Assembly: GCA_018694115.1 (NCBI GenBank)
Contig: JABHNB010000005.1
Coordinates: 374-64,373 of the forward strand
Length of the DNA: 64,000 nucleotides
Reading direction: 5' to 3'
Origin: an archaeon
Lineage (GTDB): Archaea; Nanobdellota; Nanobdellia; Pacearchaeales; GW2011-AR1
In this document: in pieces, positions 1 to 64,000 of the stretch
How the letters are laid out: each line of letters opens with the position of its first letter
How positions within the stretch are numbered: the stretch's first letter is position 1
Translations under genes and position numbers: made by a program
The notes under the pieces: generated by a model
The model's input: only the letters and a program-made list of their open reading frames with translations
Database searches by the model: none
What the model was told of the DNA's origin: nothing

Positions 1-14
1 ATTGTAAATATTAA

Positions 15-299
15 TTATCTAACAAACTTCCCAATTCTTTGCATTTCTGTAAAAGGAAATGGCCGCTCATTCGTTACAAATGTCATGTATCTTGCAAATC
101 GATAAAGCTCGGTATCCCAATATTCTGAGAACATTGCAATGCCTCTATCTCTCTTGCCGCTGAAAAGAACAATGAACCAATGAATAATCGCAAGAACAAC
201 AATTAATGCTCTCCACACACACAGAATAATTCCGGATATTATCAGGACTAAGATTCTCATCCATGCCTCTTTTTTTTCGACAGCTTTTGTAGCCATCAA
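15..299 (-). CDS. small hypothetical membrane protein
   Basis: 94-aa ORF with a hydrophobic central segment (ILVLIISGIILCVW...LAIIHWFIVLF). No recognisable family. Confidence 0.3.
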   Translation of the reverse strand: MMATKAVEKKEAWMRILVLIISGIILCVWRALIVVLAIIHWFIVLFSGKRDRGIAMFSEYWDTELYRFARYMTFVTNERPFPFTEMQRIGKFVR

Positions 300-389
300 T
301 TCTTTTCGTAAAAAGACTTTATAAAATTAACTTTGGTCTAATCGCCTAATCACAACAATTCTTTTAATCTAACAACCCTCTCGGATTAG

Positions 390-1157
390 ATGGTTAGTGA
401 AAGAAAAATATCTGCGGGGGCTTATGATCTCAACAAATTTCTCTTCGGAGGATACGAAACAGACATAATCACAACCCTCTACGGGCCTGGAGCCTCAGGG
501 AAATCAAATCTTTGCATGCTGGTGGCAGTAAGCCAGGCAAGAAAAGGGAACAAGGTAATATTCATTGACACCGAGGGAGGTTTCTCAATTGATCGAGTGA
601 AACAAATACTTGGAAACAAAAATGGATTAGATGAAACCCTCCAGAATATATTTCTATTAAAACCCACTTCATTCGCAGAACAAGAAAAATCTTTCGAAAC
701 ACTTCTCGATTACGTAAGAAAGGGAAACATCTCACTAATTATTGTCGACAGTATAGCAATGCTTTATCGGTTAGAACTCGGAGACGCAATAAGAAGTGAA
801 ACAACAGAAAATATCCAAGAAGTCAATAGAAAACTTGCAGGACAACTTAGAACGCTTAATGAAATTGCCAGAAAGCAGAATATCCCCGTGGTTGTTACAA
901 ATCAGGTCTATACCCAATTCGTAAGATCTGAAAATCAAGAACAAAACCCGGGACTCTCAAACGATCAACAAAAGTTCGAAAGGAAAGTTTCAATGGTTGG
1001 CGGAGATCTCCTAAAGTATTGGAGTAAATGCATAATCGAACTTCAACATCATCGCGGCAGAAGAAAAATCGTTCTAAGAAAACATCGCTCTCTCCCCGAA
1101 AGAGAACTCCACTTTGAAATAATTCATGAGGGGATTAGGAAAAAGGGATTGTTTTAA
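390..1157 (+). CDS. radB: DNA repair/recombination protein RadB (archaeal RadA paralog)
   Basis: Walker A motif GPGASGKS. RecA/RadA-type core. The ~250-aa size without an N-terminal HhH domain is typical of RadB. Confidence 0.7.
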   Translation: MVSERKISAGAYDLNKFLFGGYETDIITTLYGPGASGKSNLCMLVAVSQARKGNKVIFIDTEGGFSIDRVKQILGNKNGLDETLQNIFLLKPTSFAEQEKSFETLLDYVRKGNISLIIVDSIAMLYRLELGDAIRSETTENIQEVNRKLAGQLRTLNEIARKQNIPVVVTNQVYTQFVRSENQEQNPGLSNDQQKFERKVSMVGGDLLKYWSKCIIELQHHRGRRKIVLRKHRSLPERELHFEIIHEGIRKKGLF

Positions 1158-1214
1158 TCTCTACATATTTCTAACCACACATTTATTTTTAAACAGGATT
1201 TTTATTAAATTATT

Positions 1215-2249
1215 ATGGAATTAAACCCCGATACAGTTGTTTGGGAATACACATTAAAATGTGATTCAGGATGTTTACATTGCGGATCAGATGCCAAAGA
1301 TCCGAGGAAAAACGAACTAGACACTGCAGAGTCTTTAGGACTCGTAGATCAGATAGCCGATTTAGGATTCAGATTAATTGTCCTATCTGGGGGAGAGCCC
1401 ACCCTGAGGCCCGATTGGAAAACAATTGGAGCTAAGGTAAATGAAAGAAATCTTGATTTCGCAATTATAAGTAATACTCTTGCCTGGACTGGAAAAACCA
1501 TTGAAGATCTTGCAAATTTAAATCCGTACTCCATTGGCATAAGTGTGGATGGGGAAGAGAAGACACACGATTACCTTCGTGGACATAAGGGATCTCACAA
1601 AAAGATCTTTGATTCAATAAGGGCGCTAAAAGAAAGAAACCAAACCGTTTGTGCAGTCACAACTGTAAATAATCTCAACTTTAGAGAACTCCAAGACATA
1701 AGGAATCGACTCATTGTTTATGGCGTAGATGCTTGGCAAATCCAAACTGCTTCTCCGATGGGAAGAATGGCAAAACAAGAAAACTTAATTTTGAATTCTC
1801 AAGCGCATTATAAACTTGGGAAATTTGTTGCAGAGACTGCAGAAAGACTCCCCCATATGAATGTTGTTTCAGCAGACTGTCTAGGCTACTTTGGAAAATT
1901 GGGAGAGAGACTGGGGAAGGATAATTGGAGAGGGTGTGGGGCGGGAACATATGGCCTAGGAATCATGTCTGACGGAACTGTTAAGGGATGTTTGTCCATA
2001 TGGCATCCGGATGCAATCGAGGGAAATATTCGGGAAAGGTCCCTAAGGAGGATTTGGGAGGATCCAAACAATTTCGCATATAATCGGAAATTTAAACCGA
2101 GCGACCTTCGGGGAGATTGTGAGGGGTGTGATTTGGGAGACCTATGTAAGGGGGGATGTAATAGCCAGTCTATATCATTTTACTCCGAGTTTCATAACTC
2201 TCCTTACTGTTTTCACAGACATGAGAAAGAATTCCCTAGATCTAAATAA
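1215..2249 (+). CDS. radical SAM enzyme with C-terminal SPASM-type Cys-rich domain (peptide/cofactor maturase family)
   Basis: N-terminal CDSGCLHC (CxxxCxxC) and SGGEPTL motifs. The C-terminal ~90 aa carries about 7 Cys (CGAGTYG...GCLS...CEGCDLGDLCKGGCNSQS), typical of auxiliary Fe-S SPASM/twitch domains. Confidence 0.7.
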   Translation: MELNPDTVVWEYTLKCDSGCLHCGSDAKDPRKNELDTAESLGLVDQIADLGFRLIVLSGGEPTLRPDWKTIGAKVNERNLDFAIISNTLAWTGKTIEDLANLNPYSIGISVDGEEKTHDYLRGHKGSHKKIFDSIRALKERNQTVCAVTTVNNLNFRELQDIRNRLIVYGVDAWQIQTASPMGRMAKQENLILNSQAHYKLGKFVAETAERLPHMNVVSADCLGYFGKLGERLGKDNWRGCGAGTYGLGIMSDGTVKGCLSIWHPDAIEGNIRERSLRRIWEDPNNFAYNRKFKPSDLRGDCEGCDLGDLCKGGCNSQSISFYSEFHNSPYCFHRHEKEFPRSK

Positions 2250-2286
2250 CAATAATCCTTATAAATAAAGAATCATAAACAAATCC

Positions 2287-3276
2287 ATGGCAGCAAGAGT
2301 GATAAAATTGGGGAACCTTCTTCCAGTAATTGAAAATTGCTTGGGAGAACACCAAGTTGATTTAAGGGACGATACAGGAAAAAAACAATCATTCTATCTA
2401 ATTGAAACGAGAACAATGGGAAATCGGGCCTCCGACTTCGAAAGTACTTATGATGGGTTCGAAGATCTAACACCCTTTCACCTAGATCTTGCAGATAAAA
2501 CCTGGGGATCTCGGAGAGGACCTCACGAGCCACAAGTTTATGGAACACTGATTGATACAAGCTTACAATACTCATTCGCATTCAATAGAAGATTCGCAGA
2601 TCTTTCAGAAAATAAAGATCGGCTAGAATTTATGACGCCCGATCAAGTCTTCCTGGACGACACGGGATACGAAGAATCCCAAGGCCCCCAGATCATAATT
2701 CCTGTAGAAGAGAATGAAGAACCTACTCATTTTGATAGTTTCCAAGATATGCAAATAAGATATTCTCTTCAAGGAGCAAAGAGAAGGAAATTTAGTGGCC
2801 CAATCAGCTTTGAAAGGAATTCATTACTTGGACGCGTAAAGGATTGTATAGCACTGGGCCCAATGGTAGAAATGCCACAAATGCCACAAACTAGTGGGGC
2901 ATATTCCCTTCTAAAAGTAGACTACGAAACGCCCACACTTAACGATCTTTTGATGACTTATCCGGAAGGATTAAGCAGATTCCAACTTGAACTAGCAGAG
3001 AAGACTCTTGGAGGAAAAACAGCAAATAATTCCTATTTTATTTTAATTGACGACCAGTTAAGGATGAGATTTGCAGCTAACGAGCTCTTTACCAATCATG
3101 ATCCAAGAAATGGAGAGATCACATTTTTAAGTCCGGAAGATGCTCTTCTCCAGTTCGGAAAAGACCTTTCAGAAAAGCCTGCTGATCCAGTACCTCCAAA
3201 AAAGCCAGTAAGGCGTAGGCCGGGAAGAAGGCCGATGACGTTTAGATACTCTCTGGCCGGAAAGAAGCAGGATTAA
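2287..3276 (+). CDS. hypothetical protein (Pro/Arg-rich basic C-terminus)
   Basis: 329-aa ORF immediately downstream of the SPASM radical-SAM gene. No recognisable motifs. GC looks slightly higher than its neighbours. Confidence 0.4.
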   Translation: MAARVIKLGNLLPVIENCLGEHQVDLRDDTGKKQSFYLIETRTMGNRASDFESTYDGFEDLTPFHLDLADKTWGSRRGPHEPQVYGTLIDTSLQYSFAFNRRFADLSENKDRLEFMTPDQVFLDDTGYEESQGPQIIIPVEENEEPTHFDSFQDMQIRYSLQGAKRRKFSGPISFERNSLLGRVKDCIALGPMVEMPQMPQTSGAYSLLKVDYETPTLNDLLMTYPEGLSRFQLELAEKTLGGKTANNSYFILIDDQLRMRFAANELFTNHDPRNGEITFLSPEDALLQFGKDLSEKPADPVPPKKPVRRRPGRRPMTFRYSLAGKKQD

Positions 3277-3343
3277 TTTTTTAGTATACGCAAATTTATC
3301 TAATCCAAGAGATATAATAACTAATATGTTTAGAAACATTAAA

Positions 3344-3559
3344 TTACAACTCTACGGGCTTAAACGCTGCTGCCCTTCTACGATCTAATTTTTCCTGAGT
3401 CAAAATCTTTCCCATATAAATTCTAACTGGCATTCCTGGACGCCAGCCCATCGGGCCTGCAGTCTGTCTATAAATTTCACTACGTTCACTAGGGGATGAA
3501 TTTTCCGGATGCGGAAAATCAACATCAATCATCTTTCTCCAATCATCACATATTGCCAT
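3344..3559 (-). CDS. small hypothetical protein
   Basis: 71-aa ORF filling the gap between topA and the upstream gene. No family recognised. Confidence 0.25.
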   Translation of the reverse strand: MAICDDWRKMIDVDFPHPENSSPSERSEIYRQTAGPMGWRPGMPVRIYMGKILTQEKLDRRRAAAFKPVEL

Positions 3560-3589
3560 AACTCCTAAAAAATTCCTGCCTTTATATTG

Positions 3590-5860
3590 CTATTCTTTTT
3601 TCTTGCTCGCCTTCTTCTTAGCCTTCTTCACACCACTTTTCTTTTTCACAGATTTCTTCTTCACTTTCTTCTTCTTAGTATGATCAATAACCTTTCCACC
3701 TTCACCAATCTCAATTTCTCCAGAAGCTAACTTCTTCTTGAACTCTTCTTTCTTCTTTGTCAACTCTTCATTTGTGGAACATTCTGGATTAAAACAAAAC
3801 TTCCATGGCGATCGCCCTTTTTGAAAAGACATTACGAGTGGAAATCCACATTCTTCACACATCTCTAAGGCATCTTCTTCCTTGCCTGCCTCTTCAGCAG
3901 CTTTCTTAGACATTCTAGCTGGCTTCATCAATCCTCGCGGAGGCAATGAATAAATATTTTTACATTCAGGGTAAGCATCACATGAGACAAAATATCTGCT
4001 AAACCGCTTTCCATACATAACTCTCAAGTTTCCTTTCTTACACTTTGGACATTGAGTCATTGTATTCTCTTCTCTCTCCTGCTCATTGACAATTGCATTC
4101 GCATCAGCAAGTGACTTTCCCATAGCCTCGAGATTCTTAGTCATTCCCTCTGCAATCTTACTAATCGATTTCTTTGCCTTATCCAATATCTTCTGTTCTT
4201 TTTTCTCTAAATCTTTGTCTGAAACTTCTATTTTTTCAAGTTCCTTTGTCATTTCTCCAGTAAGCTCCTCATCAAGAATAATCGGAGAAAATTTCTCAAG
4301 AGTTTCAGCCATTCGCATACCCAGTTCAGTTACTTCAATTGCCCTGCCTTTTGCATAACCCCTCGTAAAGAGAGTTTCAACAATTCCTGCCCGGGTAGCT
4401 TTAGTTCCCAAATTCTTTTTCTCTAAATTCTTAACAAGAGAAGCTGCAGAATATCTTCTTGGAGGTTTTGTTTGCTTCTCTTCGGTCCTGATTTCTAGTA
4501 CATCAACTTCCCCATCCATTGTTGGAACTTCACTTTCCTTAATTGATGTTGGATAAACATTCATCCAACCTTTGTCCTTGATCTGAACTCCCCTAGCCCC
4601 AAACTTCAATCCCCCAACATCTATCTTTACATTCTTATTCTCAACCTTAGCCGAATCACAGAAACACGAAATAAACCGCTTTACAATCAAATCATAAATC
4701 TTCTTATCTCTCTCAGGAACTTTCTTCGCTTCGCCGGTCGGATAAATAGCGGGATGTGCCGGATCTTCTTTCTTACCTTCGGTAGGTTTCTTATTCTTAG
4801 CATACTTAACAACCGTAGTATATTTCTTCAATTTCTTCAAAATTTTATCATATCCAATCGCAGCAGGATATTTCTGGCTTGAGGTTCTTGGATAAGAGAT
4901 TGCTCCTGCAAGATAAAGGTTCTGAGCCGCCCGAAGAGTCTGGGTAGGTGTAGTTCCGCAATATTTGTAAGCTTCAGTCTGTAATGTGGTTAGATCAAAT
5001 GGCGTTGGGGCAGGAACATCCTCAACCTTTATGATGGTAGTCGCAGTTCCACTCTTTCCCTTAAGATGCTTGAATCTAAGTAACTCAGATTGCTTGAAGA
5101 TATCCTTTGGATATTTTACCTCAAGTCTTTTCCCTTTAATATTCTTAACTTGAAGAAAAATCTGCCAATAAGGTTCTGGCTCAAATGCCTGAATCTCTCT
5201 TTCTCGATCAACAACAATCTTTAACGCAGGACCTTGTACCCTTCCAATAGACAAAATCCTAAATGCTCCCGCCTTAGCAATAGCCTTCATTAATCCTCTA
5301 GAAAGATTAATTCCATAGAACCAATCCAAATAGTGCCGTGTCTCTCCTGCAATGGCCGCACCCCAATTAAGTGTTGGAATCAAATTTTCAAATGATTCTT
5401 CAAGAGCTTCCTTTGTAAGGGAAGAAAACTTCATTCGCTTAGCCACTTTCTCATACTTCTTTCCAAGAACGAATCGCACGACATTCCACCCAATTACTTC
5501 CCCTTCAACATCAAAGTCCGTAGCGACGATCGCTTCATCAACTTCTTTAGCAAGTCGTTTCAATGTTTGTAAATATCGCTTTGTATGTGCGGACCGCTTC
5601 TTGTTAAATGAAGGTTTCCATTCAACCTCAAAGTTAGGAAATGGCCCCCTGAGCGCAATTTGCTGAATCCCAAACAGATGTCCAACAGCACACCCAATGA
5701 TATATCTCCGCCCTTTCTTAAAAAACTCATAATATGCAACGCCTTCCTTGCTTGTAAGCTTCTCATCAGTCGCATCAGATAATGCAGCAGCTATCTTCGC
5801 CGCAGCCGCAGGCTTCTCACAGATGATCAGTGTAGCATTACGCTCTTTTTTAACTACCAT
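3590..5860 (-). CDS. topA: DNA topoisomerase type IA (topoisomerase I/III)
   Basis: N-terminal TOPRIM (IICEKP...TDFDVEGE). Internal Zn-ribbon motifs (CPKCKKG...CDAYPECK, CEECGF...CFNPEC). Lys-rich C-terminal tail. No helicase domain, so not a reverse gyrase. Confidence 0.8.
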   Translation of the reverse strand: MVVKKERNATLIICEKPAAAAKIAAALSDATDEKLTSKEGVAYYEFFKKGRRYIIGCAVGHLFGIQQIALRGPFPNFEVEWKPSFNKKRSAHTKRYLQTLKRLAKEVDEAIVATDFDVEGEVIGWNVVRFVLGKKYEKVAKRMKFSSLTKEALEESFENLIPTLNWGAAIAGETRHYLDWFYGINLSRGLMKAIAKAGAFRILSIGRVQGPALKIVVDREREIQAFEPEPYWQIFLQVKNIKGKRLEVKYPKDIFKQSELLRFKHLKGKSGTATTIIKVEDVPAPTPFDLTTLQTEAYKYCGTTPTQTLRAAQNLYLAGAISYPRTSSQKYPAAIGYDKILKKLKKYTTVVKYAKNKKPTEGKKEDPAHPAIYPTGEAKKVPERDKKIYDLIVKRFISCFCDSAKVENKNVKIDVGGLKFGARGVQIKDKGWMNVYPTSIKESEVPTMDGEVDVLEIRTEEKQTKPPRRYSAASLVKNLEKKNLGTKATRAGIVETLFTRGYAKGRAIEVTELGMRMAETLEKFSPIILDEELTGEMTKELEKIEVSDKDLEKKEQKILDKAKKSISKIAEGMTKNLEAMGKSLADANAIVNEQEREENTMTQCPKCKKGNLRVMYGKRFSRYFVSCDAYPECKNIYSLPPRGLMKPARMSKKAAEEAGKEEDALEMCEECGFPLVMSFQKGRSPWKFCFNPECSTNEELTKKKEEFKKKLASGEIEIGEGGKVIDHTKKKKVKKKSVKKKSGVKKAKKKASKKKE

Positions 5861-5935
5861 TAGAATACAAGATTAACGGACTTTTTATATTTTGGCAGAA
5901 TAAACGAGCACAACAATCTTTATAATTCTCCCAAA

Positions 5936-6550
5936 ATGGCTATTTATATGGAATATGAACTTGGAAGGAATTGCCACCTGTTTCATTCGTTAATGGGGAA
6001 CCATCCAAATGAATTTTCAAGGTTAATGAGACAAAAACACGGGAGAGACCCAGATTCTGAGAAATTTATTAATTTCTACCGAAGCGGAAATTCGGTTGAA
6101 GAATTAGAAGAAAGTCTTGGATTGGATGTACGGGAAATTATGTGCTGTATTTCAAAAACCGATCCAGCAGTATTTTATCACCGGCCATATGGTTTAATCC
6201 TTTCTGGCGAAGTCAAAGTCATGTTTGATAATGATTCGGGGCTAAGCATGATGCCTGATGGAACATATCCCCATGAATCTAAATATGATTTTGTAAGGGA
6301 ATCTGATTTACAAACACTTATGACCTCCTGGTATTCCAAATTTCCAGAATCCGGACAATTTATCTGGAATGAAGCAGTACTTGGAAAAAATTCCAAAATA
6401 GTTGGGGCATTTCATGATCCTTCATTTGACCCAAACTCCATGAGGTGTGCAGGAAGTTGTACACTCAAGGAACAAGAGTACCCAAAATTTCTAGAGAAAG
6501 TAAAACGGGTAGGGTTAAGATTACGAGAAATAGCTGTCAAACCCAAATAA
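5936..6550 (+). CDS. hypothetical protein
   Basis: 204-aa ORF divergent from topA. No motif recognised. Confidence 0.4.
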   Translation: MAIYMEYELGRNCHLFHSLMGNHPNEFSRLMRQKHGRDPDSEKFINFYRSGNSVEELEESLGLDVREIMCCISKTDPAVFYHRPYGLILSGEVKVMFDNDSGLSMMPDGTYPHESKYDFVRESDLQTLMTSWYSKFPESGQFIWNEAVLGKNSKIVGAFHDPSFDPNSMRCAGSCTLKEQEYPKFLEKVKRVGLRLREIAVKPK

Positions 6551-6553
6551 GTT

Positions 6554-7393
6554 TTATTTTAACTTCCCAATCTCTTCTAATCGTTTCTCACTTCCAATCG
6601 CCCCAGAAAACATCTTCCAAAAAATCTTAGAGAGCCATTCTCCCCAACTTTTCTCTTTAATTGTATAGAAGATAAAAGTCTTTTTTGCCAATTCAGATTT
6701 CCGGCCCGTTGGTTCCTTAACTTCCTTAAGATTGATCACTTTTCCATCGATAACCGTAGCTCTCAAGGGTTGTTTCCTATGCCTAATTTCTATCAATTCC
6801 TTGCCATGCTTGAAATTCAGGGATAACATCTTCCTAATATTCTCCTTACCTATAAGGTCAACACGGCAGATAACTTTTATTGAGATTCCCTTTTTTACAA
6901 GTTCTTCAACAACATCAAACAGATTTATTTTCCCATCATTATAATAAATAAAAGATAGGTTTCCAGAGAAAAACAACACTTGTTTTTTTGCTCCCAATAA
7001 TAGATCTTTAAATTTTGTAAGTCTTCCTGCGGTCACTTCATTTTTTGCTTCCCGGGTCCAAACTTCCTTTTTCTTATCCTCCACATGTTGGAAAATATCA
7101 AATGCCTCAAAGTGTTTTTTCTCTTGCCCTACCATTATCTGTGCCTCTAACCTCTCCTGAAATACTGAACTACTTACCTTCTCAACACTTGACCAATAAA
7201 CTATTTTTAGGGCTCCTCGTGTCCCTTCTCTGAACGTCCGCATTGCCAATGTCCCAAATTCCTTAGAAATCTCCTGAATATATCTGTCTGCGGTTCGCCA
7301 GTTCTTATTAATGTGCTGAGCAATTTCCTGAATTGATCGCGGCCTAGCATAAACAAAATCTTCAATCTTTGTTACAACTTCGGAACTTAGCAT
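6554..7393 (-). CDS. winged-helix DNA-binding domain protein with possible PLD-like (HKD) C-terminal domain
   Basis: The N-terminal ~65 aa look like a wHTH. The C-terminal HRKQPLRATVIDGKVINL loosely resembles a PLD HxK...D...G..N motif. Confidence 0.4.
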   Translation of the reverse strand: MLSSEVVTKIEDFVYARPRSIQEIAQHINKNWRTADRYIQEISKEFGTLAMRTFREGTRGALKIVYWSSVEKVSSSVFQERLEAQIMVGQEKKHFEAFDIFQHVEDKKKEVWTREAKNEVTAGRLTKFKDLLLGAKKQVLFFSGNLSFIYYNDGKINLFDVVEELVKKGISIKVICRVDLIGKENIRKMLSLNFKHGKELIEIRHRKQPLRATVIDGKVINLKEVKEPTGRKSELAKKTFIFYTIKEKSWGEWLSKIFWKMFSGAIGSEKRLEEIGKLK

Positions 7394-7489
7394 AGAAACA
7401 ACAATAACAACCCATATTTAAGCCTATGCAACACTGCGGACAAAAAATGGTCAGTAAATGTCATTAAGAATACAACTCTTAAGATATAT

Positions 7490-8023
7490 ATGAGAAAGAT
7501 GGTATTAACGGGGGGTGCTTGCTCAGGCAAAACGACTCTCGTCAATGAATTAAAGAGAAGAGGTTATAATGTTCTTGAAGAAGTGGCTCGGCAAGTTCTT
7601 GAGGAACTTGGAACGCCCTCAAATTTAGATGAATGGGCTGCCCTTGAAAGCGAGATTTATCAAAGACAGGTTTCAAATGAAGAAAGGGTTGATCGACAAT
7701 CGGGTCTCGTATTTCTAGATAGGGGAATTGGAGATATAGATGCTTACATGAGACATCACTTCGACCAACCATCAATTGATGTCACAAAGGCAAAGATCCA
7801 TAGATATGATTCCATTTTTTTACTTGAGAGGCTACCCTTCGAAGATGATGGTCTTAGGGTGGAGGTCGGAGATGATGAAGCCAGCGAAATTCATCAGAAA
7901 ATAATCGACTCATATCATTCTATGGGCTACACTACTATTCAAATCCCTTCATTCGATGCCCCAAAAGACGTCGCAATTAAACAACGAGCAGATCTAATAC
8001 TCGAATACCTTAACAATGGTTGA
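7490..8023 (+). CDS. AAA_28-family P-loop ATPase / nucleoside kinase (NadR kinase-domain-like)
   Basis: Walker A motif GGACSGKTT. The sequence pattern is similar to the C-terminal kinase domain of the NadR homolog at 41257..42294 (ESCGKSTLAKKL...EVGREY vs ACSGKTTLVNEL...EVARQV). Confidence 0.55.
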   Translation: MRKMVLTGGACSGKTTLVNELKRRGYNVLEEVARQVLEELGTPSNLDEWAALESEIYQRQVSNEERVDRQSGLVFLDRGIGDIDAYMRHHFDQPSIDVTKAKIHRYDSIFLLERLPFEDDGLRVEVGDDEASEIHQKIIDSYHSMGYTTIQIPSFDAPKDVAIKQRADLILEYLNNG

Positions 8024-8495
8024 AATAGAAGCAAAAATAAAATTAAGTGAAGGGGAATTTCAAAGAATATTCCAAATCCTAGGAAAACCAGATTTCCGAA
8101 AACAAAAAAATGCAATTTATCAAATTGGAGAAACCTTTTTCAGAATAAGGGACCAAGAAAATAAAACTTTTATTACATTTAAAGGAAAAAGACAAGATAA
8201 GAAACTTAATTGTAGAGAAGAAATAGAATTTTCAATTAGTCCTAACGACCATGTAGAAGATTTTTTCCTTGCATTAGGCTTTTCGAATCCATTCGTGTAT
8301 GTGAAAAAAAGGGCGGACGTAAAATTTAACGATTGTATTGTCTGTCTAGACATACTCTCCGAAAATGGGTTCTATGTCGAGGTAGAAGGGGATGAGCAGG
8401 CAGTTAACGAGACACTCCAAAAATTAAATCTGGTTGAAAAACCAATTGAATGTAGATCTTATCAAGAAATCTTACAAAATGAAAACAGAATATAA
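8016..8495 (+). CDS. CYTH-domain protein (triphosphate tunnel metalloenzyme; CyaB/ThTPase-like)
   Basis: N-terminal EIEAKIKL (ExExK signature). Conserved FRIRDQ..KTFITFKGK and C-terminal YVEVEGDE acidic strand pattern. Overlaps the upstream kinase by 8 nt. Confidence 0.6.
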   Translation: MVEIEAKIKLSEGEFQRIFQILGKPDFRKQKNAIYQIGETFFRIRDQENKTFITFKGKRQDKKLNCREEIEFSISPNDHVEDFFLALGFSNPFVYVKKRADVKFNDCIVCLDILSENGFYVEVEGDEQAVNETLQKLNLVEKPIECRSYQEILQNENRI

Positions 8496-9000
8496 CTTCC
8501 TATCAAAATATATAGAAAAAAAGAGAAAAACCCTTAGGGATTTAGAAAAAGAAATTGAGATCCTAGAAAGCGCAGATAGTTCAGTTACTATTGAAACTCT
8601 AGCGCCAGGACATGAAAGATTAATTTCAAACGATTATTCCCTGGCAACAGATTTTAAGATTAAAAAAAGAAGCGAAGATCTTGAAGACGTAAGTGGCTAT
8701 TCTGGAGGATACAGGACTTGTAAAACAGATTACTTCCCACAGTTCTTTTTCTATATTGGGGATGAAGGGCAAAGACAAGTTGATATTCGGCAGGATGGTT
8801 TTGAAAAAGATGAAAGAGTAGTTTTGAGAAGTATAACTGTTACAAATGCTTGGAAAGACTATTCGGATAGGGCTAAAATGCAAGAAAATCCTGTAGACGT
8901 CGAAGCGACCTTGGAATTTTTCAAACAGCGAGGGGTTAACGAAGAACTTTTAGAAAAATTAAATAGAAGAATCGAAGAGTGGCAGGAGATTGGATTCTAA
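8476..9000 (+). CDS. hypothetical protein
   Basis: ORF between the CYTH and radical-SAM genes. The track start at 8434 overlaps CYTH by 62 nt; the internal Met at 8476 is more plausible. No motifs. Confidence 0.35.
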   Translation, partial: KMKTEYNFLSKYIEKKRKTLRDLEKEIEILESADSSVTIETLAPGHERLISNDYSLATDFKIKKRSEDLEDVSGYSGGYRTCKTDYFPQFFFYIGDEGQRQVDIRQDGFEKDERVVLRSITVTNAWKDYSDRAKMQENPVDVEATLEFFKQRGVNEELLEKLNRRIEEWQEIGF

Positions 9001-9866
9001 TGGCATGCATTGAAAAAATATACAGTGTATCGGCACTAATCGGAAACGGTTCATGTAATGCTAATTGTGATTTTTGCGCAGGAAAGTACCTCCGGCCAGA
9101 AGCAGAGGAGAACAAAGATCATTCACGAAGTCTAGAGGCAGCAATTAAACTTTCTGCTCGTTATGGTGGGTGGTCACTATCTTTAACTTCCAGCGGAGAG
9201 CCAACATGTGACCCCGATTCATTAACAAGGGCTCTAGAAGTCTACAAAAAATGCGCGGATCAGGGAGCATACTTCCCCAATGTAAATCTCTTCACAAACG
9301 GTATCTTATTTGCGGACGATAATTTTTGTGATGAATATCTCGATTCTTGGAGAGATTTAGGATTAAATAATGTGGCAATCTCGCTCCATGGAGTTACTGA
9401 AGAAGAACAAGCCAAAGCATATAATTTAGAAAGTTACCCAAGTCTAGAAAAGATTACTGGAAATATTCGGGATCACGGACTCGGAGTTAGGGGAACACTC
9501 CTTCTAAGAAAGGGCGGAGTTGACAGTTCCAAAAAATATCAAGATGCAATACACACACTAATCGATAAAGGGATTGACAACATCACCTCATGGCCTGTAG
9601 GAAATCCAGATGGTTCAAGAAATGAGTTCAGCCCATCAAGATTAGGTCAATTAGGAATAAAAACTTGGCTATGGCGTAACGCCAAGAAATGCCATGGTCA
9701 TGTCTGGGGCGGAGGAGTCTATGACTACAAGGGAAATATCCTGAGGATAACAGATTATGTTACCAAACACGATCCCAAAAAAGATTTCGTAAGACAACTA
9801 GTCGTCTTTCAGGATAGCACTGTAGCTTACTCATGGATAAGGGACGGAGCACTATGTATGAAGTAA
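8979..9866 (+). CDS. small radical SAM enzyme (viperin/MoaA-like core), paralog 1
   Basis: CNANCDFC (CxxxCxxC), SSGEPT and LFTNG motifs. Only ~295 aa with no SPASM domain. Confidence 0.55.
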   Translation: MAGDWILMACIEKIYSVSALIGNGSCNANCDFCAGKYLRPEAEENKDHSRSLEAAIKLSARYGGWSLSLTSSGEPTCDPDSLTRALEVYKKCADQGAYFPNVNLFTNGILFADDNFCDEYLDSWRDLGLNNVAISLHGVTEEEQAKAYNLESYPSLEKITGNIRDHGLGVRGTLLLRKGGVDSSKKYQDAIHTLIDKGIDNITSWPVGNPDGSRNEFSPSRLGQLGIKTWLWRNAKKCHGHVWGGGVYDYKGNILRITDYVTKHDPKKDFVRQLVVFQDSTVAYSWIRDGALCMK

Positions 9867-10687
9867 ACTCACCATCAAGAGAATCAAAAACTCTCGATAG
9901 TCTGTCTCTTTTTATTGGAACTGGCGAATGTAATGCAAACTGTGCACACTGTGCTGGAAGGGCCCATAGAAAATATGCTCCAGAAGAAGATGGTATCCTT
10001 AACGAAGATCTAATTCGTCAAACTCTCGAAGACTGCCACAACCAGGGAGCAAGATATCTTTCTATAAGCAGCAGCGGAGAACCAACACTATCTCCAATCT
10101 CAATTACAAAAGTTCTCAGAATGACCGAAGAAATAAAACACTGTGGAATAAGCTATTCTCCAATAAATCTCTATTCAAATGGGATCCGAATCGGAGAGGA
10201 TCAACAGTTCTGCGATGATCACCTCCAATCCTGGAAGGATCTTGGACTTACAACTGTCTACATCACCGTGCATGATATTAATGAAAAGAAAAACGCAGAA
10301 GTTTATGGCGTAAAAAGCTACCCTCCCCTAGAAAAAGTAATTTCAAGAATCCATAAACCTGGCCTGTTAACAAGAGCAAATCTAGTTCTTAGCAAAAGAA
10401 CAATCCATTCTCCAGAAAAGTTCGCCCAAACAATCAATCATCTTCAAAAAATCGGAGTAGATTCAATCTCGGCCTGGCCAATCCGGGGACAAGATGATAC
10501 CTTGGATCCAAATCTCGCTCCAACCTCCGAAGAACTTGATCAAATGGGGGAATGGATCGGAAAAAGAGATCCCAAAAAAGGCAAAATCGTCCTACTTAGA
10601 GAAAACAGCCGAATCAAGTATAAAAATCGAGAAAAACTGACCTTGTTTCCTGATGGAACCCTATCGAATACTTGGTGTAACTATTAA
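9833..10687 (+). CDS. small radical SAM enzyme, paralog 2 (tandem duplicate of 8979..9866)
   Basis: CNANCAHC, SSGEPT and LYSNG motifs. Collinear similarity to the upstream gene throughout (DSWRDLGLNNVAISLHG vs QSWKDLGLTTVYITVHD). Confidence 0.55.
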   Translation: MDKGRSTMYEVNSPSRESKTLDSLSLFIGTGECNANCAHCAGRAHRKYAPEEDGILNEDLIRQTLEDCHNQGARYLSISSSGEPTLSPISITKVLRMTEEIKHCGISYSPINLYSNGIRIGEDQQFCDDHLQSWKDLGLTTVYITVHDINEKKNAEVYGVKSYPPLEKVISRIHKPGLLTRANLVLSKRTIHSPEKFAQTINHLQKIGVDSISAWPIRGQDDTLDPNLAPTSEELDQMGEWIGKRDPKKGKIVLLRENSRIKYKNREKLTLFPDGTLSNTWCNY

Positions 10688-11334
10688 ATCTCTATAATTC
10701 TTCCTCTTCTTCCCACCTGAATAACTTTTGTCTTCCCAATCTTCTCTTCAATACCTTCGGCTTCATGAATATGTGCACTAATCAACAAATCTGGCTTAAA
10801 GTCCTTAACAGCTTTACTCAGGACCTTCTCCCCCGGAACACCAGAAAACTCTGCTGTCGTCCCATGTGCATGCAAGTGTGAAACTAAAATTCTCTTACCT
10901 GATTTCATCCTATCAAAATTTCTCTTAATTTCGGTTAGATCGGAATCATCTAGGCTAAGCTTCCAATTAGGACTGCCAATCCCGGCTATTCCAACATCTC
11001 CGTAGGTCACATAATAATTATGGATATTTTTCCCTCCTCGCTCCAAAACCCTACATTCATCATCAAAATCACAATTACCTGGCACAAAAACAATCTTCTG
11101 CCCAGCATCTTGAAAAGGTTTCAAGATTTTCTCATCACCCTTTGAATATCCATAAATATCTCCTGCCAAAACTACCAAATCAACCTTCTCCTTTTTACCC
11201 TTCTTCGCAAGCTTCTTCGCGATGTCTATATCTCCATGAATATCTCCTGCTGCGAGGATTTTGAGCTTTTTATCCGATTTCTTCTTGTCCTTCTTCTTTT
11301 CTCCAGTCTTTGCCATATAAAACCCAATCAACAC
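10684..11334 (-). CDS. calcineurin-like metallophosphoesterase
   Basis: AAGDIHGD, LAGDIYG, GNCD and SHLHAHG motifs. Confidence 0.6.
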   Translation of the reverse strand: MLIGFYMAKTGEKKKDKKKSDKKLKILAAGDIHGDIDIAKKLAKKGKKEKVDLVVLAGDIYGYSKGDEKILKPFQDAGQKIVFVPGNCDFDDECRVLERGGKNIHNYYVTYGDVGIAGIGSPNWKLSLDDSDLTEIKRNFDRMKSGKRILVSHLHAHGTTAEFSGVPGEKVLSKAVKDFKPDLLISAHIHEAEGIEEKIGKTKVIQVGRRGRIIEI

Positions 11335-11364
11335 TTTTTTAAATAACTTCTCGTTTCCATTAAC

Positions 11365-13749
11365 ATGCCAAAACTATCCGAAATAAAGAATTGGAACATA
11401 GAGATAGAAACAGAAATAACAAAAAACTGGAAAGAGTCGGAACTTTATGCATTTAATCCTAAAACAAAGAAGAAAATTTATTCAATTGATACGCCCCCAC
11501 CATATGTTAACACTCCGATTCATATGGGGCACGCAGTAACTTATTGTTTCATGGATTTCTTTGCACGATATAGGAGAATGAAAGGAGAAGAAGTATTATT
11601 TCCGTTAGGGCTTGACAGAAACGGACTTCCAATCGAGATGGCAACAGAGAAAAAATACAAGATATCTCCATTCAAGGTTGGCAGAGAAAAATTCATGGAA
11701 TATTGTGAAAAACTTCTAAGTGAAGCATCTGTTGAGTCAATAGATTCTTTCGCAAAACTAGGAATCTCATTCTCCTCTTACAAAGAAGGAAAAGAAATCG
11801 GAGCAATCTACAACACAGATTCTCCAGAGTATAGAACACTTACTCAATCAACATTTATTGAACTATTCAAGAAAGGATTAATCTACGAAGACTCAAGAAT
11901 CAACAACTGGGATCCAAAACTTAGAACAACAATTGCAGATTCAGAAATAGACTATCTGGAAATAAACTCCAATTTCAACGATATCAAATGGACAATCAAA
12001 GAAACCGGAGAAGAAGTTGTTATTGGAACAACAAGACCCGAGTTAATTGCAACCTGCGGAATGGTTATTTACAATCCGAAGGATAAAAGATACAAACATC
12101 TTGAAGGTAAAACTGCAATCTCCCCGATCTTCGAGGAAGAAATCCCAATCAAAGCACACCCGCTAGCACAAATTGACAAAGGGACTGGGCTAGTTATGAT
12201 GTGTTCGGCAGGAGATCTGTCAGATATTCAATTCTTTAGAGAAATGAAGATAACTCCAAGAATAGCGATTGGACAAGATGGAAGGATGAACGAAAAGGCA
12301 GGAGTTCTTGAAGGATTAAAAGTTAAGGAAGCTAGAGAAAAGATAGTCGAACTAATCAAGGAAAAGGGTCTACTCGTAAAACAAGAGCAGATAACTCATA
12401 GAACTCCAATCTCTGAAAGATCAAAGGCAGAAATAGAATTCATCGAAATGCCAGAGTTCTATCTCAAACAAATGGATTTCAAGGATGACATGAGAAAAAC
12501 AATTAAGAAAATAAACTTCTACCCAAAAAACTCAAAGAAGATCCTTGACACTTGGATCGATTCAGTTTCGATTGATTGGCCAATTTCTAGAAGAAGATAT
12601 TATGCAACGCCAGTCCCCCTATGGTATTCGGATAATTTAATGGCTATCCCAAAAAAAGGGACATACGTAGAACCCTGGAAAACAAGTCCGCCAAAAGATG
12701 CTGAGGTAATCGATGCGAAAACAAAGAAAGTTCTAGGAACTGTAGCAGATTATCCAAAAAACAAATGGGAAGGGGAAGAAAGAGTTCTAGATACTTGGTT
12801 CGACTCTTCAATTTCTGAACTTAATATGCTCAAGTACCAATCAGACGACGAATTTTTCAAAAAAGCATATCCCGCAACACTTAGACCTCAAGGAAAAGAG
12901 ATCGTTAGAACTTGGCTATATTATACTGTCCTTCGAGGATTCCTAGAAACCGGAAAACCATGTTTTGAAGATACATGGATTCACCAACACATTCTTGATG
13001 GAAAAGGAAGGAAAATGTCCAAGTCTGCAGGAAACGTTATTGATCCTCAAGAAATTATGCGGGAAGATGGGGCAGAAGCACTGAGATTCTGGGCAGCAAC
13101 AGAAGGAGACTTGTCCAGGGGAGATTTTACATGTTCAAAAGAGAAGATAAAATCGGAAAAGAAAACTCTAAACAAACTTCTGAATGTTTCAAGATTTGTA
13201 ATGATGTTCGAAAAACCAAAAACAAAACCAACACTAGTCCCTCTAGACAAACTTTTCATAGAATATATTGAAGGCCTAACAAATAGATGCGATAAACTTT
13301 ACAAAGTTTACGATTTCAATCACCCTGCTCAAGAATTACGAAGATTCCTTTGGGATTTATTTGCATCAAATTATGTTGAGATGGTTAAGAACCGAGCTTA
13401 CAATGAAGAAGGGCAATTCACTAAGGATGAATCCAACTCAGCAAGATACACTCTCCATTTCCTACTTGAAAGATTCTTAACTTTAGTCTATCCGGTAATT
13501 CCCCAGATAACTACCGTAATCGCAAAAGAAAAGGGAATAGATCTTTTGACTGCTGAATGGCCAAAGGCAGAAAAAGCAGATCTCAAAAAGAGCACAGAAA
13601 CAATAGAAAAGATAATGATTTTCAACGGAGAAGTGTGGAAAGCCAAAAAAGAAAAGTCTATCTCCCTCCGAGAACCCATAGAAGGGATCAAGATCCCAAA
13701 AGATCTCAAACCATTCGAAAAAGATCTCAAGGCATGCCATAAGATTTGA
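11365..13749 (+). CDS. class Ia aminoacyl-tRNA synthetase, Val/Ile family (probably valyl-tRNA synthetase)
   Basis: HMGHA (HIGH) and KMSKS motifs. TTRPEL and DTWFDSS motifs. At 794 aa it is too short for IleRS or LeuRS. Confidence 0.6.
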   Translation: MPKLSEIKNWNIEIETEITKNWKESELYAFNPKTKKKIYSIDTPPPYVNTPIHMGHAVTYCFMDFFARYRRMKGEEVLFPLGLDRNGLPIEMATEKKYKISPFKVGREKFMEYCEKLLSEASVESIDSFAKLGISFSSYKEGKEIGAIYNTDSPEYRTLTQSTFIELFKKGLIYEDSRINNWDPKLRTTIADSEIDYLEINSNFNDIKWTIKETGEEVVIGTTRPELIATCGMVIYNPKDKRYKHLEGKTAISPIFEEEIPIKAHPLAQIDKGTGLVMMCSAGDLSDIQFFREMKITPRIAIGQDGRMNEKAGVLEGLKVKEAREKIVELIKEKGLLVKQEQITHRTPISERSKAEIEFIEMPEFYLKQMDFKDDMRKTIKKINFYPKNSKKILDTWIDSVSIDWPISRRRYYATPVPLWYSDNLMAIPKKGTYVEPWKTSPPKDAEVIDAKTKKVLGTVADYPKNKWEGEERVLDTWFDSSISELNMLKYQSDDEFFKKAYPATLRPQGKEIVRTWLYYTVLRGFLETGKPCFEDTWIHQHILDGKGRKMSKSAGNVIDPQEIMREDGAEALRFWAATEGDLSRGDFTCSKEKIKSEKKTLNKLLNVSRFVMMFEKPKTKPTLVPLDKLFIEYIEGLTNRCDKLYKVYDFNHPAQELRRFLWDLFASNYVEMVKNRAYNEEGQFTKDESNSARYTLHFLLERFLTLVYPVIPQITTVIAKEKGIDLLTAEWPKAEKADLKKSTETIEKIMIFNGEVWKAKKEKSISLREPIEGIKIPKDLKPFEKDLKACHKI

Positions 13750-13801
13750 TTATATTCTCCGCAACAACAATTCTTTTTAACTCCAGATAACTAATAATTC
13801 T

Positions 13802-14491
13802 ATGAAAACAATAGATCGTAGTGATTTTGATACAATCCCATCTAGTGGATTTATGAAATCAATGGGCCAAAGGACTCGAGAACTTGAAAGAGTATTAGAA
13901 GAATTAAAAGACGCCCAATCAGAACGAAGTGTACTACTTCACCAAGCCCCATGCAAGATAAAGTTTAATCGTTCTGGGGAACCCGTAGCAGAAGATTTTT
14001 CATTAGGTACTGGATATGAAGTTCAGGCACTCGAAAGGTTTAGTGGATGGTATAGCTATCCCGGGCAACCAGATGGGGGGAGAATGGAATATTCACTTTT
14101 TGTTCAACCCAATTTTGATGTAAGACTTTCTCCAAGGGAATCAAAAAGAGTAATTATCCGTCCAAAAGACTTCGATATTATTGTCCCGGATCTTACTCTC
14201 TACAAGGCAGAAGTTGGAGTTACTAGGGGAGAAAATGGAGAAATGATTTATGCTAGGAATTTTAGCGAAAGGGATACCCCTGGATTGTCCAATACAAGAT
14301 TATTCCTTAGGGAAAGAAAAGCATCAGAAAGCCTTATAGAAATGATCGGAGAACAAGAAGAACCCGTAGAAGGCGTCCCCAAAATAAAACGGAGTTTCAT
14401 GGGGTTTCTTTTAGAGAAGCAAACTGCCCAATTACAACGCCAACACGAAGAAGAACTTAAAGACGCCGCAGTAAATTTAGGTCTTGAATAA
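13802..14491 (+). CDS. hypothetical protein
   Basis: 229-aa ORF with no recognisable motifs. Confidence 0.4.
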   Translation: MKTIDRSDFDTIPSSGFMKSMGQRTRELERVLEELKDAQSERSVLLHQAPCKIKFNRSGEPVAEDFSLGTGYEVQALERFSGWYSYPGQPDGGRMEYSLFVQPNFDVRLSPRESKRVIIRPKDFDIIVPDLTLYKAEVGVTRGENGEMIYARNFSERDTPGLSNTRLFLRERKASESLIEMIGEQEEPVEGVPKIKRSFMGFLLEKQTAQLQRQHEEELKDAAVNLGLE

Positions 14492-14534
14492 CCCCCCTAT
14501 CAACTTTTATAAATACCCCTTATATTGATATACT

Positions 14535-15629
14535 ATGGATGAAGCACAAAAATTTGAACTTGAAAGTACCGTTGAAGAACTGGAAGGCTACCGTGGAAGA
14601 CACACTGAGCTGATCACAGTTTTGGTCCCAGCAGGAGCTACACTAACTCAAACTACAAAACAACTTGAAGACGAAAAAGGGACTGCAACAAACATCAAAT
14701 CAACGGCAACAAGGAAGAATGTTATTAATTCTCTAGAGCGAGCAATAAGAAAGTTAAAAGAAATTGGAAGAACGCCAAAAAATGGACTAGCAGTTTATGC
14801 TGGAAACGTAACCATGGCAGATGGAAAAGAATCTCTTGAAGTCTGGGCAATTGAACCTCCAAAACCACTTAAGGTAAAAATTTATCGATGTGACCAGACA
14901 TTCATTGTAGATCCACTAAAAGAGATGCTTGAAACTGATGAAGTCTATGGTCTTTTGATAATTGAGAGAAACGAAGCATCAATTGGAATTCTAGATGGGA
15001 GATCAATAAGGCAACTCGATCATATGACTTCTGGAATCCCCGGAAAGACAAGGGCTGGAGGACAATCCGCACAGAGATTCGCCAGAATCAGAGAAAGTGC
15101 AGCAAAGGAGTTCTTCAAAAGAGTTGCAGAAAATATGAAAAAACATTTTTGGGACAACAAAAAGTTGAAAGGAATTCTAGTCGGGGGGCCGATTCCAACA
15201 AAAGACGAATTTCTGGATCAAGGCCAATTAGTGACCGCACTTAAAAATAAGGTTATCGCAGTAAAGGATATTGGGGGCACTGGAATGCACGGGTTAAAAG
15301 AATTAGTGCTCCGATGCGAAGATGTCTTGGCAGAACAAGAGATCACAAAGCAAAAACAAATTCTAGATGAATTCTTTGAGAGATTAGCAAAAGAGCCTAA
15401 CAAGGTTTCATATGGGGAAGCAGAAATCGAAGATAGATTAAATAGGGGGGCGGTAGACAAACTAATAATTTCAAAGACCCTCCCTAGAGAAAAGATAAAG
15501 GTTCTTGAAAAATTAGCAAAAGCATCTTCAACAGAAATCCACCTTGTAACAAAAGAGACCGCAGAAGGAGTACAATTCGATAATCTCGGAGGAGTCGGCG
15601 GATTACTGAGATTTGAGATTCACGATTAA
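14535..15629 (+). CDS. prf1: peptide chain release factor aRF1
   Basis: NIKS motif (TATNIKSTATRKN) and GGQ motif (RAGGQSAQRF). Confidence 0.8.
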   Translation: MDEAQKFELESTVEELEGYRGRHTELITVLVPAGATLTQTTKQLEDEKGTATNIKSTATRKNVINSLERAIRKLKEIGRTPKNGLAVYAGNVTMADGKESLEVWAIEPPKPLKVKIYRCDQTFIVDPLKEMLETDEVYGLLIIERNEASIGILDGRSIRQLDHMTSGIPGKTRAGGQSAQRFARIRESAAKEFFKRVAENMKKHFWDNKKLKGILVGGPIPTKDEFLDQGQLVTALKNKVIAVKDIGGTGMHGLKELVLRCEDVLAEQEITKQKQILDEFFERLAKEPNKVSYGEAEIEDRLNRGAVDKLIISKTLPREKIKVLEKLAKASSTEIHLVTKETAEGVQFDNLGGVGGLLRFEIHD

Positions 15630-15632
15630 AAC

Positions 15633-16454
15633 ATGGAAGAACAAAAAGGGGAAACAGTAGAAATTGCACCCGGCACTGCCGTTTCAGAAGAACCCGAAAA
15701 AAAAGAGGAACCAGAACCCCAAGAAGAAACCTATGATCAATCTACTGAAGAAGTACCTGAGCCGAAGAAATGCGGACCAGAACCCTCTGAAGAACCCTAT
15801 GACCAATCTACCGAAGAAGCTCCAGAACCAAAAACATGCGAGCCAGACTCAGAGCCAGAATCCTCAAATGCCCCAAAAATTATTACAGGGTCTACCGCAG
15901 CAGAAATTGAAACCGAATTTGAAGATAAAGAAAGAGAAAATGAAGGAAAAGTTGAGGCGGCCCTATTCATTTCTGGGCGTTTTTTAAATTTGCAAGAATT
16001 AATTATGCTTACTGACATCAACCCAATCATGCTTAAAGAAATTCTTAACCGTCTAGAAAAGAAACACTCTATGGGTGCAGTACGTATTGTTGCAAGAAAC
16101 CAATCTTGGAAAATGGATGTGGCAGAGAAATATCATTATCTAATCAATAAACTCGCAACTGGAAATGCAGAATTCACAAAAGCAGAACAAGAAACTCTTG
16201 CAATCATCGCATACAAACAACCAATCAAACAGTCCGTAATAATCAAAATCCGAGGAAACAAGGCATACGATCACATAAAAAAATTCAGAGAAATTGGCCT
16301 AGTAACTGCAAAACGAGTAGGCCATACCCTTGAGTTAAATTTATCAGAAGAATTTTATGAATATTTCAATGTTCATAAAAGAGAAGGTGGCGCTACAATA
16401 GAAGAAAATAAACCTTCTGGGGAAGAAGGTCCCAAAGACAATGGAACTAATTAG
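15633..16454 (+). CDS. scpB: segregation and condensation protein B (ScpB) homolog with N-terminal acidic tandem-repeat extension
   Basis: Winged-helix ScpB core (EAALFISGRFLNLQELIML...AIIAYKQPI). The N-terminal ~90 aa are acidic with two 22-aa repeats. Confidence 0.6.
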   Translation: MEEQKGETVEIAPGTAVSEEPEKKEEPEPQEETYDQSTEEVPEPKKCGPEPSEEPYDQSTEEAPEPKTCEPDSEPESSNAPKIITGSTAAEIETEFEDKERENEGKVEAALFISGRFLNLQELIMLTDINPIMLKEILNRLEKKHSMGAVRIVARNQSWKMDVAEKYHYLINKLATGNAEFTKAEQETLAIIAYKQPIKQSVIIKIRGNKAYDHIKKFREIGLVTAKRVGHTLELNLSEEFYEYFNVHKREGGATIEENKPSGEEGPKDNGTN

Positions 16455-17682
16455 CATAGTAATTTACCTCTCAGTCTATATCGGCCTAGTAGCAACTTCC
16501 TTCTATGCCCTAAGTTTCTTTGCAGATAAGAAAAAAGAGAAATTATTATACTCAGATGACGAACTTCCAAAAACAACGGTAATTATCCCTGCATTAAATG
16601 AAGAAAAATCCGTCAAGAGAACTCTGGATTCAATTTTAGCATCAGACTACCCTAAGGATAAACTAGAAATCATTTTTGTTGATGACGGGAGCACAGATAA
16701 AACATTAAGCATTGCCAAGAAGTTCCAAAGTAAACAAGTTAGGGTATTTACGAAGAAAAATGGGGGAAAGGGGTCTGCATTGAACCTGGCGATAAAGAAA
16801 AGTCGTGGGGAAGTGATCTTTACCATGGATGCAGATACATTTGTTGAACCTCACTGTGTTAAGGAAATGGTTCGTTATTTCAAGGACAAAAAAGTAATGT
16901 CTGTAATTCCCTCGATGTTAACTCACAAACCAAAAGGAATTCTTCAAAGAATCCAACAAGCAGAGTATCTTTTTGGCCTATTTATTCGTAAAGCCTTCTC
17001 TTCGGTGAATGCCGTCCACATTACTCCAGGGGCCTTCTCGGCTTACCGAAAAACATTCTTTGATAAATACGGGGGATATGATGAAACAAATATCACTGAA
17101 GATCTTGAGATGTCATTAAGAATCCAATATCAAGGATTTACCATAGAGTATGCCCCAAATGCTCCAGTTTACACAATTGCCCCAAACAAATTCATGCCCC
17201 TCCTGGTCCAAAGACGAAGATGGTACACCGGATTGATGAGGAATACCTGGAAATACAAGGGGATGTTTAGTCCAAAATATGGGGATCTTGGCCTTTTCAT
17301 TCTCCCACTTGCATGGATAAGCATCTTCTTCTCAGTTTTTACTGTAACCTACCTTGCAATAAAGACATTATTTAGGATCCAAGCTGAATTATTATTCCTC
17401 AGCAATATACAGTTTGATTTTCTCAGTTCGGTAAGTATCAATGCCTATGTAATAGAAAGATTTCTATTTCAATTCTTTACAAATCCGATTGTAATCTTCC
17501 TACTTTTCTTCCTAGTAATCTTAGCAGTATATCTCAGATATGCAGCTAAATATGTTGGAAAAATAACTGGGCTTACAATAACTTTACCCCTATTTTTCAT
17601 GTTCTTCGCACTTCTTTTCGGCTTTTGGTGGCTAATTTCAATTTTCTATGTCATGTTTAACAGAAAGGTGGTCTGGCGATAA
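16441..17682 (+). CDS. family 2 glycosyltransferase, membrane-bound
   Basis: IIPALNEE...VDDGSTDKT, MDADT and QRRRW motifs. Multiple C-terminal TM helices. Confidence 0.7.
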   Translation: MELISIVIYLSVYIGLVATSFYALSFFADKKKEKLLYSDDELPKTTVIIPALNEEKSVKRTLDSILASDYPKDKLEIIFVDDGSTDKTLSIAKKFQSKQVRVFTKKNGGKGSALNLAIKKSRGEVIFTMDADTFVEPHCVKEMVRYFKDKKVMSVIPSMLTHKPKGILQRIQQAEYLFGLFIRKAFSSVNAVHITPGAFSAYRKTFFDKYGGYDETNITEDLEMSLRIQYQGFTIEYAPNAPVYTIAPNKFMPLLVQRRRWYTGLMRNTWKYKGMFSPKYGDLGLFILPLAWISIFFSVFTVTYLAIKTLFRIQAELLFLSNIQFDFLSSVSINAYVIERFLFQFFTNPIVIFLLFFLVILAVYLRYAAKYVGKITGLTITLPLFFMFFALLFGFWWLISIFYVMFNRKVVWR

Positions 17683-17712
17683 CAATATAAACATCCCAAG
17701 GTAATAATAAAA

Positions 17713-18363
17713 ATGATCGAAAGAAAAGTTCAAAGCAAAAAGAGATATGTACTCGCATTCATTATCGGGACTGCAATTTTTATTTTAGGATTTGCAATCA
17801 CAAATACCTTAGCATATATGGAATTCCAGAGAATCTCCGGATTACAGGATCCAATTTCATATAAGATATTTCAAGATAAACTTCAATTCTCTTTATTCAA
17901 TAAGGACATCTGTAAGGAAGATTCATACCTTAAGATCTCAGAAGATCTGGGGTTCCAGGGGAGGATTATAGACGATCTAGAAAGAAAATTTGGGAAGAAT
18001 GATGAGAAAGTCCTCTTTAGGAAGAGATTCTATTCCTTGATAGAGTTAGAACATTTTGAATTCGTGAAACTTCTAAATCAAGAATGTGATACTGAAATTA
18101 ATACAATTCTTTTCTTTTACTCAAATGAGGAAAAAGATTCCGAAGAGGCCGTAGAAATTGGAAGGATTTTGGGAGTAGTTCATCAAAGAAACAGAAATCT
18201 TACAATTTATTCATTTGATATGAACTTAGATAGTGAAATTGTAAAATCTTTAATGGAGAAGCATGAAATTGCGGGAGAAATGGCAATTGTAGTCAATGAG
18301 GGCTCAAAGATTGTCTCTCCAAGAAACATTGCACAGATAGAATCGGGTTTAGTGGCTGAATAA
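17713..18363 (+). CDS. hypothetical membrane-anchored protein
   Basis: N-terminal TM helix. No motif recognised. Confidence 0.35.
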   Translation: MIERKVQSKKRYVLAFIIGTAIFILGFAITNTLAYMEFQRISGLQDPISYKIFQDKLQFSLFNKDICKEDSYLKISEDLGFQGRIIDDLERKFGKNDEKVLFRKRFYSLIELEHFEFVKLLNQECDTEINTILFFYSNEEKDSEEAVEIGRILGVVHQRNRNLTIYSFDMNLDSEIVKSLMEKHEIAGEMAIVVNEGSKIVSPRNIAQIESGLVAE

Positions 18364-18416
18364 CATATACATCCCACACCAATAATACTTAAAAATCTCT
18401 TTTTATTTCTCGAATT

Positions 18417-19280
18417 ATGAATCGTTGTATAGTATGTAAAAAGACGTGCGAAGAGACCGAATTATATGAAGGAATCTTTGAGAGCGGAATGGTACTAATT
18501 TGTAAAACTTGTGCTGAAGAAGAAAAAATTCCCCTAATAAAAAAACCTTCTAGTGATCAGCTTCAGAAGGCCGATAAAAGATACTCTGTTAGGGAAAGAA
18601 TGGAGCACCTATCCGGGATGCGAGATGCCACAGAGATCGGAGGAGAACAAACCAATATTCAAAAAAATCTTGCAAGATTAAAGATGCCCGATAAAAAGCA
18701 ACAACACGAAGACGTTTCAAATAATTATTACTGGGAACTAAATATGGCGCGTAGGAGAAAAAAGCTTTCAATTAGGCAATTGGCTGAGCTAATAAAAATT
18801 GATGCAAGTATTCTATATTCTATTGAAAGTGGTAAAATTCCAGAAAACTTCGAAGAAATCTTTCTAAAGCTAGAATCTTTTCTAGGGCTAAAATTACTAA
18901 AGAACCATAAGAAGAAAATCAGTTTTACTAGAACCATTGATGAGGAAAAGGAAATTTTGAGTTCAGTAAGGAAAAGAATGGGCGAGCGTTTAGTGGGGGA
19001 AGGAGAAGATGGGGAAGAGGACCTAGTTGGAGAAATAGAAAATACCATTAAAGTAATAAAGAAAGTCCAAAAATCTGAAGAATCAAAGAATGACAAAATT
19101 ATCAAACTTAGAAACGGAGAAATTGATATGTCCAAGAGGGAAAACCTAAGCGATATAACCCTCAATGATCTTGTAGAAATCAAAAAGCAAAGAGAAGAGC
19201 AAGAGCAAGAAATTAAGGTACAAAAACAAAATTCTACAATGTTCGGCGATGATCTGGAGCTAGATATTGACGAGGTTTAA
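18417..19280 (+). CDS. Zn-ribbon + HTH (XRE-type) DNA-binding protein, MBF1-like architecture with long charged C-terminal tail
   Basis: N-terminal CxxC...CxxC (CIVCKK...CKTC). Central HTH (LSIRQLAELIKIDASILYSIESGK). The stop abuts the start of the downstream NDT-like gene. Confidence 0.5.
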   Translation: MNRCIVCKKTCEETELYEGIFESGMVLICKTCAEEEKIPLIKKPSSDQLQKADKRYSVRERMEHLSGMRDATEIGGEQTNIQKNLARLKMPDKKQQHEDVSNNYYWELNMARRRKKLSIRQLAELIKIDASILYSIESGKIPENFEEIFLKLESFLGLKLLKNHKKKISFTRTIDEEKEILSSVRKRMGERLVGEGEDGEEDLVGEIENTIKVIKKVQKSEESKNDKIIKLRNGEIDMSKRENLSDITLNDLVEIKKQREEQEQEIKVQKQNSTMFGDDLELDIDEV

Positions 19281-19796
19281 ATGGCAGGCAAGGTTATCCT
19301 CCCACCAAACTATCCCAATGATCCATTAATCTTTCTAGCAGGACCCATTCAAGGCGCCCCAGAATGGCATGATCCCGCAATCAGAATTATTCATGCAAAA
19401 GACTTAGAGATAAATATTGCGTCTCCAAGTCGGAGTGTAAGCGAGGAATATCTGAATCAGAACCTCGCAAAATTCGGAAATAGGTTTCCGGAGCAGGTTG
19501 ACTGGGAGAGTAAACACCTAAGGCAAGCTGCAGATCATGGAGCAATACTTTTCTGGATGCCTAAGGAGAAGACCCATTTTTGCGAAAGGGCGTATGCACA
19601 AACAACTCGTTTTGAATTAGGGGAATGGGCAACAAAGTCCAAATATGGAAAATGTGATCTGGCAGTAGGAATTCAGCCAGGATTCCCTGGAGAAAGCTAT
19701 ATTAGAAGAAGATTACATCAGGATCTTCCAGACTTAAAAATTCACATAACACTAAGAGAAACTTGCTGGGATGCAATTGAAAAAGCAAGAAGTTAG
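19281..19796 (+). CDS. nucleoside 2-deoxyribosyltransferase (NDT)-like protein
   Basis: FLAGPIQG N-terminal motif, ILFWMP, and an ELG acidic motif (RFELGEWAT), as in the NDT/YtoQ Rossmann-like family. Paralogous in pattern to 43536..43985. Confidence 0.5.
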   Translation: MAGKVILPPNYPNDPLIFLAGPIQGAPEWHDPAIRIIHAKDLEINIASPSRSVSEEYLNQNLAKFGNRFPEQVDWESKHLRQAADHGAILFWMPKEKTHFCERAYAQTTRFELGEWATKSKYGKCDLAVGIQPGFPGESYIRRRLHQDLPDLKIHITLRETCWDAIEKARS

Positions 19797-19839
19797 TCCT
19801 TATCGGCAGGGTTATATAGGCAAAGAAATTTGAAAAATT

Positions 19840-20685
19840 ATGAACTTCCCAGAATTAGCAATACTTAAACCTACTTCTAGATGTAATCAAAATTGTAAAT
19901 ATTGCTATGACGTAAAAAATCCTTGCGAAATTTCCTTAGATGAAATAAAGAAAATTATTTCTTATATCTCCCAAAATGGGACAAAATCGGTAATTATTAG
20001 TGGTGGAGAACCTCTTCTTAGGGAAGATATTGGAGAAATAATGGCAGAAATAAAATCTAAAGGTTTAAACGTTTTTTTAGATACAAATGGAGATTTCTTT
20101 CTAGATAGGTTAAATGAAATTGAAAGAAATATCGATATCTTGGGATTGCCCCTAGATGGTCCTTCAGAAGAGTTTTCATATAGGGGGAAGGAAAATTTCC
20201 AAAATGTGATAAAGATACTTGAGCATTATAAATCTAAAAAAGAACGGCCAAAAATTAGAATCGGGACCGTTGTGACAAAAGAAAATATAAATCTTTTGGA
20301 AGATATCGCGAAATTAATAAGAAATTTTGAAATAGACGTGTGGAAAATTTATCAGTTCATGCCTACTGGCCCTCTAGCAACAAAAAATAGGGCTGCTTTG
20401 GAAATTGACGAAAGAAGCTTTCTCGAGGCCATTAAAAATTTAAAAGATAAAAACCTCCAGTTAAACATATTAACTTGTTCCTCAGAAAGTCGCAAGAGAG
20501 CTCATTTTTTTATAGGATCTGACGGAAAAGTATATGTTCCCGAAGACGAGAAGGGAGATTGCAAGATTCTTGGAAGTGTGTTTGAAAAGGGCACAATTGA
20601 AGAATGGAAAAGAATAACGGACCTAAAAAGCTATAAAGAAAATTCCGAAAAAGTTCTTTACCCCCTGTCTTTAGAAGAGCATTAA
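19840..20685 (+). CDS. viperin-like radical SAM enzyme (pVip family candidate)
   Basis: CNQNCKYC and ISGGEPLL motifs. Collinear resemblance to viperin beyond the radical-SAM core: IDILGLPLDGPSEEF vs ILAISCDSFDEE, and DVWKIYQ vs VRWKVFQ. Confidence 0.55.
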   Translation: MNFPELAILKPTSRCNQNCKYCYDVKNPCEISLDEIKKIISYISQNGTKSVIISGGEPLLREDIGEIMAEIKSKGLNVFLDTNGDFFLDRLNEIERNIDILGLPLDGPSEEFSYRGKENFQNVIKILEHYKSKKERPKIRIGTVVTKENINLLEDIAKLIRNFEIDVWKIYQFMPTGPLATKNRAALEIDERSFLEAIKNLKDKNLQLNILTCSSESRKRAHFFIGSDGKVYVPEDEKGDCKILGSVFEKGTIEEWKRITDLKSYKENSEKVLYPLSLEEH

Positions 20686-20691
20686 AACGTC

Positions 20692-21318
20692 CTATCCCAA
20701 CCAACGAAGTCTTCCCGGTCGCGGCTCGTAAATCAAACCTTCTTCAAGAAGGGATTTTATTTCATTATTGATCAGGTCTGGAGAAGCTTCAGTATCCATA
20801 ATGATTACATCAATATCTAATCCTCCATCTGTTTCCGCTTCCTTAATCTTCTGCATAATCATATCCTTAAGCGGGGAGTTTGAATCTTCTGGTAAATCTT
20901 TCCTAGAATTTTGAATTTCTAATTTCCTAACAAGTAACCATCTTGGATCAACCTTTTTTACAACTTCTGGAATAATATAAAGTTCAGCATTCCACTCCCT
21001 AACTGTCCCAATAATTTGAAGAGTATCCCCTTGCACTACCTCTTTTAATCCTTCAATATCTTCACCAAATGCCTTGAGTCTGATCTGTCCAGATGCATCA
21101 TCAACCGTAAGTGAAGCATACTTTTTCTCTCCATCCTGAATATATTTATCTACACAATTCGCAAGAATATTTACTCGAGCAACTTTCTTATCTCCCAACT
21201 CAACAAATAAGAACTTATCTCCGTCTGTAATTGGTCTTGCCTTAAGGATATCTCCAATTCGCAATTTAAATGCAATATTCCTCTTCCTTTGTTCTCCTGT
21301 TTCAATCGCCTCAGCCAT
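20692..21318 (-). CDS. OB-fold nucleic-acid-binding protein (RPA-like) with C-terminal winged-helix-like region
   Basis: OB-fold-like pattern in residues ~15-120. Adjacent to MCM on the same strand. Confidence 0.4.
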   Translation of the reverse strand: MAEAIETGEQRKRNIAFKLRIGDILKARPITDGDKFLFVELGDKKVARVNILANCVDKYIQDGEKKYASLTVDDASGQIRLKAFGEDIEGLKEVVQGDTLQIIGTVREWNAELYIIPEVVKKVDPRWLLVRKLEIQNSRKDLPEDSNSPLKDMIMQKIKEAETDGGLDIDVIIMDTEASPDLINNEIKSLLEEGLIYEPRPGRLRWLG

Positions 21319-21378
21319 GTTCTAAAAATAGTGTTTGGTTTTATAAGGATTATTGTGGTTGAGTTGATACTCTTTCCA

Positions 21379-23433
21379 TCACATCCTTTGAATATAACCT
21401 CGTTTAGGTCTAAATAAATCTCCTGCCTTAACCATCTTTCCCAAGGCCTCTTCAAAATCTGAGTCCTTCATCTTTTCCTTAAGTTCTTTTTCTAATTCTT
21501 CTATCGGAATTAATTTCCCCAGCCGATTTTCCAGAGCTTCGACTGCCTCCCGAATAATAGACATCTTATTCCTTTTAGAGGCAGAATTTCCACTGATTTT
21601 ATCAATATCAATTGTCTTTGTCTCTTCATCATAACCCACTTGCATCAAATATCCCTTAACTAGCGAGATTGCGGCAAGAGCATCTTTCTTGGTAACCTTC
21701 TTACTCAATCTAATCCTTGCATGAGCCTCTGCCAAACGAACCAATGCTTCAAGCTGTCGAGCACCGATAGGAATCGGACGATTAGGACTATCTCCTAACT
21801 GTGGTTGATTACGAAGACCAACATAAAAACTCTTCATCTCGGCAACTGCCTCATCCGTAAGGATTGGATCATATTTCTGTTTTGCATATGAAACATATTT
21901 TCTCAATAAATCCCTATCGATTACATCATGCTGAGTCTTATGTTTTGTATCCTGCTTATGTTCCATTAAAACATGCATTGCAATGGATTCATCCCGATCC
22001 TTGCTGGGGATATCCCGCATAATAAAAATACAGTCAAAACGACTTAACAATGAGGGTGGGAGGTTTACCTGTTTAGGAATAGATTGCGTTGGATCAAATC
22101 GACCAAACTTTGGATTAGCCGCCGCAAGAACTGCAGTCTGAGAACGCAAGGTTGCTTGAACCGTAGCCTTAGAAATTGTAACTGTCTGTTGTTCCATCGC
22201 CTCATGCATTGTACTCCGATCTTCCTCATCCATCTTATCGAACTCATCAATACAAATCAACCCCTTATTCGCCAAAACCATTGCACCAGCCTCAAGAGAC
22301 CAACCCTTCAACAATTCATCCTTAACTACCGTAGCAGTTAATCCCGCACCAGTTGCGGATTTTCCCGAAACATATCTTGCCTTTGGCGCAATTCCTGAAA
22401 TAAAACCTAACATAACCGATTTCGCAACACCTGGATCTCCCACAAGAAGGATATGAATATCTCCCCTCATCTTTGTCCCATCACTTCGCTGTTTCTTTAC
22501 TCCCCCGAATAATTGAAATGCCAACGCCCTTTTCTCTTCGTTTTGTCCCCAAATAGATGGCGCAATACTTCCAACCATTTTATCCATAATCTGGGGGTCA
22601 GCAGCCAATTCTCTAATTGCTCTTTCATCCTCTTCACTAATATCTACATCTTCAAAACTCTCTTCAAGGGGAACAACATTATTCGCCTCAATAGCCAAAT
22701 CAAACCTTGTCAAGACTGCCCCCGAAGATGAAGATAACGCAATTTCTTTCAAAATTCCAATAATCATAACCCTACTTCCTGGAGTTGTTCTCATCTCCAT
22801 CTTTGGATCAACTAAATCTTCCTTAAGGAAAATATTCATTCTCTTTGGTTGCTCTCCTCCACTAAGGTTGTCAGATGCTTCTTCAATTGTTAATGCCTGT
22901 GCGTCAACCATATGCTTAGATATTTCCTTAAATCCTCCCCGCCTTCCACAAGAACATCTTGACGGTTCCTTGAACTTCTTATCAATCTGCAAAACAGAAA
23001 TAATCGTTCCACATGAAGGACATTCAAATTTCGCGTTTGTAACTAATGGTCGAACTTCAGAGGCCTTTCGAACGATACCTTCAATACTAACCATCTTTCC
23101 AAGATGCTTTGCCCGAATATTTCTAATTAAGATCTCTTGGGACTTTGAGATACTTATGAATCTTGCTCGAGCGTTGTTTGGTGCCCACTCTAACTCTTCA
23201 AGTGCAATTTCCAATAACTGGACTGTTTCTTCAGGCCTGTCCAATAATTGCTCTGCTAATTGTGGAGAGTGTGCAGAAAAATCCTCAAAATCAATATGAA
23301 CAATCTTATCTCCCCGTTTCTTAACTTCACCAATGTCTTTCCGATTCATTTCAAAGAATTCTTTTGCATCCGCTAGAAATTCATCTTGATTAATTCTTTC
23401 AGGACTATTCCCCTCTTTTGGTTCATCCACCAT
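21379..23433 (-). CDS. mcm: minichromosome maintenance replicative helicase MCM
   Basis: N-terminal Zn-finger (CPSCG...CSCG). Walker A (GDPGVAKS), Walker B (IDEFDKM), arginine finger (SRFD) and C-terminal wH. Confidence 0.85.
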   Translation of the reverse strand: MVDEPKEGNSPERINQDEFLADAKEFFEMNRKDIGEVKKRGDKIVHIDFEDFSAHSPQLAEQLLDRPEETVQLLEIALEELEWAPNNARARFISISKSQEILIRNIRAKHLGKMVSIEGIVRKASEVRPLVTNAKFECPSCGTIISVLQIDKKFKEPSRCSCGRRGGFKEISKHMVDAQALTIEEASDNLSGGEQPKRMNIFLKEDLVDPKMEMRTTPGSRVMIIGILKEIALSSSSGAVLTRFDLAIEANNVVPLEESFEDVDISEEDERAIRELAADPQIMDKMVGSIAPSIWGQNEEKRALAFQLFGGVKKQRSDGTKMRGDIHILLVGDPGVAKSVMLGFISGIAPKARYVSGKSATGAGLTATVVKDELLKGWSLEAGAMVLANKGLICIDEFDKMDEEDRSTMHEAMEQQTVTISKATVQATLRSQTAVLAAANPKFGRFDPTQSIPKQVNLPPSLLSRFDCIFIMRDIPSKDRDESIAMHVLMEHKQDTKHKTQHDVIDRDLLRKYVSYAKQKYDPILTDEAVAEMKSFYVGLRNQPQLGDSPNRPIPIGARQLEALVRLAEAHARIRLSKKVTKKDALAAISLVKGYLMQVGYDEETKTIDIDKISGNSASKRNKMSIIREAVEALENRLGKLIPIEELEKELKEKMKDSDFEEALGKMVKAGDLFRPKRGYIQRM

Positions 23434-23486
23434 GGACTGAAAACCCCATAGTCTTATTTAAGTATTATTGGCATGCAAAGTATATA

Positions 23487-24359
23487 CTAATTGTAAACAA
23501 ATTCTGCCCGACCAAGGATCGCCTTTTCCTTAGTTTTCTTATAAACTCCAACGAATATCTCCCCTTTCTTATCTTTAACAAATGCCGCAAAACAGGCTTC
23601 ATTTGCTAATTTCTTAATAACCTCATCAGAAGCGATAGTATCCTTACGAAACAGCGGTTTTCCGTTGTATAATGCTTTCAAAACTTGCTTATCCACATAA
23701 ACAACTGGCATAACCTTCTTTATGGAATCTTCTGCTGGAACAATCATCTTTCTCAATGGTTTTTCATTCTCCCTTTCCTTCCAATCCCAAACAGCTTTCT
23801 CAAAATCCTCAAGTCTAACAAGGGTCTTCTCATCAAATATTCCTGCCATCGTCCTTCGAAGCTCCCCCATATGTGCTCCGCCAATCATTTCACCTAAATC
23901 CGAACAAATCTTCCGAATATATGTTCCTCCTTCAACCTTGCAATAGAAAAGAAACTCTCTGCCATCCGCATTAGCTTCCAGGAATTCAAATTTATAGACC
24001 TCACGAACCCTCTCTGCCCGTTTAACGGCAGATCTCACAGGAGGAACTTGCTTTATCTTTCCAGTAAAGTTCCTATCAATCAATTCCTGCAACTCTTCCA
24101 TCTTCTGGGGCTTATGTGTCTGCAAGATCCCGATATAGCTCTTATCATGCCGTATAAAGTGATCTGCCAGTCTACAAGCCCTTCCCAGAGTAATCGGCAA
24201 AACTCCCGTAACCTTTGGATCAAGCGTCCCCATATGGGAAGTCTTCTTCAGTCCCAGCTTCCGCTTCACAAACTCAGAAACGGAGTATGATGTCGGCCCA
24301 GCCGGTTTATCGATGTTTATTAGCCCGAAGTTCAGGAGTTTTTGGATGTCTTGTACCAT
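23487..24359 (-). CDS. cbf5: tRNA/rRNA pseudouridine synthase Cbf5 (TruB family) with PUA domain
   Basis: INIDKPAGPTS...HMGTLDPKVTGVLPI catalytic motif. C-terminal PUA-like region. Confidence 0.8.
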   Translation of the reverse strand: MVQDIQKLLNFGLINIDKPAGPTSYSVSEFVKRKLGLKKTSHMGTLDPKVTGVLPITLGRACRLADHFIRHDKSYIGILQTHKPQKMEELQELIDRNFTGKIKQVPPVRSAVKRAERVREVYKFEFLEANADGREFLFYCKVEGGTYIRKICSDLGEMIGGAHMGELRRTMAGIFDEKTLVRLEDFEKAVWDWKERENEKPLRKMIVPAEDSIKKVMPVVYVDKQVLKALYNGKPLFRKDTIASDEVIKKLANEACFAAFVKDKKGEIFVGVYKKTKEKAILGRAEFVYN

Positions 24360-24419
24360 AAATCAAAATATATGTCTCACTATATAAATTGTTTTAAATG
24401 GAGTTAATAGATTAATTTT

Positions 24420-24917
24420 ATGGAAACAACAAGAAGGAATTTTTTGAAGAGTTTAGCAGTAATTCCATTAGTTGGGTTGGGGTGCGAAAGCCGAGAAGAT
24501 AGATATTCTGAACTTGATAAAAAGATCGTAAAAGTGGTAAATGAATCTAGAGTCTCTCGTGAACATAGTTTAGAAGTAATGGTTGGGAAAAAGAAAGTAT
24601 CCGTTAAATTACATGGGGGGGCAGTGGGTGATAGAAGAATGGATTATCGAGTCGAAGATACATACGTGGAGATGAGGACGGGATCCGAAACTCCCAATAT
24701 TTATCAGATAATTGATGAGTCTCAGTTAAAAGCTTCCCCAAATTCTATGTACCGAGATTCAGATGCTCTCAGAGGAGTTAGAAATGATCCCGAGGCAGTC
24801 AGTAATGCTAAGGAATTTGGAAAGAAAGTCGCTGATGCCGTAGACAGTTATCAACAAGCTGCAATTAAGAAATCTGCCAAAAAAGCTAGAGAGACATTAT
24901 CTTCGGATAAAGAATAG
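24420..24917 (+). CDS. secreted lipoprotein, Tat-type signal (hypothetical)
   Basis: TRRNFLK twin-Arg motif, hydrophobic stretch and lipobox-like GLGC. Confidence 0.4.
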   Translation: METTRRNFLKSLAVIPLVGLGCESREDRYSELDKKIVKVVNESRVSREHSLEVMVGKKKVSVKLHGGAVGDRRMDYRVEDTYVEMRTGSETPNIYQIIDESQLKASPNSMYRDSDALRGVRNDPEAVSNAKEFGKKVADAVDSYQQAAIKKSAKKARETLSSDKE

Positions 24918-24919
24918 TT

Positions 24920-25636
24920 CTAAATCTCACCCTTCAAATAACTCTTCCTTTTCCCCTCTTCAAATCTCTCAATTGCATACCTCAACATTGTTCGGGGCAT
25001 CATCATATATCTTCCGCCTTCTTGTAAAAATTTCTCAAGAACCTTCTGGTTTCTCTTACCAATTTCACGCAACATCCAGCCAACAGCTTTATGGATCAAA
25101 TCATGTCCGTCTTTTAACAATAACTTCGCAATCTTCAATGTATCTCCAAAATCTCCCGCCCGAATAAAAGCAAATGTCGCAAGAATCGCGATTCGCCTTT
25201 CCCATAAATTATCACTCTTAACTAAATCATACAATACTTTCCTCTCTTTCTTCTTATCAAGCAAGTAACCCCCCACAACATATGGTGCAGACAAATCAAC
25301 TATATCCCAATTATTTATTCCCCGAGTATTTCCCAAATAGAAATCATAGATCTTCTTTTTCTCTTGTTCATCAGAGGCACGTTTAAACTTCTCAACCAAA
25401 ATCAAAGATCCCACATTTCTCTCATCATGAATTTCAGAATCCAGCAAACTTTTAACATCCTCAAAACTAGCTTCCTCCCAAAACTTCTTAACAACAGCCC
25501 TCTGCCGAGGCATCATCACCCCTAAAAAAATATCCCCTTCACCATACTGCCCTGGCCCAGTCTTGAAAAATCCTTGGAGGATTTTAGCTTTCTCTGGATT
25601 TGCATACTTCTTCAAGGCATCTTTGACGCTTTTCAT
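24920..25636 (-). CDS. DNA alkylation repair protein (AlkD/AlkC-like HEAT-repeat glycosylase family)
   Basis: The N-terminal pattern (ALKKYANPEKAKILQGFFKTGPGQYGEGDIFLGV) and helical repeat architecture match the DNA_alkylation family. Confidence 0.55.
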   Translation of the reverse strand: MKSVKDALKKYANPEKAKILQGFFKTGPGQYGEGDIFLGVMMPRQRAVVKKFWEEASFEDVKSLLDSEIHDERNVGSLILVEKFKRASDEQEKKKIYDFYLGNTRGINNWDIVDLSAPYVVGGYLLDKKKERKVLYDLVKSDNLWERRIAILATFAFIRAGDFGDTLKIAKLLLKDGHDLIHKAVGWMLREIGKRNQKVLEKFLQEGGRYMMMPRTMLRYAIERFEEGKRKSYLKGEI

Positions 25637-26061
25637 TCTAATCCAAAGAATAATTTAATACAAAGATCTTCATCAAGAACCAAAGGTAGGCCTAATGCAT
25701 CTTCTGGAGAAGCCCATTGAAAATCTTTATGTTCTTCAGATCTAAGATTTATCTCAGGTTTTTCTTCAAACGGAGAATGAAAGATATGATAAACAAAATC
25801 ATAGTCCGGAAGTCTCACAAATATTTTCTTAAAATGATTGGCTTCTGGAAGATTCAATCCTGTTTCTTCCATTACTTCTCTAACAATCGCTTCACCAATA
25901 TTTTCCCCTTCATCAACCTTTCCAGCAGGACATCCCCAAGTTCCTCCCTGTGGCTTATGATCCTGGCGATGAAGAAGTAAAATCTTTCCATCAACTTCAA
26001 CAAAACATCCAACTACTTCAAAAGTAGGTTCAAAATTCTCGGGTTCTTCTTCGTAAATCAT
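25633..26061 (-). CDS. NUDIX hydrolase
   Basis: Nudix box GKVDEGENIGEAIVREVMEETGL. Confidence 0.65.
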   Translation of the reverse strand: MIYEEEPENFEPTFEVVGCFVEVDGKILLLHRQDHKPQGGTWGCPAGKVDEGENIGEAIVREVMEETGLNLPEANHFKKIFVRLPDYDFVYHIFHSPFEEKPEINLRSEEHKDFQWASPEDALGLPLVLDEDLCIKLFFGLE

Positions 26062-26090
26062 ATAACTAAACAGAGAAGGGAGTTATAAAC

Positions 26091-26744
26091 TTAAGCAAAT
26101 GCTTGCCTAAGTTTTGAAGTCACATAAGATTCTGCCCTTTCAGGCATGCTTAGGTGGCCACAGTTCGAGATAATTATTGGCTCGGGACAGTCTGTTTTGC
26201 TAGAATCTTCAAAATCTCCAGGAACATAGATTCTTCCCCTGGCAGGATAAAAGTTTGTATCATTGTCTCCCCATATCTGAACCATCCGCTTAAGATTGTT
26301 TCCAACTTTTTTTAGTGGACGTGGATCAACACCATCAATAACAATCCCCAAATCAACTGGGATTCCCTTTCGTTTACATTTTTCAATAAATTCTTCCGTT
26401 GGCCATCTTCCCATACTGTATCCTACTGCTGCAATTGGCAGATTATGATTATGTGCAACTTCAGCAACCTTTATTGCATTGTCAACTTTCCCCCAGCTAA
26501 TGTAATCCTGCGCTCCGACAGCCCTCGCAGATCGTTTTAATGGGGCATCTAAACTATCAAATAAAAATCCATGAAATCCAACAACTAATCCGTTCTTAGT
26601 CTCTAGTGCTTTAGAATAATCTTTTAGTGAACTTGCAGAAATTCCACAACCCGCTAACGTCGAAGCCGCAGCCGCACCCCCAAGCCCATATAAACTATTC
26701 TTTAGAAATCTTCTTCGTGACATTACTGTGTTGTTCTTTATCAT
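26091..26744 (-). CDS. Tat-secreted alpha/beta-hydrolase-like lipoprotein
   Basis: RRRFLK with a lipobox (AGCG). GxSxG nucleophile elbow (GYSMG). Confidence 0.45.
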   Translation of the reverse strand: MIKNNTVMSRRRFLKNSLYGLGGAAAASTLAGCGISASSLKDYSKALETKNGLVVGFHGFLFDSLDAPLKRSARAVGAQDYISWGKVDNAIKVAEVAHNHNLPIAAVGYSMGRWPTEEFIEKCKRKGIPVDLGIVIDGVDPRPLKKVGNNLKRMVQIWGDNDTNFYPARGRIYVPGDFEDSSKTDCPEPIIISNCGHLSMPERAESYVTSKLRQAFA

Positions 26745-26756
26745 TAATCAATCCCA

Positions 26757-27518
26757 TCACTTCTTCAATGCCTTTCGAACCGGCATAGTTTTCTTCATAT
26801 GCTTTCCTTGAGCTGTATGTTTCATTTCCTTAGCTACGTTCTTTTCAGTTTTAGCTGCTTTTTCTGCAACAGACTTTTTATCTTCAGCTTCTTCAATCTT
26901 ATCGGCTACACCATCTTTATCCTTATCAGTTTCAGCTTCTTCTTTTGCCTTCTTTGGCGCTTTCTTCTTATTCTTAGAAGCTGCAGCCTTTCTCTTTTCT
27001 TCACGAGCAATCTTAAACTTAACAACTTCTGGAACTTCAGCCAATTCAGCATATACGATTCCATCTCGCTTTACTGCCTTAACTTTAATCTTATTAGCCG
27101 GCTTCTTAATTCCCCTAAACCATAATTCATTGTTCAAATTAATATCAATCTTAACTAAATTCAAATCTCTATCTTCTACTCTCATATGTTTTGCCAAGAA
27201 TTGTTTTACTACCTTAACTGCTTTCTTAGCTCTCTTATATCTTGGAACGGTCAAAATATATTTCTTAATCGGAATAACATATTCTCTCTCAAGCTCGGCC
27301 TTCTTAGGTTCTGCCTTCTTTTTACCAATCTTAAGTTCGTTGTCATCAGCTTTCTTAACTGCAGGCTTAGATTCCGTTTTAGTCTCAACAGTCTTTCCTT
27401 CTGCCTTGGCAATCGCTTCCTTATTCTCCGGACTACCTTTTATGTCATCAAGCTTTTTAGTTTCCGCCTTAGCTTCTTCTTTCTTCTCTTCCACTTTGGG
27501 TTTTGTTTCTTCTGCCAT
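26757..27518 (-). CDS. rpl31e: ribosomal protein eL31 with Lys-rich N- and C-terminal extensions
   Basis: Core pattern REYVIPIKKYILTVPRYKRAKKAVKVVKQFLAKHMRVED...NELWFRGIKKPANKIKVK matches eL31. The flanks are K/E/A-rich low-complexity. Confidence 0.6.
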   Translation of the reverse strand: MAEETKPKVEEKKEEAKAETKKLDDIKGSPENKEAIAKAEGKTVETKTESKPAVKKADDNELKIGKKKAEPKKAELEREYVIPIKKYILTVPRYKRAKKAVKVVKQFLAKHMRVEDRDLNLVKIDINLNNELWFRGIKKPANKIKVKAVKRDGIVYAELAEVPEVVKFKIAREEKRKAAASKNKKKAPKKAKEEAETDKDKDGVADKIEEAEDKKSVAEKAAKTEKNVAKEMKHTAQGKHMKKTMPVRKALKK

Positions 27519-27733
27519 TATCCTAGATAACTCTTAGGAGTTCTCCTTGGTTTAATCTTCAATTTCTTTGTTCTCCAGTTTCTCTTAACATGTGTAATTC
27601 TCGAAGGATGGATCTTCTTACCCTTTCCAAATTTCTTAAGAACTGTCCAGAATGGTGCCCACTTTGTTTGCTTTCCAGCTTTAGCGAGGTGCCTCTTCTT
27701 GCTACTCCGAGCAATTTCTTTTCTACTTGGCAT
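27518..27733 (-). CDS. rpl39e: ribosomal protein eL39
   Basis: KKRHLAKAGKQTKWAPFWTVLK...HPSRITHVKRNWRTKKLKIK matches the eL39 family pattern. Confidence 0.65.
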   Translation of the reverse strand: MPSRKEIARSSKKRHLAKAGKQTKWAPFWTVLKKFGKGKKIHPSRITHVKRNWRTKKLKIKPRRTPKSYLG

Positions 27734-28316
27734 TTTCTACTTCCTCATCTTTAGTTTCAGTCTTAGGCTCACTAGATTCATCTTTTTGGGATTCAGTTTC
27801 CTCCGCTGATTCTTCAGCTTCCTCTGTTACCTCTTCTGGAACTTCCTGTTCAACTGGAACTGTTTCAACCTTCACACTTTCAAAATCAAGGCCACTAGTT
27901 TCTTCAACTTCAATAGAATCTAATAGTTCTCGTCCTTTAGCAGTTAATCTTCGGCCAAATTGTAATCTGCTTAATTTCTCAACTAAACCTGCAGCTTCCG
28001 CTTGCTGTAAAATCAATCGAATTATCTTTCCACCAGCTTTCTTGAACTTATCGGGCCTTCCGCCCCTATCTTTCCTAGAACCATAACGAGTTCGTAATTT
28101 CCCAACACCTACAACACCTTTAATGTATAATTGCCTTAAGATAGAAGCTGCACGAGTGTACCAAAAATCATCACTTACTGGAGGTCTCTGCCTTGAAGAT
28201 CCAGACTTAGAAAATAATGCCCATTCAGGAATCGCAAACTCAGGAATATTTTTTAGAGCTTCAGCCAAAGCTGGGATAAACTTCACTGGGTCTTTTGCAT
28301 AAATTACTTTTGCCAT
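27723..28316 (-). CDS. rps19e: ribosomal protein eS19 with acidic C-terminal tail
   Basis: EWALFSKSG...FWYTRAASILRQLY...GKIIRLILQQAEAAGLVEK...GRRLTAKGRELLD matches eS19. Confidence 0.7.
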   Translation of the reverse strand: MAKVIYAKDPVKFIPALAEALKNIPEFAIPEWALFSKSGSSRQRPPVSDDFWYTRAASILRQLYIKGVVGVGKLRTRYGSRKDRGGRPDKFKKAGGKIIRLILQQAEAAGLVEKLSRLQFGRRLTAKGRELLDSIEVEETSGLDFESVKVETVPVEQEVPEEVTEEAEESAEETESQKDESSEPKTETKDEEVENAK

Positions 28317-28416
28317 ATTTTCTTAGTTCGGCCTCCCTTGCGGAAGTAAATCGTTAACCTCAAAGAGGAACTTTAACCTAATATCTCATCAAAAAATCAG
28401 TTTATAAAGATTACGA

Positions 28417-28752
28417 TTATCCTGAAATGGGATTCTGAATTGCATCTGCTAACATTCCTTCCAGTTCCTTGATTCTTGCTTGTGAAAACGCAACAGCCAA
28501 ATCAGAATAAGCTAAACGACTATTATTAAGAGAAAAATCCATCACTCCAGCACTCATTGTATGCATCATATCAATCACATGCCTAACATCGCTTACAGCC
28601 ACTTCTTCCAAAACTCCTCTTTGTAAATAGAAATAACTATCTCCAATCCAAAGATTATGATCTTCAGGATTCTTCTGATTTCTCGTTATTTTTATTCCTT
28701 CTCCATCATAGAGAATTTCTCCAGGAGCTATTGCATCTTTACCTTCTGCCAT
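28417..28752 (-). CDS. hypothetical protein
   Basis: 111-aa ORF with no motif. Confidence 0.35.
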   Translation of the reverse strand: MAEGKDAIAPGEILYDGEGIKITRNQKNPEDHNLWIGDSYFYLQRGVLEEVAVSDVRHVIDMMHTMSAGVMDFSLNNSRLAYSDLAVAFSQARIKELEGMLADAIQNPISG

Positions 28753-28799
28753 AATTTATGAACAAAATCTCACTTTATAAGAATTTATATGCTATAGTT

Positions 28800-29084
28800 C
28801 TACCTTTGAGCTTTCCTAAACTTCTTAACTGTCATCACATAACCGATCAACTTATAATCAAAATTCTTTCCTAAACTCTCTACTAAGTCCTGTGCTATTT
28901 TTTCCGCTTCTTTCTTATCTCTACAAGCAGATTTCAAAATAGAGATCTTCACCATCATTTCCTTAGAATTCTCAAAAATGCTCTTTACCTGATTAATAAA
29001 CTCCGGACTAAGCCCATTCTTTCCCAGTTGCAATCTTTTCATTGGTTTTACCATATTATCTTTTCCTATCTGCTCTCTGAACAT
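28800..29084 (-). CDS. CRS1/YhbY (CRM) domain RNA-binding protein
   Basis: LSPEFINQVKSIFENSKEMMVKISILKS...KEAEKIAQDLVESLG...IGYVMTVKK fits the YhbY fold pattern. Confidence 0.55.
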   Translation of the reverse strand: MFREQIGKDNMVKPMKRLQLGKNGLSPEFINQVKSIFENSKEMMVKISILKSACRDKKEAEKIAQDLVESLGKNFDYKLIGYVMTVKKFRKAQR

Positions 29085-29487
29085 CTTCTTTATGCTTGTT
29101 AAAGTTTTCGATGTCCTCTTTTTTAACTTTAATCTTCTTTATGACTTTTCCAACTCCCCAAGTCCCTGCTTTCATCTTTAGGTCTTTTTTCATGTCAGAT
29201 CTAAGAAATTGCTGAACAACAACATCTCGCTTATTATCTCTCCAATCTTGGCTATATCGAGCACAAAAAACCGCGGACTCTTCAATATCCTTATCATTTA
29301 TCTCGCCCTTATCCCCAACGCTACAAAAAGGACTTCCAGGAGCTTTAGTATGCAGCATAACGTTCTTTCTAGGGGCAGTCTTAACTAACGCATCATTCTG
29401 ATCTTCATCCTTTCCTCCGAAAACAAGTTCGCCAGATGACGTAACAAATTCCCGAAATCTTAATGGATTAGCAGCCCCTTGTTTCAT
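29056..29487 (-). CDS. NFACT-R (DUF814) domain RNA-binding protein
   Basis: VFGGKDEDQNDAL...HTKAPGSPFCSV...AVFCARYSQDW...VVVQQ matches the DUF814 consensus. Confidence 0.5.
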   Translation of the reverse strand: MKQGAANPLRFREFVTSSGELVFGGKDEDQNDALVKTAPRKNVMLHTKAPGSPFCSVGDKGEINDKDIEESAVFCARYSQDWRDNKRDVVVQQFLRSDMKKDLKMKAGTWGVGKVIKKIKVKKEDIENFNKHKEDVQRADRKR

Positions 29488-29572
29488 AGTTTATCTAAGA
29501 GAAATAGGTTTATAGATTTATTCAATACTCTCTCAACAACAGTTTATTAAATGGGGAATCCCTAAGTATTAA

Positions 29573-30079
29573 ATGAAAAAGGAAGTGAAACAGAACATTA
29601 CTTTCGCAATAATTATTTTAGCAGCAATTCTTCTACTTGCCTTTGCAGATTATATCGTCCTAGAAAAGATTTATCATCCCCTAAGCCAACAATTCAATAT
29701 CTCTTGGGATGTTTTTAGCGCGAACCCTTTCGGAGTGATTCTCCCAATGCAATGGTGGCATGTAGCATTTTTCACAATAGCCTTTGTAATGTTTGCCCTT
29801 CTTGGAGTCGCTGCAAAAAGTTGGAGACTTTGGCTATCCGGAACAATAATTTTTCTAACTGGGTGGGAAGACATTTTTTACTATCTAATTCAATTAAAAT
29901 GGCTTCCAAAAGAGCTTTCCTGGCTAGACGCCGCCCCGATGGGACTCTCGAGGTTCATAACACAATCTCCACATGTAACGAACGTTGGAGTAGTAATTTC
30001 AGCAATAATCGGACTAGCAGTCTCTGCAATGATTATCTTAAGATACAATCCAATAAAACTTTTCAGAAAAAAGAAATAA
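29573..30079 (+). CDS. hypothetical integral membrane protein
   Basis: 4-5 predicted TM segments. Confidence 0.4.
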   Translation: MKKEVKQNITFAIIILAAILLLAFADYIVLEKIYHPLSQQFNISWDVFSANPFGVILPMQWWHVAFFTIAFVMFALLGVAAKSWRLWLSGTIIFLTGWEDIFYYLIQLKWLPKELSWLDAAPMGLSRFITQSPHVTNVGVVISAIIGLAVSAMIILRYNPIKLFRKKK

Positions 30080-30082
30080 AAC

Positions 30083-30505
30083 TTATTCAATAGAAACAAC
30101 CTTAATCTTAAAGATCAAAACCTTTCCAGCCATTGGATGGTTCATATCAAGCGTAACTTCAGTCTCGCCGATCTTTTCAATCTTAGCAGGAATCTGTTGA
30201 CCATTCGGTAATGGGATTCCAATCATCATTCCTTCTTTTGCTTCTGCAGGAAATTTATCCTTTGGAACCTTCTGAATTGCTTCAGGGTTTAGCGGACCAT
30301 AAGCTTCTTCAGGTTGAAGAGTAACTTCTTTTTCCTCACCAACATTCATTCCAATAACTGCCTTATCAAATCCAGAAACAACCATTCCTTCACCTGCTGT
30401 AAATTCTAACGGCTCACCATGTTTTTCAGAAGCGTCAAAGACTGTTCCGTCTTCAAACTTACCTTCATAATCAACTTTGATTTTATTGCCTTTTTCAACT
30501 GCCAT
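30083..30505 (-). CDS. FKBP-type peptidyl-prolyl cis-trans isomerase (SlyD-like)
   Basis: KVDYEGKFEDGTVFDAS...EFTAGEGMVVSGFDKAVIGMNVGEEKEV FKBP signature. Confidence 0.75.
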   Translation of the reverse strand: MAVEKGNKIKVDYEGKFEDGTVFDASEKHGEPLEFTAGEGMVVSGFDKAVIGMNVGEEKEVTLQPEEAYGPLNPEAIQKVPKDKFPAEAKEGMMIGIPLPNGQQIPAKIEKIGETEVTLDMNHPMAGKVLIFKIKVVSIE

Positions 30506-30543
30506 GTTTTATTTTAAGAATTACCCTATTTAAGTTTATGCTA

Positions 30544-30990
30544 TCAATATCTTACTTTATCCATATCGACTTCACCAGTCCAGGGATCTATCTCATCATC
30601 TGTTGGAGGATTAGGGGCACCTGGACCAAAAGTTCTATGACAATAATCTGCTGAAGCAGAAGGCTGATCACATACAAACTTTCGTGCCGCAGCATGACAA
30701 CGATACCATGCTTGTGCCTCTGCACTATGCATACGTCTCTGGTCCGGACTACCTTCTCTGAAAAATCTCATTCTAGCAACGCTTATGTTGGTCGTTGCAG
30801 TATATTCTTCAAGAAGACTTTGATCTGTTTTTTTAGAAGAATCTCCATCTGCCAAAAGCCTATCGCACATTCCTGGTGCAAATCTTCGAAGACCTTCAAC
30901 AAAATCTATGCCAAGATTCTTCATAACTGTCTCGGCAGGAAGGCCTGTTGCTTCTACAACATATGCTATTTGTTTTTGACTTGAATCCAT
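30544..30990 (-). CDS. hypothetical protein
   Basis: 148-aa ORF. GC looks higher than its neighbours. No motif. Confidence 0.35.
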   Translation of the reverse strand: MDSSQKQIAYVVEATGLPAETVMKNLGIDFVEGLRRFAPGMCDRLLADGDSSKKTDQSLLEEYTATTNISVARMRFFREGSPDQRRMHSAEAQAWYRCHAAARKFVCDQPSASADYCHRTFGPGAPNPPTDDEIDPWTGEVDMDKVRY

Positions 30991-31039
30991 AAAAAATCAG
31001 ACAAAATTCATTATTTAAAGATATCTATACTCTAGGTTC

Positions 31040-31630
31040 TTATGCTTGCATCTCTTTGATTCGCTTAAGAGCTGCCCGAACATTCTTATTCAACTGCTTC
31101 ATAGAATCTACTAACTGGGCTTTATTCTTAGTCCCGGTACAAACCAATTTTCCATTTGAGAAAAGAAGGAAAGTCGCTGTTGGTTCTTCTAACTTATAGA
31201 CCAATCCAGGAAACTGCTCTGGCTCATATTCTGTATTCTCTAGTTCAAGAGCAAGAGTGTTCAAATTCAAATCAAGATTGATAGCACCAGATGCAACAAT
31301 ATTCTGAACGGTAATTTTCGGCTTAATTGTAACTTTAACTCCTACCTTCTTCAATTGTTTGATAACTTGCTGAATAACTTCACGAACTTGAGCAATCGAT
31401 TTAGTACCTGTACAAACTAAATTACCCGAACTAAAAACAAGAACTGCAGATTTAGGTTTTTTAACCCTCAAGACTAATCCCGGAAAAGTATCTGGGTTAT
31501 ATTCAGTATTTGGCTGAGTTCTAGCCAACTTTGTCAAAGAAACTTCCTTGTCCAATGATGTTGTCGCAACAATATTTTGAACCTTAAGCGTAGTATCTTT
31601 ACCAGAAGATTTTTTTTTCGCTACTGCCAT
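31040..31630 (-). CDS. tbp: TATA-box binding protein
   Basis: Two direct TBP repeats (IQNIVATTSLDKEVSLTKLA / VQNIVASGAINLDLNLNTLA). Confidence 0.85.
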   Translation of the reverse strand: MAVAKKKSSGKDTTLKVQNIVATTSLDKEVSLTKLARTQPNTEYNPDTFPGLVLRVKKPKSAVLVFSSGNLVCTGTKSIAQVREVIQQVIKQLKKVGVKVTIKPKITVQNIVASGAINLDLNLNTLALELENTEYEPEQFPGLVYKLEEPTATFLLFSNGKLVCTGTKNKAQLVDSMKQLNKNVRAALKRIKEMQA

Positions 31631-31686
31631 GCAATACTATCGAAAATTTCCTTTATAAAGGTTCCGAGGGGGAAATATTTCTAAAT

Positions 31687-33513
31687 TTAGCTCAAGTTCC
31701 CAGAATATCCCATCGGTTGGGTTGGTTGTGGCTGGGGGGCAGGTTGCACTTGCGCCTGTTGAAAAGGTTGTACCTGCTGAACCTGTTGTTCTTGTTGGGG
31801 AATTTGAGGGTCAGAAGGTGGGGGACTTTGTGGGGGACTTTCTTGGACCTGCCCTTCCGCACTCCCAGATTTTCTTTTACTTATAATAAGCCAGAGAATG
31901 ATAAGTGCAATAATTATCACTCCGAAGATTATTGCCAAGATAATTATTATCCAACGCCACAATCCTGATCCAGAACCCTCTTTACAAGTTTTACTTTCAG
32001 GAGATTTTCCATCATCTGTTCCGCAAGAATTAATATCTGTACATACTCTCGTTTGAGTTCCATTCTCTGAACATTCTTCAGGTTGCCAAGATGTACAATT
32101 CCAATCCGGAGTACAATAAGCACTACATGACTTAGTTAAATTAGGTTTTCCCAGATTAGTTCCACAAGAATTAATATCCTCACAAGTTCTTGTTTGTTGA
32201 CCATTAGAACATGGGGACCAAGATGTACAATTCCAATTTAGGGCACAACCATCCATATACTCGATAACTGCAGAATTATCTAATCCTGAAACCTTGAAAT
32301 GGGTTCCATTATTTTCTAGACTACATAAAATTTTTAATCCGGTGTGAGGACAACTGATCAATTCCTCATTTGATCCAGAACAATCCACACTCACTTCACC
32401 AATAGAATCAATTTCCTCATCTTTGATACAGATTTTATCCGAACTTGAATTTAATTTGTTAACCAAAATAGTTTTATCTACCTTGATGCCCCTAACTAGC
32501 AGATATCCTAGGTCTGCAGAAGATAATTGTTTTTGTACATATATTTTATCTAAGTTAAGAACCGATGAAAAGTCCCAGTCAAATTCTACCACCACATCAT
32601 TTCCAGATTTTAGCTCTACTTTTGTTTCTCCAAAATCCGAATAGTCTTTAGAAGAATTCCCCGAGGTTCCATTAATGTAAACTGCGAGAGTAACTCTTGA
32701 AGTATCCAGATCTGAAAAGTTTCCAATAACACTATCGTTACCATAATCACAGTACTCTGTTTCATTTGAAGGTTTACCAACTTCTGATCCGCAAGAATTA
32801 TCATCCACATAATATGTTGTTATTCTGTCATCTGATTGACAAGAATTATTTTGGGCAGTCCAATTAGCAGTACACGAGACTATTGGAGAAAGAGAGAAAA
32901 GATACCAGTCTGCAGAATAGTTTGCCATCCCAACACCTGCATGATACTTCAATTCAGAACCATCATTTGAATTCTCGTCAAATAAATAAACCAAAAAAGA
33001 TGATTCGGAAGCTTCTCCCCACAATGTCGGGGTGATTTTGAAAACTGAGTCAAATACGTCATACACCTCGGTTATCGTGATACTTCTATTTTGCAAATCT
33101 AGATCGATATCAAGGTCACCAATTATTTGCGTAATTTCCTCAGAAGAAATTTCGGTTATCGAAGTCATTTGATCCTTATACGCCTGTGTTGAGTTTGCTC
33201 TAAAAGCCTGTATCGCCACATTTCCTCCAATATCCTTTCCAGAAAGAAGGTAGATAAAATCTCCAACAACCTTATGCGCATAATAAGAGTTACACTTTTC
33301 GGATTCTGTAGAATTAATGATTACAGTAGTGCCCAAACTATTCTCCTCAAAAATTGAGTCCCATGTTGCCCTTATACTCTCATCAGAACAGTCGGCAGGG
33401 ATGGTGGGAGTAAAAACTGCATTTCCGGTAATAGAATTATTAGATAGCGAAAGCAAACTAAAAACAACTAGCGTTAGTACAATTGTTCCAAAAATCACTA
33501 TTCCTCTTTTCAT
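31687..33513 (-). CDS. cell-surface protein with signal peptide, Cys-rich repeat modules, C-terminal TM anchor and Gln/Pro-rich tail
   Basis: N-terminal signal/TM. Repeated C..SW.PCS.NGTQTR.C.DINSCGT..GK modules. TM helix (WRWIIIILAIIFGVIIIALIILWLII) then PQ-rich tail. Confidence 0.55.
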   Translation of the reverse strand: MKRGIVIFGTIVLTLVVFSLLSLSNNSITGNAVFTPTIPADCSDESIRATWDSIFEENSLGTTVIINSTESEKCNSYYAHKVVGDFIYLLSGKDIGGNVAIQAFRANSTQAYKDQMTSITEISSEEITQIIGDLDIDLDLQNRSITITEVYDVFDSVFKITPTLWGEASESSFLVYLFDENSNDGSELKYHAGVGMANYSADWYLFSLSPIVSCTANWTAQNNSCQSDDRITTYYVDDNSCGSEVGKPSNETEYCDYGNDSVIGNFSDLDTSRVTLAVYINGTSGNSSKDYSDFGETKVELKSGNDVVVEFDWDFSSVLNLDKIYVQKQLSSADLGYLLVRGIKVDKTILVNKLNSSSDKICIKDEEIDSIGEVSVDCSGSNEELISCPHTGLKILCSLENNGTHFKVSGLDNSAVIEYMDGCALNWNCTSWSPCSNGQQTRTCEDINSCGTNLGKPNLTKSCSAYCTPDWNCTSWQPEECSENGTQTRVCTDINSCGTDDGKSPESKTCKEGSGSGLWRWIIIILAIIFGVIIIALIILWLIISKRKSGSAEGQVQESPPQSPPPSDPQIPQQEQQVQQVQPFQQAQVQPAPQPQPTQPMGYSGNLS

Positions 33514-33550
33514 TATCTATCAATAATATCTAGATTTATAATATTACCTC

Positions 33551-35251
33551 TTATTTCTCCGCTTCACTTTCAATTTCTTTAAGCGTTGCAATATCTCCTT
33601 TTCCTCTATCCGGCCTCAATCTCAAAATTCTTGGAAACCTCAAGGCATAACCACTTGAATATGTTGGAGATTTTTGAATATTCTGATACTGAACACTAAC
33701 CACGATTTCAGGTTCAACAGAAATCTTCCTTCCACCTTCAGAAAGAACTAACTTCTTCAACATTTCAGTCATTTCATCAAATGATAGTCCCTCTTCTCGC
33801 TTTTCCTTCAATCCTGTAGAAACTTTACCCATGTCTAGTAATTCTCCACCCTTACCCAAACAAGAAACATCAAAACTAGTTAGCCATCCTGCCCGCTTAC
33901 CAGTCCCCCATTCTGCCCCCGTAATTACCAAATCAAAATCTTTATCCTCTGGCTTCAGCTTTACTGCGTGTCCAATCCGCGCTCCAGGCTTGTAGGGGGC
34001 AGATAAACTCTTCGCCATCAAACCTTCCTGGCCTTCCTCAAGGGCTTTTGCATAGAAAGTTTCAACTTCCTTCGCATCTTCTGAGATAATTTGATCTGCC
34101 AAGGTAATCTTAAATTTCTCTTGACGAACGATCTTTTCAATTAATTCCCGTCTATTTCCAAACTCTTCTCCAATCAATGAATTTCCATCATGAAAGATAA
34201 TATCAAAAACAACTAATTCAATTGGAAGCTCCTTCACTAATCTTTCAATGTGGTGCTTTCTTCTAATCCTTTGAGAGATCGCCTGAAATGCCTGATAAAT
34301 CTTTGTCTTTGAATCATACCCTACCGCCTCACAGTCGATAATGAAACTCTTTGCATTAACATTATTTTTTACAAACTCCACAATATCTGGGAACTGCCGA
34401 GTCACATCATCTAACCGGCGAGTAAAAATCTTAATTTCTCCCCCATCATCCTTGTTAATCATAACTCTGAACCCATCATACTTGTATTCAAACGCGGCAG
34501 GCTTCCCAACTATTCTAAACGCATCTTCAACCCCTGCAGCCTTGGGGAATAACATAACCTTAACAGGTTTTCCTGGAGATAGAACAATATCATCCAATTT
34601 TCTCTTACAGGCCTTTTCGAAAACTTCCGCAAAATCAGTAGCCTTATCATAAGCTGCCTGCACGGCTTCTTTAGCTTCTTTCTTTTCGTCCAGATCTCCC
34701 TGAGGATCAAAACAATGTTCAACAATGGCATCCCTCAACAATCCATTCCCAACGCCAACCTTCAAATCACTAAGAACCGTTCTAACAATGTATCTCGCTT
34801 CGATGGGGGAAGCAGAATTCAATAATTCAACAACATATCCAATTTTCCGATCAACAGTTCCTGCCCCAACTAATGTTGGCAACTTCCGAACATTCTGCAA
34901 AACTTTCTCAACTGTTAACTTTTTAGAAAATAACGCAGTTTGTTGTTTCTTTTTCCCAACCAGTGACTCGGCAACCTTTCCTAAATCTCCGATATCCCTA
35001 AATTCATCAACAACTTCCTTATCCCCAAGCCCTGTCGCACGAGAAATCGCACGAATTACCAATTGCAAACTCATTCCCAACTCATTTTTATCATAATCTG
35101 CAAAAGCCTTTCCCTGAAGAAGATAAATCAAGTCATATTCCCCGCTCTTTGCAATCTCCGCAAGAAAATCAGCAAGTATCGCAGTTTTCTCAAGCCCCTT
35201 GCTAGTTCCCTCTAATGCCTGATAAACCGAACATAATTTCGAATAATCCAT
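33551..35251 (-). CDS. lig: ATP-dependent DNA ligase
   Basis: KYDGFR adenylation motif. The ~566-aa size is typical of archaeal ligases. Confidence 0.85.
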   Translation of the reverse strand: MDYSKLCSVYQALEGTSKGLEKTAILADFLAEIAKSGEYDLIYLLQGKAFADYDKNELGMSLQLVIRAISRATGLGDKEVVDEFRDIGDLGKVAESLVGKKKQQTALFSKKLTVEKVLQNVRKLPTLVGAGTVDRKIGYVVELLNSASPIEARYIVRTVLSDLKVGVGNGLLRDAIVEHCFDPQGDLDEKKEAKEAVQAAYDKATDFAEVFEKACKRKLDDIVLSPGKPVKVMLFPKAAGVEDAFRIVGKPAAFEYKYDGFRVMINKDDGGEIKIFTRRLDDVTRQFPDIVEFVKNNVNAKSFIIDCEAVGYDSKTKIYQAFQAISQRIRRKHHIERLVKELPIELVVFDIIFHDGNSLIGEEFGNRRELIEKIVRQEKFKITLADQIISEDAKEVETFYAKALEEGQEGLMAKSLSAPYKPGARIGHAVKLKPEDKDFDLVITGAEWGTGKRAGWLTSFDVSCLGKGGELLDMGKVSTGLKEKREEGLSFDEMTEMLKKLVLSEGGRKISVEPEIVVSVQYQNIQKSPTYSSGYALRFPRILRLRPDRGKGDIATLKEIESEAEK

Positions 35252-35312
35252 ATTGTAATAAAAAAAAAGAAGTTTTTATACTTAATCTCGAGAGAGTTCA
35301 CCCAGAATCTTA

Positions 35313-35792
35313 CTATTCATCATCTTCGTTTATTCTCATGCCAAATCTCTCTTCTAATCTACCAATATAATCTCCATAACACGCAGTACTATATTTCCCA
35401 CCACCAAATATATCTCTAAGTTTTTCCATGGGCATATGCCCCTTATCCGCCATGTAAAGAGCAAAGAGTGCAGCGGGATGGTCCTGGAGAACTTCTCTAG
35501 CAACATAGTCTAATGCCTCTTTATCTCCCTTCTGAAATATGTCTATAGAATTAGATTCACTCCCAATTTCCCTCTCTGCGTCAAAACTTCCATCCAAGAT
35601 TTTCTCTCCAACCCAATCAATAATATCACACGGATAATATGCAGGTCTGCAAAAAGATTCCATTGCGATTGTCGCAAGGTCGCTAATCACCTGAGCCTTA
35701 TTTTCAGGGTCCGCACAATACTCATCAAGATTTATTCCCTCTCCCATAAATTTTACAATGCCCCCATATTTATAAATATTTATGTGGTCCAA
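35313..35792 (-). CDS. hypothetical protein
   Basis: 159-aa ORF downstream of the paralog pair. Confidence 0.35.
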   Translation of the reverse strand: MDHINIYKYGGIVKFMGEGINLDEYCADPENKAQVISDLATIAMESFCRPAYYPCDIIDWVGEKILDGSFDAEREIGSESNSIDIFQKGDKEALDYVAREVLQDHPAALFALYMADKGHMPMEKLRDIFGGGKYSTACYGDYIGRLEERFGMRINEDDE

Positions 35793-36326
35793 TCATTCCC
35801 GAACTTGCAGAACCTTATTACTCTGGTAGAAATCTTCCACTGAATTAATATCCCACCAACCAGCTAAATGGGGAACAACGATCAGTTGAGGATCATGAAA
35901 TGGAACTCTGCCGGGGGTGAGAACTTTTCCAAAAGGTTCGGCCTTACTTCTGATCTGAACAAGTTCACTTCCTTCAAACTCCCAACCCCTTCGCACAAAT
36001 ACATTTCTTATTGCAATATCTTGGATATGTGTCGCAACATTATTTTGAATTGAGTAGTCTAAACCAGATTCCCGATCAGATTCATCAATATCATAAACAT
36101 CTAAGGCCGTATCTCTTAATTGGGCCCATAGTGTCTCCCTTCTGATAGAATCCTGTAAATATGATTCCTCAAATAATTTACATACTTCTGGAAATTGAAT
36201 AAATCCCTCGGCATGTTTATGGACAATCCTCCAATTAGACTTGCCATATTCAGAATCATATCCCGCAATTATCTCTGCCTTTTTATCTCCGAAAACTCCG
36301 GGCCTCTCAATATTTTTCCAACCCAT
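35793..36326 (-). CDS. hypothetical protein, tandem paralog A (MGW..IERPG family)
   Basis: Internal start at MGWKNIERPG (the track ORF extends to 36386 and would overlap paralog B). Confidence 0.45.
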   Translation of the reverse strand: MGWKNIERPGVFGDKKAEIIAGYDSEYGKSNWRIVHKHAEGFIQFPEVCKLFEESYLQDSIRRETLWAQLRDTALDVYDIDESDRESGLDYSIQNNVATHIQDIAIRNVFVRRGWEFEGSELVQIRSKAEPFGKVLTPGRVPFHDPQLIVVPHLAGWWDINSVEDFYQSNKVLQVRE

Positions 36327-36327
36327 T

Positions 36328-36882
36328 TTATTTCCAAACCTGAAGAACTTTATTCCTTTGATAGAAATCTTCAATAGTCTTCTCATACCACCAAGTCCCC
36401 TTTCCGCCGTAATCTTTTACTTCTCCAGGAACTATAAGTTCTGGCATATGGAATGGAACAACTCCCGGATTTAGCATCATTCCATCACTCCCTAACCATC
36501 TTATATGCAATAAATCTTCTCCTTGAAATTCCTTTCCAAGTCTTGCCACGGATTTTCTCACGGCAATATCATGAATATGCTTATTTGGTGTTTCTTGGCG
36601 AGTATAATCAAACTTAGACTTAACATTTGAGGTGGCAGTATCATAGACATCTGAATAAGAAGAAACCAGCCATTCCAATATATCCAAATTCTTCTTAAAA
36701 AATTCACAATACCCATCTTCGTAAAGTTGGATTGCAAATTCTCTAGAAACAATCTCATTATTCCATTGATATGTGAGCCTCCAATTATTCTTTCCAAATT
36801 GCTCATTCCAATTACTAACAACCTCGTCTCTCTTTTTTCCAAGATATCCTGGACGCTCAATAGTTTCCCACCCCATAACCAA
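36328..36882 (-). CDS. hypothetical protein, tandem paralog B (MGW..IERPG family)
   Basis: MGWETIERPGYLGKK...GVVPFHMPELIV...FYQRNKVLQVWK, collinear with paralog A. Confidence 0.45.
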   Translation of the reverse strand: MVMGWETIERPGYLGKKRDEVVSNWNEQFGKNNWRLTYQWNNEIVSREFAIQLYEDGYCEFFKKNLDILEWLVSSYSDVYDTATSNVKSKFDYTRQETPNKHIHDIAVRKSVARLGKEFQGEDLLHIRWLGSDGMMLNPGVVPFHMPELIVPGEVKDYGGKGTWWYEKTIEDFYQRNKVLQVWK

Positions 36883-36999
36883 AATAAATTTATCTTCCTT
36901 TATAATATTTTATATCTTAGAGTTAACACCGCTCCAGGCCCACCAGGGTCATGTCGTTTGAGACCAAACTTTTATAAAACAAAAGTAATTGAATAACTC

Positions 37000-37323
37000 A
37001 TGGAAATCGAAACATCTGACGCAACATTTCAACAAGACGTTATTGAAAAATCAAAAACGACCCCAGTTCTTGTAGACTTTTGGGCAAGCTGGTGCGGACC
37101 TTGTGTAATGCTTAAACCAATCTTAGAAAAGGTTGCAGCAGATTATGAAGGCAAATTCATTCTAGCAAAGATGGACGTCGAGAAGAACCAAGAAGTCCCT
37201 CCAAAATATAATATCATGTCGATCCCGGCAGTAAAACTTTTCAAGAACGGAGAGGTTATCGACGAGTTCGTCGGTGCACAACCAGAAGCAACTATTCGAG
37301 AGTGGCTTGATCAGAAGTTATAA
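37000..37323 (+). CDS. trxA: thioredoxin
   Basis: WASWCGPC active site; 107 aa. Confidence 0.8.
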   Translation: MEIETSDATFQQDVIEKSKTTPVLVDFWASWCGPCVMLKPILEKVAADYEGKFILAKMDVEKNQEVPPKYNIMSIPAVKLFKNGEVIDEFVGAQPEATIREWLDQKL

Positions 37324-37503
37324 TTAATCTTCCCCATTCCACCAATCTGTCCTAAGCCTATAATCAATTTTATTTCTTCCTTCTCCACGATTTGTTTGAT
37401 AATATGGAATAGTCCTTCCTGATTGAATATGTCTTGGATGACGCAGACGTCTCCTTAATGCAAGATTCTTTCTACTAGAATAACGACGTTCACCACTTTT
37501 CAT
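37324..37503 (-). CDS. small Arg-rich basic protein (59 aa), not in ORF track
   Basis: Reverse-strand ORF MKSGERRYSSRKNLALRRRLRHPRHIQSGRTIPYYQTNRGEGRNKIDYRLRTDWWNGED. Its start lies ~4 nt after the eL15 stop. Coordinates are approximate. Confidence 0.25.
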   Translation of the reverse strand: MKSGERRYSSRKNLALRRRLRHPRHIQSGRTIPYYQTNRGEGRNKIDYRLRTDWWNGED

Positions 37504-37506
37504 TAA

Positions 37507-38073
37507 TTAGTTTCCTCTTCGTCTGTTTGCTCTCAAACTAGGTCTAACCTTCGGAGCTTTAACAGGAGAGTTTCTTAATCCTCTTGCCTTTCGAGAAGTT
37601 GAGGTTATTGCCCTCAAGGATCTTCCCTTTGGTGCTTTAACAAGCGGACCTAATTGCTTATCGTTCTTAATCTCTGGAGAAGCTCTATCAACAAGAATAA
37701 CTTCATAGAAATAATGTAGTCCATCCTTTCCAATGTTATAAGAATTCAAAACTTCCATGTTTGTAAACTTTCTAGCAACTCTCTGCTCTGCAATCTCTTT
37801 ATAGTTCAATCTTAGATTCTTTCTAATATGTAATCTCTTAGTTCTTCTAGCTTTATTTGGTCTGGATCTCTTATGTCCACCACGCTTTAATCTAACTCTT
37901 ACTACAACAACACCCTTCTTTGCCTTATATCCTAGTGCTCGTGCCCTGTCTAATCTAAGTGGCTTCTCTACCTTTACAATCGTGTTCCCCTTACGCCACT
38001 CAATCATCCTTGCTCTAAGTGTCTTTACGTCTGGCTTTTTCCAAGCCTCTCTAAGATATTTTGTTATTCCCAT
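37507..38073 (-). CDS. rpl15e: ribosomal protein eL15
   Basis: LGYKAKKGVVVVRVRLKRGGHKRSRPNKARR...VLNSYNIG..GLHYFYEVILVD matches eL15. Confidence 0.8.
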   Translation of the reverse strand: MGITKYLREAWKKPDVKTLRARMIEWRKGNTIVKVEKPLRLDRARALGYKAKKGVVVVRVRLKRGGHKRSRPNKARRTKRLHIRKNLRLNYKEIAEQRVARKFTNMEVLNSYNIGKDGLHYFYEVILVDRASPEIKNDKQLGPLVKAPKGRSLRAITSTSRKARGLRNSPVKAPKVRPSLRANRRRGN

Positions 38074-38136
38074 GTTCTATTCTCGAAATTTCGGTTTTTA
38101 AATCTAAGTATTGCTACTTTTGGATTTAAATTCCAA

Positions 38137-38210
38137 TGAGCCTGCTGGGATTTGAACCCAGGACCCCCGCCTTATCAGAGCGATGCGCTACCTGACTGCG
38201 CTACAGGCTC
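38137..38210 (-). tRNA. tRNA-Ile (anticodon GAU)
   Basis: Reverse complement folds as a cloverleaf. Acceptor GAGCCUG/CAGGCUC, D-arm GCGC/GCGC, anticodon loop CUGAUAA, T-arm CUGGG-UUCAAAU-CCCAG, discriminator A. Coordinates +/-2. Confidence 0.75.
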
Positions 38211-38242
38211 GTAACTATTAACCGAAATATTGATTTATAAAA

Positions 38243-38866
38243 CTAACCTTTCAACTCAAGAAACACTTTTTCATCCCTAACTTCATATCCAATCACCTCG
38301 ATCGTCATGGGGATAATTTTAACATAACATTTATCGGAGGAGTATGCTCGGATTTCCAATCCCTGCTCCAATTTTGTAACAACAACGTCTTTCTTAGAAT
38401 GAACTCCTGGTGTTGAGATTTCATAGATGATGCTATCTGCAAGTCTCCGGACCCTAGATTCCGCATCTTTCCGAGGAAGTCCTGCACGCCTTTCTGCCTC
38501 TTCTTCAGAAATATCTTCAACAAGAACTGGCTCTTTTTCTACTGGCTTCTGAACCATCTGCTTAACTTGGGGTTTCCCCGTAGAAACATGAATTTTAAAT
38601 CCCTTTGGGATTCCATTCGGAGATTCGCCCACATTTCCTAATTGCTTTTCTAACTGATTAACTAATGTTTCAACGATTCTTCCCATTCCCAATGGAAGTC
38701 CTGCTCCGACGTTACTCAATTGTTTTCCAACGACGTTATCATCTCGCCCAAGCATTCCAAAATTCTCTTGTTCTTTCTTTGCCTTAATGGATTCACCACA
38801 CCACGGACAATAACCAAACTTCCTATCAATCTTCTTCGCGCACGAGGGACATTTCTTTTTTAACAT
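38243..38866 (-). CDS. Zn-ribbon + alpha-crystallin (Hsp20-like) domain protein
   Basis: N-terminal CPSC...CPWC. The C-terminal ~90 aa (IIYEISTPGVHSKKDVVVTKLEQGLEIRA...) fit an ACD beta-sandwich pattern. Confidence 0.4.
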   Translation of the reverse strand: MLKKKCPSCAKKIDRKFGYCPWCGESIKAKKEQENFGMLGRDDNVVGKQLSNVGAGLPLGMGRIVETLVNQLEKQLGNVGESPNGIPKGFKIHVSTGKPQVKQMVQKPVEKEPVLVEDISEEEAERRAGLPRKDAESRVRRLADSIIYEISTPGVHSKKDVVVTKLEQGLEIRAYSSDKCYVKIIPMTIEVIGYEVRDEKVFLELKG

Positions 38867-38906
38867 ATTTTATTGAGACAAAATTTACTTTTAAACTTTT
38901 ACATGA

Positions 38907-40367
38907 TCATCCGGTATGGTGTTCAACTCCCTTAACCAAATGCTCTAAATGGTGGATCTCTCTAACAGCTCCCTGCATTGGATGGAATTCTCTAATCATA
39001 TAGTGTGATGAGAACTTCTTAACATTCCTCACCTCATGTAATTTCCCAAGTCCGAACATCGCGACCAATAATCTTCCGATACCAGAGATAGCAAAGATGA
39101 ACAAAATTGGATTCATAAATGAAATATCAATCCATGCCAATATTGATCCAAGGCTTGCTCCAAGGAACATTCCCACTCCTACCGAGAGATTCATATATGC
39201 CAATCCAAAACTTCGCTTAGGTCCACTCACTGCGTCATAAACATAATTATTCGTTGCAAGCATATATCCTGCCCAAGCAAATCCGCTAACAATGGCAGGT
39301 ACAAAGAGAAGATATAATTTAATCCCCAGATCTGATGAGACGAATGCAGAACCAATCCAAAGCAATGGCGTTGTAATAACTAACCAAGAACAGATTGTCA
39401 TAACCTTAATGTTGCCAAATCTATCGGACATCTTCCCCAATAGTGGAAGGAACATAAGCTGAAATGCAGTTCCTGAAATAGTAATTGCCATGTACCAAAC
39501 ATAAGAGAATCCCAAATCCCGGATCATATAAACTACCCAGAATGGTCCGGCAATTGCAATCGCGAAACTAAATGCTCCTCGGAATAAAACAAATCGTCCG
39601 AAGGCAGTTTGTGGGGCACTTTTCAAGAATTGCCAAAGGGAGAAATAATCCTTCTTTCTAACAATTAATCTTGGTTCATATTGTTTTTTCAATAAAGTCA
39701 ATGACATGATTTTTGTCAAGGCAGAAATCGCGAAAAGCAAACCAAATCCGAGAAGAGTAAACCCTATAACATTCCCCATATTGCTCCCAATCTTCTTGGC
39801 ACCGTCTAGGAATATCGCTCCAAGGATCATGGTAAGAATTCCGCAGAATCCGGTTATACGATTCCTCTTAGAGAAATATCTTCCCCGATTATCTTCGGGA
39901 ACTAACGAACCCATCCAAGAAAACCAAGAGGAATGAGCAACTGCTCCTGCAGCATAGAACAAACCAACGAAAACTATCAGGGTCCAAACCATATGGGGTA
40001 CGCCGAGATAAAATAAAAGTCCAGTTAACATAATTGGGATCCAAAGTAAGATCTTCCAAAGAACCCCAGCCCTAACAATTTTCTTTCTAGGAAATTTCTC
40101 AATTAGCTTAGCAGTCTTTAACTGAACGATACTTGGGAGTAGATTGATAATCGCATGTAAAATCCCTACCTGGCTTGCCGTAGCATTCAATGCTAATGCA
40201 AATGGTGAAAGGTATGACAGTCCCAACCCTGAAGATATGGAAGCATAGGACCCTTCACGAATACTTAACTTCAAACTTTTATCAATCTTTTTAGCAACAA
40301 CTGGATGCTCCGCAGTCAACTTCTCTCGATAAGATTCTACACTCTTTTTTTTCTTGGCTCTTGCCAT
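38907..40367 (-). CDS. MFS-type transporter
   Basis: ~12 TM helices in a two-halves arrangement. Confidence 0.55.
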   Translation of the reverse strand: MARAKKKKSVESYREKLTAEHPVVAKKIDKSLKLSIREGSYASISSGLGLSYLSPFALALNATASQVGILHAIINLLPSIVQLKTAKLIEKFPRKKIVRAGVLWKILLWIPIMLTGLLFYLGVPHMVWTLIVFVGLFYAAGAVAHSSWFSWMGSLVPEDNRGRYFSKRNRITGFCGILTMILGAIFLDGAKKIGSNMGNVIGFTLLGFGLLFAISALTKIMSLTLLKKQYEPRLIVRKKDYFSLWQFLKSAPQTAFGRFVLFRGAFSFAIAIAGPFWVVYMIRDLGFSYVWYMAITISGTAFQLMFLPLLGKMSDRFGNIKVMTICSWLVITTPLLWIGSAFVSSDLGIKLYLLFVPAIVSGFAWAGYMLATNNYVYDAVSGPKRSFGLAYMNLSVGVGMFLGASLGSILAWIDISFMNPILFIFAISGIGRLLVAMFGLGKLHEVRNVKKFSSHYMIREFHPMQGAVREIHHLEHLVKGVEHHTG

Positions 40368-40535
40368 ACTACCTCTTCAATAATCTCTCGCAATAGGAAT
40401 ATAAAAATGTAGCGGATTGGGAAAATTGAACAAATGGTACCCTGTTGCCGAATCTTGTGTATCTTGATCTTAGTGTAAAGAATACATATACTCTATCGCC
40501 ATAATCTTTATATAGTGTACATTATACAATAAGTC

Positions 40536-41267
40536 ATGGATGAATTAAAAAGAGTTCGACCAAGAAATAGGATAGCGAGTGCCATTAGTAATTATGTCCG
40601 AGGCTGGACTACATTCGAAATCTCTTGGCTATTAATTTTCACAATTATCAATATCTATTTATTTATCGCCTGGCAAGATAGTTGGATCGGACTAACCGCT
40701 TCCATTACCGGGATGATCTGTGTAGTTCTAACTGCAAAAGCAAGAATAAGTAGCTTTTATTTTGGATTAGTAAACATTCTCGCATATTCTTATGTGGCCT
40801 TCCAAAGCGCATACTATGGGGACGTAATGTTGAATATGCTTTATTTCCTACCTATGACCTTTGTAGGAATATACTATTGGAGAAGAAATAGAAAGGGAAA
40901 TAAAAAAGATGAAATAGTTGTAAAGAGCTTAGATTGGGAAAGGAGAATCATATGGTTCCTAAGTTCAATCGTCATATTGATTGTCTACGGACTAATCTTA
41001 ACAATAATCAAGGGAACCTTGCCATTCATCGATTCGGCCACAACCGTCTTTTCAGTAATAGCAACGATAATGTTGAATAAGAGACTAACAGAACAGTGGT
41101 TCTATTGGATTGCAGTTGATGTCTTAGCAATAATCATGTGGGCATACATATTCATAACAAGTGGCGGAGATGTGAGTATGCTAGTTATGTGGTCGGCATT
41201 CTTAGTTAATGCAGTCTATGGTTACTTCAATTGGAAGAGATTAGAAAGGAAAAACAATGGAAAATAA
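40536..41267 (+). CDS. pnuC: nicotinamide riboside transporter PnuC
   Basis: ~240 aa, 7-8 TM, W-rich N-terminal helix pattern. Immediately upstream of, and overlapping, nadR. Confidence 0.55.
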   Translation: MDELKRVRPRNRIASAISNYVRGWTTFEISWLLIFTIINIYLFIAWQDSWIGLTASITGMICVVLTAKARISSFYFGLVNILAYSYVAFQSAYYGDVMLNMLYFLPMTFVGIYYWRRNRKGNKKDEIVVKSLDWERRIIWFLSSIVILIVYGLILTIIKGTLPFIDSATTVFSVIATIMLNKRLTEQWFYWIAVDVLAIIMWAYIFITSGGDVSMLVMWSAFLVNAVYGYFNWKRLERKNNGK

Positions 41268-42294
41268 GAAAACCGTCGGTTTCATTGGCGGAAAATTTCT
41301 TCCACTACACCAAGGACATATCTATGTGATCATTGCCGCATCTAATTATGTTGATGAATTATATGTGGTTGTTTCTTCTTCGAAAAACAGAGACCGAGAA
41401 TTATGTGATCGTGAAGGGATAAAATACATTCCTGCAGAGAATCGACTTTCTTGGCTTGGGGAGGCATTGAATAATTTGGAAAACATAAAAATAATTCATA
41501 TCGAGGACGATCAGTGGGAGGATAATTACGATTGGGGCCGGGGTGCGGAGATGATCAAGGAAGCAATCGGAAAACCAATTGATTTTGTTTTCAGTTCTGA
41601 AACCGGGTATGGGGAGTTATTCAAAAAATATTATCCTGATTCAAAACATATTGTTGTGGATGACGAAAGAAAAACAGTAACAACTTCTGCCACAGAACTC
41701 AGAAAAAATCTTTATGACAATTGGGACAAATTACCAAACTGTGTCCGATCACACTTTACAAAGAAAGTTGCAATTGTTGGAACCGAAAGTTGTGGAAAAT
41801 CAACCCTTGCAAAAAAACTTGCGAAGTTTTACAATACTGAATTTGTACATGAAGTTGGAAGAGAATATTGTGAGAAGTTTTCAAATCTTCTAACGCGGGA
41901 AATGTTTGATCAGATTGCTATGGAGCATTCCCTCCTACAATTAAAAAAAGCAGAGACTAGCAATAAAGTTTTGTTTGTAGATAGCGAAGCCACAATAACT
42001 CAATATTATCTGGAGATGTATCTTCCGGGAGAGAGGTCAAAACTAATAGAAGAAATAATTGCATTACAAAATTACGATCTAGTTATTTTTCTTGAGCCAG
42101 ACGTAAAATGGGTTGAAGATGGATTCAGATTCGCAGGAGAAGATGCTCAGAGAATAAAAAACAATGAAAAATTAAAACAGATGTTTCAGGAACGCTGTAT
42201 AAACTTCATTAGCGTTGATGGGAACTACGATGAGAGATTCAATAAATCAAGAGAACTGGTTGACAACCTTTTCAAAAAGGAGAATTTAGAATGA
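41257..42294 (+). CDS. nadR: bifunctional NMN adenylyltransferase / ribosylnicotinamide kinase NadR-like
   Basis: N-terminal cytidylyltransferase motif GGKFLPLHQGHIYVI. C-terminal AAA_28 kinase with Walker A GTESCGKST. Confidence 0.7.
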   Translation: MENKKTVGFIGGKFLPLHQGHIYVIIAASNYVDELYVVVSSSKNRDRELCDREGIKYIPAENRLSWLGEALNNLENIKIIHIEDDQWEDNYDWGRGAEMIKEAIGKPIDFVFSSETGYGELFKKYYPDSKHIVVDDERKTVTTSATELRKNLYDNWDKLPNCVRSHFTKKVAIVGTESCGKSTLAKKLAKFYNTEFVHEVGREYCEKFSNLLTREMFDQIAMEHSLLQLKKAETSNKVLFVDSEATITQYYLEMYLPGERSKLIEEIIALQNYDLVIFLEPDVKWVEDGFRFAGEDAQRIKNNEKLKQMFQERCINFISVDGNYDERFNKSRELVDNLFKKENLE

Positions 42295-43139
42295 TATTAG
42301 AACTAGCAGTCGGAGATGCCTATGGGGCTGGGTTAGAGTACGTTAACAAAGTTCTTGTAAATAAGCTCAATAACCTACAAAGTTATCATCAACATCCAAA
42401 TCACCCAATTGGTGGTGGAAAATACACTGATGATACTCAGATGAGCTTAGCCATAGCCGAACTTCTTGTTGAAGGAACTGAATGGACTCCGCTAAACCTT
42501 GCTAATAAATTTGTTGAAGTTTTCAAAAGAGATCCAAGGCCAGGATATGCTGGCGGATTTTACAAATTTCTACAAGAAGTAGAAACTGGAGAAGAGTTCT
42601 TACAAAAGATTCGTCCTGAAAGCGATAAGAGCGGAGCTGCAATGCGTGCTGGACCTCTAGGCTTTCTTCCAAATATCAAAAAGGTAATAAAATATTCAAC
42701 AATCCAGGCCAGGATAACTCATGATACTCCTCTTGGAATAAATGCTGCAGTTGCGAGTGCTTTAATGCCCTACTATTTTATCAATAATCTAGGAACTAAA
42801 GAAAATTTAGGGAAGTTCATCGAAAATCATGTAGAAGGAAATTGGAATATGCCCTGGACTGGCGAGGTCGGAGAAAAAGGGTATATGTCTGTAAGGGCTG
42901 CAATCACCGCAATCGCCGAAGAAGATTCTCTCTCAAAAATTCTGAAAAGATCGGTAGATTTCGGAGGAGATATCGATACCGTTGCAACAATTGCTATGGC
43001 TGCCGCCGCATGCTCCTCTGAGATCAAACAAGATTTACCCAAAGAACTAATTGAAAATTTAGAAAACGGGACCTATGGAAGAGATTATCTTATTGATTTA
43101 GATAATAAATTAAAAAGAAAGTTTAGAAAAAATGAATGA
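42291..43139 (+). CDS. ADP-ribosylglycohydrolase family protein (DraG/ARH-like)
   Basis: LAVGDAYGAGLEY N-terminal signature. YTDDTQMSLA and C-terminal GGDIDTVATIAMAAAA di-metal ligand motifs. Confidence 0.65.
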   Translation: MILELAVGDAYGAGLEYVNKVLVNKLNNLQSYHQHPNHPIGGGKYTDDTQMSLAIAELLVEGTEWTPLNLANKFVEVFKRDPRPGYAGGFYKFLQEVETGEEFLQKIRPESDKSGAAMRAGPLGFLPNIKKVIKYSTIQARITHDTPLGINAAVASALMPYYFINNLGTKENLGKFIENHVEGNWNMPWTGEVGEKGYMSVRAAITAIAEEDSLSKILKRSVDFGGDIDTVATIAMAAAACSSEIKQDLPKELIENLENGTYGRDYLIDLDNKLKRKFRKNE

Positions 43140-43539
43140 ACTAAGAATCGGTGTTGTAGGATCAGAAGAGAATTTCGATGAAGCAGAAGCTCAAGAAATG
43201 ATTTTAGAAGCATTTGATAAATTAGATCTCCAATGCCCTACAAAAACAAAAATAATCGTTTCTGGATTAACTGACAGGGGAATAAAGGCAATAGCTTATC
43301 GAGAAGCAACAAAAAGAAATTGGGGAACTATGGGCATTGCCTGTTCAAGAGCAAGAGAATACGATTGTTTTCCTGTGGATGAAAAAATAATTGAAGGCAA
43401 TGAATGGGGGGATGAGAGCTCAACATTTCTGGACAACATTGAAGTCCTAATTAGGATCGGAGGAGGGAACCAATCCTTCCGGGAAACTGCTGAAGCAAAA
43501 GCAAGAGGAAAGCAAGTTATGGAGGGAGACTTATCATGA
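43132..43539 (+). CDS. small Rossmann-like SLOG/DprA-LOG-superfamily protein (tentative)
   Basis: IGVVGS..., IVSGLTDRGIKAIAYREA and a C-terminal IGGGNQSFRETAE resembling the LOG/DprA PGGxGTxxE motif. Only 135 aa. Confidence 0.3.
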   Translation: MNELRIGVVGSEENFDEAEAQEMILEAFDKLDLQCPTKTKIIVSGLTDRGIKAIAYREATKRNWGTMGIACSRAREYDCFPVDEKIIEGNEWGDESSTFLDNIEVLIRIGGGNQSFRETAEAKARGKQVMEGDLS

Positions 43540-43985
43540 AATACATTGAAGCTCCAGAGATATATGGTGGAAAAGATAAAAGCTTATTCCTGGCTGGAGG
43601 AATCTCGAACTGTCCAAACTGGCAAGAAGAATTGGCAAATCATCTTAACAACGAAGATCTAGTTTTGCTTAACCCCCGAAGAGCGAATTTCCCGATAAAC
43701 GATTCCTCTGCTGCAGAAAAACAAATCCAATGGGAATTCAATCATCTTAGGAAAGCAACGGCAGTTTCATTCTGGTTTCCAAAAGAAACCCTTTGTCCAA
43801 TAGTTCTGTGTGAGTTGGGGGCTTGGTCTATGACTGACAAACCATTGTTTATCGGAATCGATCCAGAGTACCCGAGAAAGCAAGATGTCGAGATTCAAAC
43901 AAAACTGGCTAGGCCGGATATAAAAATAGTCTATGATCTAAAATCTCTCTCCGAGCAAATAAGGGGCTGGGCGAATAAAGAATAA
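43536..43985 (+). CDS. nucleoside 2-deoxyribosyltransferase (NDT)-like protein, paralog 2
   Basis: FLAGGISN, FWFP and VLCELGAWS (ELG) motifs. Same motif order as 19281..19796. Confidence 0.5.
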   Translation: MKYIEAPEIYGGKDKSLFLAGGISNCPNWQEELANHLNNEDLVLLNPRRANFPINDSSAAEKQIQWEFNHLRKATAVSFWFPKETLCPIVLCELGAWSMTDKPLFIGIDPEYPRKQDVEIQTKLARPDIKIVYDLKSLSEQIRGWANKE

Positions 43986-44038
43986 ATCCTTCCAACTTTC
44001 ATCGTTAATTTTATTAACCTACCTTCTTTCATCAATTA

Positions 44039-45442
44039 ATGGCAAAAAAGTACTATGTCACGACGCCGATATATTATCCAAATGACATCCCCCATATCGG
44101 GCATGCTTACACAACTATAGCGGCAGATGTAATCGCGAGATGGCAAAAGCTTCAAGGAAAAGAAGTATTTTTTCTAACTGGAACAGATGATCATGGAAAG
44201 AAAATTGCACAAGCAGCAGAAAAGGCAAAACTATCTCCAAAAGAATTCACAGACCAATTAATCCCAAAGTTTAAGGATGCATGGAAGAAGCTTAATATTC
44301 AATACGATCGATTCATCAGAACAACAGATCCTGATCATGAAAAAATAGTCCAAGAAATTTTACAGAAAGTCTTTGATAATGGTGATATCTACAAGGGCGA
44401 ATACGAAGGTCTATACTGTACTGGTTGTGAGGCATATTACACTGAGAAAGATCTTGAAGATGGTTGTTGTCCAATTCATAAAACCAAAATAGAAAAACTA
44501 AAAGAAGAAACATATTTTTTCAAGTTATCAAAATATCAGAAACCTCTTCTTGATCTCTACAAAAAAAATCCCACTTTTATTTCCCCAAAGCATAGAAAAC
44601 AAGAGATTATTAATCGTGTTAAGGAAGGTCTGAAGGATTTATCAGTCTCACGAGCAGGTTTTGACTGGGGAGTTCCACTACCTTTTGACAAGGATCACGT
44701 TAGTTATGTCTGGTTTGATGCATTATTCAACTATTATTCCGCAACAAGAGAAAAATCAAAACAAAAGTTCTGGCCAGCAGATGTGCATTTAATCGGAAAA
44801 GATATTCTCTGGTTCCACACAGTTTACTGGCCTGCATTCCTTCTTTCAGCAGGAATAGATATTCCAAAAACAGTTTTTGCTCATGGTTGGTGGACATTTA
44901 ATAACGAAAAAATCTCAAAGTCCCGGGGAAAGGTAATCAATGTTGATGAACTTATTGCAATCGCCGGAGTGGACTCCGCAAGATATTTCTTATTGAGGGA
45001 AGCTTCGTTTGGAGAAGACGGAGATTTTTCAGAAGATGCTCTAATCGAAAGACACAACAACGAACTCGCGAATAAACTTGGAAATCTGGTCTCAAGGACA
45101 AGCGCCTTAGCAGAAAAGTATGGAATAACAAAGACAGATAAAAAACTCTTGAAAAAATTGAAATTAAAAGAGATCGAAAAAAATCTCGAGGAATTCAGAA
45201 CCGACAAAGCACTTAATGAGATCTTTGCATTTATCGATGTCTGCAATGAATACATTCAGGACAAAAAACCTTGGGAAACAAAAGACAAAAAGGTTCTCAA
45301 TGAGCTCGTCGAAGCAATAAGGGAGATAGCAAGACTCCTTTCTCCGTTCATTCCAGAGTCTGCAGAAAAGATATCCGAAATATTCAAATCCGATAATATT
45401 AAAAAAGCTCCAATATTATTTCAAAAGGTTGAGGACAAGTAA
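44039..45442 (+). CDS. metG: methionyl-tRNA synthetase, catalytic core (no appended C-terminal tRNA-binding domain)
   Basis: PHIGHAYT (HIGH) and KISKS motifs. Zn knuckle CTGCEAYY...CCPIH. Confidence 0.8.
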   Translation: MAKKYYVTTPIYYPNDIPHIGHAYTTIAADVIARWQKLQGKEVFFLTGTDDHGKKIAQAAEKAKLSPKEFTDQLIPKFKDAWKKLNIQYDRFIRTTDPDHEKIVQEILQKVFDNGDIYKGEYEGLYCTGCEAYYTEKDLEDGCCPIHKTKIEKLKEETYFFKLSKYQKPLLDLYKKNPTFISPKHRKQEIINRVKEGLKDLSVSRAGFDWGVPLPFDKDHVSYVWFDALFNYYSATREKSKQKFWPADVHLIGKDILWFHTVYWPAFLLSAGIDIPKTVFAHGWWTFNNEKISKSRGKVINVDELIAIAGVDSARYFLLREASFGEDGDFSEDALIERHNNELANKLGNLVSRTSALAEKYGITKTDKKLLKKLKLKEIEKNLEEFRTDKALNEIFAFIDVCNEYIQDKKPWETKDKKVLNELVEAIREIARLLSPFIPESAEKISEIFKSDNIKKAPILFQKVEDK

Positions 45443-45443
45443 A

Positions 45444-45707
45444 ATGACACGTATGACAAAATATAGGAAGCAGATAGATAAGATAAACAACAAAATCTTA
45501 AAGCTTTTATCAAAAAGAATGAAAGTTTCTGAGAAAATTGGAGAGTGTAAGAAAGTAAGAAATGCCCCAATAAGGGATGAAAAAAGAGAAAAGGAATTAC
45601 TCAACATGATCTCAAAACAAGCCAAGAAACACAAACTAGATGAAAAGTTTATAGAAGATGTTTTCCAGATAATTCTAAGTGAATCCCGGAGGAAACAAGA
45701 AAAATAA
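45444..45707 (+). CDS. aroQ: chorismate mutase, AroQ class (monofunctional, ~88 aa)
   Basis: RKQIDKINNKILKLLSKRMKVSEKIGECK...APIRDEKREKELL is nearly collinear with archaeal AroQ chorismate mutases. The track start at 45429 is a TTG; the ATG at 45444 is more likely. Confidence 0.6.
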   Translation: MTRMTKYRKQIDKINNKILKLLSKRMKVSEKIGECKKVRNAPIRDEKREKELLNMISKQAKKHKLDEKFIEDVFQIILSESRRKQEK

Positions 45708-45708
45708 A

Positions 45709-46047
45709 ATGGCAGAAGGAATAATTGAATATGGCGATTTTGAAAAAATGGATTTAAGAGTCGCAGAAGTAGAAAATGTCGAAGAGATTGAGGGTGCAGA
45801 CAAGCTTTACAAATTAACAGTCAGCATCGGAGAAGAAGTAAGAACAATCTGTGCAGGAATAAAAGAACATTATAGCAGAGAAGATCTCAAGGGTAAAAAG
45901 ATAATCGTTCTAACAAACCTTGCTCCAAGAACTCTTAGGGGAGTAGAATCTCAAGGAATGCTTCTTGCAGCATCAAACAAAGACCATTCAAAAATTTCCT
46001 TAATTTCCCCCGACCAAGATATGGATCCTGGCGATAGTGTTAGTTAA
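45709..46047 (+). CDS. stand-alone tRNA-binding domain protein (Trbp111/EMAP-II-like; usual MetRS C-terminal module)
   Basis: DLRVAEVENVEEIEGADKLYKLTVSIGEE...VLTNLAPRTLRGVESQGMLLAA is the classic OB-fold tRNA-binding domain. Internal start MAEGII. Confidence 0.65.
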   Translation: MAEGIIEYGDFEKMDLRVAEVENVEEIEGADKLYKLTVSIGEEVRTICAGIKEHYSREDLKGKKIIVLTNLAPRTLRGVESQGMLLAASNKDHSKISLISPDQDMDPGDSVS

Positions 46048-46085
46048 AAAATATTAATCTCAAGCTAAATAATTTGACCAAAGAT

Positions 46086-46835
46086 TTATCCAAATAATCT
46101 TCCCCAGAATCCTCTATTCTCTTCAATCTTCTCTCCAAGAACTTTTCTCGCAATCTCATGATACTTCCTAGAAACTCTACTTCGTGGATGTGTATGGACA
46201 ACTGCATCTCTTTTTGTTAAGGCTTCCTTAACTGCCTTATCTTCAGGGATAACCCCGATAATTTGAGCTTCAAGCATTGATTTTATTGAGGATAATGGCA
46301 TTTCATATTTTGCATTCCTATGTCTTGTAACAACAACTCCCCTAATCTCTTTTCCCATTCCCCTAGCAACCTTTACTGCCTTTAGGGCATCTGTAACTGC
46401 AGGCATCTCTGGATTAGTCACAATAATTATTTCTTCAGAGGCTTCGAGGGCAGCCATAACTTCTTCACCAAATCCTGCGGCAGAATCAATAATAACAAAA
46501 TCACACATTCCAGATAACTTTCTTGCAATTTCTGGAATCTTCTTAGTATTAAATTTTGTTAATTCCTTGACGGACAAAGAAGACGGGACAATTTTGGTTC
46601 CCGAAGAATGCTCATATATTGCATCCTCAATATCTGCCTTCCCCTTTAGAACATGGTTCAATGTAATCGGAACTATCGGAGCTCCCAACTGTAAACCAAT
46701 ATTTGGAGTATTTAGATTTGCATCGACGATAATAACTTCTTTATCCAACTTGTTTAATGAAGCTCCAAGATTGATCGCAGTGGTAGTTTTACCGACGCCA
46801 CCTTTCCCCGAGTTGATTACAATTATTCGTGCCAT
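46086..46835 (-). CDS. minD: MinD/ParA-family P-loop ATPase
   Basis: Deviant Walker A SGKGGVGKTT. Size and pattern are MinD-like. Confidence 0.75.
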   Translation of the reverse strand: MARIIVINSGKGGVGKTTTAINLGASLNKLDKEVIIVDANLNTPNIGLQLGAPIVPITLNHVLKGKADIEDAIYEHSSGTKIVPSSLSVKELTKFNTKKIPEIARKLSGMCDFVIIDSAAGFGEEVMAALEASEEIIIVTNPEMPAVTDALKAVKVARGMGKEIRGVVVTRHRNAKYEMPLSSIKSMLEAQIIGVIPEDKAVKEALTKRDAVVHTHPRSRVSRKYHEIARKVLGEKIEENRGFWGRLFG

Positions 46836-46869
46836 AGTTCCTTTATCAAAATAATTGCTTTTATAAATC

Positions 46870-47421
46870 TTACTTAGAAAGAATCTTCTTAACTTCGCTT
46901 ACAAATTTCTCAACAATCTCGGCATATTCGCCTAATTTTTCCATATTGATCTCTGTAACTCTCCTTGGTTCCATGACCTTAAGATTAACATTTTTTCTAA
47001 ATTCCCCTTCTCTAGTTTTATTTAAATCAGGAACTCTTTTGAAAAAGATATAAAGTGGGACCACGGACTGGATTTCATCAGATTTTTTAAAGTATTTTTT
47101 TATAAATTCGATTCGCTGCTTAGGGCTTTCGGGGGTATTGGGCACCTTACCATTCTCAATCGCCTCTTCCAATATGGTGTCAAAACTAAGTTCAATTAAA
47201 CTCTTCCACCGTGCCAACAAGTTCAAAATTACGTCGCAAGTCTTAGTATACTTAAGGCTGACGTACAACAGGTGGTCGGCACTAGTCTTCTCCTTAATAA
47301 TTTCTTCAATCATTTTCAAAAGATTAGTAATAATCTTTAGAAGAAACGATTTGTACCTTTTTATATGTTTCTTAGTCGGACGAAATCCGAAATTTTGAGA
47401 GGGCAATCTTGGTTGAATCAA
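46870..47421 (-). CDS. hypothetical protein
   Basis: No motif. The track N-terminus overlaps the upstream gene; the internal Met (MIEEII, ~47313) is a plausible start. Confidence 0.3.
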   Translation of the reverse strand: MIQPRLPSQNFGFRPTKKHIKRYKSFLLKIITNLLKMIEEIIKEKTSADHLLYVSLKYTKTCDVILNLLARWKSLIELSFDTILEEAIENGKVPNTPESPKQRIEFIKKYFKKSDEIQSVVPLYIFFKRVPDLNKTREGEFRKNVNLKVMEPRRVTEINMEKLGEYAEIVEKFVSEVKKILSK

Positions 47422-47827
47422 GTAAATTACCCATACTTTTCCCTGTCAATATTTTATATTCCCCTTCAATCAAAAAAAGGATCTTATTATCTCTGGAAAA
47501 TTCAATTGGGGATTTTTTACGTGCCCTTGCAAGTTCAAAAACCTTCAAAAGATCTTTTACCAAATCTTCTCCCAGATACTTAATTCCAATTTTTTTAGAA
47601 AAAACTCCCAAATTTCTCGCAGGATGTTTTGAAACTTTAAATCTTCCAAGCACTGCTTCCCGAATCAAAAAAGCGTCAACAAGGTTTGAAACAGATTCTG
47701 CCAATTCTCTGATAACTCCTACAAGAAATCGTTTATTCCCCGATTTAGAAAATTCATCAAACATCCTTTCTGCCACAGACAAATGATATTTAGACCATAT
47801 TAAATTCTCATCCCAATGATTCACCAT
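47372..47827 (-). CDS. hypothetical protein
   Basis: 151-aa ORF with no motif. Confidence 0.3.
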   Translation of the reverse strand: MVNHWDENLIWSKYHLSVAERMFDEFSKSGNKRFLVGVIRELAESVSNLVDAFLIREAVLGRFKVSKHPARNLGVFSKKIGIKYLGEDLVKDLLKVFELARARKKSPIEFSRDNKILFLIEGEYKILTGKSMGNLLDSTKIALSKFRISSD

Positions 47828-47874
47828 AATTCTCCATCGAACAAGACTTTTTATTGATTATTGTGTTCTAAAAC

Positions 47875-48201
47875 TCAAGAAAGCTTCATAATCGCCTCTG
47901 CGATATCCCCATCACACTCTTCGAGAGCCACTCTGACCTCTTCTTCATCCTTACCTGTCTTTTCCTTAACCATATCGACATCAGCGTCAGAAACGCCCCC
48001 AGAGCTCTCCTCACGTGCTTCACCAGCGACCTGGTAGGTTTCCTGTCCTTGCATCATAATTTTAACAACGGAAGGCTCATCAATCACCACATTTCCATCT
48101 TCCATTTCAAAAATAACTCGGTGAACGTTCATCTGTGTCTGGGAAATTCCCATCTTTTTCATCATGCCCTGCATTTTCTTAGGGTTCATTCCGCCAAACA
48201 T
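47875..48201 (-). CDS. nac: nascent polypeptide-associated complex alpha subunit (NAC domain + UBA)
   Basis: NAC domain (VHRVIFEMEDGNVVIDEPSVVKIMMQGQETYQV). C-terminal UBA-like (VRVALEECDGDIAEAIMKL). Confidence 0.75.
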   Translation of the reverse strand: MFGGMNPKKMQGMMKKMGISQTQMNVHRVIFEMEDGNVVIDEPSVVKIMMQGQETYQVAGEAREESSGGVSDADVDMVKEKTGKDEEEVRVALEECDGDIAEAIMKLS

Positions 48202-48202
48202 C

Positions 48203-48352
48203 TTAGTAAATAAACCTCAATCCAACGACAAAGGCGATGACGGCAACAATCATTGCAATAACAACGCCCGGTCCAAACTTTAACTTAGAATTATATTCTT
48301 CCTTATACCGCATTAGGCCTCCGCCCATTCCGGGTATTCCAATATCTGCCAT
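48203..48352 (-). CDS. Sec61-beta / SecG-like translocon subunit (49 aa), not in ORF track
   Basis: Reverse-strand ORF MADIGIPGMGGGLMRYKEEYNSKLKFGPGVVIAMIVAVIAFVVGLRFIY. The GLMRY.EE motif followed by a single C-terminal TM helix is the archaeal Sec61beta signature. Coordinates +/-2. Confidence 0.5.
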   Translation of the reverse strand: MADIGIPGMGGGLMRYKEEYNSKLKFGPGVVIAMIVAVIAFVVGLRFIY

Positions 48353-48369
48353 ACTAACAATTAAAGAAT

Positions 48370-48972
48370 TCAGTTTATAAGTTTTCCTAAAACCTCGTCC
48401 TCACCCTTCCTTGACCGACCAAGGCTTCTCCCAAACCTAACCAAGATATAATTTATCGAACGCCAGTACTTCTTTGGAAAAAGCTTCTCAAGATCCTTCT
48501 CAACTTTATGGGGATTCTTATTCTTAGTCCATCCTAATTTAAACGAAATTCGCGCAACATGCGTGTCAACCCCAATAGTATCGGCCCTTCGTGCCTCTGC
48601 AAGATAAACATTCCCGACTTTCCGCCCAACTCCCGGCAATTTCAAAAGCCCATCAAGATCTTCAGGAATCCCGTCTCGAGAAATCATCCGAGCACTTTCC
48701 TTGATGTTTCGTGCCTTAGTCTTATAATAGTTAATTCGACGAATAAACTTTTCAATAGAACTCAATCGAGCAGCCCCCAACTTCTTAGCCGAAGAATATT
48801 TATCAAACAAAATTTCACAAACTGCAATCGTCGTCTCGTCCTTAGTCTGCGCAGATAAAATCGTAGAAATCAAAACCTTCCAATCTTCATCCCATTCTGC
48901 TGCCAATCTCATTTCTTGAGGGGCCAATCTATCAAGTTTCTTCAATTGTTTAATTGCCAATTTAGTATTCAT
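48370..48972 (-). CDS. nth: HhH-GPD DNA glycosylase (endonuclease III family, no Fe-S cluster)
   Basis: LPGVGRKVGNVYL...GVDTHV HhH-GPD motif. No C-terminal Cys cluster. Internal start MNTKLAIKQL (the track start at 49053 overlaps the upstream gene by 77 nt). Confidence 0.65.
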   Translation of the reverse strand: MNTKLAIKQLKKLDRLAPQEMRLAAEWDEDWKVLISTILSAQTKDETTIAVCEILFDKYSSAKKLGAARLSSIEKFIRRINYYKTKARNIKESARMISRDGIPEDLDGLLKLPGVGRKVGNVYLAEARRADTIGVDTHVARISFKLGWTKNKNPHKVEKDLEKLFPKKYWRSINYILVRFGRSLGRSRKGEDEVLGKLIN

Positions 48973-48976
48973 AATT

Positions 48977-49708
48977 TCAAAACTCCTCAAACGTAAGCTT
49001 TCGAGTTTCATCATCGAAAATCGCATAACGTCTTTCGCAAAACGCCCCCACACTTACAATATGTCTCCGATCCTTCCAGAGAACTCCCTCGTCACTAAAA
49101 GAAGTCATCGCACTTAGTGAATGAACTGAATCTCCCCTAGGAACAGAAAATGCCCTAAAGATGTGATCATGCCCCCTAAACATTACATCATAGTCCTGTT
49201 TTATCATCTCATTAAAATTGCACATCAATCTTCTTTCACCGCTAAATCCCGTAGTGCCATCGTCAATAAGTCTGCCCCATGTCTCAGGTAGATCCATCGG
49301 ATAAACGGGGTCACCAATGAGTGCTCCATGGACATAAACATAATTTTGATCAAATCTATGGATAACTTTTACACCATGCAAAATGCCATCAAAAACTTCC
49401 GAAGCTCCTCTAACAAAATCTCCAGAAGGATTATCTCCCCAAAGTTCAAAATATTCCTCTTGACTATGCTCTAGTCCGTGTGAATAAACGTTTCTCCCAA
49501 AAGCAAAATCAACATCGTGATTTCCTACAAGAATAACTTTTTTCAAACCATCCACCGGAAAACTAACCTGAATAATCTCCTCCAAGATTGAGGGATCATC
49601 ATAGTCTCCCATAAAAACAACTCTCTCAACACCTTCGTCCCTAACTAAGGCCTCAGCTTTTTCAATGGGACTAATCCCGTGAAAGTCGGATAACAATGCA
49701 ATTTTCAT
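48977..49708 (-). CDS. calcineurin-like metallophosphoesterase
   Basis: LSDFHG, MGDYDD, GNHD and GHDH motifs. Confidence 0.6.
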   Translation of the reverse strand: MKIALLSDFHGISPIEKAEALVRDEGVERVVFMGDYDDPSILEEIIQVSFPVDGLKKVILVGNHDVDFAFGRNVYSHGLEHSQEEYFELWGDNPSGDFVRGASEVFDGILHGVKVIHRFDQNYVYVHGALIGDPVYPMDLPETWGRLIDDGTTGFSGERRLMCNFNEMIKQDYDVMFRGHDHIFRAFSVPRGDSVHSLSAMTSFSDEGVLWKDRRHIVSVGAFCERRYAIFDDETRKLTFEEF

Positions 49709-49730
49709 TTTTTATTACTCCAAGAATAAA

Positions 49731-51020
49731 CTACTTCTTCTTTCCAATAATCTTCTTTCCGCCCATGTAGGGCTGTAGCACCTTGGGAATATTAATAGAA
49801 CCGTCTTTGTTTTGGTTATTTTCTAGAATAGCAACCATCATCCTGGATGTTGCAAGGGCAGTATCATTCAGGGTGTGTAAAACTCCTCGAGTCTTCCCAT
49901 CCTTTGATACATATCTTATTCCCAACTTACGTGCCTGATATTCGGTACAATTAGATAGGGAAACAACTTCGCCATAACCTTTAGTTGTAGGCCTCCAAAC
50001 TTCAAGATCTGCACTTCGATATTTCCAATCCGCCAAATCTCCAGTACAAAGTTCTAAAACTCGGTATGGCAACCCCAATGCATTCAGAACTTTTTCGGAA
50101 TTTGCTAGCAATTCATCATAAAGTTTTTCAGAATCTTCAGGCATACAAAAAATAAACTGCTCAACCTTATTGAATTGGTGAGTCCTCCACAATCCCTTCT
50201 CATTTATCCCATGAGCTCCAATCTCCTTTCTAAAACACATCGAATAAGAAAAATATTTCTTAGGTAAATCCTGTTCAGAAATAGTATCTTCAGAATGCAT
50301 TGCAAGAAGTGACTGCTCTGCAGTCCCAATTAATCCCTTTCCCTCTCCCTCAACTTCATAAACAGACTCGCTAATTGCTTCCTTATCCATAGAAGCATAA
50401 ATTTGTTTTTCATTAAGCATTAGTGGAGTTTCAATATAATCATATCCAGCATTAACCATAAAATCAATTCCAAATCTAATCAATGCCTGATTCAGCAAAG
50501 CTAAATCTCCCTTCAAATAATAAAATCCTTTTCCAGCAACCTTTGCAGAAGAATCAAAATCTGCAAGCCCTAGTCCCTCTGTAAGCTCAACATGATTTTT
50601 TATATCAAAATTAAATTTTGGAATCTTTCCACATTTCTTAATTTCAACATTATCTTCATCGCCCTTTCCGCTAGGAACTCCATCCCAGATTATATTGGGA
50701 ATCCTTAACATGATCTCCTTAATTTTTCCATAAAATACCTCTGCCTTAGCTTCGATCTTATCAATCTTTCCAGGAATTTCCTTGGCTTTAACAATCAACT
50801 TTTTAGCATCAGCTTTCTTTCCATTCTTCATCAAGCCATTAATCTGCTCAGAAATCTTATTTCTCTCGGATCTTAGATCATCTGCCTTCTTTTTCTCTTT
50901 TCTCCATTTAATATCTAGTTCTGCAACTTCATCTACAAGTGGAAGTTTTTCATCTTGAAACTTCTTCTTAATATTCTCCTTAACTATTTCGGGGCTTTCC
51001 CTGATAAGCTTAATATCTAT
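49731..51020 (-). CDS. serS: seryl-tRNA synthetase
   Basis: N-terminal coiled-coil arm. Class II core motifs (GYDYIETPLM, FRKE...G, RTHQF). Likely start MIDIKLIRE (the track extends 15 aa further upstream). Confidence 0.8.
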   Translation of the reverse strand: MDIKLIRESPEIVKENIKKKFQDEKLPLVDEVAELDIKWRKEKKKADDLRSERNKISEQINGLMKNGKKADAKKLIVKAKEIPGKIDKIEAKAEVFYGKIKEIMLRIPNIIWDGVPSGKGDEDNVEIKKCGKIPKFNFDIKNHVELTEGLGLADFDSSAKVAGKGFYYLKGDLALLNQALIRFGIDFMVNAGYDYIETPLMLNEKQIYASMDKEAISESVYEVEGEGKGLIGTAEQSLLAMHSEDTISEQDLPKKYFSYSMCFRKEIGAHGINEKGLWRTHQFNKVEQFIFCMPEDSEKLYDELLANSEKVLNALGLPYRVLELCTGDLADWKYRSADLEVWRPTTKGYGEVVSLSNCTEYQARKLGIRYVSKDGKTRGVLHTLNDTALATSRMMVAILENNQNKDGSINIPKVLQPYMGGKKIIGKKK

Positions 51021-51073
51021 CATGTTCAAAGAACAATCATAAGATATATAAAACTTTCCAGTCACAATTCTTC

Positions 51074-51781
51074 ATGAGGGACGAAAAAGATTTAACAAAG
51101 AGGATAAAAAATTCATTTAGGGCAGGAAAGTCAAGAGCAGAAATTATCCGGGGTCTCCAAGCACGAGGATGTAAATTAGAATATGCCGATGCTTTGATCA
51201 ATAGAGCAAAAATTCCAAAAAGAGTTATGGTTTCAACACTAATCGTCGCGGTCTTAATCGTCGTTTCATTATCTGTAGGATATGCTCTAAACATTGGGGC
51301 AGAAAAACATCACCTCCAAAACCCCCTAACTGGGAATGTAATCTTTTCAGGACAATCTCCTGTGGAAGTTAATATTGCGGAACAAACATCTGGGCCATCA
51401 CAGAGGATAGCAATTGATGAAATAGAGATTACTCCCGAATTTATTTCCTATCTCCTAAACGAAATCGGTGCGTGGGAACTCCATAAAAATCCGCTAACTT
51501 TTGAGGAACCGATAATTAATTTCAAAATAGGGAATAAAAATTTCTATTCAAAAATTTCTGAACATATCCCACAAACTTTCCCTGGATTAAGCGATAATGC
51601 AGATTTGCAGTTCAATACAAACAAAGAAGACATCATTAAAGCAACAAGTTCACAATCGCCCCGAGAAGTCTTCAAAGATTCTTTAGCCAATGGTGGAACA
51701 AAAATCACTACTCTCGTCGGTGAAACCGAACTTTTCGCAAAAGGATATCTGAAATTATATGAAGATTTGAAGGATTTTTAA
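51074..51781 (+). CDS. hypothetical membrane-anchored protein
   Basis: Single N-proximal TM helix (VSTLIVAVLIVVSLSVGY). Confidence 0.35.
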   Translation: MRDEKDLTKRIKNSFRAGKSRAEIIRGLQARGCKLEYADALINRAKIPKRVMVSTLIVAVLIVVSLSVGYALNIGAEKHHLQNPLTGNVIFSGQSPVEVNIAEQTSGPSQRIAIDEIEITPEFISYLLNEIGAWELHKNPLTFEEPIINFKIGNKNFYSKISEHIPQTFPGLSDNADLQFNTNKEDIIKATSSQSPREVFKDSLANGGTKITTLVGETELFAKGYLKLYEDLKDF

Positions 51782-51880
51782 TTTGTCCGCTACCACTTTG
51801 AAATTATCTGTTCCTACTCTCTAATTTTCTGTATCTACTCCTCGTGGACGATTTTTCGGGGAAAGGCTTATAAGTAAAAT

Positions 51881-52192
51881 ATGACTCTAATATATACATT
51901 AGAACATATATGTTCAAAAGATACTATGGGAGACAATTTCGACTTATTTTTCAGAAGAAAACCAGCCTTGATGCTGATTGCCTTAAAGAAAGTTTCACGT
52001 GCAAAGTACGGTTCTATCTTGGCAAAGGAAGTTGACTGCACATATAGCCATGCAGTAAAGATTCTACAGACTCTTGAAGAAATTGGATTAGTAGTCTTCG
52101 AAAAGAAGGGAAGAATCAAGATTATCCGATTAACAAAGAAAGGTGAGGATGTTGCAAACGCAATTGAATCAATTAAGAAGATTGTTATCTAA
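51881..52192 (+). CDS. small winged-helix transcription regulator
   Basis: 103-aa HTH-like protein (ILAKEVDCTYSHAVKILQTLEEIGLVVFEKKGRIKIIRLTKKG). Lies directly upstream of tRNA-Lys. Confidence 0.45.
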   Translation: MTLIYTLEHICSKDTMGDNFDLFFRRKPALMLIALKKVSRAKYGSILAKEVDCTYSHAVKILQTLEEIGLVVFEKKGRIKIIRLTKKGEDVANAIESIKKIVI

Positions 52193-52246
52193 TTATCCTC
52201 TCACAAAACTTTTTAAATCAATTTTTCTCAATTAGTTTAGCATAAT

Positions 52247-52321
52247 GGCTTCATAGCTCAGCCTGGTCAGAGCACTAGACTCTTAATCTAGGTGTCGGGG
52301 GTTCAAATCCCCCTGAGGCCA
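52247..52321 (+). tRNA. tRNA-Lys (anticodon CUU)
   Basis: Cloverleaf GGCUUCA-UA-GCUC...GAGC-A-CUAGA-CUCUUAA-UCUAG-GUGUC-GGGGG-UUCAAAU-CCCCC-UGAGGCC-A. No encoded CCA. Coordinates +/-2. Confidence 0.8.
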
Positions 52322-52443
52322 TTTGAAACACCGACAGTCGGGGGCGAGAATTTCGCTTTGAGTAAAACAATCCTTAAGATTTTTACGAAATGCAAAATTT
52401 GAGTAGAATCCCCCTGAGGCCATTTGAAACACCGACAGTCGGA
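52306..52443. repeat. 36-bp perfect direct repeat (tRNA-Lys 3' end plus 21 nt downstream), att-like
   Basis: aatccccctgaggccatttgaaacaccgacagtcgg occurs at ~52306-52341 and again at ~52407-52442. The downstream part contains the palindrome ccgacagtcgg. Confidence 0.7.
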
Positions 52444-52482
52444 CATAATCTCCTCCCGACCACAAATCCACTGCTAGAAATA

Positions 52483-52791
52483 TTAGTCATCAACCCTATT
52501 TACGTTCTTACACTTAGTACACTTATAGAACTTTGATTCAGCTTCGTCTCCAGACCTCATTTGCCGAGTCCAGAAATATGCCTTATTATTTTTACACTTC
52601 CTACACTTATATTCAGTAATTGGATAAACCTCGCCCTGCTTCTCATTAACAACTGCAACTTGAGTACCTTCATTAATTTCCTCTTTAATTTCCATCTTTA
52701 CCTTTCCAGAAGCCATATACTTACATCTAGGACACCCAAACTTGGTCTTCTTCATCATTAAAATTGCACCACATTTCGGACAAAATTCCAT
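52483..52791 (-). CDS. tfs: transcription factor S (TFS) / RNAP subunit M-like, TFIIS-type Zn ribbon
   Basis: N-terminal CPKCG...CPRC. C-terminal CRKC...RSGDEAESKFYKCTKC with the acidic SGDE hairpin loop. Confidence 0.8.
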   Translation of the reverse strand: MEFCPKCGAILMMKKTKFGCPRCKYMASGKVKMEIKEEINEGTQVAVVNEKQGEVYPITEYKCRKCKNNKAYFWTRQMRSGDEAESKFYKCTKCKNVNRVDD

Positions 52792-52837
52792 CTTTTAGCT
52801 TAATTCTCAAGACTTTTAAATGTTTAGCATAGAAAAA

Positions 52838-53434
52838 TTACCTACAAAGGCCTCGATTTCGAGAGTCTCTAGTGCCCTCAAAGAAAATCAACTTAGCCCA
52901 CCCAATAAATGGGACCCTGAATAGCGCCTTTCCAATAATTCTTTCCTCTGGAATATCCATCTCTGATGAAAGCAGGCCCCCATTTGTCTTATAATTATCT
53001 CCTTTAGTCGTAAATTTTTCATCAACGGAGATCAATCGATGGATTAATGGATGATTTTGGCCTCCATCAAAAATGATAACATCCCCAACCTCCAAATTCT
53101 TGGGCCCAACAACAAAGATAACATCTCCCTTTGAGAACCCGTTTTGAAAAATCCAGCTTCCAGTATCTTCTAACGAAATTCCAAAATTCCCATATATTTC
53201 GCTGACAAATGTCTGCTCAAACCCCGGTTCTTCATGATACATCGAACAACTCTCTACGATAACTAGCGGAAGGGCAGTACCTGTTAAAAGAGAGAGAGTT
53301 GGAAAGAAGATGAATTTGATAAAGATGAATGCCAAGACAAGAGTAACTACGAATGAAGACCAAGAATCATCATTCAGGAATTTCCAAAACCTCTTCGTAT
53401 ATTCCGTAGGGGTATTAGTCACCATTCCCAACAT
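52838..53434 (-). CDS. signal peptidase I (archaeal Sec11/S26 type)
   Basis: N-terminal TM. Catalytic-Ser region VIVESCSMYH. GDVIIF and HRLI boxes. Confidence 0.55.
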   Translation of the reverse strand: MLGMVTNTPTEYTKRFWKFLNDDSWSSFVVTLVLAFIFIKFIFFPTLSLLTGTALPLVIVESCSMYHEEPGFEQTFVSEIYGNFGISLEDTGSWIFQNGFSKGDVIFVVGPKNLEVGDVIIFDGGQNHPLIHRLISVDEKFTTKGDNYKTNGGLLSSEMDIPEERIIGKALFRVPFIGWAKLIFFEGTRDSRNRGLCR

Positions 53435-53508
53435 ACGTTAAAATGCTTTATAATATTAATGGAAACTATCCGCAAACATTTATAAAGTATATACTTGTTC
53501 GTATACAC

Positions 53509-54000
53509 ATGGAAGATATATTTAGTAATACAATATTATGCGGCAAGTGTAACAAAAAAATGAGGCCAGGATTAATAACCCGAAATGGTTTCAATTTAAG
53601 AACTGTGAAATGCGAAAGTTGTGGAAAATCAATCGTTCATCCAGAAGATAAACGAGAATATGAAGAATTTATAAAATTAAAACAAAAGGAATACAATGTT
53701 AAGATGAGGATGGTTGGGAATTCTTATGCGGTTTCAATTCCCCGGGAAATTGTAGATTTTATGCAGGAACAAGAAAACATGGTGAACAACATGGTAAGGC
53801 TCTGCTTTGAAGAAGCAGGAAAAATAAGTTTAGACTTTGATTCAAACAATCCTCAAAAACCAAGAGTTCTAAGATCTGAAGAAGTAAGAGTAGTAAAAAA
53901 TGGAAAACCCGTTTATCACGTAAAGAAAATCTCCGATTCTGCAGATCCCCAAAAGAATAAAACAAAAGTCTTTAAAGCAAAGGAAGGAGAAGATTACTAA
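53509..54000 (+). CDS. Zn-ribbon + AbrB/SpoVT (swapped-hairpin) domain protein
   Basis: CGKCN...CESCGK, then MRMVGNSYAVSIPREIVDFM AbrB-like motif. Internal start MEDIF (the track starts at 53443). Confidence 0.4.
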   Translation: MEDIFSNTILCGKCNKKMRPGLITRNGFNLRTVKCESCGKSIVHPEDKREYEEFIKLKQKEYNVKMRMVGNSYAVSIPREIVDFMQEQENMVNNMVRLCFEEAGKISLDFDSNNPQKPRVLRSEEVRVVKNGKPVYHVKKISDSADPQKNKTKVFKAKEGEDY

Positions 54001-56315
54001 TGGCAGAAAAAATAAAGCAAGATAAAACAATAAAACTTAGGGTAGTTGAATCACTCCAAGATGATGCGTATAAGGGTATTGCAAGAATTGATCCATCACT
54101 AATGAAAAAGCTTGAACTTGAACGGGGCGATATCATTTTAGTAAGGGGTGAAAGAGATACATATTCTGTTGTTGATCATGCATATCCTGCAGATCGTGGA
54201 GAAGAAATAATTAGAATTGATGGAATAACTAGAAAGAATTCAAAGACAGGAATTGGAGAACAAGTTGAGATAAAAAAAGCAAAGATAAGAGAAGCAAAAA
54301 AGATTACAATTGCTCCGGCCCAACAGGGAATTGTGGTTAGGGGAGATCCAGATAATTTTAAGAGAGGACTTCTTGGAAAACCAGTTACAAAAGGAGATAT
54401 TGTCGTAATGGGTGGAACTCAGAGAAGAAGAGACCTAATGTCTGAAGATATGGGGGATATGTTTGGGGACTTTGGAGAGATCTTTAACCAGATGGGATTC
54501 GGGGGAGGAATGCCGGGAGGATTAACTCAAATCAGATTTGCAATAGTTTCAACCAACCCAAACCAACCAGTGATAATCACAGAAAATACTCAAATAACAT
54601 TAAGTCCAAAAGCAGTTGACATCTCAGAAGAAGCAATACCTCAGATAACTTATGAAGACATCGGAGGATTAAAGGAAGAAGTAAAGAAAGTTAGGGAGAT
54701 GGTTGAGCTTCCGCTTAAGCGTCCAGAAATCTTTGCACGTCTGGGAATTGAACCACCAAAGGGAGTTCTACTTTACGGTCCACCAGGAACGGGTAAGACA
54801 CTTCTTGCAAAAGCTGTAGCAAACGAATCCGAAGCACATTTCATTCTTTTGAATGGTCCAGAAATAATGTCCAAGTTCTATGGAGAATCTGAAAAGAAAA
54901 TCCGAGAAATATTTGATGAGGCTGAAAAGAATGCACCTTCGATTATTTTTATAGATGAGATAGACGCAATTGCACCAAAGAGAGAAGAAGTCGGCGGGGA
55001 AGTAGAGAGAAGAGTAGTTTCTCAACTTCTAACAATGATGGACGGATTACAATCCCGAGGAAAGGTAGTAGTTATCGGAGCAACAAATAGGCCTAATGCA
55101 CTTGATCCTGCACTAAGACGTCCCGGAAGATTTGATCGAGAAGTGGAAATTTCCGTGCCTGACAAAGAAGGAAGACTACAAGTTCTTAAAATCCACACGA
55201 GGGGAATGCCATTAACAAAGAATGTGGATTTAACAAAGATTGCATCAAAGACTCATGGTTTCGTTGGAGCAGATTTACAATCTTTAGCAAAGGAAGCAGC
55301 AATGGCCGTTCTTAGAAAGCATATTCATAAGTTCAATCTAGAAGAAGATGAAGAAATTCCTAAGGAAGTTCTCGATGTATTAAAAATCTCTATGAAAGAT
55401 TTTGACGAAGCTCTAAAAGTTGTTCGGCCGTCAGCAATGAGAGAAGTACTCGTTGAAACTCCAGACATTAGTTGGGAAGATATTGGTGGCGTAGAAACTG
55501 TCAAGCAAGATCTGAAAGAAGCTGTTGAGTGGCCAATGAAATTCCCAGAATCATTTACAAGAATGGGTATCCGCCCACCAAGAGGAATATTACTTTACGG
55601 TCCACCAGGAACGGGTAAGACACTTCTTGCAAAAGCTGTAGCAAACGAATCCGAAGCAAACTTCATCCTTGTAAAGGGTCCAGAATTATTGAGTATGTGG
55701 GTTGGAAAATCTGAGGAAGGTGTAAGAAAGATTTTTGAGAGAGCAAGACAGGTTTCACCTTGTATTGTTTTCTTCGATGAAATAGATTCACTTGCTGGAA
55801 AGCGAGGTCAAGGTTTTGGTGGTGGTGCAAAAGTAACTGAAAATGTTCTAAATCAACTATTGTCCGAGATGGATGGAATTGAAGATCTAAGTAATGTAAT
55901 TGTTATCGGAGCAACAAATCGACCAGATATGCTTGACTCTGCATTAATGCGTCCTGGAAGATTTGATAGAATTGTTTATGTTGGAGTTCCGGGCAAGGAA
56001 GGAAGAGAAATGATTCTAAAAATCCACACAAAGAATATGCCAATAGATAAATCTGTAAACCTAAAGAAACTTGCAGAAGAAACAGAAGGCTATACTGGAG
56101 CAGATCTAGAATCCCTTACCAGGGAAGCAGCAATGCTCGCACTTCGAGAAGATCTTAATACAAAGAACGTCACAAAGAAAGATTTCGATAAGGCAATGGA
56201 GAAGGTAGTAGCTTCAGTTTCTAAAGCCGACGTTGAAAGGTATAAACAAGTTGAACAGCAATATCTTAGAAGTGCAAAAGCGGCATTAGCTGAAAAGGCA
56301 ACTTATGCCGGTTAA
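54000..56315 (+). CDS. cdc48: CDC48/VCP-like AAA+ ATPase (two AAA domains)
   Basis: N-domain. D1 and D2 each carry GPPGTGKT Walker A, DEID Walker B and SRH regions. Confidence 0.9.
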
Positions 56316-56671
56316 TCCATCTCGAGAATATCGTCCTTAGGCAACATCAGAGCTACTACATTTTTTAATGAATCATCTAATCCATTAATCTTAAGCTTGA
56401 AACCTCGCTTTTTCTTAATGCCTCGCGAATTAAGCAATGCACCAATACCTGCACAATCAAGTTCCCGGATATTTGATAAGTCTAGAAAAACATCTCCGGG
56501 ATGATGCCTAACATATTGTTTCAATTCCCTATCAAATGATTCAACATCCGATTTATGAATCCCTTGCCGATAGTTTGCCCAGTGGACGGTTCCCGGAAGA
56601 TCCTCGACGATATATGGCCGCTTAGCACGTAACTTCACAAGTTTCTTGCTTACCTTCGGATTCATTATCAT
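56312..56671 (-). CDS. hypothetical protein, possible STAS-like fold
   Basis: VFLDLSNIRELDCAGIGALLN pattern reminiscent of a STAS/SpoIIAA fold. Confidence 0.3.
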   Translation of the reverse strand: MIMNPKVSKKLVKLRAKRPYIVEDLPGTVHWANYRQGIHKSDVESFDRELKQYVRHHPGDVFLDLSNIRELDCAGIGALLNSRGIKKKRGFKLKINGLDDSLKNVVALMLPKDDILEMD

Positions 56672-57579
56672 TCTGTTGTTACCTCCACCTTGTCACCATA
56701 AATCAAAAATGTATTCTCTGCTTGAGAAACTGGTGCCTTACTCTTCTCAACAAGAACCGGATAGTTATGGAGAATTCCTTGCTTAACAAGCACGGATAAG
56801 GCGAAATTCACTTTGCTAAATCCTTCATCAACTAACCATCGTCTACAGAAAGGTCGAGTTTTATAATTCTCTTTAATAAATTTGAGGATTTCTCTAGCAT
56901 CCCCATCGCGGACCTGAGCATCAGAAACTAATCCATAGATCTCTCCAACCTTGCCCTCGTAAATATCTCCATCACCAGATGTCAAAAAGGGCTCAATCGC
57001 AAAGGCCATATCATTAAGTTCAGCATCATTCTCATTAGGATAGTTGGAAATAGTCAGGCCTGCATGGATTGTATCTTCCGCAAGTGAATGGCCCGATAAA
57101 CTTCTAATCACCGAAAATTCGGTTTCATTGTCTTCGTTGAATTTCTTGAGACTTTTCTGAACTGCCTTTCCAACATCCATAACTTTCATTCCCGGTCGAA
57201 CAATCTCAGTCGCACTTGCCAAAACTCCTTTATTTGCTTCAATCAAATCTTTAAATTCTCCATCTGGAGTCAAATCAATACTAATCGCGGTATCTGCAAT
57301 AAATCCTTCAACAGAAATCCCAATATCAATCTTCAATATTCCTTCTGCAATAGTTTCATCTTCTGGATCCGGAGTATAATGTGCTGCAATCTCATTTAGC
57401 GAAAGATTTACGGGGAATGCAGGTTCTCCCCCAAGTTCACGAATTTTCTTTTCAATCTGCTCAGCTATTTCTAATAATTTCACGCCAGGTTTAACAAAGC
57501 TTCTCACAAAGCGCTTTACCTCTACGGCAATTTCGCCCGCCTTCTGATAAGCAGATATTTCATTTTCTTCCATAATCAT
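56668..57579 (-). CDS. map: methionine aminopeptidase type 2 (archaeal)
   Basis: Pita-bread fold pattern with the AHYTP motif. Confidence 0.75.
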   Translation of the reverse strand: MIMEENEISAYQKAGEIAVEVKRFVRSFVKPGVKLLEIAEQIEKKIRELGGEPAFPVNLSLNEIAAHYTPDPEDETIAEGILKIDIGISVEGFIADTAISIDLTPDGEFKDLIEANKGVLASATEIVRPGMKVMDVGKAVQKSLKKFNEDNETEFSVIRSLSGHSLAEDTIHAGLTISNYPNENDAELNDMAFAIEPFLTSGDGDIYEGKVGEIYGLVSDAQVRDGDAREILKFIKENYKTRPFCRRWLVDEGFSKVNFALSVLVKQGILHNYPVLVEKSKAPVSQAENTFLIYGDKVEVTTE

Positions 57580-57650
57580 CCATGTTTTGAGGCTTTTTTA
57601 AGATTATGGGCCGTAGAAAAAGTTAAATAACTACCCGGCTTCCCAAATTA

Positions 57651-58361
57651 ATGGGAATTCGAAAGGCGTATGAGAAATTAGTTGTAGCAGGTCTAGAAAT
57701 TGTTCAGAGTATAGCTGGCCGAAGCAGATATGTTCCGAGGGCAGAACTTGACAAAGCTCAAGAGAAAATTGGATATGCCGAAAAAATGTGTGCGGATATA
57801 ACAGAAACCCTAGATGCAAGATCTGAAGATCTAAAAACCACTTCAAAGTCCCTAAACAATCATATCGTTGATCGAATCGGACTTGAAAGAAGAATTAAGG
57901 AACAAGATCACCTCCTTCAACATCAAAAACTTAAAATAAGGAATCTTAGAACTGCAGATAAGAAAGATTTCGAAGAGATCTTTAATGGAAAACCTCACGG
58001 AAGGCCAGCATTAGCCTTTGCCACGGGTCTGGGAGAGATTTATCTTCAAAACCAATCTGCAACAAACCTTACTGGGGGAGATTTTTGTGGAGTAAATCTT
58101 TCTAATCAAATTCCATTTGGCGAGCTTCAGGAAGGGGGCTATGGAGTAATGATAAATGGCGGAAGATATAATGCATTTCCAAAAGCCTTACCTAGCGGAA
58201 GGTATAAGATAATTTTTAAGAAGCCTGGAATCTTTCAAAAAATGGCCCATAAAAAAAATCCTTCTCATGAAGATCTTGTTCAAAAAGGTAGCGTCCTCAA
58301 ATCCCAAGCCCGTGCAGAAGTTGCTAAACGTCAAGCACGAAAAACCGCAGAAACAGCTTAA
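57651..58361 (+). CDS. hypothetical protein
   Basis: 236-aa ORF. GC looks slightly higher than its neighbours. No motif. Confidence 0.35.
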   Translation: MGIRKAYEKLVVAGLEIVQSIAGRSRYVPRAELDKAQEKIGYAEKMCADITETLDARSEDLKTTSKSLNNHIVDRIGLERRIKEQDHLLQHQKLKIRNLRTADKKDFEEIFNGKPHGRPALAFATGLGEIYLQNQSATNLTGGDFCGVNLSNQIPFGELQEGGYGVMINGGRYNAFPKALPSGRYKIIFKKPGIFQKMAHKKNPSHEDLVQKGSVLKSQARAEVAKRQARKTAETA

Positions 58362-58852
58362 TTTTTTCTTCGTCTTTCTTTAGGCAGGAATCCATAAAGT
58401 ACTTTTCCTTCCCCATCTAATTTTCCAGTTCCAATTAAATCTTTTCCATCAGCAGATTGAACTGCTACAAATTTTCCCTCAACTCCCCCTGATTGTCCAG
58501 CGTCCAATTCGATATTCTTTCCTCTGAACCAAAGTTCTTCTTGTTCCTCACTCAATTTCAAAATATTCCCATCAATCTGATCTTTCCAAGTGTGTAGTCC
58601 ATCAACACTCAATCGAACTTCCCGAACCCCCGACCGATTAACCATATCTTTCCCAACATAAAGTCCGATCCCTTCAAACGGCAAGATCATCCATAACTCC
58701 ATTATCTCTTCCTTAGACAAATTCCCCGAATATGCCCGAATCCTTTCTCTTCCCGTTCGAATCAAAAGCTCAGGAATCTTTTTCATCCCCAAGTCTTCAA
58801 CTCCGGCTATGAATTTCTTCTTCTTTGTTTTGTCTAATATTGATATTTTCAT
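58358..58852 (-). CDS. possible PUA-domain RNA-binding protein (Nip7-like)
   Basis: The C-terminal half (LWFRGKNIELDAG...VAVQSADGKDLIGTGKLD) fits a PUA beta-barrel pattern. Confidence 0.3.
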   Translation of the reverse strand: MKISILDKTKKKKFIAGVEDLGMKKIPELLIRTGRERIRAYSGNLSKEEIMELWMILPFEGIGLYVGKDMVNRSGVREVRLSVDGLHTWKDQIDGNILKLSEEQEELWFRGKNIELDAGQSGGVEGKFVAVQSADGKDLIGTGKLDGEGKVLYGFLPKERRRKN

Positions 58853-59445
58853 TCTAGATGTTTAGTACAATTTAATAATTTCAAGTTCATTATCCTATCT
58901 CTCTCTTCAAAAATAGTGACCGAAGTATTCCCCAATTTTTTAATTTCGCTTAATTCTTCAGCCTTTTTGCAAAGCAAATTCCCAATTATAGCTTTCCCAA
59001 TTCCATTATGCCCTACCAAAAGAATATTTTCTTCAAATCTTTTCATAGTTTCCTTGATCAATGATCCCGCCCTAGAAAAAAAGCTTTTGTTATCCTCGGC
59101 ATTTCCCCCAGAGATATGGTCTGCAATCGACTCAGTCTTTTGGATTCCAAATTCTTCTTTAGTTTTTCCCTGAAATTCTCCCAAAAATCTTTCTCTCAAT
59201 CTTTTATCTAAAATAAAATCGATATCTTGATGGAACTTCGCAACAATTCTAGCGGTATCTAATGCCCGAGCCAAATCACTAGAAATTATCAGATCAATCC
59301 TTTTTCTCTTTAGCCTCTCAGCCAGTTTTTCGGCTTGCCCCCTCCCCAGTTCAGAAAGCGTCCCTGGAAGATGACCCTGGATTATACCTCGCCTATTTTC
59401 TTCAGTCTCGCCATGTCTAGTAATTATCAATTTCATATCTCGCAC
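58849..59445 (-). CDS. histidine phosphatase (phosphoglycerate mutase family)
   Basis: LIITRHGETEEN catalytic RHG motif, and HNGIGKA near the C-terminus. Confidence 0.65.
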   Translation of the reverse strand: MRDMKLIITRHGETEENRRGIIQGHLPGTLSELGRGQAEKLAERLKRKRIDLIISSDLARALDTARIVAKFHQDIDFILDKRLRERFLGEFQGKTKEEFGIQKTESIADHISGGNAEDNKSFFSRAGSLIKETMKRFEENILLVGHNGIGKAIIGNLLCKKAEELSEIKKLGNTSVTIFEERDRIMNLKLLNCTKHLE

Positions 59446-60440
59446 CCCTTATTACTTTTCTTTACAATCTTCGCAACAAAAAACCCATCAGTATCATTAT
59501 CTTGGGGATATAATCTCAAACACTTCTCAACACCCTTATCCAACGACTTACCTTCCCACTCACAAACACCACATCTAAACTTCAAGGGTAGTTTAATCTG
59601 TTCAACCTCAACATCAAAATTCTTAATCAAATGATCCACAATCATTTCATCCTCTTCTGGAGCCAGAGTACATGTAGAATAAATCATCTCGCCACCAATC
59701 CTAAGCAATTTAATTGCAGACTCAGCCAATTTTCTCTGAGTCCTAGCAATCTTCTTGATCATATGGGGATTCCACATCAAGAAGGTCTTTGGACTTTTTC
59801 TCAAAGTTCCCTCGCCAGAACACGGTGCATCAACAAGAATTTTATCAAATCGGACTTTTGACTTTTTCAGCATCCGCTCACAAAATGCAACACCTTCCTT
59901 CCTAGTCACAATTGTATTCATTACTCCGCATCTCTCTAAATTAGAATTGAGGATCCCAATTCGCCCAAGATTAACTTCATTAGCGATAATTGTCCCTTGA
60001 TTTTCCATCATAGCTGCAGCCTGAGTAGTTTTACTTCCGGGTGAAGCACATAAATCTAAAATAATCTCTCCTGCTTTAGGACCTAATGCCAACATGGGAA
60101 GCATAGAACTTATTTCCTGAACATAAAATTGTCCCATTAAATGTTCCCTAGAATTTCCAAGCTCTCCTGGTTTCAATCCCGGCCCAACAACCATAACTTC
60201 AGGAAATTCTTCAAACGGTTGTTTAATCTTCCAGCCCTTTTCTTCAAGCCTTTCTTTCAATTCATCCGGAGAAATCTTAAGCGTGTTACATCTAATAGAG
60301 TTAGGTGTGGGCGTATATGATATTTCAAAGAACTCTTTAGCCTCTTCCTTTCCAAGTAAGGCTTCCATTCTCTCAACAAAACCTTCCTTTGGGGGAAATT
60401 TCTCTTTCAAATACTCTGGATATGATTTCTTCTTGTCCAT
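59433..60440 (-). CDS. NOL1/NOP2/Sun-family RNA cytosine-C5 methyltransferase
   Basis: SAM motif ILDLCASPGSKT. Catalytic DAPCSGEG...(motif IV) and CTL (motif VI). Confidence 0.8.
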   Translation of the reverse strand: MDKKKSYPEYLKEKFPPKEGFVERMEALLGKEEAKEFFEISYTPTPNSIRCNTLKISPDELKERLEEKGWKIKQPFEEFPEVMVVGPGLKPGELGNSREHLMGQFYVQEISSMLPMLALGPKAGEIILDLCASPGSKTTQAAAMMENQGTIIANEVNLGRIGILNSNLERCGVMNTIVTRKEGVAFCERMLKKSKVRFDKILVDAPCSGEGTLRKSPKTFLMWNPHMIKKIARTQRKLAESAIKLLRIGGEMIYSTCTLAPEEDEMIVDHLIKNFDVEVEQIKLPLKFRCGVCEWEGKSLDKGVEKCLRLYPQDNDTDGFFVAKIVKKSNKGCEI

Positions 60441-60554
60441 AATACAACTACCAGAATTCCCTATAAAAACCTAATCATGCCTGAATAAATTAACAACTAC
60501 TCGTATAAAAAATGACAAAAGATATATATATAGTTCCTCCACATAATTATAATT

Positions 60555-60752
60555 ATGAACTTAGATATGGTGGATCCAACACTTCCAGTGCCTGACGATA
60601 TGCCTTATGGTATTTTTGCAATGCACAGTCGTACTTTAAGAACTCCCCTAACTAGGGAAGAATGCTTTGCACTTGCTAATGGCCCTATCGCGGCCCTTCA
60701 GCCAGCCCTTAAAAAAGATTTGGATGATTATCGTGCAACATTTCAAAAGTAA
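60555..60752 (+). CDS. small hypothetical protein (65 aa)
   Basis: Short ORF with locally higher GC, directly upstream of the second CYTH gene. May not be coding. Confidence 0.2.
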   Translation: MNLDMVDPTLPVPDDMPYGIFAMHSRTLRTPLTREECFALANGPIAALQPALKKDLDDYRATFQK

Positions 60753-60817
60753 ATTCTGCTTCTCTAGAGAATCTCGGAACACAAATCCTTATTAATCTCG
60801 CAGTCTCAAAAGACACT

Positions 60818-61345
60818 ATGAATATAGAAACCGAAGTTCGTAGCTTTATTTCAAAAGAGAAATTTGACAAATTACTTGATTTCTTTAAGCAAAATGCTGA
60901 ATTAATAAAAGAAGATTCTCAAGAGACTTCCTATTTTGACTGTGATGAAGACTTAAGAATTCAAAAAAATGATTTTTTCGCAAAGATTTGGATGAAGAAA
61001 GGAAAACTCCATGATGATTCTAGAGAAGAGATTGAAATTAAGTTTGATAAAAGTGAATTCGAAAATTTAGAGAAATTATTTCTTGCCTTGAAGTATAATA
61101 CTGAGATAAAATGGTTCAGAAAAAGATCTCAATTTAAATGGGACGATATAACTGTTTGCCTAGACTATACAAAAGGATATGGCCATATCATAGAACTTGA
61201 GAAAATGTGCACTGAAGAAACAAAAGAAAGAGAGTTTGAAATACTTAAACAAAAACTCCAGTCTTTGGGCGTAAACATATCTTCAAAAGAAGAATTTAAT
61301 CAAAAGTTCCAATATTACAAGGAGAATTGGAGATCTCTAATCTAA
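60818..61345 (+). CDS. CYTH-like domain protein, paralog 2
   Basis: N-terminal IETEVRSF (ExExR variant of ExExK). Internal EEIEIKFD and C-terminal GHIIELEKM acidic strands. Confidence 0.45.
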   Translation: MNIETEVRSFISKEKFDKLLDFFKQNAELIKEDSQETSYFDCDEDLRIQKNDFFAKIWMKKGKLHDDSREEIEIKFDKSEFENLEKLFLALKYNTEIKWFRKRSQFKWDDITVCLDYTKGYGHIIELEKMCTEETKEREFEILKQKLQSLGVNISSKEEFNQKFQYYKENWRSLI

Positions 61346-61360
61346 GAGAACCATATTAAT

Positions 61361-61819
61361 TTATTTTTTATCCCAATCAAAAACTAGCTCATCATCCCAA
61401 TAATGGAAATGGCACCGATCATATAAACATCTACTAGCAAAGAAACCTCCATCGGCTTCCTTATCATAAACTGTCGTTAGACTATTCCATCTTTCCTTAC
61501 TTAAAAAAACATAAATCCCCAAACTTTCCCTAAAATTAACCTCATCGGGATAACATTGCATATGAAATCCAGATTCTTCGAATGTGCCACTCTCTACTCC
61601 ATCACGGACATATAAAAAAACTCTAGGGTGATTAGCTTCATCAACCTCACATTCAAGAAGATCTTTTCCTTCGCCAATCTTCACCTTATCTTCCTCTCCC
61701 AAACATACGCTCAAACCGGTTGCACCAAAATAGGCTCTCATAAATATTAAAAGAAGTACAGGTTTATTAATTAAATCCTTACAGTTCCATACGTCCGCTT
61801 GAGTCGCAAGGCGTACCAC
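61361..61819 (-). CDS. hypothetical protein
   Basis: 152-aa ORF with no motif. Confidence 0.3.
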   Translation of the reverse strand: MVRLATQADVWNCKDLINKPVLLLIFMRAYFGATGLSVCLGEEDKVKIGEGKDLLECEVDEANHPRVFLYVRDGVESGTFEESGFHMQCYPDEVNFRESLGIYVFLSKERWNSLTTVYDKEADGGFFASRCLYDRCHFHYWDDELVFDWDKK

Positions 61820-62033
61820 TAATCAGATTATAAAGCAAGATTCCAACTCCTGCAGCTAATGCCGGACCAGAATAAATACTTTCACTAAATTCTCCCATGC
61901 TTGGTAGTGCTAATGATTCTGCAACTGTCATTCCCCTATTGATTACATCACCAGCCACACAAGTTCCTAAGATTGCAAGTCCCGGAATTCCTCCAGCCAA
62001 TATGTTTTTCAGTATTGTTCCCATACTAAACAT
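61779..62033 (-). CDS. small Gly-rich membrane protein
   Basis: 84-aa ORF with two hydrophobic Gly/Ala-rich segments. Low support. Confidence 0.25.
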   Translation of the reverse strand: MFSMGTILKNILAGGIPGLAILGTCVAGDVINRGMTVAESLALPSMGEFSESIYSGPALAAGVGILLYNLISGTPCDSSGRMEL

Positions 62034-62044
62034 TAGTAGAATTA

Positions 62045-63034
62045 CTATTTAAACCTTTCTATCTGTAACCACTTGAAAGTAACTAATCTATAAACCAGAA
62101 AGCATCCACAAAGAACTGCAATGGCCAACGGAATCAAATTAATCGACTGCTGCGAGACAAACTCTCCGACAACATTTCCCGTAATTGTTCTAGACGAAAT
62201 CAAAAAGAATGCCAGAAGGCTCACCACAAAGCCCGCAATAACCTTTCCCTCCAGACTATCACCTTCCTTCCCATATCTCTTATTTTTCCTAAAAAACCGA
62301 TTTCTCGCTTCCTTATCTGATAATGAGTAGAACTCTTTCAAATCTCCCACCTTCTCCAAATCTGTCTCAGAAGCAAAATGATATGGTCTCACATGAAGAA
62401 GGCTCTTAACATGTTCTCCAAAGCCCCTTTTTTCAGCCTCCTTTCCAATCTTCTGCATTTTCGTTTCATCTCCTTCCTCCTCTGCCTCACGATACTGTTT
62501 CTTTAACCCGGGGAAATCTTTCTCTCTCTTTGTATCAAGCAACTCCTTTCTAATTTCAGGATATGTATTAAATTCATAAGTTGATTCAAAAGACCTCTCT
62601 CCCTCTGGAAAGTAGTCTCCCTTTTGGGATTCATTACTCGCTTTGTATAAAAATTTACTTCCTAGAAATCCAAAAAATTCATCGCTATGGGCCTCACCTT
62701 CACTAAATTCCTGTCCCACCCGGCCCTTAAGATTCGCCCTTACATAATGGCCTAACTCTTCCCCAAGTGTATCCCCCATATGAAATGCAAACTCTTCATC
62801 CCCCACCAAAATAACATTGTTTACTTGATCATACTCCGCACGCTCACCAGAAACAAATTCCAATTTTGGAAAGTCTTTCTTGGATATCCCAAATTCTTTT
62901 GAAAAATAGTCTACTGCAGAACCATAAAACTTCCCAACTCTCTTTTCCTCACCTTCTATATCCCTTAATTGAGCATATTTTCTTTTCATATTTTCATAAT
63001 GGGATCCATGTTTAAAAGAATATCTTAATTCCAC
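62045..63034 (-). CDS. hypothetical protein with C-terminal TM anchor
   Basis: 329 aa. Two C-terminal TM helices. Charged N-terminal domain. Confidence 0.35.
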   Translation of the reverse strand: MELRYSFKHGSHYENMKRKYAQLRDIEGEEKRVGKFYGSAVDYFSKEFGISKKDFPKLEFVSGERAEYDQVNNVILVGDEEFAFHMGDTLGEELGHYVRANLKGRVGQEFSEGEAHSDEFFGFLGSKFLYKASNESQKGDYFPEGERSFESTYEFNTYPEIRKELLDTKREKDFPGLKKQYREAEEEGDETKMQKIGKEAEKRGFGEHVKSLLHVRPYHFASETDLEKVGDLKEFYSLSDKEARNRFFRKNKRYGKEGDSLEGKVIAGFVVSLLAFFLISSRTITGNVVGEFVSQQSINLIPLAIAVLCGCFLVYRLVTFKWLQIERFK

Positions 63035-63714
63035 TATTCATTAACTTCGGGCAGACTTCCAGCCATAGAAATAATATAAGACTTATTCTCGGCATCATGA
63101 ACTGGGGGCCACTGCCATTTCAATTCAATTCCAACTTCATGCATTAAGCCAGTAAGATTAATTCCCCGCGCTTCAGGGCATCGATCAACAGTCAAATTCA
63201 GATGTTGCTCAAGAAAACGTTCTATCTCTTCTCGATGTTCCTTTCTTGCAGTTGGCTGCCATCGCCGAGGATTATACCACTCTCTTGCAGAAGTCCACGG
63301 CCCAACATTTGGCTTGGAAAAGTACTCTTCAGGCCATTCTGGATGTAACTCTCGCATTCTCGCCTCCACTTCATTCACAAATTCAGTCGTTCTTCTGGGA
63401 TGGTCTGGATAAGTCATCATCCCCCAATCGGGATGGGTCGCCCGCATCCTCTCTGCAAATTCACCAACCGGAAATTCAGTAAAAATAATGTACATATCTT
63501 TGTCAAAATCAAAATAATCAGAAATCAATTCTTGGGGCGGACATCCATCCTTTTTCCCACAATTCGGACATCCTCGCGGATGACCATAATATGGCGTTCC
63601 ACATAATTCCCTTATAGCATCATCATACGGGATAATCGATGAATCAATCTTCATTATCATGGTCTGAAAATCCCAGACAAATATTATAAATTTAACTGTG
63701 ATAGAATAGTACAT
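63034..63714 (-). CDS. hypothetical Cys/Trp-rich protein
   Basis: Cys cluster CGTPYYGHPRGCPNCGKKDGCPP. Likely internal start at MIMKIDSS. Confidence 0.35.
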   Translation of the reverse strand: MYYSITVKFIIFVWDFQTMIMKIDSSIIPYDDAIRELCGTPYYGHPRGCPNCGKKDGCPPQELISDYFDFDKDMYIIFTEFPVGEFAERMRATHPDWGMMTYPDHPRRTTEFVNEVEARMRELHPEWPEEYFSKPNVGPWTSAREWYNPRRWQPTARKEHREEIERFLEQHLNLTVDRCPEARGINLTGLMHEVGIELKWQWPPVHDAENKSYIISMAGSLPEVNE

Positions 63715-63747
63715 AACAATTATATAATCCCATTTCCCCGTATTTTC

Positions 63748-64000
63748 ATGAGGTACGATAAACTAGTGCGGGATAGAATCCCCAAAATCATCCGAGATAG
63801 TGGGGGAATCCCCATAACCCATAGTGCTTCGAGGGAAGAGTATGGGACAAGACTAAAGGCCAAGCTCCAGGAAGAAGTCGATGAATATCTTAAGGAACCA
63901 AGCGGAGAAGAACTTGCAGATATCATGGAGGTAGTCTTTGCATTGGGGGAATTACAAAGCCTAGGCCGGTATGATCTCGAAAAAATACGGAGAGAAAAGG
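63748..64000 (+). CDS. MazG/HisE-like all-alpha NTP pyrophosphohydrolase (5' partial; runs off the window end)
   Basis: MRYDKLVRDRIPKIIRDSGG...KLQEEVDEY...EELADIMEVVFAL is the classic N-terminal pattern of this house-cleaning NTP-PPase family. Not in the ORF track because it is truncated. Coordinates +/-2. Confidence 0.5.
   Translation, partial: MRYDKLVRDRIPKIIRDSGGIPITHSASREEYGTRLKAKLQEEVDEYLKEPSGEELADIMEVVFALGELQSLGRYDLEKIRREK

Follow-up and report, generated by a model that had tools for sequence, protein, structure and literature searches.

Which reaction is carried out by an archaeal operon that encodes two radical-SAM enzymes next to a kinase-like protein and a triphosphate-tunnel enzyme? 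The operon occupies positions 7490-10687 of the window, a 64,000-nucleotide stretch of archaeal DNA. The sequence-only reading had proposed a viperin-type system, with a cofactor or modified-nucleoside pathway as a fallback; the fallback comes closer to what the evidence allows. The operon looks like a part of core nucleotide metabolism and not like an antiviral system of the viperin type. Our main reading, to which we give a probability of about 45%, is a regulated operon around rSAM1, usually with a coupled rSAM2, that performs a radical transformation of a nucleotide in core nucleotide or DNA-precursor metabolism. The substrate is most plausibly a nucleoside triphosphate.

Table 1. Features of the rSAM1 locus (positions in the window).
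Feature	Position	Strand	Remarks
h279, putative transcription regulator, 279 aa, predicted N-terminal wHTH and uncharacterised C-terminal domain	6554..7393	-	divergent from the operon
Candidate operator/promoter region, conserved	7427..7479	.	box pair conservation across archaeal loci
Operator box A, TGCAACACT	7427-7435		
Operator dyad, GGACAAAAAATGGTCAG	7438-7454		
Operator box B, TACAACTCT	7471-7479		
AAA_28 P-loop kinase-like protein, 177 aa, accessory, first operon gene	7490..8023	+	Pfam AAA_28, E 2.8e-32
CYTH/triphosphate-tunnel metalloenzyme, 159 aa, accessory	8016..8495	+	Pfam CYTH, E 1.3e-11
Hypothetical protein, about 173 aa from ATG 8479, accessory	8479..9000	+	no known domain; ORF open from TTG 8434
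rSAM1, radical-SAM enzyme, 288 aa, module anchor	9000..9866	+	Radical_SAM Pfam match
rSAM2, paralogous radical-SAM enzyme, 284 aa from 9833	9833..10687	+	overlaps rSAM1 end; alternative start 9854 possible
Calcineurin-like metallophosphoesterase, YfcE-like, convergent	10684..11334	-	Pfam Metallophos, E 2.5e-22; module membership uncertain

All five co-directional, overlapping ORFs described earlier are present on the + strand, and the motifs GGACSGKTT, EIEAKIKL, CNANCDFC and CNANCAHC were each found in their translations. The start of rSAM1 was moved from GTG 8979 to ATG 9000, because 35/35 aligned homologs open with MACIEK. For the hypothetical gene, ATG 8479 is the most likely start, judging from its sequence and an alignment with six homologs. 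After these corrections the genes overlap by 8, 17, 1 and 13-34 nt, in operon order, which bears out a single tightly packed operon. The operon is thus read from overlapping genes, with rSAM2 translationally coupled to rSAM1. A chance arrangement is excluded, because homologs exist for each gene and another species (locus L029) repeats the order of all five. However, the five genes do not form a conserved unit: only rSAM1 and a regulator are constant across the loci compared. The operon unit is also bigger than five genes, as the divergent regulator gene and the conserved operator belong to it.

The genes on both sides are indeed housekeeping genes. The operon is nevertheless not an inserted module, as had been suggested, because its GC content equals that of the surroundings and related genomes share the succession of topoisomerase, regulator, operon and metallophosphoesterase. 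The metallophosphoesterase, which scores 44 bits against the YfcE subfamily model, under the cut-off, adjoins the radical-SAM pair in only nine of the 45 archaeal loci. Since these nine also have the topoisomerase synteny, its proximity is best explained as local synteny.

The two radical-SAM genes are paralogs, as supposed (35% identity, E 1e-48). Both products match Pfam Radical_SAM (PF04055; E 2e-12 and 8e-13; 47.9 and 49.3 bits, cut-off 29.5) and have the partial (beta/alpha)6 TIM-barrel fold and the glycine-rich SAM-binding motif by which the superfamily is recognised. The cluster cysteines of CNANCDFC and CNANCAHC (CX3CX2C) are invariant in alignments of 36 and 42 homologs. In rSAM1 they correspond to C26/C30/C33 (numbering of the ORF starting at 8979) and are invariant together with SSGEPT; among the other cysteines, C10, C92, C238 and C293 are invariant and C77 and C117 nearly so. 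The rSAM2 alignment has an invariant C-terminal W-C besides the cluster cysteines; outside the cluster motif, C282 at the C-terminus is invariant and the internal C68 nearly invariant. With the cluster and SAM motifs present, rSAM1 may follow the scheme in which a reduced [4Fe-4S] cluster cleaves SAM and the 5'-deoxyadenosyl radical abstracts hydrogen from the nucleotide. The flexible tails at both termini carry invariant cysteines, which might donate hydrogen, act as redox partners or provide additional ligands to a cluster.

A profile search of PDB with rSAM1 gave no significant sequence match, and none of the curated NCBIfam families reaches its cut-off with this protein. The pair stands outside every described family. 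A literature search yielded no study of any rSAM1 or rSAM2 homolog and no reported substrate or product. The gene rSAM1 encodes a previously uncharacterised radical-SAM enzyme, and the pair is unusually conserved. The nearest structures of the two proteins are MoaA, viperin and BlsE, whose substrates are GTP, CTP and a cytosine nucleoside, respectively. We propose a nucleotide substrate because these nearest folds act on nucleotides or a nucleoside, and the genomic context points in the same direction.

One rival reading is a MoaA-like reaction that cyclises or rearranges GTP, or some other precursor, on the way to a pterin, flavin or corrinoid-related cofactor, perhaps to supply a class II ribonucleotide reductase. 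However, the TIGR02666 scores are 21.6 (rSAM1) and 32.8 bits (rSAM2) against a cut-off of 284, and those of TIGR02668 are 20.5 and 26.2 bits (cut-off 325). The auxiliary [4Fe-4S] cluster of MoaA is bound by three closely spaced C-terminal cysteines; the conserved cysteines of the pair contain no such triad, C238 and C293 of rSAM1 being 55 residues apart. No MoaC, molybdopterin or other cofactor genes were observed in any neighbourhood examined, and Pfam searches gave no B12-binding domain. Moreover, cofactor biosynthesis is generally poor in DPANN/CPR-type organisms such as the hosts. A cofactor pathway of this kind is thus quite unlikely. The likeness to BlsE and MilG, radical-SAM decarboxylases of cytosine nucleosides, does not go far either, as the identity is only 11-13% and no antibiotic gene cluster is suggested.

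Viperin, the remaining structural neighbour, is central to the earlier proposal, in which the kinase supplies an NTP, the radical-SAM enzymes dehydrate it to a chain-terminating ddh-nucleotide, and the CYTH protein processes the triphosphate. With the viperin models of PADLOC (pVip), rSAM1 gives E 2.8e-4 and 2.1e-3 and rSAM2 E 3.7e-6 and 8.8e-5. These models come without a cut-off, and the pair scores similarly low with several unrelated radical-SAM families in NCBIfam. Overall, the PADLOC matches are marginal and generic; among the defence models, the kinase-like, CYTH and hypothetical proteins give no match or only marginal P-loop matches. The viperin family model NF038283 gives 19.7 and 20.1 bits for rSAM1 and rSAM2, about a tenth of the cut-off of 180 and no better than MoaA, Tes or TrsS, and by structure MoaA is equally close. 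The segment NVAISLHG, which had been offered as a viperin feature, cannot at present be called viperin-specific: MoaA has a similar beta-strand motif, and the viperin and MoaA models fit both proteins about equally poorly. A much better viperin-like candidate, with 92 bits, is encoded elsewhere in the window (19840-20685).

The context does not support a defence role either. The neighbours include housekeeping genes and no defence genes, and no defence island is seen. Identity of 75-81% across orders and the stable synteny with topoisomerase I and aminoacyl-tRNA synthetase genes are atypical of defence genes. Unlike viperin/pVip/RSAD2, the radical-SAM genes form a paralogous pair with dedicated transcription regulators, are extremely conserved across two domains of life, and are also encoded by phages, within the phage replication modules, a place in which a chain terminator would act against its carrier. 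Hence we consider an antiviral system highly improbable. The best reading is a step linked to the (d)NTP pool, with a housekeeping function and not a defence one.

Homologs of rSAM1 form a small and isolated family (309 of 1.84 billion cluster representatives at E<=0.001). The radical-SAM pair is common to ultra-small, salvage-dependent DPANN archaea, ultra-small CPR bacteria and their phages. The rSAM1 identities of 75-81% were observed across DPANN archaeal orders; the values are 59-72% in CPR bacteria and 58-71% in phage contigs. The listed rSAM2 orthologs are mostly 54-65% identical, with one at 86%. The rSAM2 gene directly follows rSAM1 in 26 of 45 archaeal, 3 of 9 CPR and 7 of 15 phage loci. 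The phage copies lie in replication modules with DNA polymerase, primase, SNF2 helicase and terminase genes.

Enzymes whose targets are conserved RNA or DNA typically show conservation this high. Together with the phage copies in DNA replication modules, it could point to modification of a macromolecule, that is, tRNA, rRNA or DNA bases, either as phage DNA hypermodification or as a conserved cellular RNA modification. In phage L078, a protein similar to CMP/dCMP 5-hydroxymethylases (best PDB match MilA, E 7e-37) is encoded 5 kb from rSAM1. In DPANN and in phage L069 the pair is found together with P-loop kinases, and the combination of a kinase with radical-SAM chemistry is known from thymidine hypermodification. 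The invariant tail cysteines are reminiscent of the RlmN/Cfr mechanism. On the other hand, Pfam detects no RNA- or DNA-binding domain in the operon proteins, no further partner (a glycosylase, transferase or DpdA-like protein, for example) is conserved in the phage loci, and an RNA-modifying enzyme would not usually be controlled by nucleotide-sensing regulators such as those described below (NrdR-like, wHTH-Nudix). Altogether, macromolecule modification is a doubtful reading.

The regulator h279 is encoded immediately upstream of, and divergently to, the rSAM1 operon in 34 of the 45 archaeal species-level loci. It belongs to no Pfam or NCBIfam family. The N-terminus of a profile of 18 homologs has a weak match to the archaeal wHTH regulator PH1932 (E 0.013), and the wHTH assignment is correspondingly weak. 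The intergenic region contains two boxes with the core TACAAC at a spacing of exactly 44 bp. Under a strict pattern, 19 of 34 archaeal loci contain an ACAAC-type box pair at exactly this distance, compared with 0.7% of random 160-nt windows drawn from the same loci. In the operator alignment of 16 species the mean column identity is 68%, although the DNA is non-coding. No other box pair of this type occurs on either strand of the 64-kb window. The operator sequence co-varies with the h279 subgroup, and box B lies directly upstream of whichever gene comes first, be it AAA_28, CYTH, a small ORF or rSAM1. The regulator h279 may bind the two boxes, which would flank the operon promoter, and release or recruit transcription in response to a small-molecule effector.

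A different regulator is observed in CPR bacteria. A divergent NrdR-like repressor adjoins rSAM1 in seven of the nine CPR loci, and also in L003, L015, L030 and L057; the remaining two CPR loci have a wHTH-NUDIX protein in the regulator position. The Zn-ribbon and ATP-cone domains (PF22811 and PF03477) were found in the L056 protein and its Microgenomates-type relatives and in the L003 gene, and near-full-length alignment to TIGR00244 supports the same architecture for other copies. Since the five copies tested score 62-75 bits against TIGR00244, below the equivalog cut-off of 124.65, the NrdR-like proteins may be divergent paralogs. The NrdR circuit senses ATP/dATP and normally governs deoxynucleotide synthesis. 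In L042, L043, L046 and L047 the promoter region common to repressor and rSAM1 contains two NrdR-box-like dyads at a distance of 42 bp, of which the second lies about 60 nt upstream of rSAM1; the published NrdR-box consensus and the spacing by integral helical turns are quoted in PMC4009431. Repressor and dyads would tie rSAM1 expression to this circuit. However, the dyads could serve nrdR autoregulation only, and in other Microgenomates related NrdR genes do not adjoin rSAM1.

The CPR loci thus resemble NrdR-controlled ribonucleotide reductase operons such as nrdDG in the divergent repressor, the helically phased dyads, the radical-SAM chemistry and the presence in phage replication modules. 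NrdG is itself a radical-SAM protein that is often carried by phages, and the cluster motif of rSAM1 is N-terminal, so rSAM1 might activate a glycyl-radical enzyme, most notably as an unusual NrdG for the anaerobic class III ribonucleotide reductase, which would account for both the NrdR linkage and the occurrence in phages. However, neither radical-SAM protein matches the NrdG/PflA models at E<=0.1, and the loci sampled have no adjacent reductase subunit: tblastn searches with E. coli NrdD, NrdG and NrdB against 1.25 Mb of loci found none, and large neighbouring ORFs sampled with Pfam and PHROGs gave no glycyl-radical enzyme. In L031 a class II reductase is present as well. Should the C-terminal beta-rich extension close the barrel, as it does in small-molecule enzymes, a protein substrate would be disfavoured, and the second paralog is left without explanation. 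An activase is therefore distinctly unlikely.

A more far-reaching reading is that rSAM1 with rSAM2 is an unrecognised deoxynucleotide or DNA-precursor enzyme, that its control lies with NrdR in CPR bacteria and with a new wHTH regulator in DPANN archaea, and that phages have carried it from one domain to the other. This is rather unlikely as a whole. If true, the radical step could make, alter or support the dNTP supply, for example by deoxygenation without a reductase or by support for a class II ribonucleotide reductase.

The accessory AAA_28 and CYTH genes encode nucleotide/phosphate enzymes that recur in variable order and are sometimes fused. The kinase-like protein scores 112.6 bits with Pfam AAA_28 (cut-off 27) and only 28.8 bits with the NadR equivalog model TIGR01526 (cut-off 341). 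By its sequence it is an AAA_28 family member and probably not a NadR ortholog. Among solved structures, the RNK half of a NadR-type NMNAT is closest to it (E 5.5e-4). The noted resemblance to the RNK domain of the NadR encoded at 41257-42294 stands as to the Pfam family, whereas direct similarity is weak (21% identity, E 0.003); the operon kinase is stand-alone, and the window already has a complete PnuC-NadR module outside the operon. The kinase, where present, may phosphorylate a salvaged nucleoside.

The CYTH protein was correctly predicted to be a triphosphate-tunnel enzyme: it scores 45.1 bits with Pfam CYTH (cut-off 23.2) and 61.9 bits with TIGR00318 (cut-off 57.95), has the N-terminal ExExK motif (EIEAK, residues 3-7), and is closest, among solved structures, to the archaeal triphosphatase SaTTM, Saci_0718 (E 2.9e-12). 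It would hydrolyse a triphosphate, either inorganic PPPi or that of the substrate or product. A second, stand-alone CYTH gene lies elsewhere in the window at 60818-61345. A sequence-divergent protein of 173-181 aa with the motif EIERKYLI occupies the CYTH position in L003 and L030; it has no NCBIfam match, and a CYTH profile seeded partly with the L003 protein also recovers the L030 protein.

AAA_28 was found in 16 (36%) and CYTH in 14 (31%) of the 45 archaeal loci. Both are missing from about two thirds of these loci and from all CPR and phage loci, and therefore carry little information on the core reaction. The same distribution could mean that an AAA_28-CYTH nucleotide module and the radical-SAM pair are unrelated and merely abut. 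The AAA_28-CYTH fusions in L013, L019 and L037, which imply that these two proteins work together independently of the radical-SAM genes, favour such a separation, as does the second CYTH gene. However, AAA_28 (16 species) and CYTH (14) lie between the regulator with its operator and rSAM1, or right after rSAM1, and where the gene order varies (L020, L026) adjacency is always kept. The overlaps between the genes, the operator preceding whichever gene is first, and the divergent CYTH-like protein in the same slot at the NrdR-type loci L003 and L030 also argue for one unit. Two independent modules are thus unlikely.

The hypothetical protein has no significant match in Pfam, NCBIfam or PADLOC. 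Its gene is present in 13% of the archaeal loci and missing from the closely syntenic L001. Homologs adjoin rSAM1 in six other species and share the motifs DYSLATDFKI, GYDGGY and YPQFYF. Finally, phage L069 has a different P-loop kinase, AAA_33, downstream of the radical-SAM pair.

The operon consists of five co-directional ORFs. The first encodes an AAA_28 kinase, the second a CYTH protein and the third a hypothetical protein without a Pfam family. The last two encode the radical-SAM proteins rSAM1 (288 aa) and rSAM2 (284 aa), which are paralogs (35% identity, E 1e-48). ORF calls and Pfam assignments agree with the gene order and the motifs quoted in the sequence-only reading. The MACIEK N-terminus of rSAM1 is present in 35 of 35 aligned homologs, and the most likely start of the hypothetical gene was set by homolog alignment. 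With the revised starts, consecutive genes overlap by 8, 17, 1 and 13-34 nt, and thus translational coupling is likely. The GC content of the operon is the same as that of the flanking DNA. Judging by the encoded markers (MCM, ATP-dependent DNA ligase, CDC48, aRF1-like protein, Cbf5), the window is archaeal DNA; the same contig was recovered by assembly of several metagenomes. Rfam searches of the window and of nine CPR or phage-like loci gave no riboswitch or other RNA family near the genes; the matches were limited to tRNAs and a single tmRNA.

Positions of features in the window and in the compared loci (L numbers)
Sequence	Feature	Positions	Strand	Match
Window	RadA/RecA-like gene	390-1157		
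Window	Radical-SAM/SPASM protein, 344 aa	1215-2249		
Window	h279, putative regulator, 279 aa	6554-7393	-	
Window	Operator box A	7427-7435		
Window	Operator box B	7471-7479		
Window	Box pair	7427-7479		
Window	Operon	7490-10687	+	
Window	ORF 1, kinase		+	AAA_28, Pfam E 2.8e-32
Window	ORF 2, CYTH		+	CYTH, Pfam E 1.3e-11
Window	ORF 3, hypothetical	from ATG at 8479 (most likely)	+	
Window	ORF 4, rSAM1	from ATG at 9000	+	Radical_SAM, Pfam E 2e-12
Window	ORF 5, rSAM2	9833-10687	+	Radical_SAM, Pfam E 8e-13
Window	Nucleoside 2-deoxyribosyltransferase-like gene	19281-19796		PF15891, E 1.3e-8
Window	Radical-SAM protein, 281 aa	19840-20685		NF038283, E 2.6e-26
Window	PnuC NMN transporter	40536-41267		
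Window	NadR-type NMN adenylyltransferase with AAA_28 kinase domain	41257-42294		
Window	Second, stand-alone CYTH	60818-61345		Pfam E 3e-8
L003	Non-coding element	6531-6660		
L030	Non-coding element	756-900		
L031	Repeats upstream of reductase	13066-13215		
L031	Class II reductase	13215-14404		
L069	Viral rSAM1-rSAM2 region	5964-11282		
L076	Split DNA polymerase region	6331-11417		
L078	ThyA-fold protein	13810-14892		
L083	NrdR homolog and Ham1p-like enzyme	6001-7148		

The rSAM1 protein is as highly conserved as core informational proteins usually are, and is common to two domains and their phages. The 119 listed cluster representatives, each of about 288 aa, are 74-81% identical to it; the named sources are Woesearchaeota, Nanoarchaeota and similar archaea. 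Identity of rSAM2 to most listed orthologs is 54-65%, and to one it is 86%. A scan of one genome per species yielded 58 rSAM1 loci, including those of CPR bacteria (Paceibacterota, Moraniibacteriota, Collierbacteria, Patescibacteria group; 59-72% identity), and a scan of IMG/VR yielded 16 loci (58-71%). No match to rSAM1 was obtained by tblastn in GenBank phage records. The family is small: 309 of 1.84 billion representatives match at E<=0.001 and 32 at 1e-30. In a rough neighbour-joining tree, all archaeal copies form a single clade; those of phages and CPR bacteria lie outside it and are intermixed. In locus L015, labelled Dojkabacteria, rSAM1 nests within the archaeal clade and the NrdR protein resembles those of the archaeal loci L003 and L030; this is probably an archaeal contig with a wrong public label. 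The label of L052 (Pseudomonadota) also looks wrong: its rSAM1 is surrounded by a terminase large subunit and a Mu-like prophage protease, and the locus looks phage-like.

For the analysis of gene neighbourhoods, ORFs were called in all loci and compared by iterated profile searches, about 16 kb being read per locus.

Neighbours at most 3.5 kb from rSAM1
Neighbour	Archaeal-labelled (n=45)	CPR-labelled (n=9)	Viral (n=15)
rSAM2 directly 3' of rSAM1	26/45	3/9	7/15
Divergent h279	34/45	0/9	0/15
AAA_28	16/45	0/9	0/15
CYTH	14/45	0/9	0/15
Hypothetical protein	6/45	0/9	0/15
Metallophosphoesterase	9/45	0/9	0/15
NrdR-like protein	1/45	7/9	0/15
wHTH-NUDIX protein	0/45	2/9	0/15

By these counts, the constant unit is rSAM1 with a regulator, often joined by rSAM2. 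The genes for the kinase, the CYTH protein and the hypothetical protein are accessories of particular lineages; the five genes together are not the conserved unit. The exact five-gene order was found again in locus L029. Three loci (L013, L019, L037) encode an AAA_28-CYTH fusion, the CYTH half of the first being confirmed by family search, and in L003 and L030 the same slot is occupied by a sequence-divergent CYTH-like protein with the motif EIERKYLI. The metallophosphoesterase occurs only in loci that also have topoisomerase synteny; it was rejected as a module member and ascribed to local synteny. The viral loci have no recurring partner except rSAM2.

Among archaeal loci, the DNA that separates h279 from the operon shows striking conservation. 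It contains two TACAAC(A/T)C boxes spaced by exactly 44 bp, with the dyad GGACAAAnTTTGTACAG and a GTATAT element between them. The strict pattern of the box pair was found in 19 of 34 archaeal loci, compared with 0.7% of windows drawn at random from these loci, and it occurs once in the 64-kb window. Box B lies directly 5' of whichever gene opens the operon, by which the accessory genes are assigned to the same transcription unit. In a divergent subgroup of h279, the boxes are of the TAAAACACT type, with the 44-bp spacing kept in L018; thus the regulator and the operator co-vary. The N-terminus of h279 weakly matches an archaeal wHTH regulator (E 0.013), and the C-terminal domain has no family assignment. 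The operator pair and its cognate regulator are predicted to form an archaeal transcription switch that is directly testable.

A different regulator accompanies rSAM1 in CPR bacteria. In seven of the nine CPR-labelled loci, the divergent gene encodes an NrdR-like protein of 150-170 aa, and in the other two a wHTH-NUDIX protein. The NrdR-like gene is also divergent in L057, and is co-directional upstream of rSAM1 in L003, L015 and L030. The protein aligns with the NrdR model TIGR00244 over nearly the full length (E 1e-17 to 1e-21), its scores of 62-75 bits being below the cut-off of 124.65. The Pfam domains Zn_ribbon_NrdR and ATP-cone were found in the L056 copy, its database relatives and the L003 gene. 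In four loci (L042, L043, L046, L047), the intergenic region has the same two dyads at a distance of 42 bp: CAAyATrTTG adjoining the nrdR start, and AGCACAAyATATrGC followed by TTTTAAT about 60 nt 5' of rSAM1. Both are similar to the NrdR-box consensus in the literature, where such boxes are described in pairs, a whole number of helical turns apart (PMC4009431). The background of our NrdR-box scoring is 0.12 hits per kb. In other Microgenomates, NrdR homologs adjoin neither rSAM1 nor a reductase, and thus where nrdR lies is not by itself diagnostic. In a Microgenomates genome, L083, a Ham1p-like (ITPase-type) nucleotide-pool sanitising enzyme is encoded directly 3' of the NrdR homolog, and about 5.5 kb away there is a protein whose helical domain is of the 5-hmdU DNA kinase type (PF18723). 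The archaeal loci L003 and L030 share a non-coding element A(T/G)TCAACCCATGTGTCTATCA between the NrdR-like and CYTH genes, unlike both the bacterial NrdR-box-like dyads and the TACAAC boxes.

No family-level assignment was obtained from Pfam, NCBIfam or PADLOC for rSAM1, rSAM2, the hypothetical protein or h279. The sequence-only reading had proposed a viperin-type system. No NCBIfam model came near its own cut-off for either radical-SAM protein. The viperin model gave 19.7 bits for rSAM1 and 20.1 for rSAM2 (cut-off 180), which argues against membership, and the MoaA model gave 21.6 and 32.8 bits (cut-off 284). Scores with the Tes, TrsS, HxsC, PqqE and BioB models were similarly low, and matches to PADLOC pVip were marginal. 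Searches of PDB sequences with the single sequences and an rSAM1 profile found nothing significant for the radical-SAM proteins; the BFVD viral structure library gave only generic radical-SAM matches (at most 22% identity). Further-off relatives are likewise without assignment. The distant relatives of rSAM2 (25-34% identity, representative search) were discarded as a clue to function, being unassigned MoaA-like proteins in uninformative contexts. Full-text searching of the literature found no paper on the radical-SAM family or the operon arrangement.

Structure comparison with the predicted models (pLDDT 88 for rSAM2, 76 for rSAM1) gave the following scores, rSAM2 first: viperin 19.3 and 17.4, MoaA 18.7 and 18.8, GDGT-MAS 17.9 and 18.3, BlsE 17.9 and 16.4, PFL-AE 15.9 and 14.0, QueE 11.2 and 11.2. 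TYW1 scored 10.3 with rSAM2 and was not among the 60 matches listed for rSAM1. Both proteins retain the cluster cysteines, the SSGEPT SAM motif, and a conserved C-terminal Trp followed by Cys. Four further cysteines are invariant in rSAM1 (C10, C92, C238, C293), C10 and C293 lying on low-confidence tails of the predicted structure. The two are active-looking radical-SAM enzymes in the structural neighbourhood of MoaA and viperin, and belong to neither family.

The viral loci carry phage hallmarks: terminase (L065, L052), DNA polymerases (L065, L076, L078), primase zinc ribbon, SNF2 helicase and HNH endonucleases. In L076, rSAM1, rSAM2 and a 223-aa ORF separate the two halves of a gene for a family-B DNA polymerase, whose break falls at Pfam model position 146; the arrangement resembles the insertion of a mobile cassette into this gene. 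The order in L069 is RNA-ligase-like, KDO8P/DAHP-synthase-family, rSAM1, rSAM2, AAA_33 P-loop kinase, and a TnpB-like gene with a Cas12f1-like TNB domain. In L078, 5 kb from rSAM1, there is a ThyA-fold protein whose nearest solved relative is the CMP 5-hydroxymethylase MilA (E 7e-37), not thymidylate synthase. For L078 alone, this hints at base hypermodification, and the DNA of this phage could contain hydroxymethylated pyrimidines.

A role in defence lacks support, given the housekeeping flanks, stable synteny, extreme conservation and phage carriage; as biology, too, the viperin-type system found no support. What survives of it is broad nucleotide chemistry by a radical-SAM enzyme. As to activation of a class III reductase, tblastn in 1.25 Mb of loci found no homolog of NrdD, NrdG or NrdB, and the NrdG and PflA models had no match. 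Another possibility is that rSAM1 replaces ribonucleotide reductase. It is weakened by L031, where, within the roughly 16 kb read per locus, a class II B12-dependent reductase lies 3.5 kb 3' of the radical-SAM pair (best PDB match the T. maritima enzyme, E 3e-33). The region upstream of this reductase contains AACCACAAC / GGTTGTGGTT three times, two of the copies at a distance of 33 bp. Replacement of thymidylate synthase would be a further candidate role.

We propose, at somewhat less than even odds (about 0.45), that the pair transforms a nucleotide by radical-SAM chemistry, as a housekeeping function under regulator control and with a link to the (d)NTP pool. This reading is based on the fold neighbours, on regulators bearing nucleotide-binding domains (the ATP-cone of the NrdR-like protein, the NUDIX domain of the wHTH-NUDIX protein) together with the putative regulator h279, and on the nucleotide-type accessory genes and phage replication context. 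A considerable part of microbial diversity belongs to the CPR bacteria and DPANN archaea, which rely on host salvage; to our knowledge, most of their conserved genes of unknown function are still unexplained. rSAM1 falls in no curated family, no member of its family is known to have been studied, and it is linked to putative nucleotide-sensing repressors. Its reaction, once found, would add new radical-SAM chemistry, and, if the NrdR link is true, a new component of deoxynucleotide metabolism in organisms not yet culturable alone.

Among solved structures, the operon kinase is closest to the RNK half of a NadR-type enzyme (E 5.5e-4). The likeness to the NadR homolog of the window, noted earlier, holds at the family level, but the two are only 21% identical. 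Since the window has its own PnuC-NadR pair, the operon kinase likely acts on another nucleoside. The pair itself is complete for NAD salvage. The operon CYTH protein has the archaeal triphosphatase SaTTM as its nearest relative of solved structure (E 2.9e-12) and also scores above the cyaB cut-off. The second CYTH protein is 38% identical to it over 71 residues, and lies near an RsmB/F-type methyltransferase and a histidine phosphatase.

Two other radical-SAM genes were observed in the window. The 281-aa protein has the viperin model as its best NCBIfam match (92 bits, cut-off 180), with nearly the whole model aligned, and is a far better viperin-like candidate than the rSAM1/rSAM2 pair. It follows the nucleoside 2-deoxyribosyltransferase-like gene, a pairing that recalls the BlsM/MilB and BlsE/MilG logic. 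The SPASM protein best matches peptide-maturase families at sub-threshold scores; the RadA/RecA-like gene lies upstream of it, and a gene for a 329-aa protein without a family downstream.

Follow-up and report, generated by a model that had tools for sequence, protein, structure and literature searches.

Known Systems Related to the Locus

The described radical-SAM (rSAM) enzymes closest to the protein that we have analyzed are the viperins, including their prokaryotic forms (pVips), which convert CTP, UTP or GTP into ddh-nucleotide chain terminators. MoaA, the GTP 3',8-cyclase, has the rSAM core in common with our protein and is the standard outgroup of viperins. A preliminary description of the DNA studied here stated that prokaryotic viperins are usually paired with nucleotide kinases, which is overstated: a kinase neighbor is present for one of eight curated plasmid pVips, and PADLOC has a separate model for viperins lacking kinases.

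A further point of comparison is Ophion, a defence system of Gammaproteobacteria formed by the rSAM protein OpnA, the PHP protein OpnB and the PRTase OpnC, in which OpnA is described as related to, yet distinct from, pVips (bioRxiv 10.1101/2025.09.30.679545). In this system the rSAM enzyme has two partners, one a phosphoesterase and the other acting on N-glycosidic bonds, which in conceptual terms is what the preliminary description proposed for our locus. In composition, Ophion also parallels the HD and PRTase-CE fusions of some relatives of our protein. The three-gene composition itself is absent here, since neither a PHP protein nor a PRTase turned up beside the rSAM gene when the flanking ORFs were scanned with Pfam.

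Features of the Viperin-Like Gene

The window, by which we mean the whole stretch of 64,000 nucleotides under analysis, contains three adjoining ORFs on the plus strand, separated by gaps of 0 and 43 bp as originally described. Their features are as follows:

18417..19280, plus strand: aMBF1-like protein of 287 aa with Zn-ribbon, HTH and a long charged C-terminal tail; housekeeping neighbor
19281..19796, plus strand: NDT-like protein of 171 aa, divergent PF15891 member and conserved DPANN gene; abuts the first ORF
19812..19818, plus strand: TTATATA, TATA-box-like element read from the sequence, 22 nt upstream of the ATG
19840..20685, plus strand: viperin-like radical-SAM enzyme gene, 281 aa; the only gene counted as the feature itself
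19882..19905, plus strand: [4Fe-4S] cluster motif CxxxCxxC (C15, C19, C22; CNQNCKYC, residues 15-22), invariant in the family alignment
20002..20013, plus strand: SAM-binding motif GGEP (G55 G56 E57 P58), invariant in the family and aligned with viperin G125 G126 E127
20149..20151, plus strand: Pro104 in a GLPxD motif, replacing the viperin-invariant Ser180
20341..20346, plus strand: Trp168-Lys169, equivalent to viperin W246-K247, a viperin-type motif missing from outgroup rSAMs
20503..20505, plus strand: His222, at the position of the invariant active-site Tyr302 of viperin

The window rSAM matches Pfam PF04055 with 79 bits and possesses the radical-SAM core expected of a viperin, with both the cluster motif and GGE; its C15, C19 and C22 align with C84, C88 and C91 of mouse viperin. 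The motifs quoted in the preliminary description are all real, namely CNQNCKYC, ISGGEPLL (residues 53-60) and DVWKIYQ (residues 166-172), and the collinear similarity with the C-terminal part of viperin that it had noted is sustained by both HMMER and hhalign alignments, in which W168 and K169 correspond to mouse W246 and K247, and F194 to F277. The 43 bp between the end of ORF 19281-19796 and the start of ORF 19840-20685 include the TTATATA element, the spacing of which to the ATG fits that of archaeal TATA boxes. It suggests that transcription may start from a promoter belonging to this gene and leave hardly any leader, even if an AT-rich 7-mer of this kind is without statistical significance in a genome with 62% A+T.

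Relationship with Viperins

Viperin is the best match of the window rSAM in NCBIfam and PADLOC, with a nearly full-length coverage of the models that distinguishes it from unrelated rSAMs, and also in sequence and fold searches of the PDB. [quoted passage not shown] The label of viperin-like rSAM stands with respect to fold and best match, whereas placement within the pVip clade does not. Against NF038283 the protein scores 92.4 bits, under the curated equivalog cutoff of 180; on this scale three true pVips reach 243-316 bits and unrelated rSAMs 68-76. With the PADLOC pVip model it scores 106; true pVips lie at 223-298 with this model and unrelated proteins at 65-90. All ten proteins tested from its family and from the MID group presented below score 63-118, and hence are sub-threshold as viperins. 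In a neighbor-joining (NJ) tree with MoaA as outgroup, a distance method being the only one applied, the family falls inside the clade of pVips and eukaryotic viperins in none of 200 bootstraps; support is 77% for the viperin clade and 82% for the family clade, while the deep branching among rSAM groups has 23%.

The residues point in the same direction. Outside the generic rSAM core, the positions that are invariant across 11 true viperins comprise N77, H79, S180, K220, N222, W246, K247, Y302 and R347, which we take to have roles in CTP binding (PDB 6Q2P). Five of these are replaced in the family, N77 (by Ile or Thr), H79 (Lys or Arg), S180 (Pro), N222 (Gly) and R347, and E293 and N295 of viperin likewise lack conservation; W246 and K247 are kept, K220 is present as Arg, and Y302 is retained in the family while being His in the window protein. 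The tryptophan is found in 35 of 35 family members and the following lysine in 34, in a column that is mostly a gap in outgroups. Proline at the Ser180 position occurs in 34 of the 35 and is common to the tight family and the wider MID group (for example, in the window, E. coli plasmid, L028, L029 and P0051 proteins), true viperins having serine. By cutoff, clade and residues, therefore, the window rSAM is outside the curated viperins.

The link with viperins is itself qualified by the comparison of profiles. In hhalign the family scores 204 with viperins and 237 with an unrelated group of rSAMs of about 340 aa; since its profile is no nearer to viperins than to these proteins, what ties it to viperins is the fold, the length of the chain, the extension at the C-terminus and a small number of motifs. 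Raw pairwise identity is uninformative between groups, being 21% to pVips and 21% to outgroups. Two other assignments were discarded: MoaA, because of scores of 62-66 bits against cutoffs of 284-325 and an hhalign score of 92, and a SPASM-type peptide maturase, because the protein has no SPASM domain. The window contains another rSAM, at 1209-2246, which is of the SPASM type.

The Adjacent NDT-Like Gene

For both neighbors upstream of the rSAM gene, Pfam gives domains in line with the preliminary description. The NDT-like protein matches PF15891 (Nuc_deoxyri_tr2) with 35.5 bits, above the gathering score of 30, and appears to resemble the nucleoside 2-deoxyribosyltransferase superfamily (PF15891; YtoQ, DNPH1, NDT) in a flavodoxin-like alternating beta/alpha fold and in a glutamate of an ELG-type motif, E112 within FELGEW, a candidate nucleophile that is invariant among its homologs. 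Solved members of the superfamily are only remotely similar in structure: for the AF2 model (pLDDT 89.6) the best Foldseek match is YtoQ (probability 0.91, E 0.026), every match has E > 0.01, and TM values with DNPH1 and NDT are 0.45-0.57. The first ORF combines an N-terminal CxxC...CxxC ribbon with Pfam matches to HTH_19 and HTH_3, and aligns to positions 2-141 of the 159 of the TIGR00270 aMBF1 model with 36 bits (cutoff 110).

What these genes do together is another matter. The preliminary description envisaged a two-enzyme pathway, in which N-glycosidic cleavage or base exchange by the NDT-like protein would be coupled to the radical chemistry of the rSAM; in such a pathway this chemistry would take place on the sugar, and the aMBF1-like protein would act as regulator. 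If so, the pair should recur, and it does not: an NDT-like ORF is near the rSAM gene in none of the 21 other loci of the tight family (the flanks reach 1.5 kb or more on both sides in 13 of them, and on one side or both in 20). Nor do the two genes come and go together. The syntenic genome P0122, carrying the closest relative of the NDT-like protein (73% identity), has the aMBF1-NDT pair without the rSAM, and in syntenic locus L019 the rSAM lies elsewhere, namely between aRF1 and ScpB, a tRNA-Ala takes the place expected for NDT, and there is no NDT between aMBF1 and RPA-OB. Moreover, the NDT family (>779 homologs at about 50% identity) exceeds the rSAM family (about 50 matches) more than 15-fold in size, a second PF15891 paralog lies 23 kb away in the window (43494-43982, 64.2 bits), a TATA-like element sits in the intergenic gap, and aMBF1 is a general archaeal factor. 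We consider the pathway very unlikely on these grounds. All-against-all clustering of the ORFs within 8 kb around the rSAM in 15 loci found nothing repeated besides the rSAM itself and the synteny of the window with L019.

The NDT-like gene is a neighbor of the rSAM, not a demonstrated partner; it looks like a chance one, and its adjacency should not be read as a new system. The surroundings consist of aRF1, ScpB, GT2, aMBF1, NDT, RPA-OB, MCM and Cbf5, and the aMBF1-like and NDT-like genes are residents of this conserved housekeeping block; the former keeps its place both in L019, where it is 49% identical, and in the P0122 genome, and it is conserved with and without the rSAM.

Distribution and Relatives of the Family

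The sequence relatives of the window rSAM form a tight family of about 50 matches, patchily distributed in DPANN archaea and CPR/Patescibacteria bacteria, which is a small, unnamed and unstudied branch of its own, sister to a larger viperin-like group that is also sub-threshold. Family loci mostly have housekeeping neighbors rather than defence islands, and the window locus has no defence-type context, be it a kinase partner, a defence island or a mobile element; a search of a phage collection found no relative of the window protein. A P-loop protein beside P0038 (L135) was evaluated as a partner and rejected, for it is a one-off neighbor from a large unannotated family. The gene nevertheless behaves as a mobile accessory gene. 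It has the lowest GC of the block (0.33 vs 0.38), and is 42% identical to the rSAM of L019, whereas the block neighbors are 60-79% identical; the two rSAMs are sisters in 2% of bootstraps. Archaeal and bacterial members interleave in the tree, with a pair of Patescibacteria and Woesearchaeota at 85% and archaeal monophyly at 0%. Most probably, the rSAM gene entered the block on its own.

Some members of the tight family have a C-terminal fusion with an HD phosphohydrolase, a domain that has no free-standing homolog in the window and no match among PDB sequences. The closest relatives outside the family are the MID group (E. coli plasmid NZ_CP027324.1 WP_106894703.1; P0050-P0061; P0256 and P0266), hosted mostly by Bacillota and Pseudomonadota, which has an hhalign score of 484 and 25-35% identity with the family, and resembles it in the W motif, in having proline where viperins have Ser180, and in size (about 285 aa). 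Together, the two comprise about 438 representatives at 50% identity with E <= 1e-30. MID proteins differ from the window gene in having nucleotide-related partners, such as deoxynucleoside kinase and NUDIX, or immune-type fusions, and these fusions and kinase/NUDIX operons are features of the MID sister group and not of the tight family. The closest annotated relative, on an E. coli conjugative plasmid, is in an overlapping operon with a deoxynucleoside kinase and NudI that adjoins an IS element and toxin-antitoxin genes. Pairs of rSAM and NUDIX are present in L028, L029 and L050, with two weak NDT-like genes and PfkB as additional companions in L029, while fusions in the wider clade involve TIR, caspase, WD40 and PRTase-CE, those with TIR and caspase being P0256 and P0266. 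The idea that such an rSAM teams up with nucleotide enzymes thus has a basis in more distant relatives only, and none in the NDT pairing of the window.

Possible Function and Alternative Interpretations

The interpretation toward which we lean, as being somewhat probable, is that the window rSAM is an accessory enzyme of viperin architecture, horizontally acquired and inserted alone into a housekeeping block, which modifies nucleotides and possibly has an antiviral role. The protein combines a partial TIM barrel, bearing the CxxxCxxC cluster, with the C-terminal extension that closes it; as in viperin, a 5'-deoxyadenosyl radical would react with the sugar moiety of a small phosphorylated molecule, for which a nucleotide is the likeliest candidate. 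The product may be a modified nucleotide, of ddh type or a variant thereof, interfering with virus replication, and in some relatives the fused HD phosphohydrolase could process either substrate or product. The link of the family with nucleotides is drawn from the HD fusions within it and from the kinase/NUDIX operons of its relatives. Substrate and product are probably unlike those of canonical viperin, given the substitutions at several invariant positions of the pocket and, in the window protein, the histidine that stands where viperin has its active-site Tyr.

Could the protein instead be a divergent but genuine prokaryotic viperin, producing the same chain terminators as pVips? Viperins are its best match in NCBIfam, in PADLOC and in the sequence and fold searches of the PDB, with model coverage near full length, the residues equivalent to W246 and K247 are kept, with a conservative Arg for K220 and Tyr302 maintained in the family, and one family member has been named RSAD2 by JGI. 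Against this stand a score of half the curated cutoff, the bootstraps, the five replaced residues and His222, besides the restriction of the tight family to DPANN and CPR organisms and the HD domain fused in some members; we deem a genuine viperin distinctly unlikely. The histidine opens the question of a window copy that is catalytically impaired or decaying, for Tyr is found at this position in 33 of 35 family members and in 11 of 11 true viperins. Judging from the residue itself, the change could alter or abolish the chemistry of the window protein. Yet impairment or decay is highly improbable: the ORF is intact and of full length, cluster and SAM motifs are all kept, and P0038 has the same His, the only other case in the family. 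The position tolerates variation, since Asn occupies it in the relative from the E. coli plasmid, and the exact window protein is seen on 20 contigs, so that His222 is not an assembly error.

Another alternative is a metabolic or housekeeping rSAM with no part in defence, the substrate of which would be something other than a nucleotide, such as a cofactor, a peptide or, for surface glycans, an NDP-sugar. We regard this as unlikely, given that no neighbor of any kind is conserved in the 15 loci, that the protein lacks SPASM or twitch domains as well as a conserved precursor peptide, and that the HD fusions and the partners of relatives indicate nucleotides; furthermore, the patchy distribution across domains of life and the shifting position in syntenic genomes argue against a core function. 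A bolder proposal, in our opinion rather unlikely, would unite the tight family and MID in a second, undescribed viperin-like immune branch, with a product other than ddhNTP and lineage-specific partners (HD, NUDIX, nucleoside kinase, PRTase, NDT-superfamily); here the NDT-like protein of the window might be a recent recruit, and sharing between DPANN and CPR would derive from inter-domain transfer.

We now return to the nucleotide-modifying accessory enzyme that we favor. DPANN archaea and CPR bacteria have, to our knowledge, few defence genes. Should the clade act on nucleotides, this would be a candidate for an immune gene exchanged between two groups of ultra-small symbionts, and viperin-type chemistry would reach a new branch, the pocket of which is built differently, possibly yielding new antiviral nucleotide analogs. 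The same activity would explain many sub-threshold genes called 'radical SAM protein' that are near plasmid kinase and NUDIX genes or in fusions with TIR and caspase. Standard detectors would miss the window rSAM, because its score is well below viperin cutoffs. A scan of metagenomes, which retrieved mostly generic rSAM cores, one of its patterns being the common GGEPL motif, added two loci of the tight family and one of MID.

Gene arrangement and surroundings

The three ORFs lie exactly at the coordinates and on the strand given in the preliminary description:

18417-19280, + strand: aMBF1-like Zn-ribbon/HTH ORF, 287 aa
19281-19796, + strand: nucleoside 2-deoxyribosyltransferase (NDT)-like ORF, 171 aa, abutting the aMBF1-like ORF
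19840-20685, + strand: viperin-like radical-SAM (rSAM) ORF, 281 aa, 43 bp beyond the NDT-like ORF

They are flanked by a block comprising aRF1, ScpB, a GT2 glycosyltransferase, an RPA-like OB-fold protein, MCM and Cbf5, and the genes of the window have their closest homologues in assemblies of Woesearchaeota, Pacearchaeota and Nanoarchaeota. The first protein combines an N-terminal CxxC...CxxC ribbon with an HTH (Pfam HTH_19 and HTH_3), its top NCBIfam match being the archaeal multiprotein bridging factor aMBF1 (36 bits vs. a cutoff of 110, most of the model covered); antisense ORFs across its gene mirror a low-complexity charged region and were set aside. PF04055 (79 bits) identifies the third as a radical-SAM protein, in which the motifs CNQNCKYC, ISGGEPLL and DVWKIYQ are all present. 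An ORF with a Nudix box (25636-26082, - strand) lies about 5 kb from the rSAM gene, not adjacent to it, and is probably unrelated. Elsewhere in the window (1209-2246, + strand) there is a radical SAM/SPASM protein of 346 aa, whose best NCBIfam match, nif11-class peptide maturase 3 (232 bits vs. a cutoff of 725), raises the possibility of a RiPP-type maturase in this DPANN archaeon.

A viperin fold outside the viperin family

The rSAM protein has a viperin-type fold with intact cluster and SAM sites. Viperin comes out on top in NCBIfam (NF038283), PADLOC (pVip), the PDB sequence search and both fold searches, and the Foldseek TM of about 0.8 holds when normalised by either chain, so that the C-terminal extension matches viperin too. 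The small DPANN/CPR clade holding this protein, hereafter the tight family, aligns as a profile with that of viperin over 257 columns (probability 99.95%). The match to the curated viperin model NF038283 nevertheless reaches only 92 bits against a cutoff of 180, and we calibrated this score and that of PADLOC on three true prokaryotic viperins (pVips), unrelated rSAMs and MoaA.

Calibration of the viperin models (bits)
Three true pVips: NF038283 243-316; PADLOC pVip 223-298; model matched over its full length
Unrelated rSAMs and MoaA: NF038283 68-76 (unrelated rSAMs); PADLOC pVip 65-90; N-terminal core only
Window protein: NF038283 92; PADLOC pVip 106; model matched over nearly its full length

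On this scale the window protein scores barely above background; only its coverage of the whole model sets it apart. In profile-profile comparison, moreover, the tight family reaches 204 against viperins, no better than its 237 against a group of unrelated rSAMs of about 340 aa.

Phylogeny points the same way. In a tree including eight plasmid genes annotated as viperin family, three eukaryotic viperins (sequences from PDB alignments) and, as outgroups, E. coli MoaA and other rSAMs, the true viperins form a clade with 77% bootstrap and the tight family a clade of its own with 82%, which falls inside the viperins in 0 of 200 bootstraps. At the positions conserved in at least 90% of the 11 true viperins (mouse numbering), the tight family keeps the generic core together with W246-K247, F277, K220 (as Arg) and Tyr302, while N77, H79, S180 (Pro), N222 (Gly), E293, N295 and R347 are replaced. 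Tyr302, which a review lists as a proposed proton-coupled electron-transfer residue (PMC8124187), is Tyr in 33 of 35 family members and His in the window protein and one other, P0038; the His is real, since the identical protein is found on 20 contigs. The viperin-like label of the preliminary description thus holds at the level of fold, with a partly viperin-like pocket, and fails at that of membership, for the protein lies outside the viperin family as currently delimited.

A distinct protein clade in DPANN and CPR organisms

A word-indexed search retrieves about 50 proteins related to the window rSAM at 37-49% identity; an exhaustive HMMER run against 1.84 billion representatives returns 438 of them at E <= 1e-30, and the tight family accounts for about 18 clusters at 50% identity. 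Its hosts are DPANN archaea and CPR bacteria (Saccharibacteria, Berkelbacteria and other Patescibacteria), and an HD phosphohydrolase domain forms the C-terminus of several members, which are about 480 aa long. Archaea and bacteria are interleaved in its tree (a Patescibacteria plus Woesearchaeota pair has 85% bootstrap, archaeal monophyly 0%), which indicates transfer between domains. One further member comes from a contig that binning assigned to 'uncultured Gammaproteobacteria' (CAZIHS010000023.1, locus L018); given the otherwise DPANN/CPR range, the contig may have been misbinned or the gene transferred once more.

Next nearest is a larger sister group, MID (25-35% identity, hhalign score 484), which has Pro at the Ser180 position as in the tight family and also scores under the viperin cutoff (77-120 bits). 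On the E. coli conjugative plasmid NZ_CP027324.1 (L134:6974-8984), and again on NZ_CP045714.1, the genes for a MID radical-SAM protein, a deoxynucleoside kinase and the NUDIX enzyme NudI overlap in one operon, adjoining in the former IS600 and RelE/ParE toxin-antitoxin genes; PGAP makes no viperin call in this viperin-plus-kinase-like cassette. NUDIX genes are coupled to MID rSAMs also at L028, L029 and L050. L029 (Pseudomonadales MAG CAYXRB010000011.1, L029:9495-13009) is a tightly packed operon of NUDIX, MID rSAM (25% identical to the window protein), NDT-like, PfkB kinase and second NDT-like genes, preceded by thymidylate synthase and RecR. It is the only site with an rSAM of this kind beside NDT-superfamily genes, both of which match PF05014 under its gathering score (17 and 20 bits). 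Other MID members from the HMMER search (P0256, P0257, P0266, P0261, P0316, P0258 and P0285) are sub-threshold viperin-like rSAM modules fused to TIR, caspase (Peptidase_C14), WD40 arrays, receiver plus PRTase-CE, AsnC/MarR-type domains or a methyltransferase, which suggests that the wider clade serves in immunity or conflict systems. Among the papers searched, none connects viperin-like enzymes to DPANN/CPR organisms or to HD or NUDIX partners. The tight family thus stands as an uncharacterised viperin-like clade common to DPANN and CPR organisms, and is moderately interesting.

Possible substrate and role

The rSAM would act on a sugar compound that bears phosphate, most likely a nucleotide, because the W-K motif and several Arg/Lys residues (R115, R140, K169, R218) are conserved and because relatives have HD fusions and kinase, NUDIX or PRTase partners. 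As in viperin, the 5'-deoxyadenosyl radical would take a hydrogen from the ribose, and dehydration, or some variant of that step, would come next; given the altered pocket and His222 (window numbering), substrate or product may differ from those of viperin. The enzyme would act against viruses, by analogy with viperins and the Ophion defence system and from the immune-type fusions of the sister group; we give this role, taken on its own, less than an even chance, because none of the tight-family loci is a defence island.

Is the NDT-like gene a partner?

The NDT-like protein matches PF15891 at 35.5 bits (gathering score 30), a paralogue at 43494-43982 (+ strand) reaching 64 bits. Its AF2 model, a confident one (pLDDT 89.6), has only remote likeness to solved NDT-superfamily structures: YtoQ at probability 0.91, DNPH1 and NDT at TM 0.45-0.57, all with E > 0.01. 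Glu112 of the FELGEW motif is invariant. The protein is best regarded as a diverged member of PF15891, widespread in DPANN and plausibly used in nucleoside salvage.

The novelty claimed in the preliminary description lay in the coupling of this gene to the rSAM, which our comparisons do not support. An HMM of its family, run against all six-frame ORFs at every tight-family rSAM locus, detects it at 0 of the 21 other distinct loci; flanks of 1.5 kb or more are present on both sides in 13 of these and on one side or more in 20. Queries from the PF05014-like genes of L029 gave no match at these loci, and when neighbours at rSAM loci were clustered all against all, no partner of whatever kind proved to be conserved. 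The question is decided by two syntenic genomes. The one encoding P0122, the nearest NDT homologue (73% identity), has the order ScpB, GT2, 243-aa gene, 288-aa gene, NDT, RPA-OB, MCM, TruB, and its block lacks the rSAM. The Nanoarchaeota MAG L019 shares the whole block with the window at 60-79% protein identity, places its rSAM (42% identical to that of the window) between aRF1 and ScpB, and has tRNA-Ala(CGC) and no NDT in the gap from aMBF1 to RPA-OB (L019:14580-14650); in the family tree these two rSAMs do not group as sisters (2% bootstrap).

Contents of the aMBF1/RPA-OB junction
Window, 19281-20691: NDT and rSAM
P0122 genome: NDT and, in the rSAM slot, a 119-aa reverse-strand gene

Hence the junction is a variable slot, and the window and L019 genomes acquired their rSAMs independently. 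The NDT family is also far larger than that of the rSAM (more than 779 matches at about 50% identity), its other contexts having neither aMBF1 nor rSAM, and the presence of a second, higher-scoring paralogue in the window also argues against a pairing. A TTATATA element that precedes the rSAM start codon by 22 nt, as read from the sequence, could be a promoter of the gene's own, which would speak against a partnership; the GC content of the rSAM gene, lowest in the block (0.33 vs. 0.38 for the window and 0.43 for the NDT gene), counts weakly in the same direction. Where genes are packed this closely, a chance neighbour from nucleotide metabolism is not improbable, and whichever one occurred would have drawn notice. 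The rSAM behaves as an accessory, horizontally transferred gene that does not depend on the NDT gene.

The neighbour of P0038 is a one-off and not an NDT: a 147-aa protein with the Walker-A motif AFPGTGKTY (L135:1482-1925), 35 bp downstream of the rSAM and found at no other rSAM locus. It belongs to a large family (more than 714 matches) of small proteins without Pfam domain or PDB relative. Within the syntenic block, the window MCM (21379-23433) has 684 aa and no intein, and that of the P0122 genome has 1132 aa, including an intein with a LAGLIDADG domain.

What the first reader, a model, noticed from the sequence alone, without database searches (positions are those of the whole stretch)
40536..43985. 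NAD/ADP-ribose-centric five-gene cluster: PnuC, NadR, ADP-ribosylglycohydrolase, SLOG-like, NDT-like
Five co-directional genes with overlapping stops and starts (41257/41267, 42291/42294, 43132/43139, 43536/43539), which implies translational coupling. PnuC plus NadR is the classic nicotinamide-riboside salvage pair. The appended ADP-ribosylglycohydrolase, small SLOG-superfamily Rossmann protein and NDT-like protein are all domains that comparative-genomics studies link to NAD- or ADP-ribose-derived nucleotide processing in conflict and signalling systems. In a tiny genome that probably cannot make NAD de novo, this could be an extended salvage route that recycles ADP-ribose or NAD breakdown products. 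Alternatively it could be an NAD-replenishing counter-defence or signalling module.
Basis: partly seen in the sequence, partly recalled or inferred. Interest (0 to 1): 0.65.

Follow-up and report, generated by a model that had tools for sequence, protein, structure and literature searches.

The report
Archaeal NAD salvage operon with ADP-ribose-processing triad
A small archaeon has one operon joining the well-known nicotinamide-riboside uptake and NAD-synthesis pair (PnuC, NadR) to three uncharacterised enzymes that recur next to NAD genes in related archaea and giant phages, and next to NAD-cleaving TIR genes in bacteria, so they are probably unassigned steps of NAD recycling.

Summary
Five co-directional ORFs sit at exactly the stated coordinates with 11, 4, 8 and 4-nt overlaps. 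All five domain calls hold: PnuC, HTH-less NadR, ARH with an intact metal site, SLOG (by structure) and a PF15891 NDT-like protein with an invariant catalytic Glu.

The exact five-gene order occurs only in this species. The nearest relative keeps ARH-SLOG-NDT at the same site, upstream of MetRS, but lacks pnuC-nadR.

The NAD link of the three extra genes is strong by association:
- NAD genes (NadK, NadD, NadE, PncA, PnuC-NadR, Nudix, NrtR, ARH) lie within 6 kb of the NDT-like gene in 21 of 30 archaeal loci.
- In jumbo phages the NDT-like gene follows PncA inside PncB/NMNAT/NadE/Nudix clusters.
- It is fused to Nudix in one locus and to an ADP-ribosyltransferase in another, and neighbours TIR genes in bacteria.
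- SLOG replaces NDT between the same flanking genes (NadK-[NDT|SLOG]-NadD).
- ARH sits directly upstream of pnuC-nadR in another DPANN archaeon.

My best reading is an NR-salvage operon extended by a module that processes NAD breakdown products by glycosidic-bond cleavage. The substrates are unknown. A counter-defence role is not excluded. I rate it a new variant of a known kind, interest about 0.6.

The parts
40505..40513 (+). TATA-like box (cTTTATATA) about 25 nt upstream of the pnuC ATG. I infer it is the archaeal promoter of a leaderless transcript.
   Evidence: Sequence read. No SD-like motif precedes pnuC, whereas the internal genes have GGAG motifs. This is inference only.
40508..40529 (.). 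Imperfect 22-nt palindrome TTATATAgTGTACAtTATAcAA overlapping the TATA box. It could be an operator.
   Evidence: It is unique in the window, and nothing similar was found in 26 related archaeal loci, so its role is unproven.
40536..41267 (+). pnuC, a nicotinamide riboside transporter (243 aa).
   Evidence: PF04973 at 7.6e-48. TIGR01528 equivalog 144.5 bits against a cutoff of 42.45. It is 60-74% identical to PnuC in 8 DPANN loci.
41257..42294 (+). nadR without the HTH domain: NMN adenylyltransferase plus ribosylnicotinamide kinase (345 aa).
   Evidence: NF005988 scores 236.8 bits against a cutoff of 201, using model positions 61-409. AAA_28 at 8.5e-32. HQGH lies at residue 18 and Walker A at 175.
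42291..43139 (+). ADP-ribosylglycohydrolase family protein (282 aa), belonging to neither the DraG nor the Tri1 equivalog.
   Evidence: PF03747 at 4.6e-32. TDDT and DIDT metal-site motifs are present. Closest solved relatives are ARH3 at 2e-17 and DraG at 3e-10. The subfamily is 60-74% identical across DPANN archaea, cyanobacteria and Chloroflexota.
43132..43539 (+). Stand-alone SLOG-fold protein (135 aa; SLOG cluster-4-like).
   Evidence: Pfam hits are sub-threshold. The AF2 model has pLDDT 96.8, and the Foldseek top hits are MCP, TM1055, LOG and TRPM2 MHR1/2. Conserved motifs are SGLT, WGDES and GGGxQSxxE. The family has 113 clusters.
43536..43985 (+). NDT-like (PF15891, DrHyd superfamily) protein (149 aa).
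   Evidence: PF15891 scores 64.6 bits against 30. The AF2 model has pLDDT 92. Best folds are 4mcj at TM 0.81, then NDT, YtoQ and DNPH1. The Glu in the (Y/C)ELG motif is invariant. More than 1,400 homologs, many at 56-79% identity across domains of life.
44008..44016 (+). T-rich TTTTATTAA element in the 53-nt gap before MetRS. I infer it marks the end of the operon and the promoter of the next gene.
   Evidence: Sequence read. This is inference only.

Best explanation
This is one archaeal operon devoted to NAD homeostasis.

Shown by homology:
- PnuC imports nicotinamide riboside.
- The HTH-less NadR phosphorylates it to NMN and adenylylates NMN to NAD.

Inferred from context, fold and motifs: the three downstream genes form a module that processes molecules left when NAD is consumed or degraded.
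- The ARH, whose binuclear metal site is intact, frees ADP-ribose from 1''-linked conjugates. Candidate substrates are O-acetyl-ADP-ribose, ADP-ribosylated targets and ribose-ribose-linked forms.
- The SLOG-fold and NDT-like proteins both belong to the TIR-DrHyd-SLOG clade, whose active members cleave or exchange N-glycosidic bonds. I propose they cleave (or base-exchange) the N-glycosidic bond of an NAD-derived nucleotide or nucleoside, returning the base and ribose phosphate to metabolism.

My preferred specific guess, held at low confidence, is that the NDT-like enzyme releases nicotinamide from NMN or NR. It would do this by hydrolysis or by nicotinamide/nicotinate exchange, and would feed PncA where that enzyme is present. 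SLOG and NDT seem able to fill the same slot in related clusters, so they probably catalyse related reactions.
For: PnuC and NadR are identified above curated cut-offs, and all catalytic motifs are intact.

Operon evidence:
- The overlaps, the leaderless first gene and the SD-like motifs fit an operon.
- The ARH-SLOG-NDT triad, with its overlaps, is kept at the syntenic site in the nearest relative.
- Flanking genes are housekeeping and GC content is unremarkable, so this is not a defence island.

NDT-like gene:
- NAD genes lie within 6 kb in 21 of 30 archaeal loci, in many different gene orders: NadK-like, NadD, NadE, PncA, PnuC-NadR, AdpP-type Nudix, NrtR, ARH and NADAR.
- It is immediately adjacent to PncA in archaeal loci L015 and L024. 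In 9 jumbo-phage loci PncA lies just upstream of it, directly adjacent or with one small ORF between; most of these also carry PncB, NMNAT, NadE or Nudix. The cultured phage Phosso has the same cluster.
- It also occurs with NadV, Prs and NADAR in other phage loci.
- It is fused to Nudix in L076 and to ART-PolyVal in Tunturi_5 gp225.
- The order is ARH-NADAR-NDT in a Saprospiraceae locus.

SLOG-like gene:
- It lies among NadK, NadD, NrtR, PncA and NadE in L088, L090, L093, L121 and L161.
- There is an in-situ swap: L046 has NadK-NDT-NadD while L090 has NadK-SLOG-NadD, with orthologous flanks.
- A different ARH lies directly upstream of SLOG in 6 further loci.

ARH:
- The same subfamily lies directly upstream of pnuC-nadR in L260, inside a 13-gene NAD cluster that has an IU nucleoside hydrolase instead of NDT or SLOG.
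- It is adjacent to a Nudix in Allocoleopsis.

Fold precedents: DNPH1 and NDT for the NDT-like protein, and AMP-bound LOG and the ADPR-binding MHR1/2 domain of TRPM2 for SLOG. CD38 performs NMN base exchange (title of PMC11903787), and PMC9503650 places the ADP-ribosyl cyclases in the DrHyd superfamily.
Against: - No activity is measured, and every functional step for ARH, SLOG and NDT rests on guilt by association.
- The exact five-gene order is unique to this species. The nearest relative lacks pnuC-nadR at this site.
- The SLOG-like gene never occurs next to pnuC-nadR elsewhere.
- In bacteria the NDT-like gene is almost never near NAD biosynthesis genes (1 of 51 loci). It sits instead next to TIR proteins or a 2-TM + ThsB-TIR candidate defence pair.
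- A nicotinamide-releasing NMN hydrolase would be futile beside NadV, which makes NMN. That weakens the specific substrate guess.
- No PncA, PncB, NadE, NadK or NrtR gene lies in the 64-kb window, so any downstream use of released nicotinamide in this organism is unknown.
- Many of the archaeal loci are related to one another, so the counts are not independent events.
Confidence: 0.55

Rival explanations
1. Conflict or counter-defence module. ARH, SLOG and NDT would degrade or sequester NAD-derived immune signals or toxins, such as cyclic ADPR isomers and other ADPR derivatives made by TIR or other NADases. PnuC-NadR would refill NAD, as phage NARP3 does. In an episymbiotic DPANN archaeon this would protect against a host's or competitor's NAD-targeting immunity, or tune its own.
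For: - PnuC plus an HTH-less NadR is exactly the phage NARP3 counter-defence pair (PMC13464706).
- Both the NDT-like and SLOG-like families are frequent on viral contigs, including jumbo phages.
- The NDT-like domain is fused to an ART in a polyvalent protein next to the portal gene.
- The NDT-like gene sits next to TIR_2 proteins in 14 cyanobacterial loci, and next to a PDC-M50A (2-TM) + PDC-M50B (ThsB-like TIR) pair in Poribacteria and Deltaproteobacteria.
- The SLOG-like gene abuts SLATT + ThsB_TIR in a Thermosipho prophage.
- PMC9503650 predicts that viral SLOG domains degrade cADPr-type signals.
Against: - The window's operon lies among core housekeeping genes, with normal GC content and no mobile-element or defence genes nearby. 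It is syntenic in a relative at about 80% identity.
- In archaea its partners are biosynthetic and regulatory NAD genes (NadK, NadD, NadE, NrtR), not sensors or effectors.
- None of the three proteins matches any PADLOC model.
- No TIR or other NADase was noticed near the operon.
Confidence: 0.25
2. General nucleoside or nucleotide salvage, unrelated to NAD. The NDT-like and SLOG proteins would swap or remove ordinary purine or pyrimidine bases to supply bases and ribose phosphate in a genome lacking de novo nucleotide synthesis, much as DNPH1, NDT, LOG and PpnN do. Their position beside pnuC-nadR would reflect only a shared 'scavenging' theme.
For: - The nearest characterised folds are NDT, DNPH1, YtoQ and AMP-bound LOG.
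- L260 has an IU nucleoside hydrolase in the corresponding cluster.
- The NDT-Nudix fusion could couple AMP release to AMP cleavage.
- The window has other nucleotide-type genes: an AAA_28 kinase, a CYTH protein and a second NDT-like gene.
Against: - The recurrent neighbours are specifically NAD genes, NrtR, PncA, TIR, ART, NADAR and ARH. No purine or pyrimidine salvage gene appeared among the recurrent neighbour families that were annotated.
- Identity of 56-69% across archaea and bacteria argues for one precise substrate that is conserved everywhere.
Confidence: 0.12
3. Fortuitous juxtaposition. pnuC-nadR was inserted next to an unrelated ARH-SLOG-NDT operon, with no functional connection between them.
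For: The sister genome has the triad without pnuC-nadR at the same site. The five-gene order is unique to this species.
Against: - The genes overlap (NadR stop and ARH start share ATGA), so they are transcribed and probably translated together.
- Each triad member is independently linked to pnuC-nadR or to other NAD genes elsewhere, in different gene orders.
Confidence: 0.05

Closest known systems
PnuC-NadR nicotinamide-riboside salvage (known from Haemophilus influenzae and Lactococcus lactis, from my own knowledge) and phage NARP3 (PMC13464706)
   Same: A PnuC-type transporter lies adjacent to a bifunctional RNK/NMNAT NadR that lacks the HTH domain. Both proteins score above curated family cut-offs.
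   Different: Here the pair is chromosomal in a DPANN-type archaeon, not a phage. It is translationally linked to three further genes (ARH, SLOG, NDT-like) that are not part of NARP3 or of classical pnuC-nadR loci.
NrtR-controlled NAD regulons (Nudix-related regulator that senses ADP-ribose; from my own knowledge of Rodionov et al. 2008)
   Same: In related DPANN genomes the NDT-like, SLOG-like and ARH genes lie in clusters with an NrtR homolog (NUDIX + NrtR_WHD), NadD, NadE, PncA, NadK and PnuC-NadR.
   Different: No NrtR gene or recognisable shared operator is present in this window. ARH, SLOG cluster-4 and PF15891 proteins are not described members of NrtR regulons as far as I could find.
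Viral ADPr-processing networks of Macro, NADAR, SLOG, Nudix and ARG domains (Iyer, Burroughs and Aravind 2022, PMC9503650)
   Same: The same domain superfamilies are combined in neighbourhoods and fusions. That paper predicts that SLOG attacks 1'-ribosyl N-glycosidic bonds of ADPr derivatives, and it describes NADAR next to NadV/NadM salvage genes.
   Different: That survey reports only ARC-type DrHyd domains in viruses. It does not describe PF15891 NDT-like proteins in NAD salvage clusters, and it does not mention nicotinamidase or PncA. The present locus is cellular and archaeal, and is built around NR uptake.
Nucleotide N-glycosidases DNPH1/Rcl, NDT, LOG and PpnN, and CD38-type base exchange
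   Same: The folds match: an NDT/DNPH1-like fold with a Glu in a YELG-type motif, and a LOG-like SLOG fold. Cleavage or exchange of an N-glycosidic bond is the expected chemistry. CD38 exchanges nicotinamide for nicotinate on NMN (PMC11903787).
   Different: Sequence identity is only 10-23% to any solved protein. The only close structure (4mcj) is uncharacterised. The substrate is unknown, and the context points to NAD-derived rather than canonical nucleotides.
TIR + 2-TM (SLATT-like) candidate defence pairs (PADLOC PDC-M50; ThsB-type TIR)
   Same: In bacteria the NDT-like gene, and in a Thermosipho prophage the SLOG-like gene, directly neighbour such pairs.
   Different: No TIR or 2-TM partner is present near the window's operon. 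The three proteins match no PADLOC model.

Membership tests
PnuC nicotinamide riboside transporter | Sequence match to PF04973 and the TIGR01528 equivalog above curated cut-offs | tested here: met
   PF04973 scores 163.2 bits against 27.3. TIGR01528 scores 144.5 bits against 42.45.
PnuC nicotinamide riboside transporter | NR-binding pocket residues and transport of NR rather than thiamine, riboflavin or deoxynucleosides | not tested
   Pocket residues were not mapped. Specificity is inferred from the equivalog hit and from genetic coupling to NadR.
NadR (bifunctional NMNAT / ribosylnicotinamide kinase) | N-terminal HxGH nucleotidyltransferase domain plus C-terminal P-loop RNK domain | tested here: met
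   HQGH at residue 18 and GTESCGKS at 175. AAA_28 at 8.5e-32. NF005988 scores 236.8 bits against 201.
NadR (bifunctional NMNAT / ribosylnicotinamide kinase) | N-terminal HTH repressor domain of enterobacterial NadR | tested here: not met
   The alignment to NF005988 starts at model position 61 with protein residue 2. This matches the HTH-less form seen in phage Bas30_86.
Phage NARP3 | Adjacent PnuC-type transporter and HTH-less NadR | tested here: met
Phage NARP3 | Encoded by a phage and counteracts NAD-depleting defence | tested here: not met
   The locus is flanked by archaeal housekeeping genes (L15e, MetRS, NAC, Sec61beta, SerRS, DNA ligase) on contigs of 179-385 kb. Counter-defence activity cannot be tested here.
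ADP-ribosylglycohydrolase (PF03747) | Family HMM above cut-off and binuclear metal-binding motifs (T-D-D-T and D-x-D-T) | tested here: met
   112.3 bits against 26.2. TDDT at residue 46 and DIDT at 227.
DraG / Tri1 (arginine-specific ARH equivalogs) | Score above the TIGR02662 or NF041672 cut-off | tested here: not met
   59.5 bits against 337, and 29.7 bits against 490. By phmmer the closest solved relative is ARH3, at 2e-17.
SLOG superfamily | Sequence match to a SLOG Pfam family above the gathering score | tested here: inconclusive
   LDcluster4 scores 21.0 bits against 26.3 and LSDAT_prok 20.5 against 25.4. Many homologs carry a precomputed PF18306 hit.
SLOG superfamily | Rossmannoid SLOG fold with a Gly-rich loop followed by a conserved Glu (GGxG[ST]xxE-like) | tested here: met
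   The AF2 model has pLDDT 96.8. Foldseek probability is 1.0 to MCP 2iz5, TM1055, LOG 3sbx/5zbl and TRPM2 MHR1/2. GGGNQSFRE lies at residue 110, and its Glu (E118) is invariant.
LOG (cytokinin riboside 5'-monophosphate phosphoribohydrolase) | PGGxGTxxE motif and phosphoribohydrolase activity | not testable with these tools
   The motif is only similar (GGGxQSxxE), and no LOG family HMM was hit. Activity is unknown.
NDT-like / DrHyd (PF15891 Nuc_deoxyri_tr2) | Family HMM above cut-off, NDT/DNPH1 fold, and a conserved Glu at the end of the fourth strand | tested here: met
   64.6 bits against 30. TM-score 0.81 to 4mcj and 0.60-0.68 to CtNDT, YtoQ and DNPH1. E93 in the (Y/C)ELG motif is invariant in 18 sequences.
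Canonical nucleoside 2'-deoxyribosyltransferase (PF05014, deoxynucleoside base exchange) | Membership of PF05014 and deoxyribosyl transfer activity | tested here: not met
   There is no PF05014 hit, and identity to solved NDTs is only 10-16%. Activity cannot be tested here.
NrtR regulon | An NrtR gene or NrtR operator associated with the locus | tested here: not met
   tblastn with DPANN NrtR sequences found none in the 64-kb window. The palindrome upstream of pnuC is not shared with the relatives' loci. NrtR is present in the clusters of 16 related archaeal loci.
Known or candidate anti-phage defence systems (PADLOC) | Match of ARH, SLOG or NDT-like to any PADLOC model | tested here: not met
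   No hits at E <= 0.1.

The most novel reading that the evidence does not exclude
The PF15891 NDT-like protein and the SLOG cluster-4 protein are two interchangeable, previously unassigned enzymes of the pyridine-nucleotide cycle. They might be the orphan NMN nucleosidase, or an NMN/NR nicotinamide-nicotinate base-exchange enzyme. Alternatively they could be hydrolases of TIR-made ADPR derivatives. Together with a dedicated ARH, they would form a recycling module that is shared by horizontal transfer between DPANN archaea, jumbo phages, cyanobacteria and Chloroflexota. In phages the same module would serve to rebuild NAD during infection.
Probability: 0.3. Interest if true: 0.75.

Novelty: new variant of a known kind. 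Interest (0 to 1): 0.6.

Why it matters
- The NR-salvage half of the operon is textbook biology, and as NARP3 it is newly topical in phage counter-defence.
- The other half consists of three protein families with no assigned function. They are unusually well conserved, at roughly 60% identity between archaea and bacteria.
- These families appear repeatedly wherever NAD is made, regulated or destroyed: DPANN NAD superclusters with NrtR, jumbo-phage Preiss-Handler and NadV clusters, TIR neighbourhoods, and Nudix and ART fusions.
- Assigning their reactions would add steps to the NAD cycle, possibly including long-orphan activities.
- It would also explain how genome-reduced symbionts and large phages recycle NAD breakdown products, and could reveal new enzymes that act on TIR-derived signals.
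- The locus offers a compact, testable five-gene set for that work.

Tried and rejected
- **NDT-like as a PncB replacement.** I considered that the NDT-like enzyme might be a PRPP-independent substitute for nicotinate phosphoribosyltransferase. I rejected this because the phage clusters carry bona fide PncB (441.6 bits against a cutoff of 379) or NadV plus Prs alongside it, and L260 has PncB.
- **Several NDT paralogs per locus.** This was a single-linkage artefact. The 142-158-aa members are small Nudix proteins and the ~220-aa members are NrtR. They were merged with NDT through the L076 NDT-Nudix fusion.
- **Riboswitch upstream of pnuC.** An Rfam search at E <= 1 over 40000-44200 found nothing.
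- **Conserved operator.** The TGTACA-centred palindrome is unique to this locus and was not found in 26 related loci.
- **Bacterial-type promoter and terminator scan.** It found no more sites than shuffled sequence gives, and it is not suited to archaea.
- **Further domain fusions among longer homologs.** Only short, unrecognisable extensions were found.
- **Literature searches.** Searches for PF15891/Nuc_deoxyri_tr2 and for PnuC+NadR+ARH returned no papers. A YtoQ/DNPH1 search failed on term syntax.
- **First metagenome scan with the broad SLOG alignment.** It failed for lack of a conserved stretch and was repeated with a narrower alignment.

Full report
**1. The observation**

The five ORFs exist exactly as described: 40536-41267, 41257-42294, 42291-43139, 43132-43539 and 43536-43985. 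All are on the + strand, with overlaps of 11, 4, 8 and 4 nt.

The same gene calls appear on independent assemblies of the same organism, on contigs of 158, 179 and 385 kb. NCBI names the organism only 'archaeon', with locus tags HOA55_. The flanks are archaeal housekeeping genes: ribosomal protein L15e, thioredoxin, an MFS transporter, MetRS, a MinD-like ATPase, NAC, Sec61beta, SerRS and DNA ligase. GC content is uniform at 0.36-0.40.

A TATA-like box lies about 25 nt upstream of the pnuC ATG, and pnuC has no SD motif. nadR, ARH and NDT are each preceded by GGAG-type motifs. This pattern fits an archaeal operon with a leaderless first gene. A 53-nt T-rich gap with another TATA-like element separates NDT from MetRS.

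**2. Identities of the five proteins**

- **PnuC:** PF04973 at 7.6e-48, and the TIGR01528 equivalog well above its cut-off.
- **NadR:** the NF005988 equivalog scores above its cut-off, but aligned only from model position 61, so the HTH domain is missing. HQGH and Walker A motifs are present.
- **ARH:** PF03747 at 4.6e-32 with TDDT and DIDT metal-site motifs. It falls far below the DraG and Tri1 equivalog cut-offs. The nearest solved relative is ARH3.
- **SLOG-like (135 aa):** it has only sub-threshold SLOG Pfam hits. An AlphaFold model at pLDDT 96.8 matches Moco-carrier proteins, TM1055, AMP-bound LOGs and the ADPR-binding MHR1/2 domain of TRPM2 at probability 1.0. It carries the conserved SGLT, WGDES and GGGxQSxxE motifs.
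- **NDT-like (149 aa):** it is PF15891. The model (pLDDT 92) matches the uncharacterised 4mcj best, then Chroococcidiopsis NDT, YtoQ and DNPH1. The Glu in a (Y/C)ELG motif is invariant.

**3. Is the gene order conserved?**

The exact five-gene order occurs only in this species.

The nearest relative has proteins about 80% identical and comes from the same JGI sample. It keeps ARH(282)-SLOG(135)-NDT(148) with the same 8-nt and 4-nt overlaps, immediately upstream of the syntenic MetRS block. Upstream of the triad it has a PK-barrel protein, a radical-SAM protein and two unknown ORFs instead of pnuC-nadR. A further radical-SAM gene follows NDT. The triad is thus the stable unit, and pnuC-nadR is a variable partner.

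**4. Context of the NDT-like gene in 80 genomes**

The protein is 56-69% identical across DPANN archaea, cyanobacteria, Chloroflexota, Poribacteria and other phyla.

*Archaea.* In 21 of 30 archaeal loci it lies within 6 kb of NAD-metabolism genes, in many different orders. The genes are:
- a divergent NAD kinase, usually immediately upstream;
- NadD and NadE;
- a PncA-like isochorismatase;
- PnuC-NadR (8 loci besides this one);
- an AdpP-type Nudix and a small Nudix;
- ARH and NADAR;
- a NadB-like flavoprotein;
- NrtR (NUDIX + NrtR_WHD, 2.7e-19).

In L076 the NDT-like domain is fused to the small Nudix.

*Bacteria.* NAD biosynthesis genes are almost absent (1 of 51 loci). That one locus is a Saprospiraceae locus with the order ARH(45% identical)-NADAR-NDT.

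The recurring bacterial neighbours are of two kinds:
- a TIR_2 protein plus an unknown 169-aa protein, in heterocystous cyanobacteria (14-17 loci);
- a 2-TM protein matching PADLOC PDC-M50A (12 loci across three phyla). In at least 5 of these loci it is accompanied by PDC-M50B, a ThsB-like TIR.

**5. Context of the NDT-like gene in viruses**

72 viral contigs carry it, many of them 200-530 kb long.
- In 9 loci a PncA-like gene lies just upstream, either directly adjacent or with one small ORF between. Eight of these fall in the PncA cluster. Most sit within blocks that also hold PncB (441.6 bits against a cutoff of 379), a NadM-type NMNAT, a Nudix and NadE.
- Other loci combine it with NadV (535.9 bits against 405), a Prs-like kinase and NADAR.
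- The cultured jumbo phage Phosso has NadE, PncB, Nudix, NMNAT, PncA, a hypothetical gene and NDT in one co-directional block. It carries a SLOG-like gene elsewhere in its genome.
- In Tunturiibacter phage Tunturi_5 the NDT-like domain is the N-terminus of a 1,262-aa polyvalent protein that also holds an ART-PolyVal ADP-ribosyltransferase, next to the portal gene.

Because genuine PRTases are present in these clusters, I rejected my interim idea that the NDT-like enzyme replaces PncB.

**6. Context of the SLOG-like and ARH genes**

*SLOG-like family* (113 clusters):
- It lies among NadK-like, NadD, NadE, PncA and NrtR genes in L088, L090, L093, L121 and L161.
- L046 reads NadK-NDT-NadD...MTase-NrtR, while L090 reads NadK-SLOG-NadD-MTase. 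The flanks are orthologous (NadD 49% identical, MTase 65%). This is an in-situ swap of NDT for SLOG.
- A different ARH, 22-24% identical to the window's, sits directly upstream of SLOG in 6 phage-like loci.
- In a Thermosipho prophage the SLOG-like gene abuts a SLATT + ThsB_TIR pair.
- 19 viral contigs carry it, including Bacillus phage G.

*The window's ARH subfamily:*
- It shows the same distribution as the NDT-like protein, at 60-74% identity across DPANN archaea, cyanobacteria and Chloroflexota.
- In DPANN locus L260 it lies directly upstream of pnuC-nadR. The cluster there reads PncB-PncA-PncA-NMNAT-NadE-Nudix-NMNAT-IU nucleoside hydrolase-ARH-PnuC-NadR-NadB-NadK.
- L260 has no NDT-like or SLOG-like gene. 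This suggests an interchangeable 'N-glycosidase slot' in these clusters.
- In Allocoleopsis it follows a Nudix gene.

**7. Interpretation**

*Shown:* an NR uptake and activation pair, identified by homology above curated thresholds, is co-transcribed (by inference from the overlaps) with three enzymes whose catalytic motifs are intact.

*Strongly inferred:* the three enzymes work on NAD or on NAD-derived molecules. The NAD links are of independent kinds:
- archaeal biosynthetic and NrtR clusters;
- phage salvage clusters;
- Nudix and ART fusions;
- TIR neighbourhoods;
- ARH, NADAR and Nudix partners.

*Inferred chemistry:*
- For ARH: hydrolysis of 1''-linked ADP-ribose conjugates.
- For SLOG and NDT: N-glycosidic cleavage or base exchange. 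These are members of the TIR-DrHyd-SLOG clade (PMC9503650).

*Weakly inferred:* the NDT-like enzyme liberates or exchanges nicotinamide on NMN or NR.
- In favour: its adjacency to PncA in both archaea and phages, the Nudix fusion, and the precedent of CD38 NMN base exchange (title of PMC11903787).
- Against: its co-occurrence with NadV, where cleaving NMN would be futile.

An alternative is ribose-phosphate or adenine release from AMP or ADPR. Another is cleavage of TIR-made cyclic ADPR isomers. That second option fits the bacterial and prophage TIR contexts and cannot be excluded.

The housekeeping setting, the synteny and the biosynthetic partners in archaea make me favour homeostasis and recycling over dedicated counter-defence for this locus. 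The two readings may be the same enzymology used for different ends.

**8. Comparison with what is known**

PnuC-NadR salvage is classical. The same HTH-less pair was reported in August 2026 as the phage counter-defence pathway NARP3 (PMC13464706). That paper does not mention ARH, SLOG or NDT-type genes.

The 2022 survey of viral NAD-ADPr systems describes SLOG, NADAR, Nudix and ARG networks. It states that viruses carry only ARC-type DrHyd domains. The PF15891 family in NAD salvage clusters therefore appears to be undescribed there. Full-text searches for the Pfam name returned nothing.

I class the locus as a new variant of a known kind: an NR-salvage operon extended by an uncharacterised module for processing NAD breakdown products.

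**9. Limits**

- No activity data exist for the three extra enzymes.
- Only 64 kb of the genome is visible, so dependence on salvage is untested. tblastn with the relatives' NadE, NadK, PncA, NadB and NrtR sequences found none of these in the window.
- Many of the archaeal loci are related to one another, so the counts overstate independence.
- DNA of the nearest relative's contig was not retrievable.

Noticed in passing
window 19281-20685 (+): A second, diverged PF15891 NDT-like ORF (171 aa, 1.3e-8) is immediately followed by a radical-SAM gene (281 aa). NDT-like followed by rSAM also occurs in the nearest relative's contig and in L070 and L075.
   Followed up: partly
window 7490-10687 (+): A co-directional block holds a stand-alone NadR-type AAA_28 kinase (177 aa, 2.8e-32), a CYTH-domain protein, an unknown 188-aa ORF and two tandem radical-SAM genes. 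The two rSAM genes are 25-28% identical to the MoaA-like rSAM that recurs in DPANN NAD superclusters. This may be a second nucleotide or NAD-related module.
   Followed up: partly
window 25633-26061 (-): A small stand-alone Nudix hydrolase (142 aa, PF00293 at 1.1e-20), weakly similar to the small Nudix of the DPANN NAD clusters.
   Followed up: no
window 40508-40529: A 22-nt imperfect palindrome, TTATATAgTGTACAtTATAcAA, overlaps the presumed TATA box of the operon. It is unique in the window and was not found in 26 related archaeal loci.
   Followed up: yes
window 44039-46047 (+): MetRS appears to be split. The catalytic and anticodon-binding core (467 aa) and a separate 122-aa tRNA_bind (Trbp111-like) protein are separated by a small CM_2 chorismate-mutase-like ORF.
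   Followed up: no
window 35793-36882 (-): Two adjacent paralogous ORFs (197 and 184 aa) with no Pfam match share motifs such as GWxxIERPG and NKVLQV.
   Followed up: no
L032, L047, L076, L260 (DPANN NAD superclusters): A NadB-like aspartate oxidase is present, but no NadA or NadC was recognised among the annotated recurrent neighbour families. Conserved genes of unknown role also recur: a MoaA-like rSAM, an aminotransferase-like protein, DUF1152, a GAPDH-like protein, a PK-barrel-like protein and an NMNAT-like/methyltransferase fusion. This could point to an alternative route to quinolinate or a modified pyridine nucleotide.
   Followed up: no
L040, L059, L072, L074, L082 (Poribacteria, Deltaproteobacteria); L085/L086 (Thermosipho prophage): These loci show a parallel architecture. 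The NDT-like gene neighbours a 2-TM (PDC-M50A) + ThsB-like TIR (PDC-M50B) pair, and the SLOG-like gene neighbours SLATT + ThsB_TIR. This suggests that PDC-M50-type systems have an unrecognised third component, or an associated enzyme that turns over their signal.
   Followed up: partly
L017, L022, L023, L026, L029 and others (Calothrix/Nostoc): A conserved 169-aa protein with no Pfam or PADLOC match always sits immediately upstream of the NDT-like gene, usually downstream of a large TIR_2 protein.
   Followed up: no
L262 4989-8777 (Tunturiibacter phage Tunturi_5 gp225): A 1,262-aa polyvalent protein next to the portal gene combines an N-terminal PF15891 NDT-like domain with an ART-PolyVal ADP-ribosyltransferase. 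About 880 residues remain unassigned. GenBank annotates it only as MutT/NUDIX hydrolase.
   Followed up: partly
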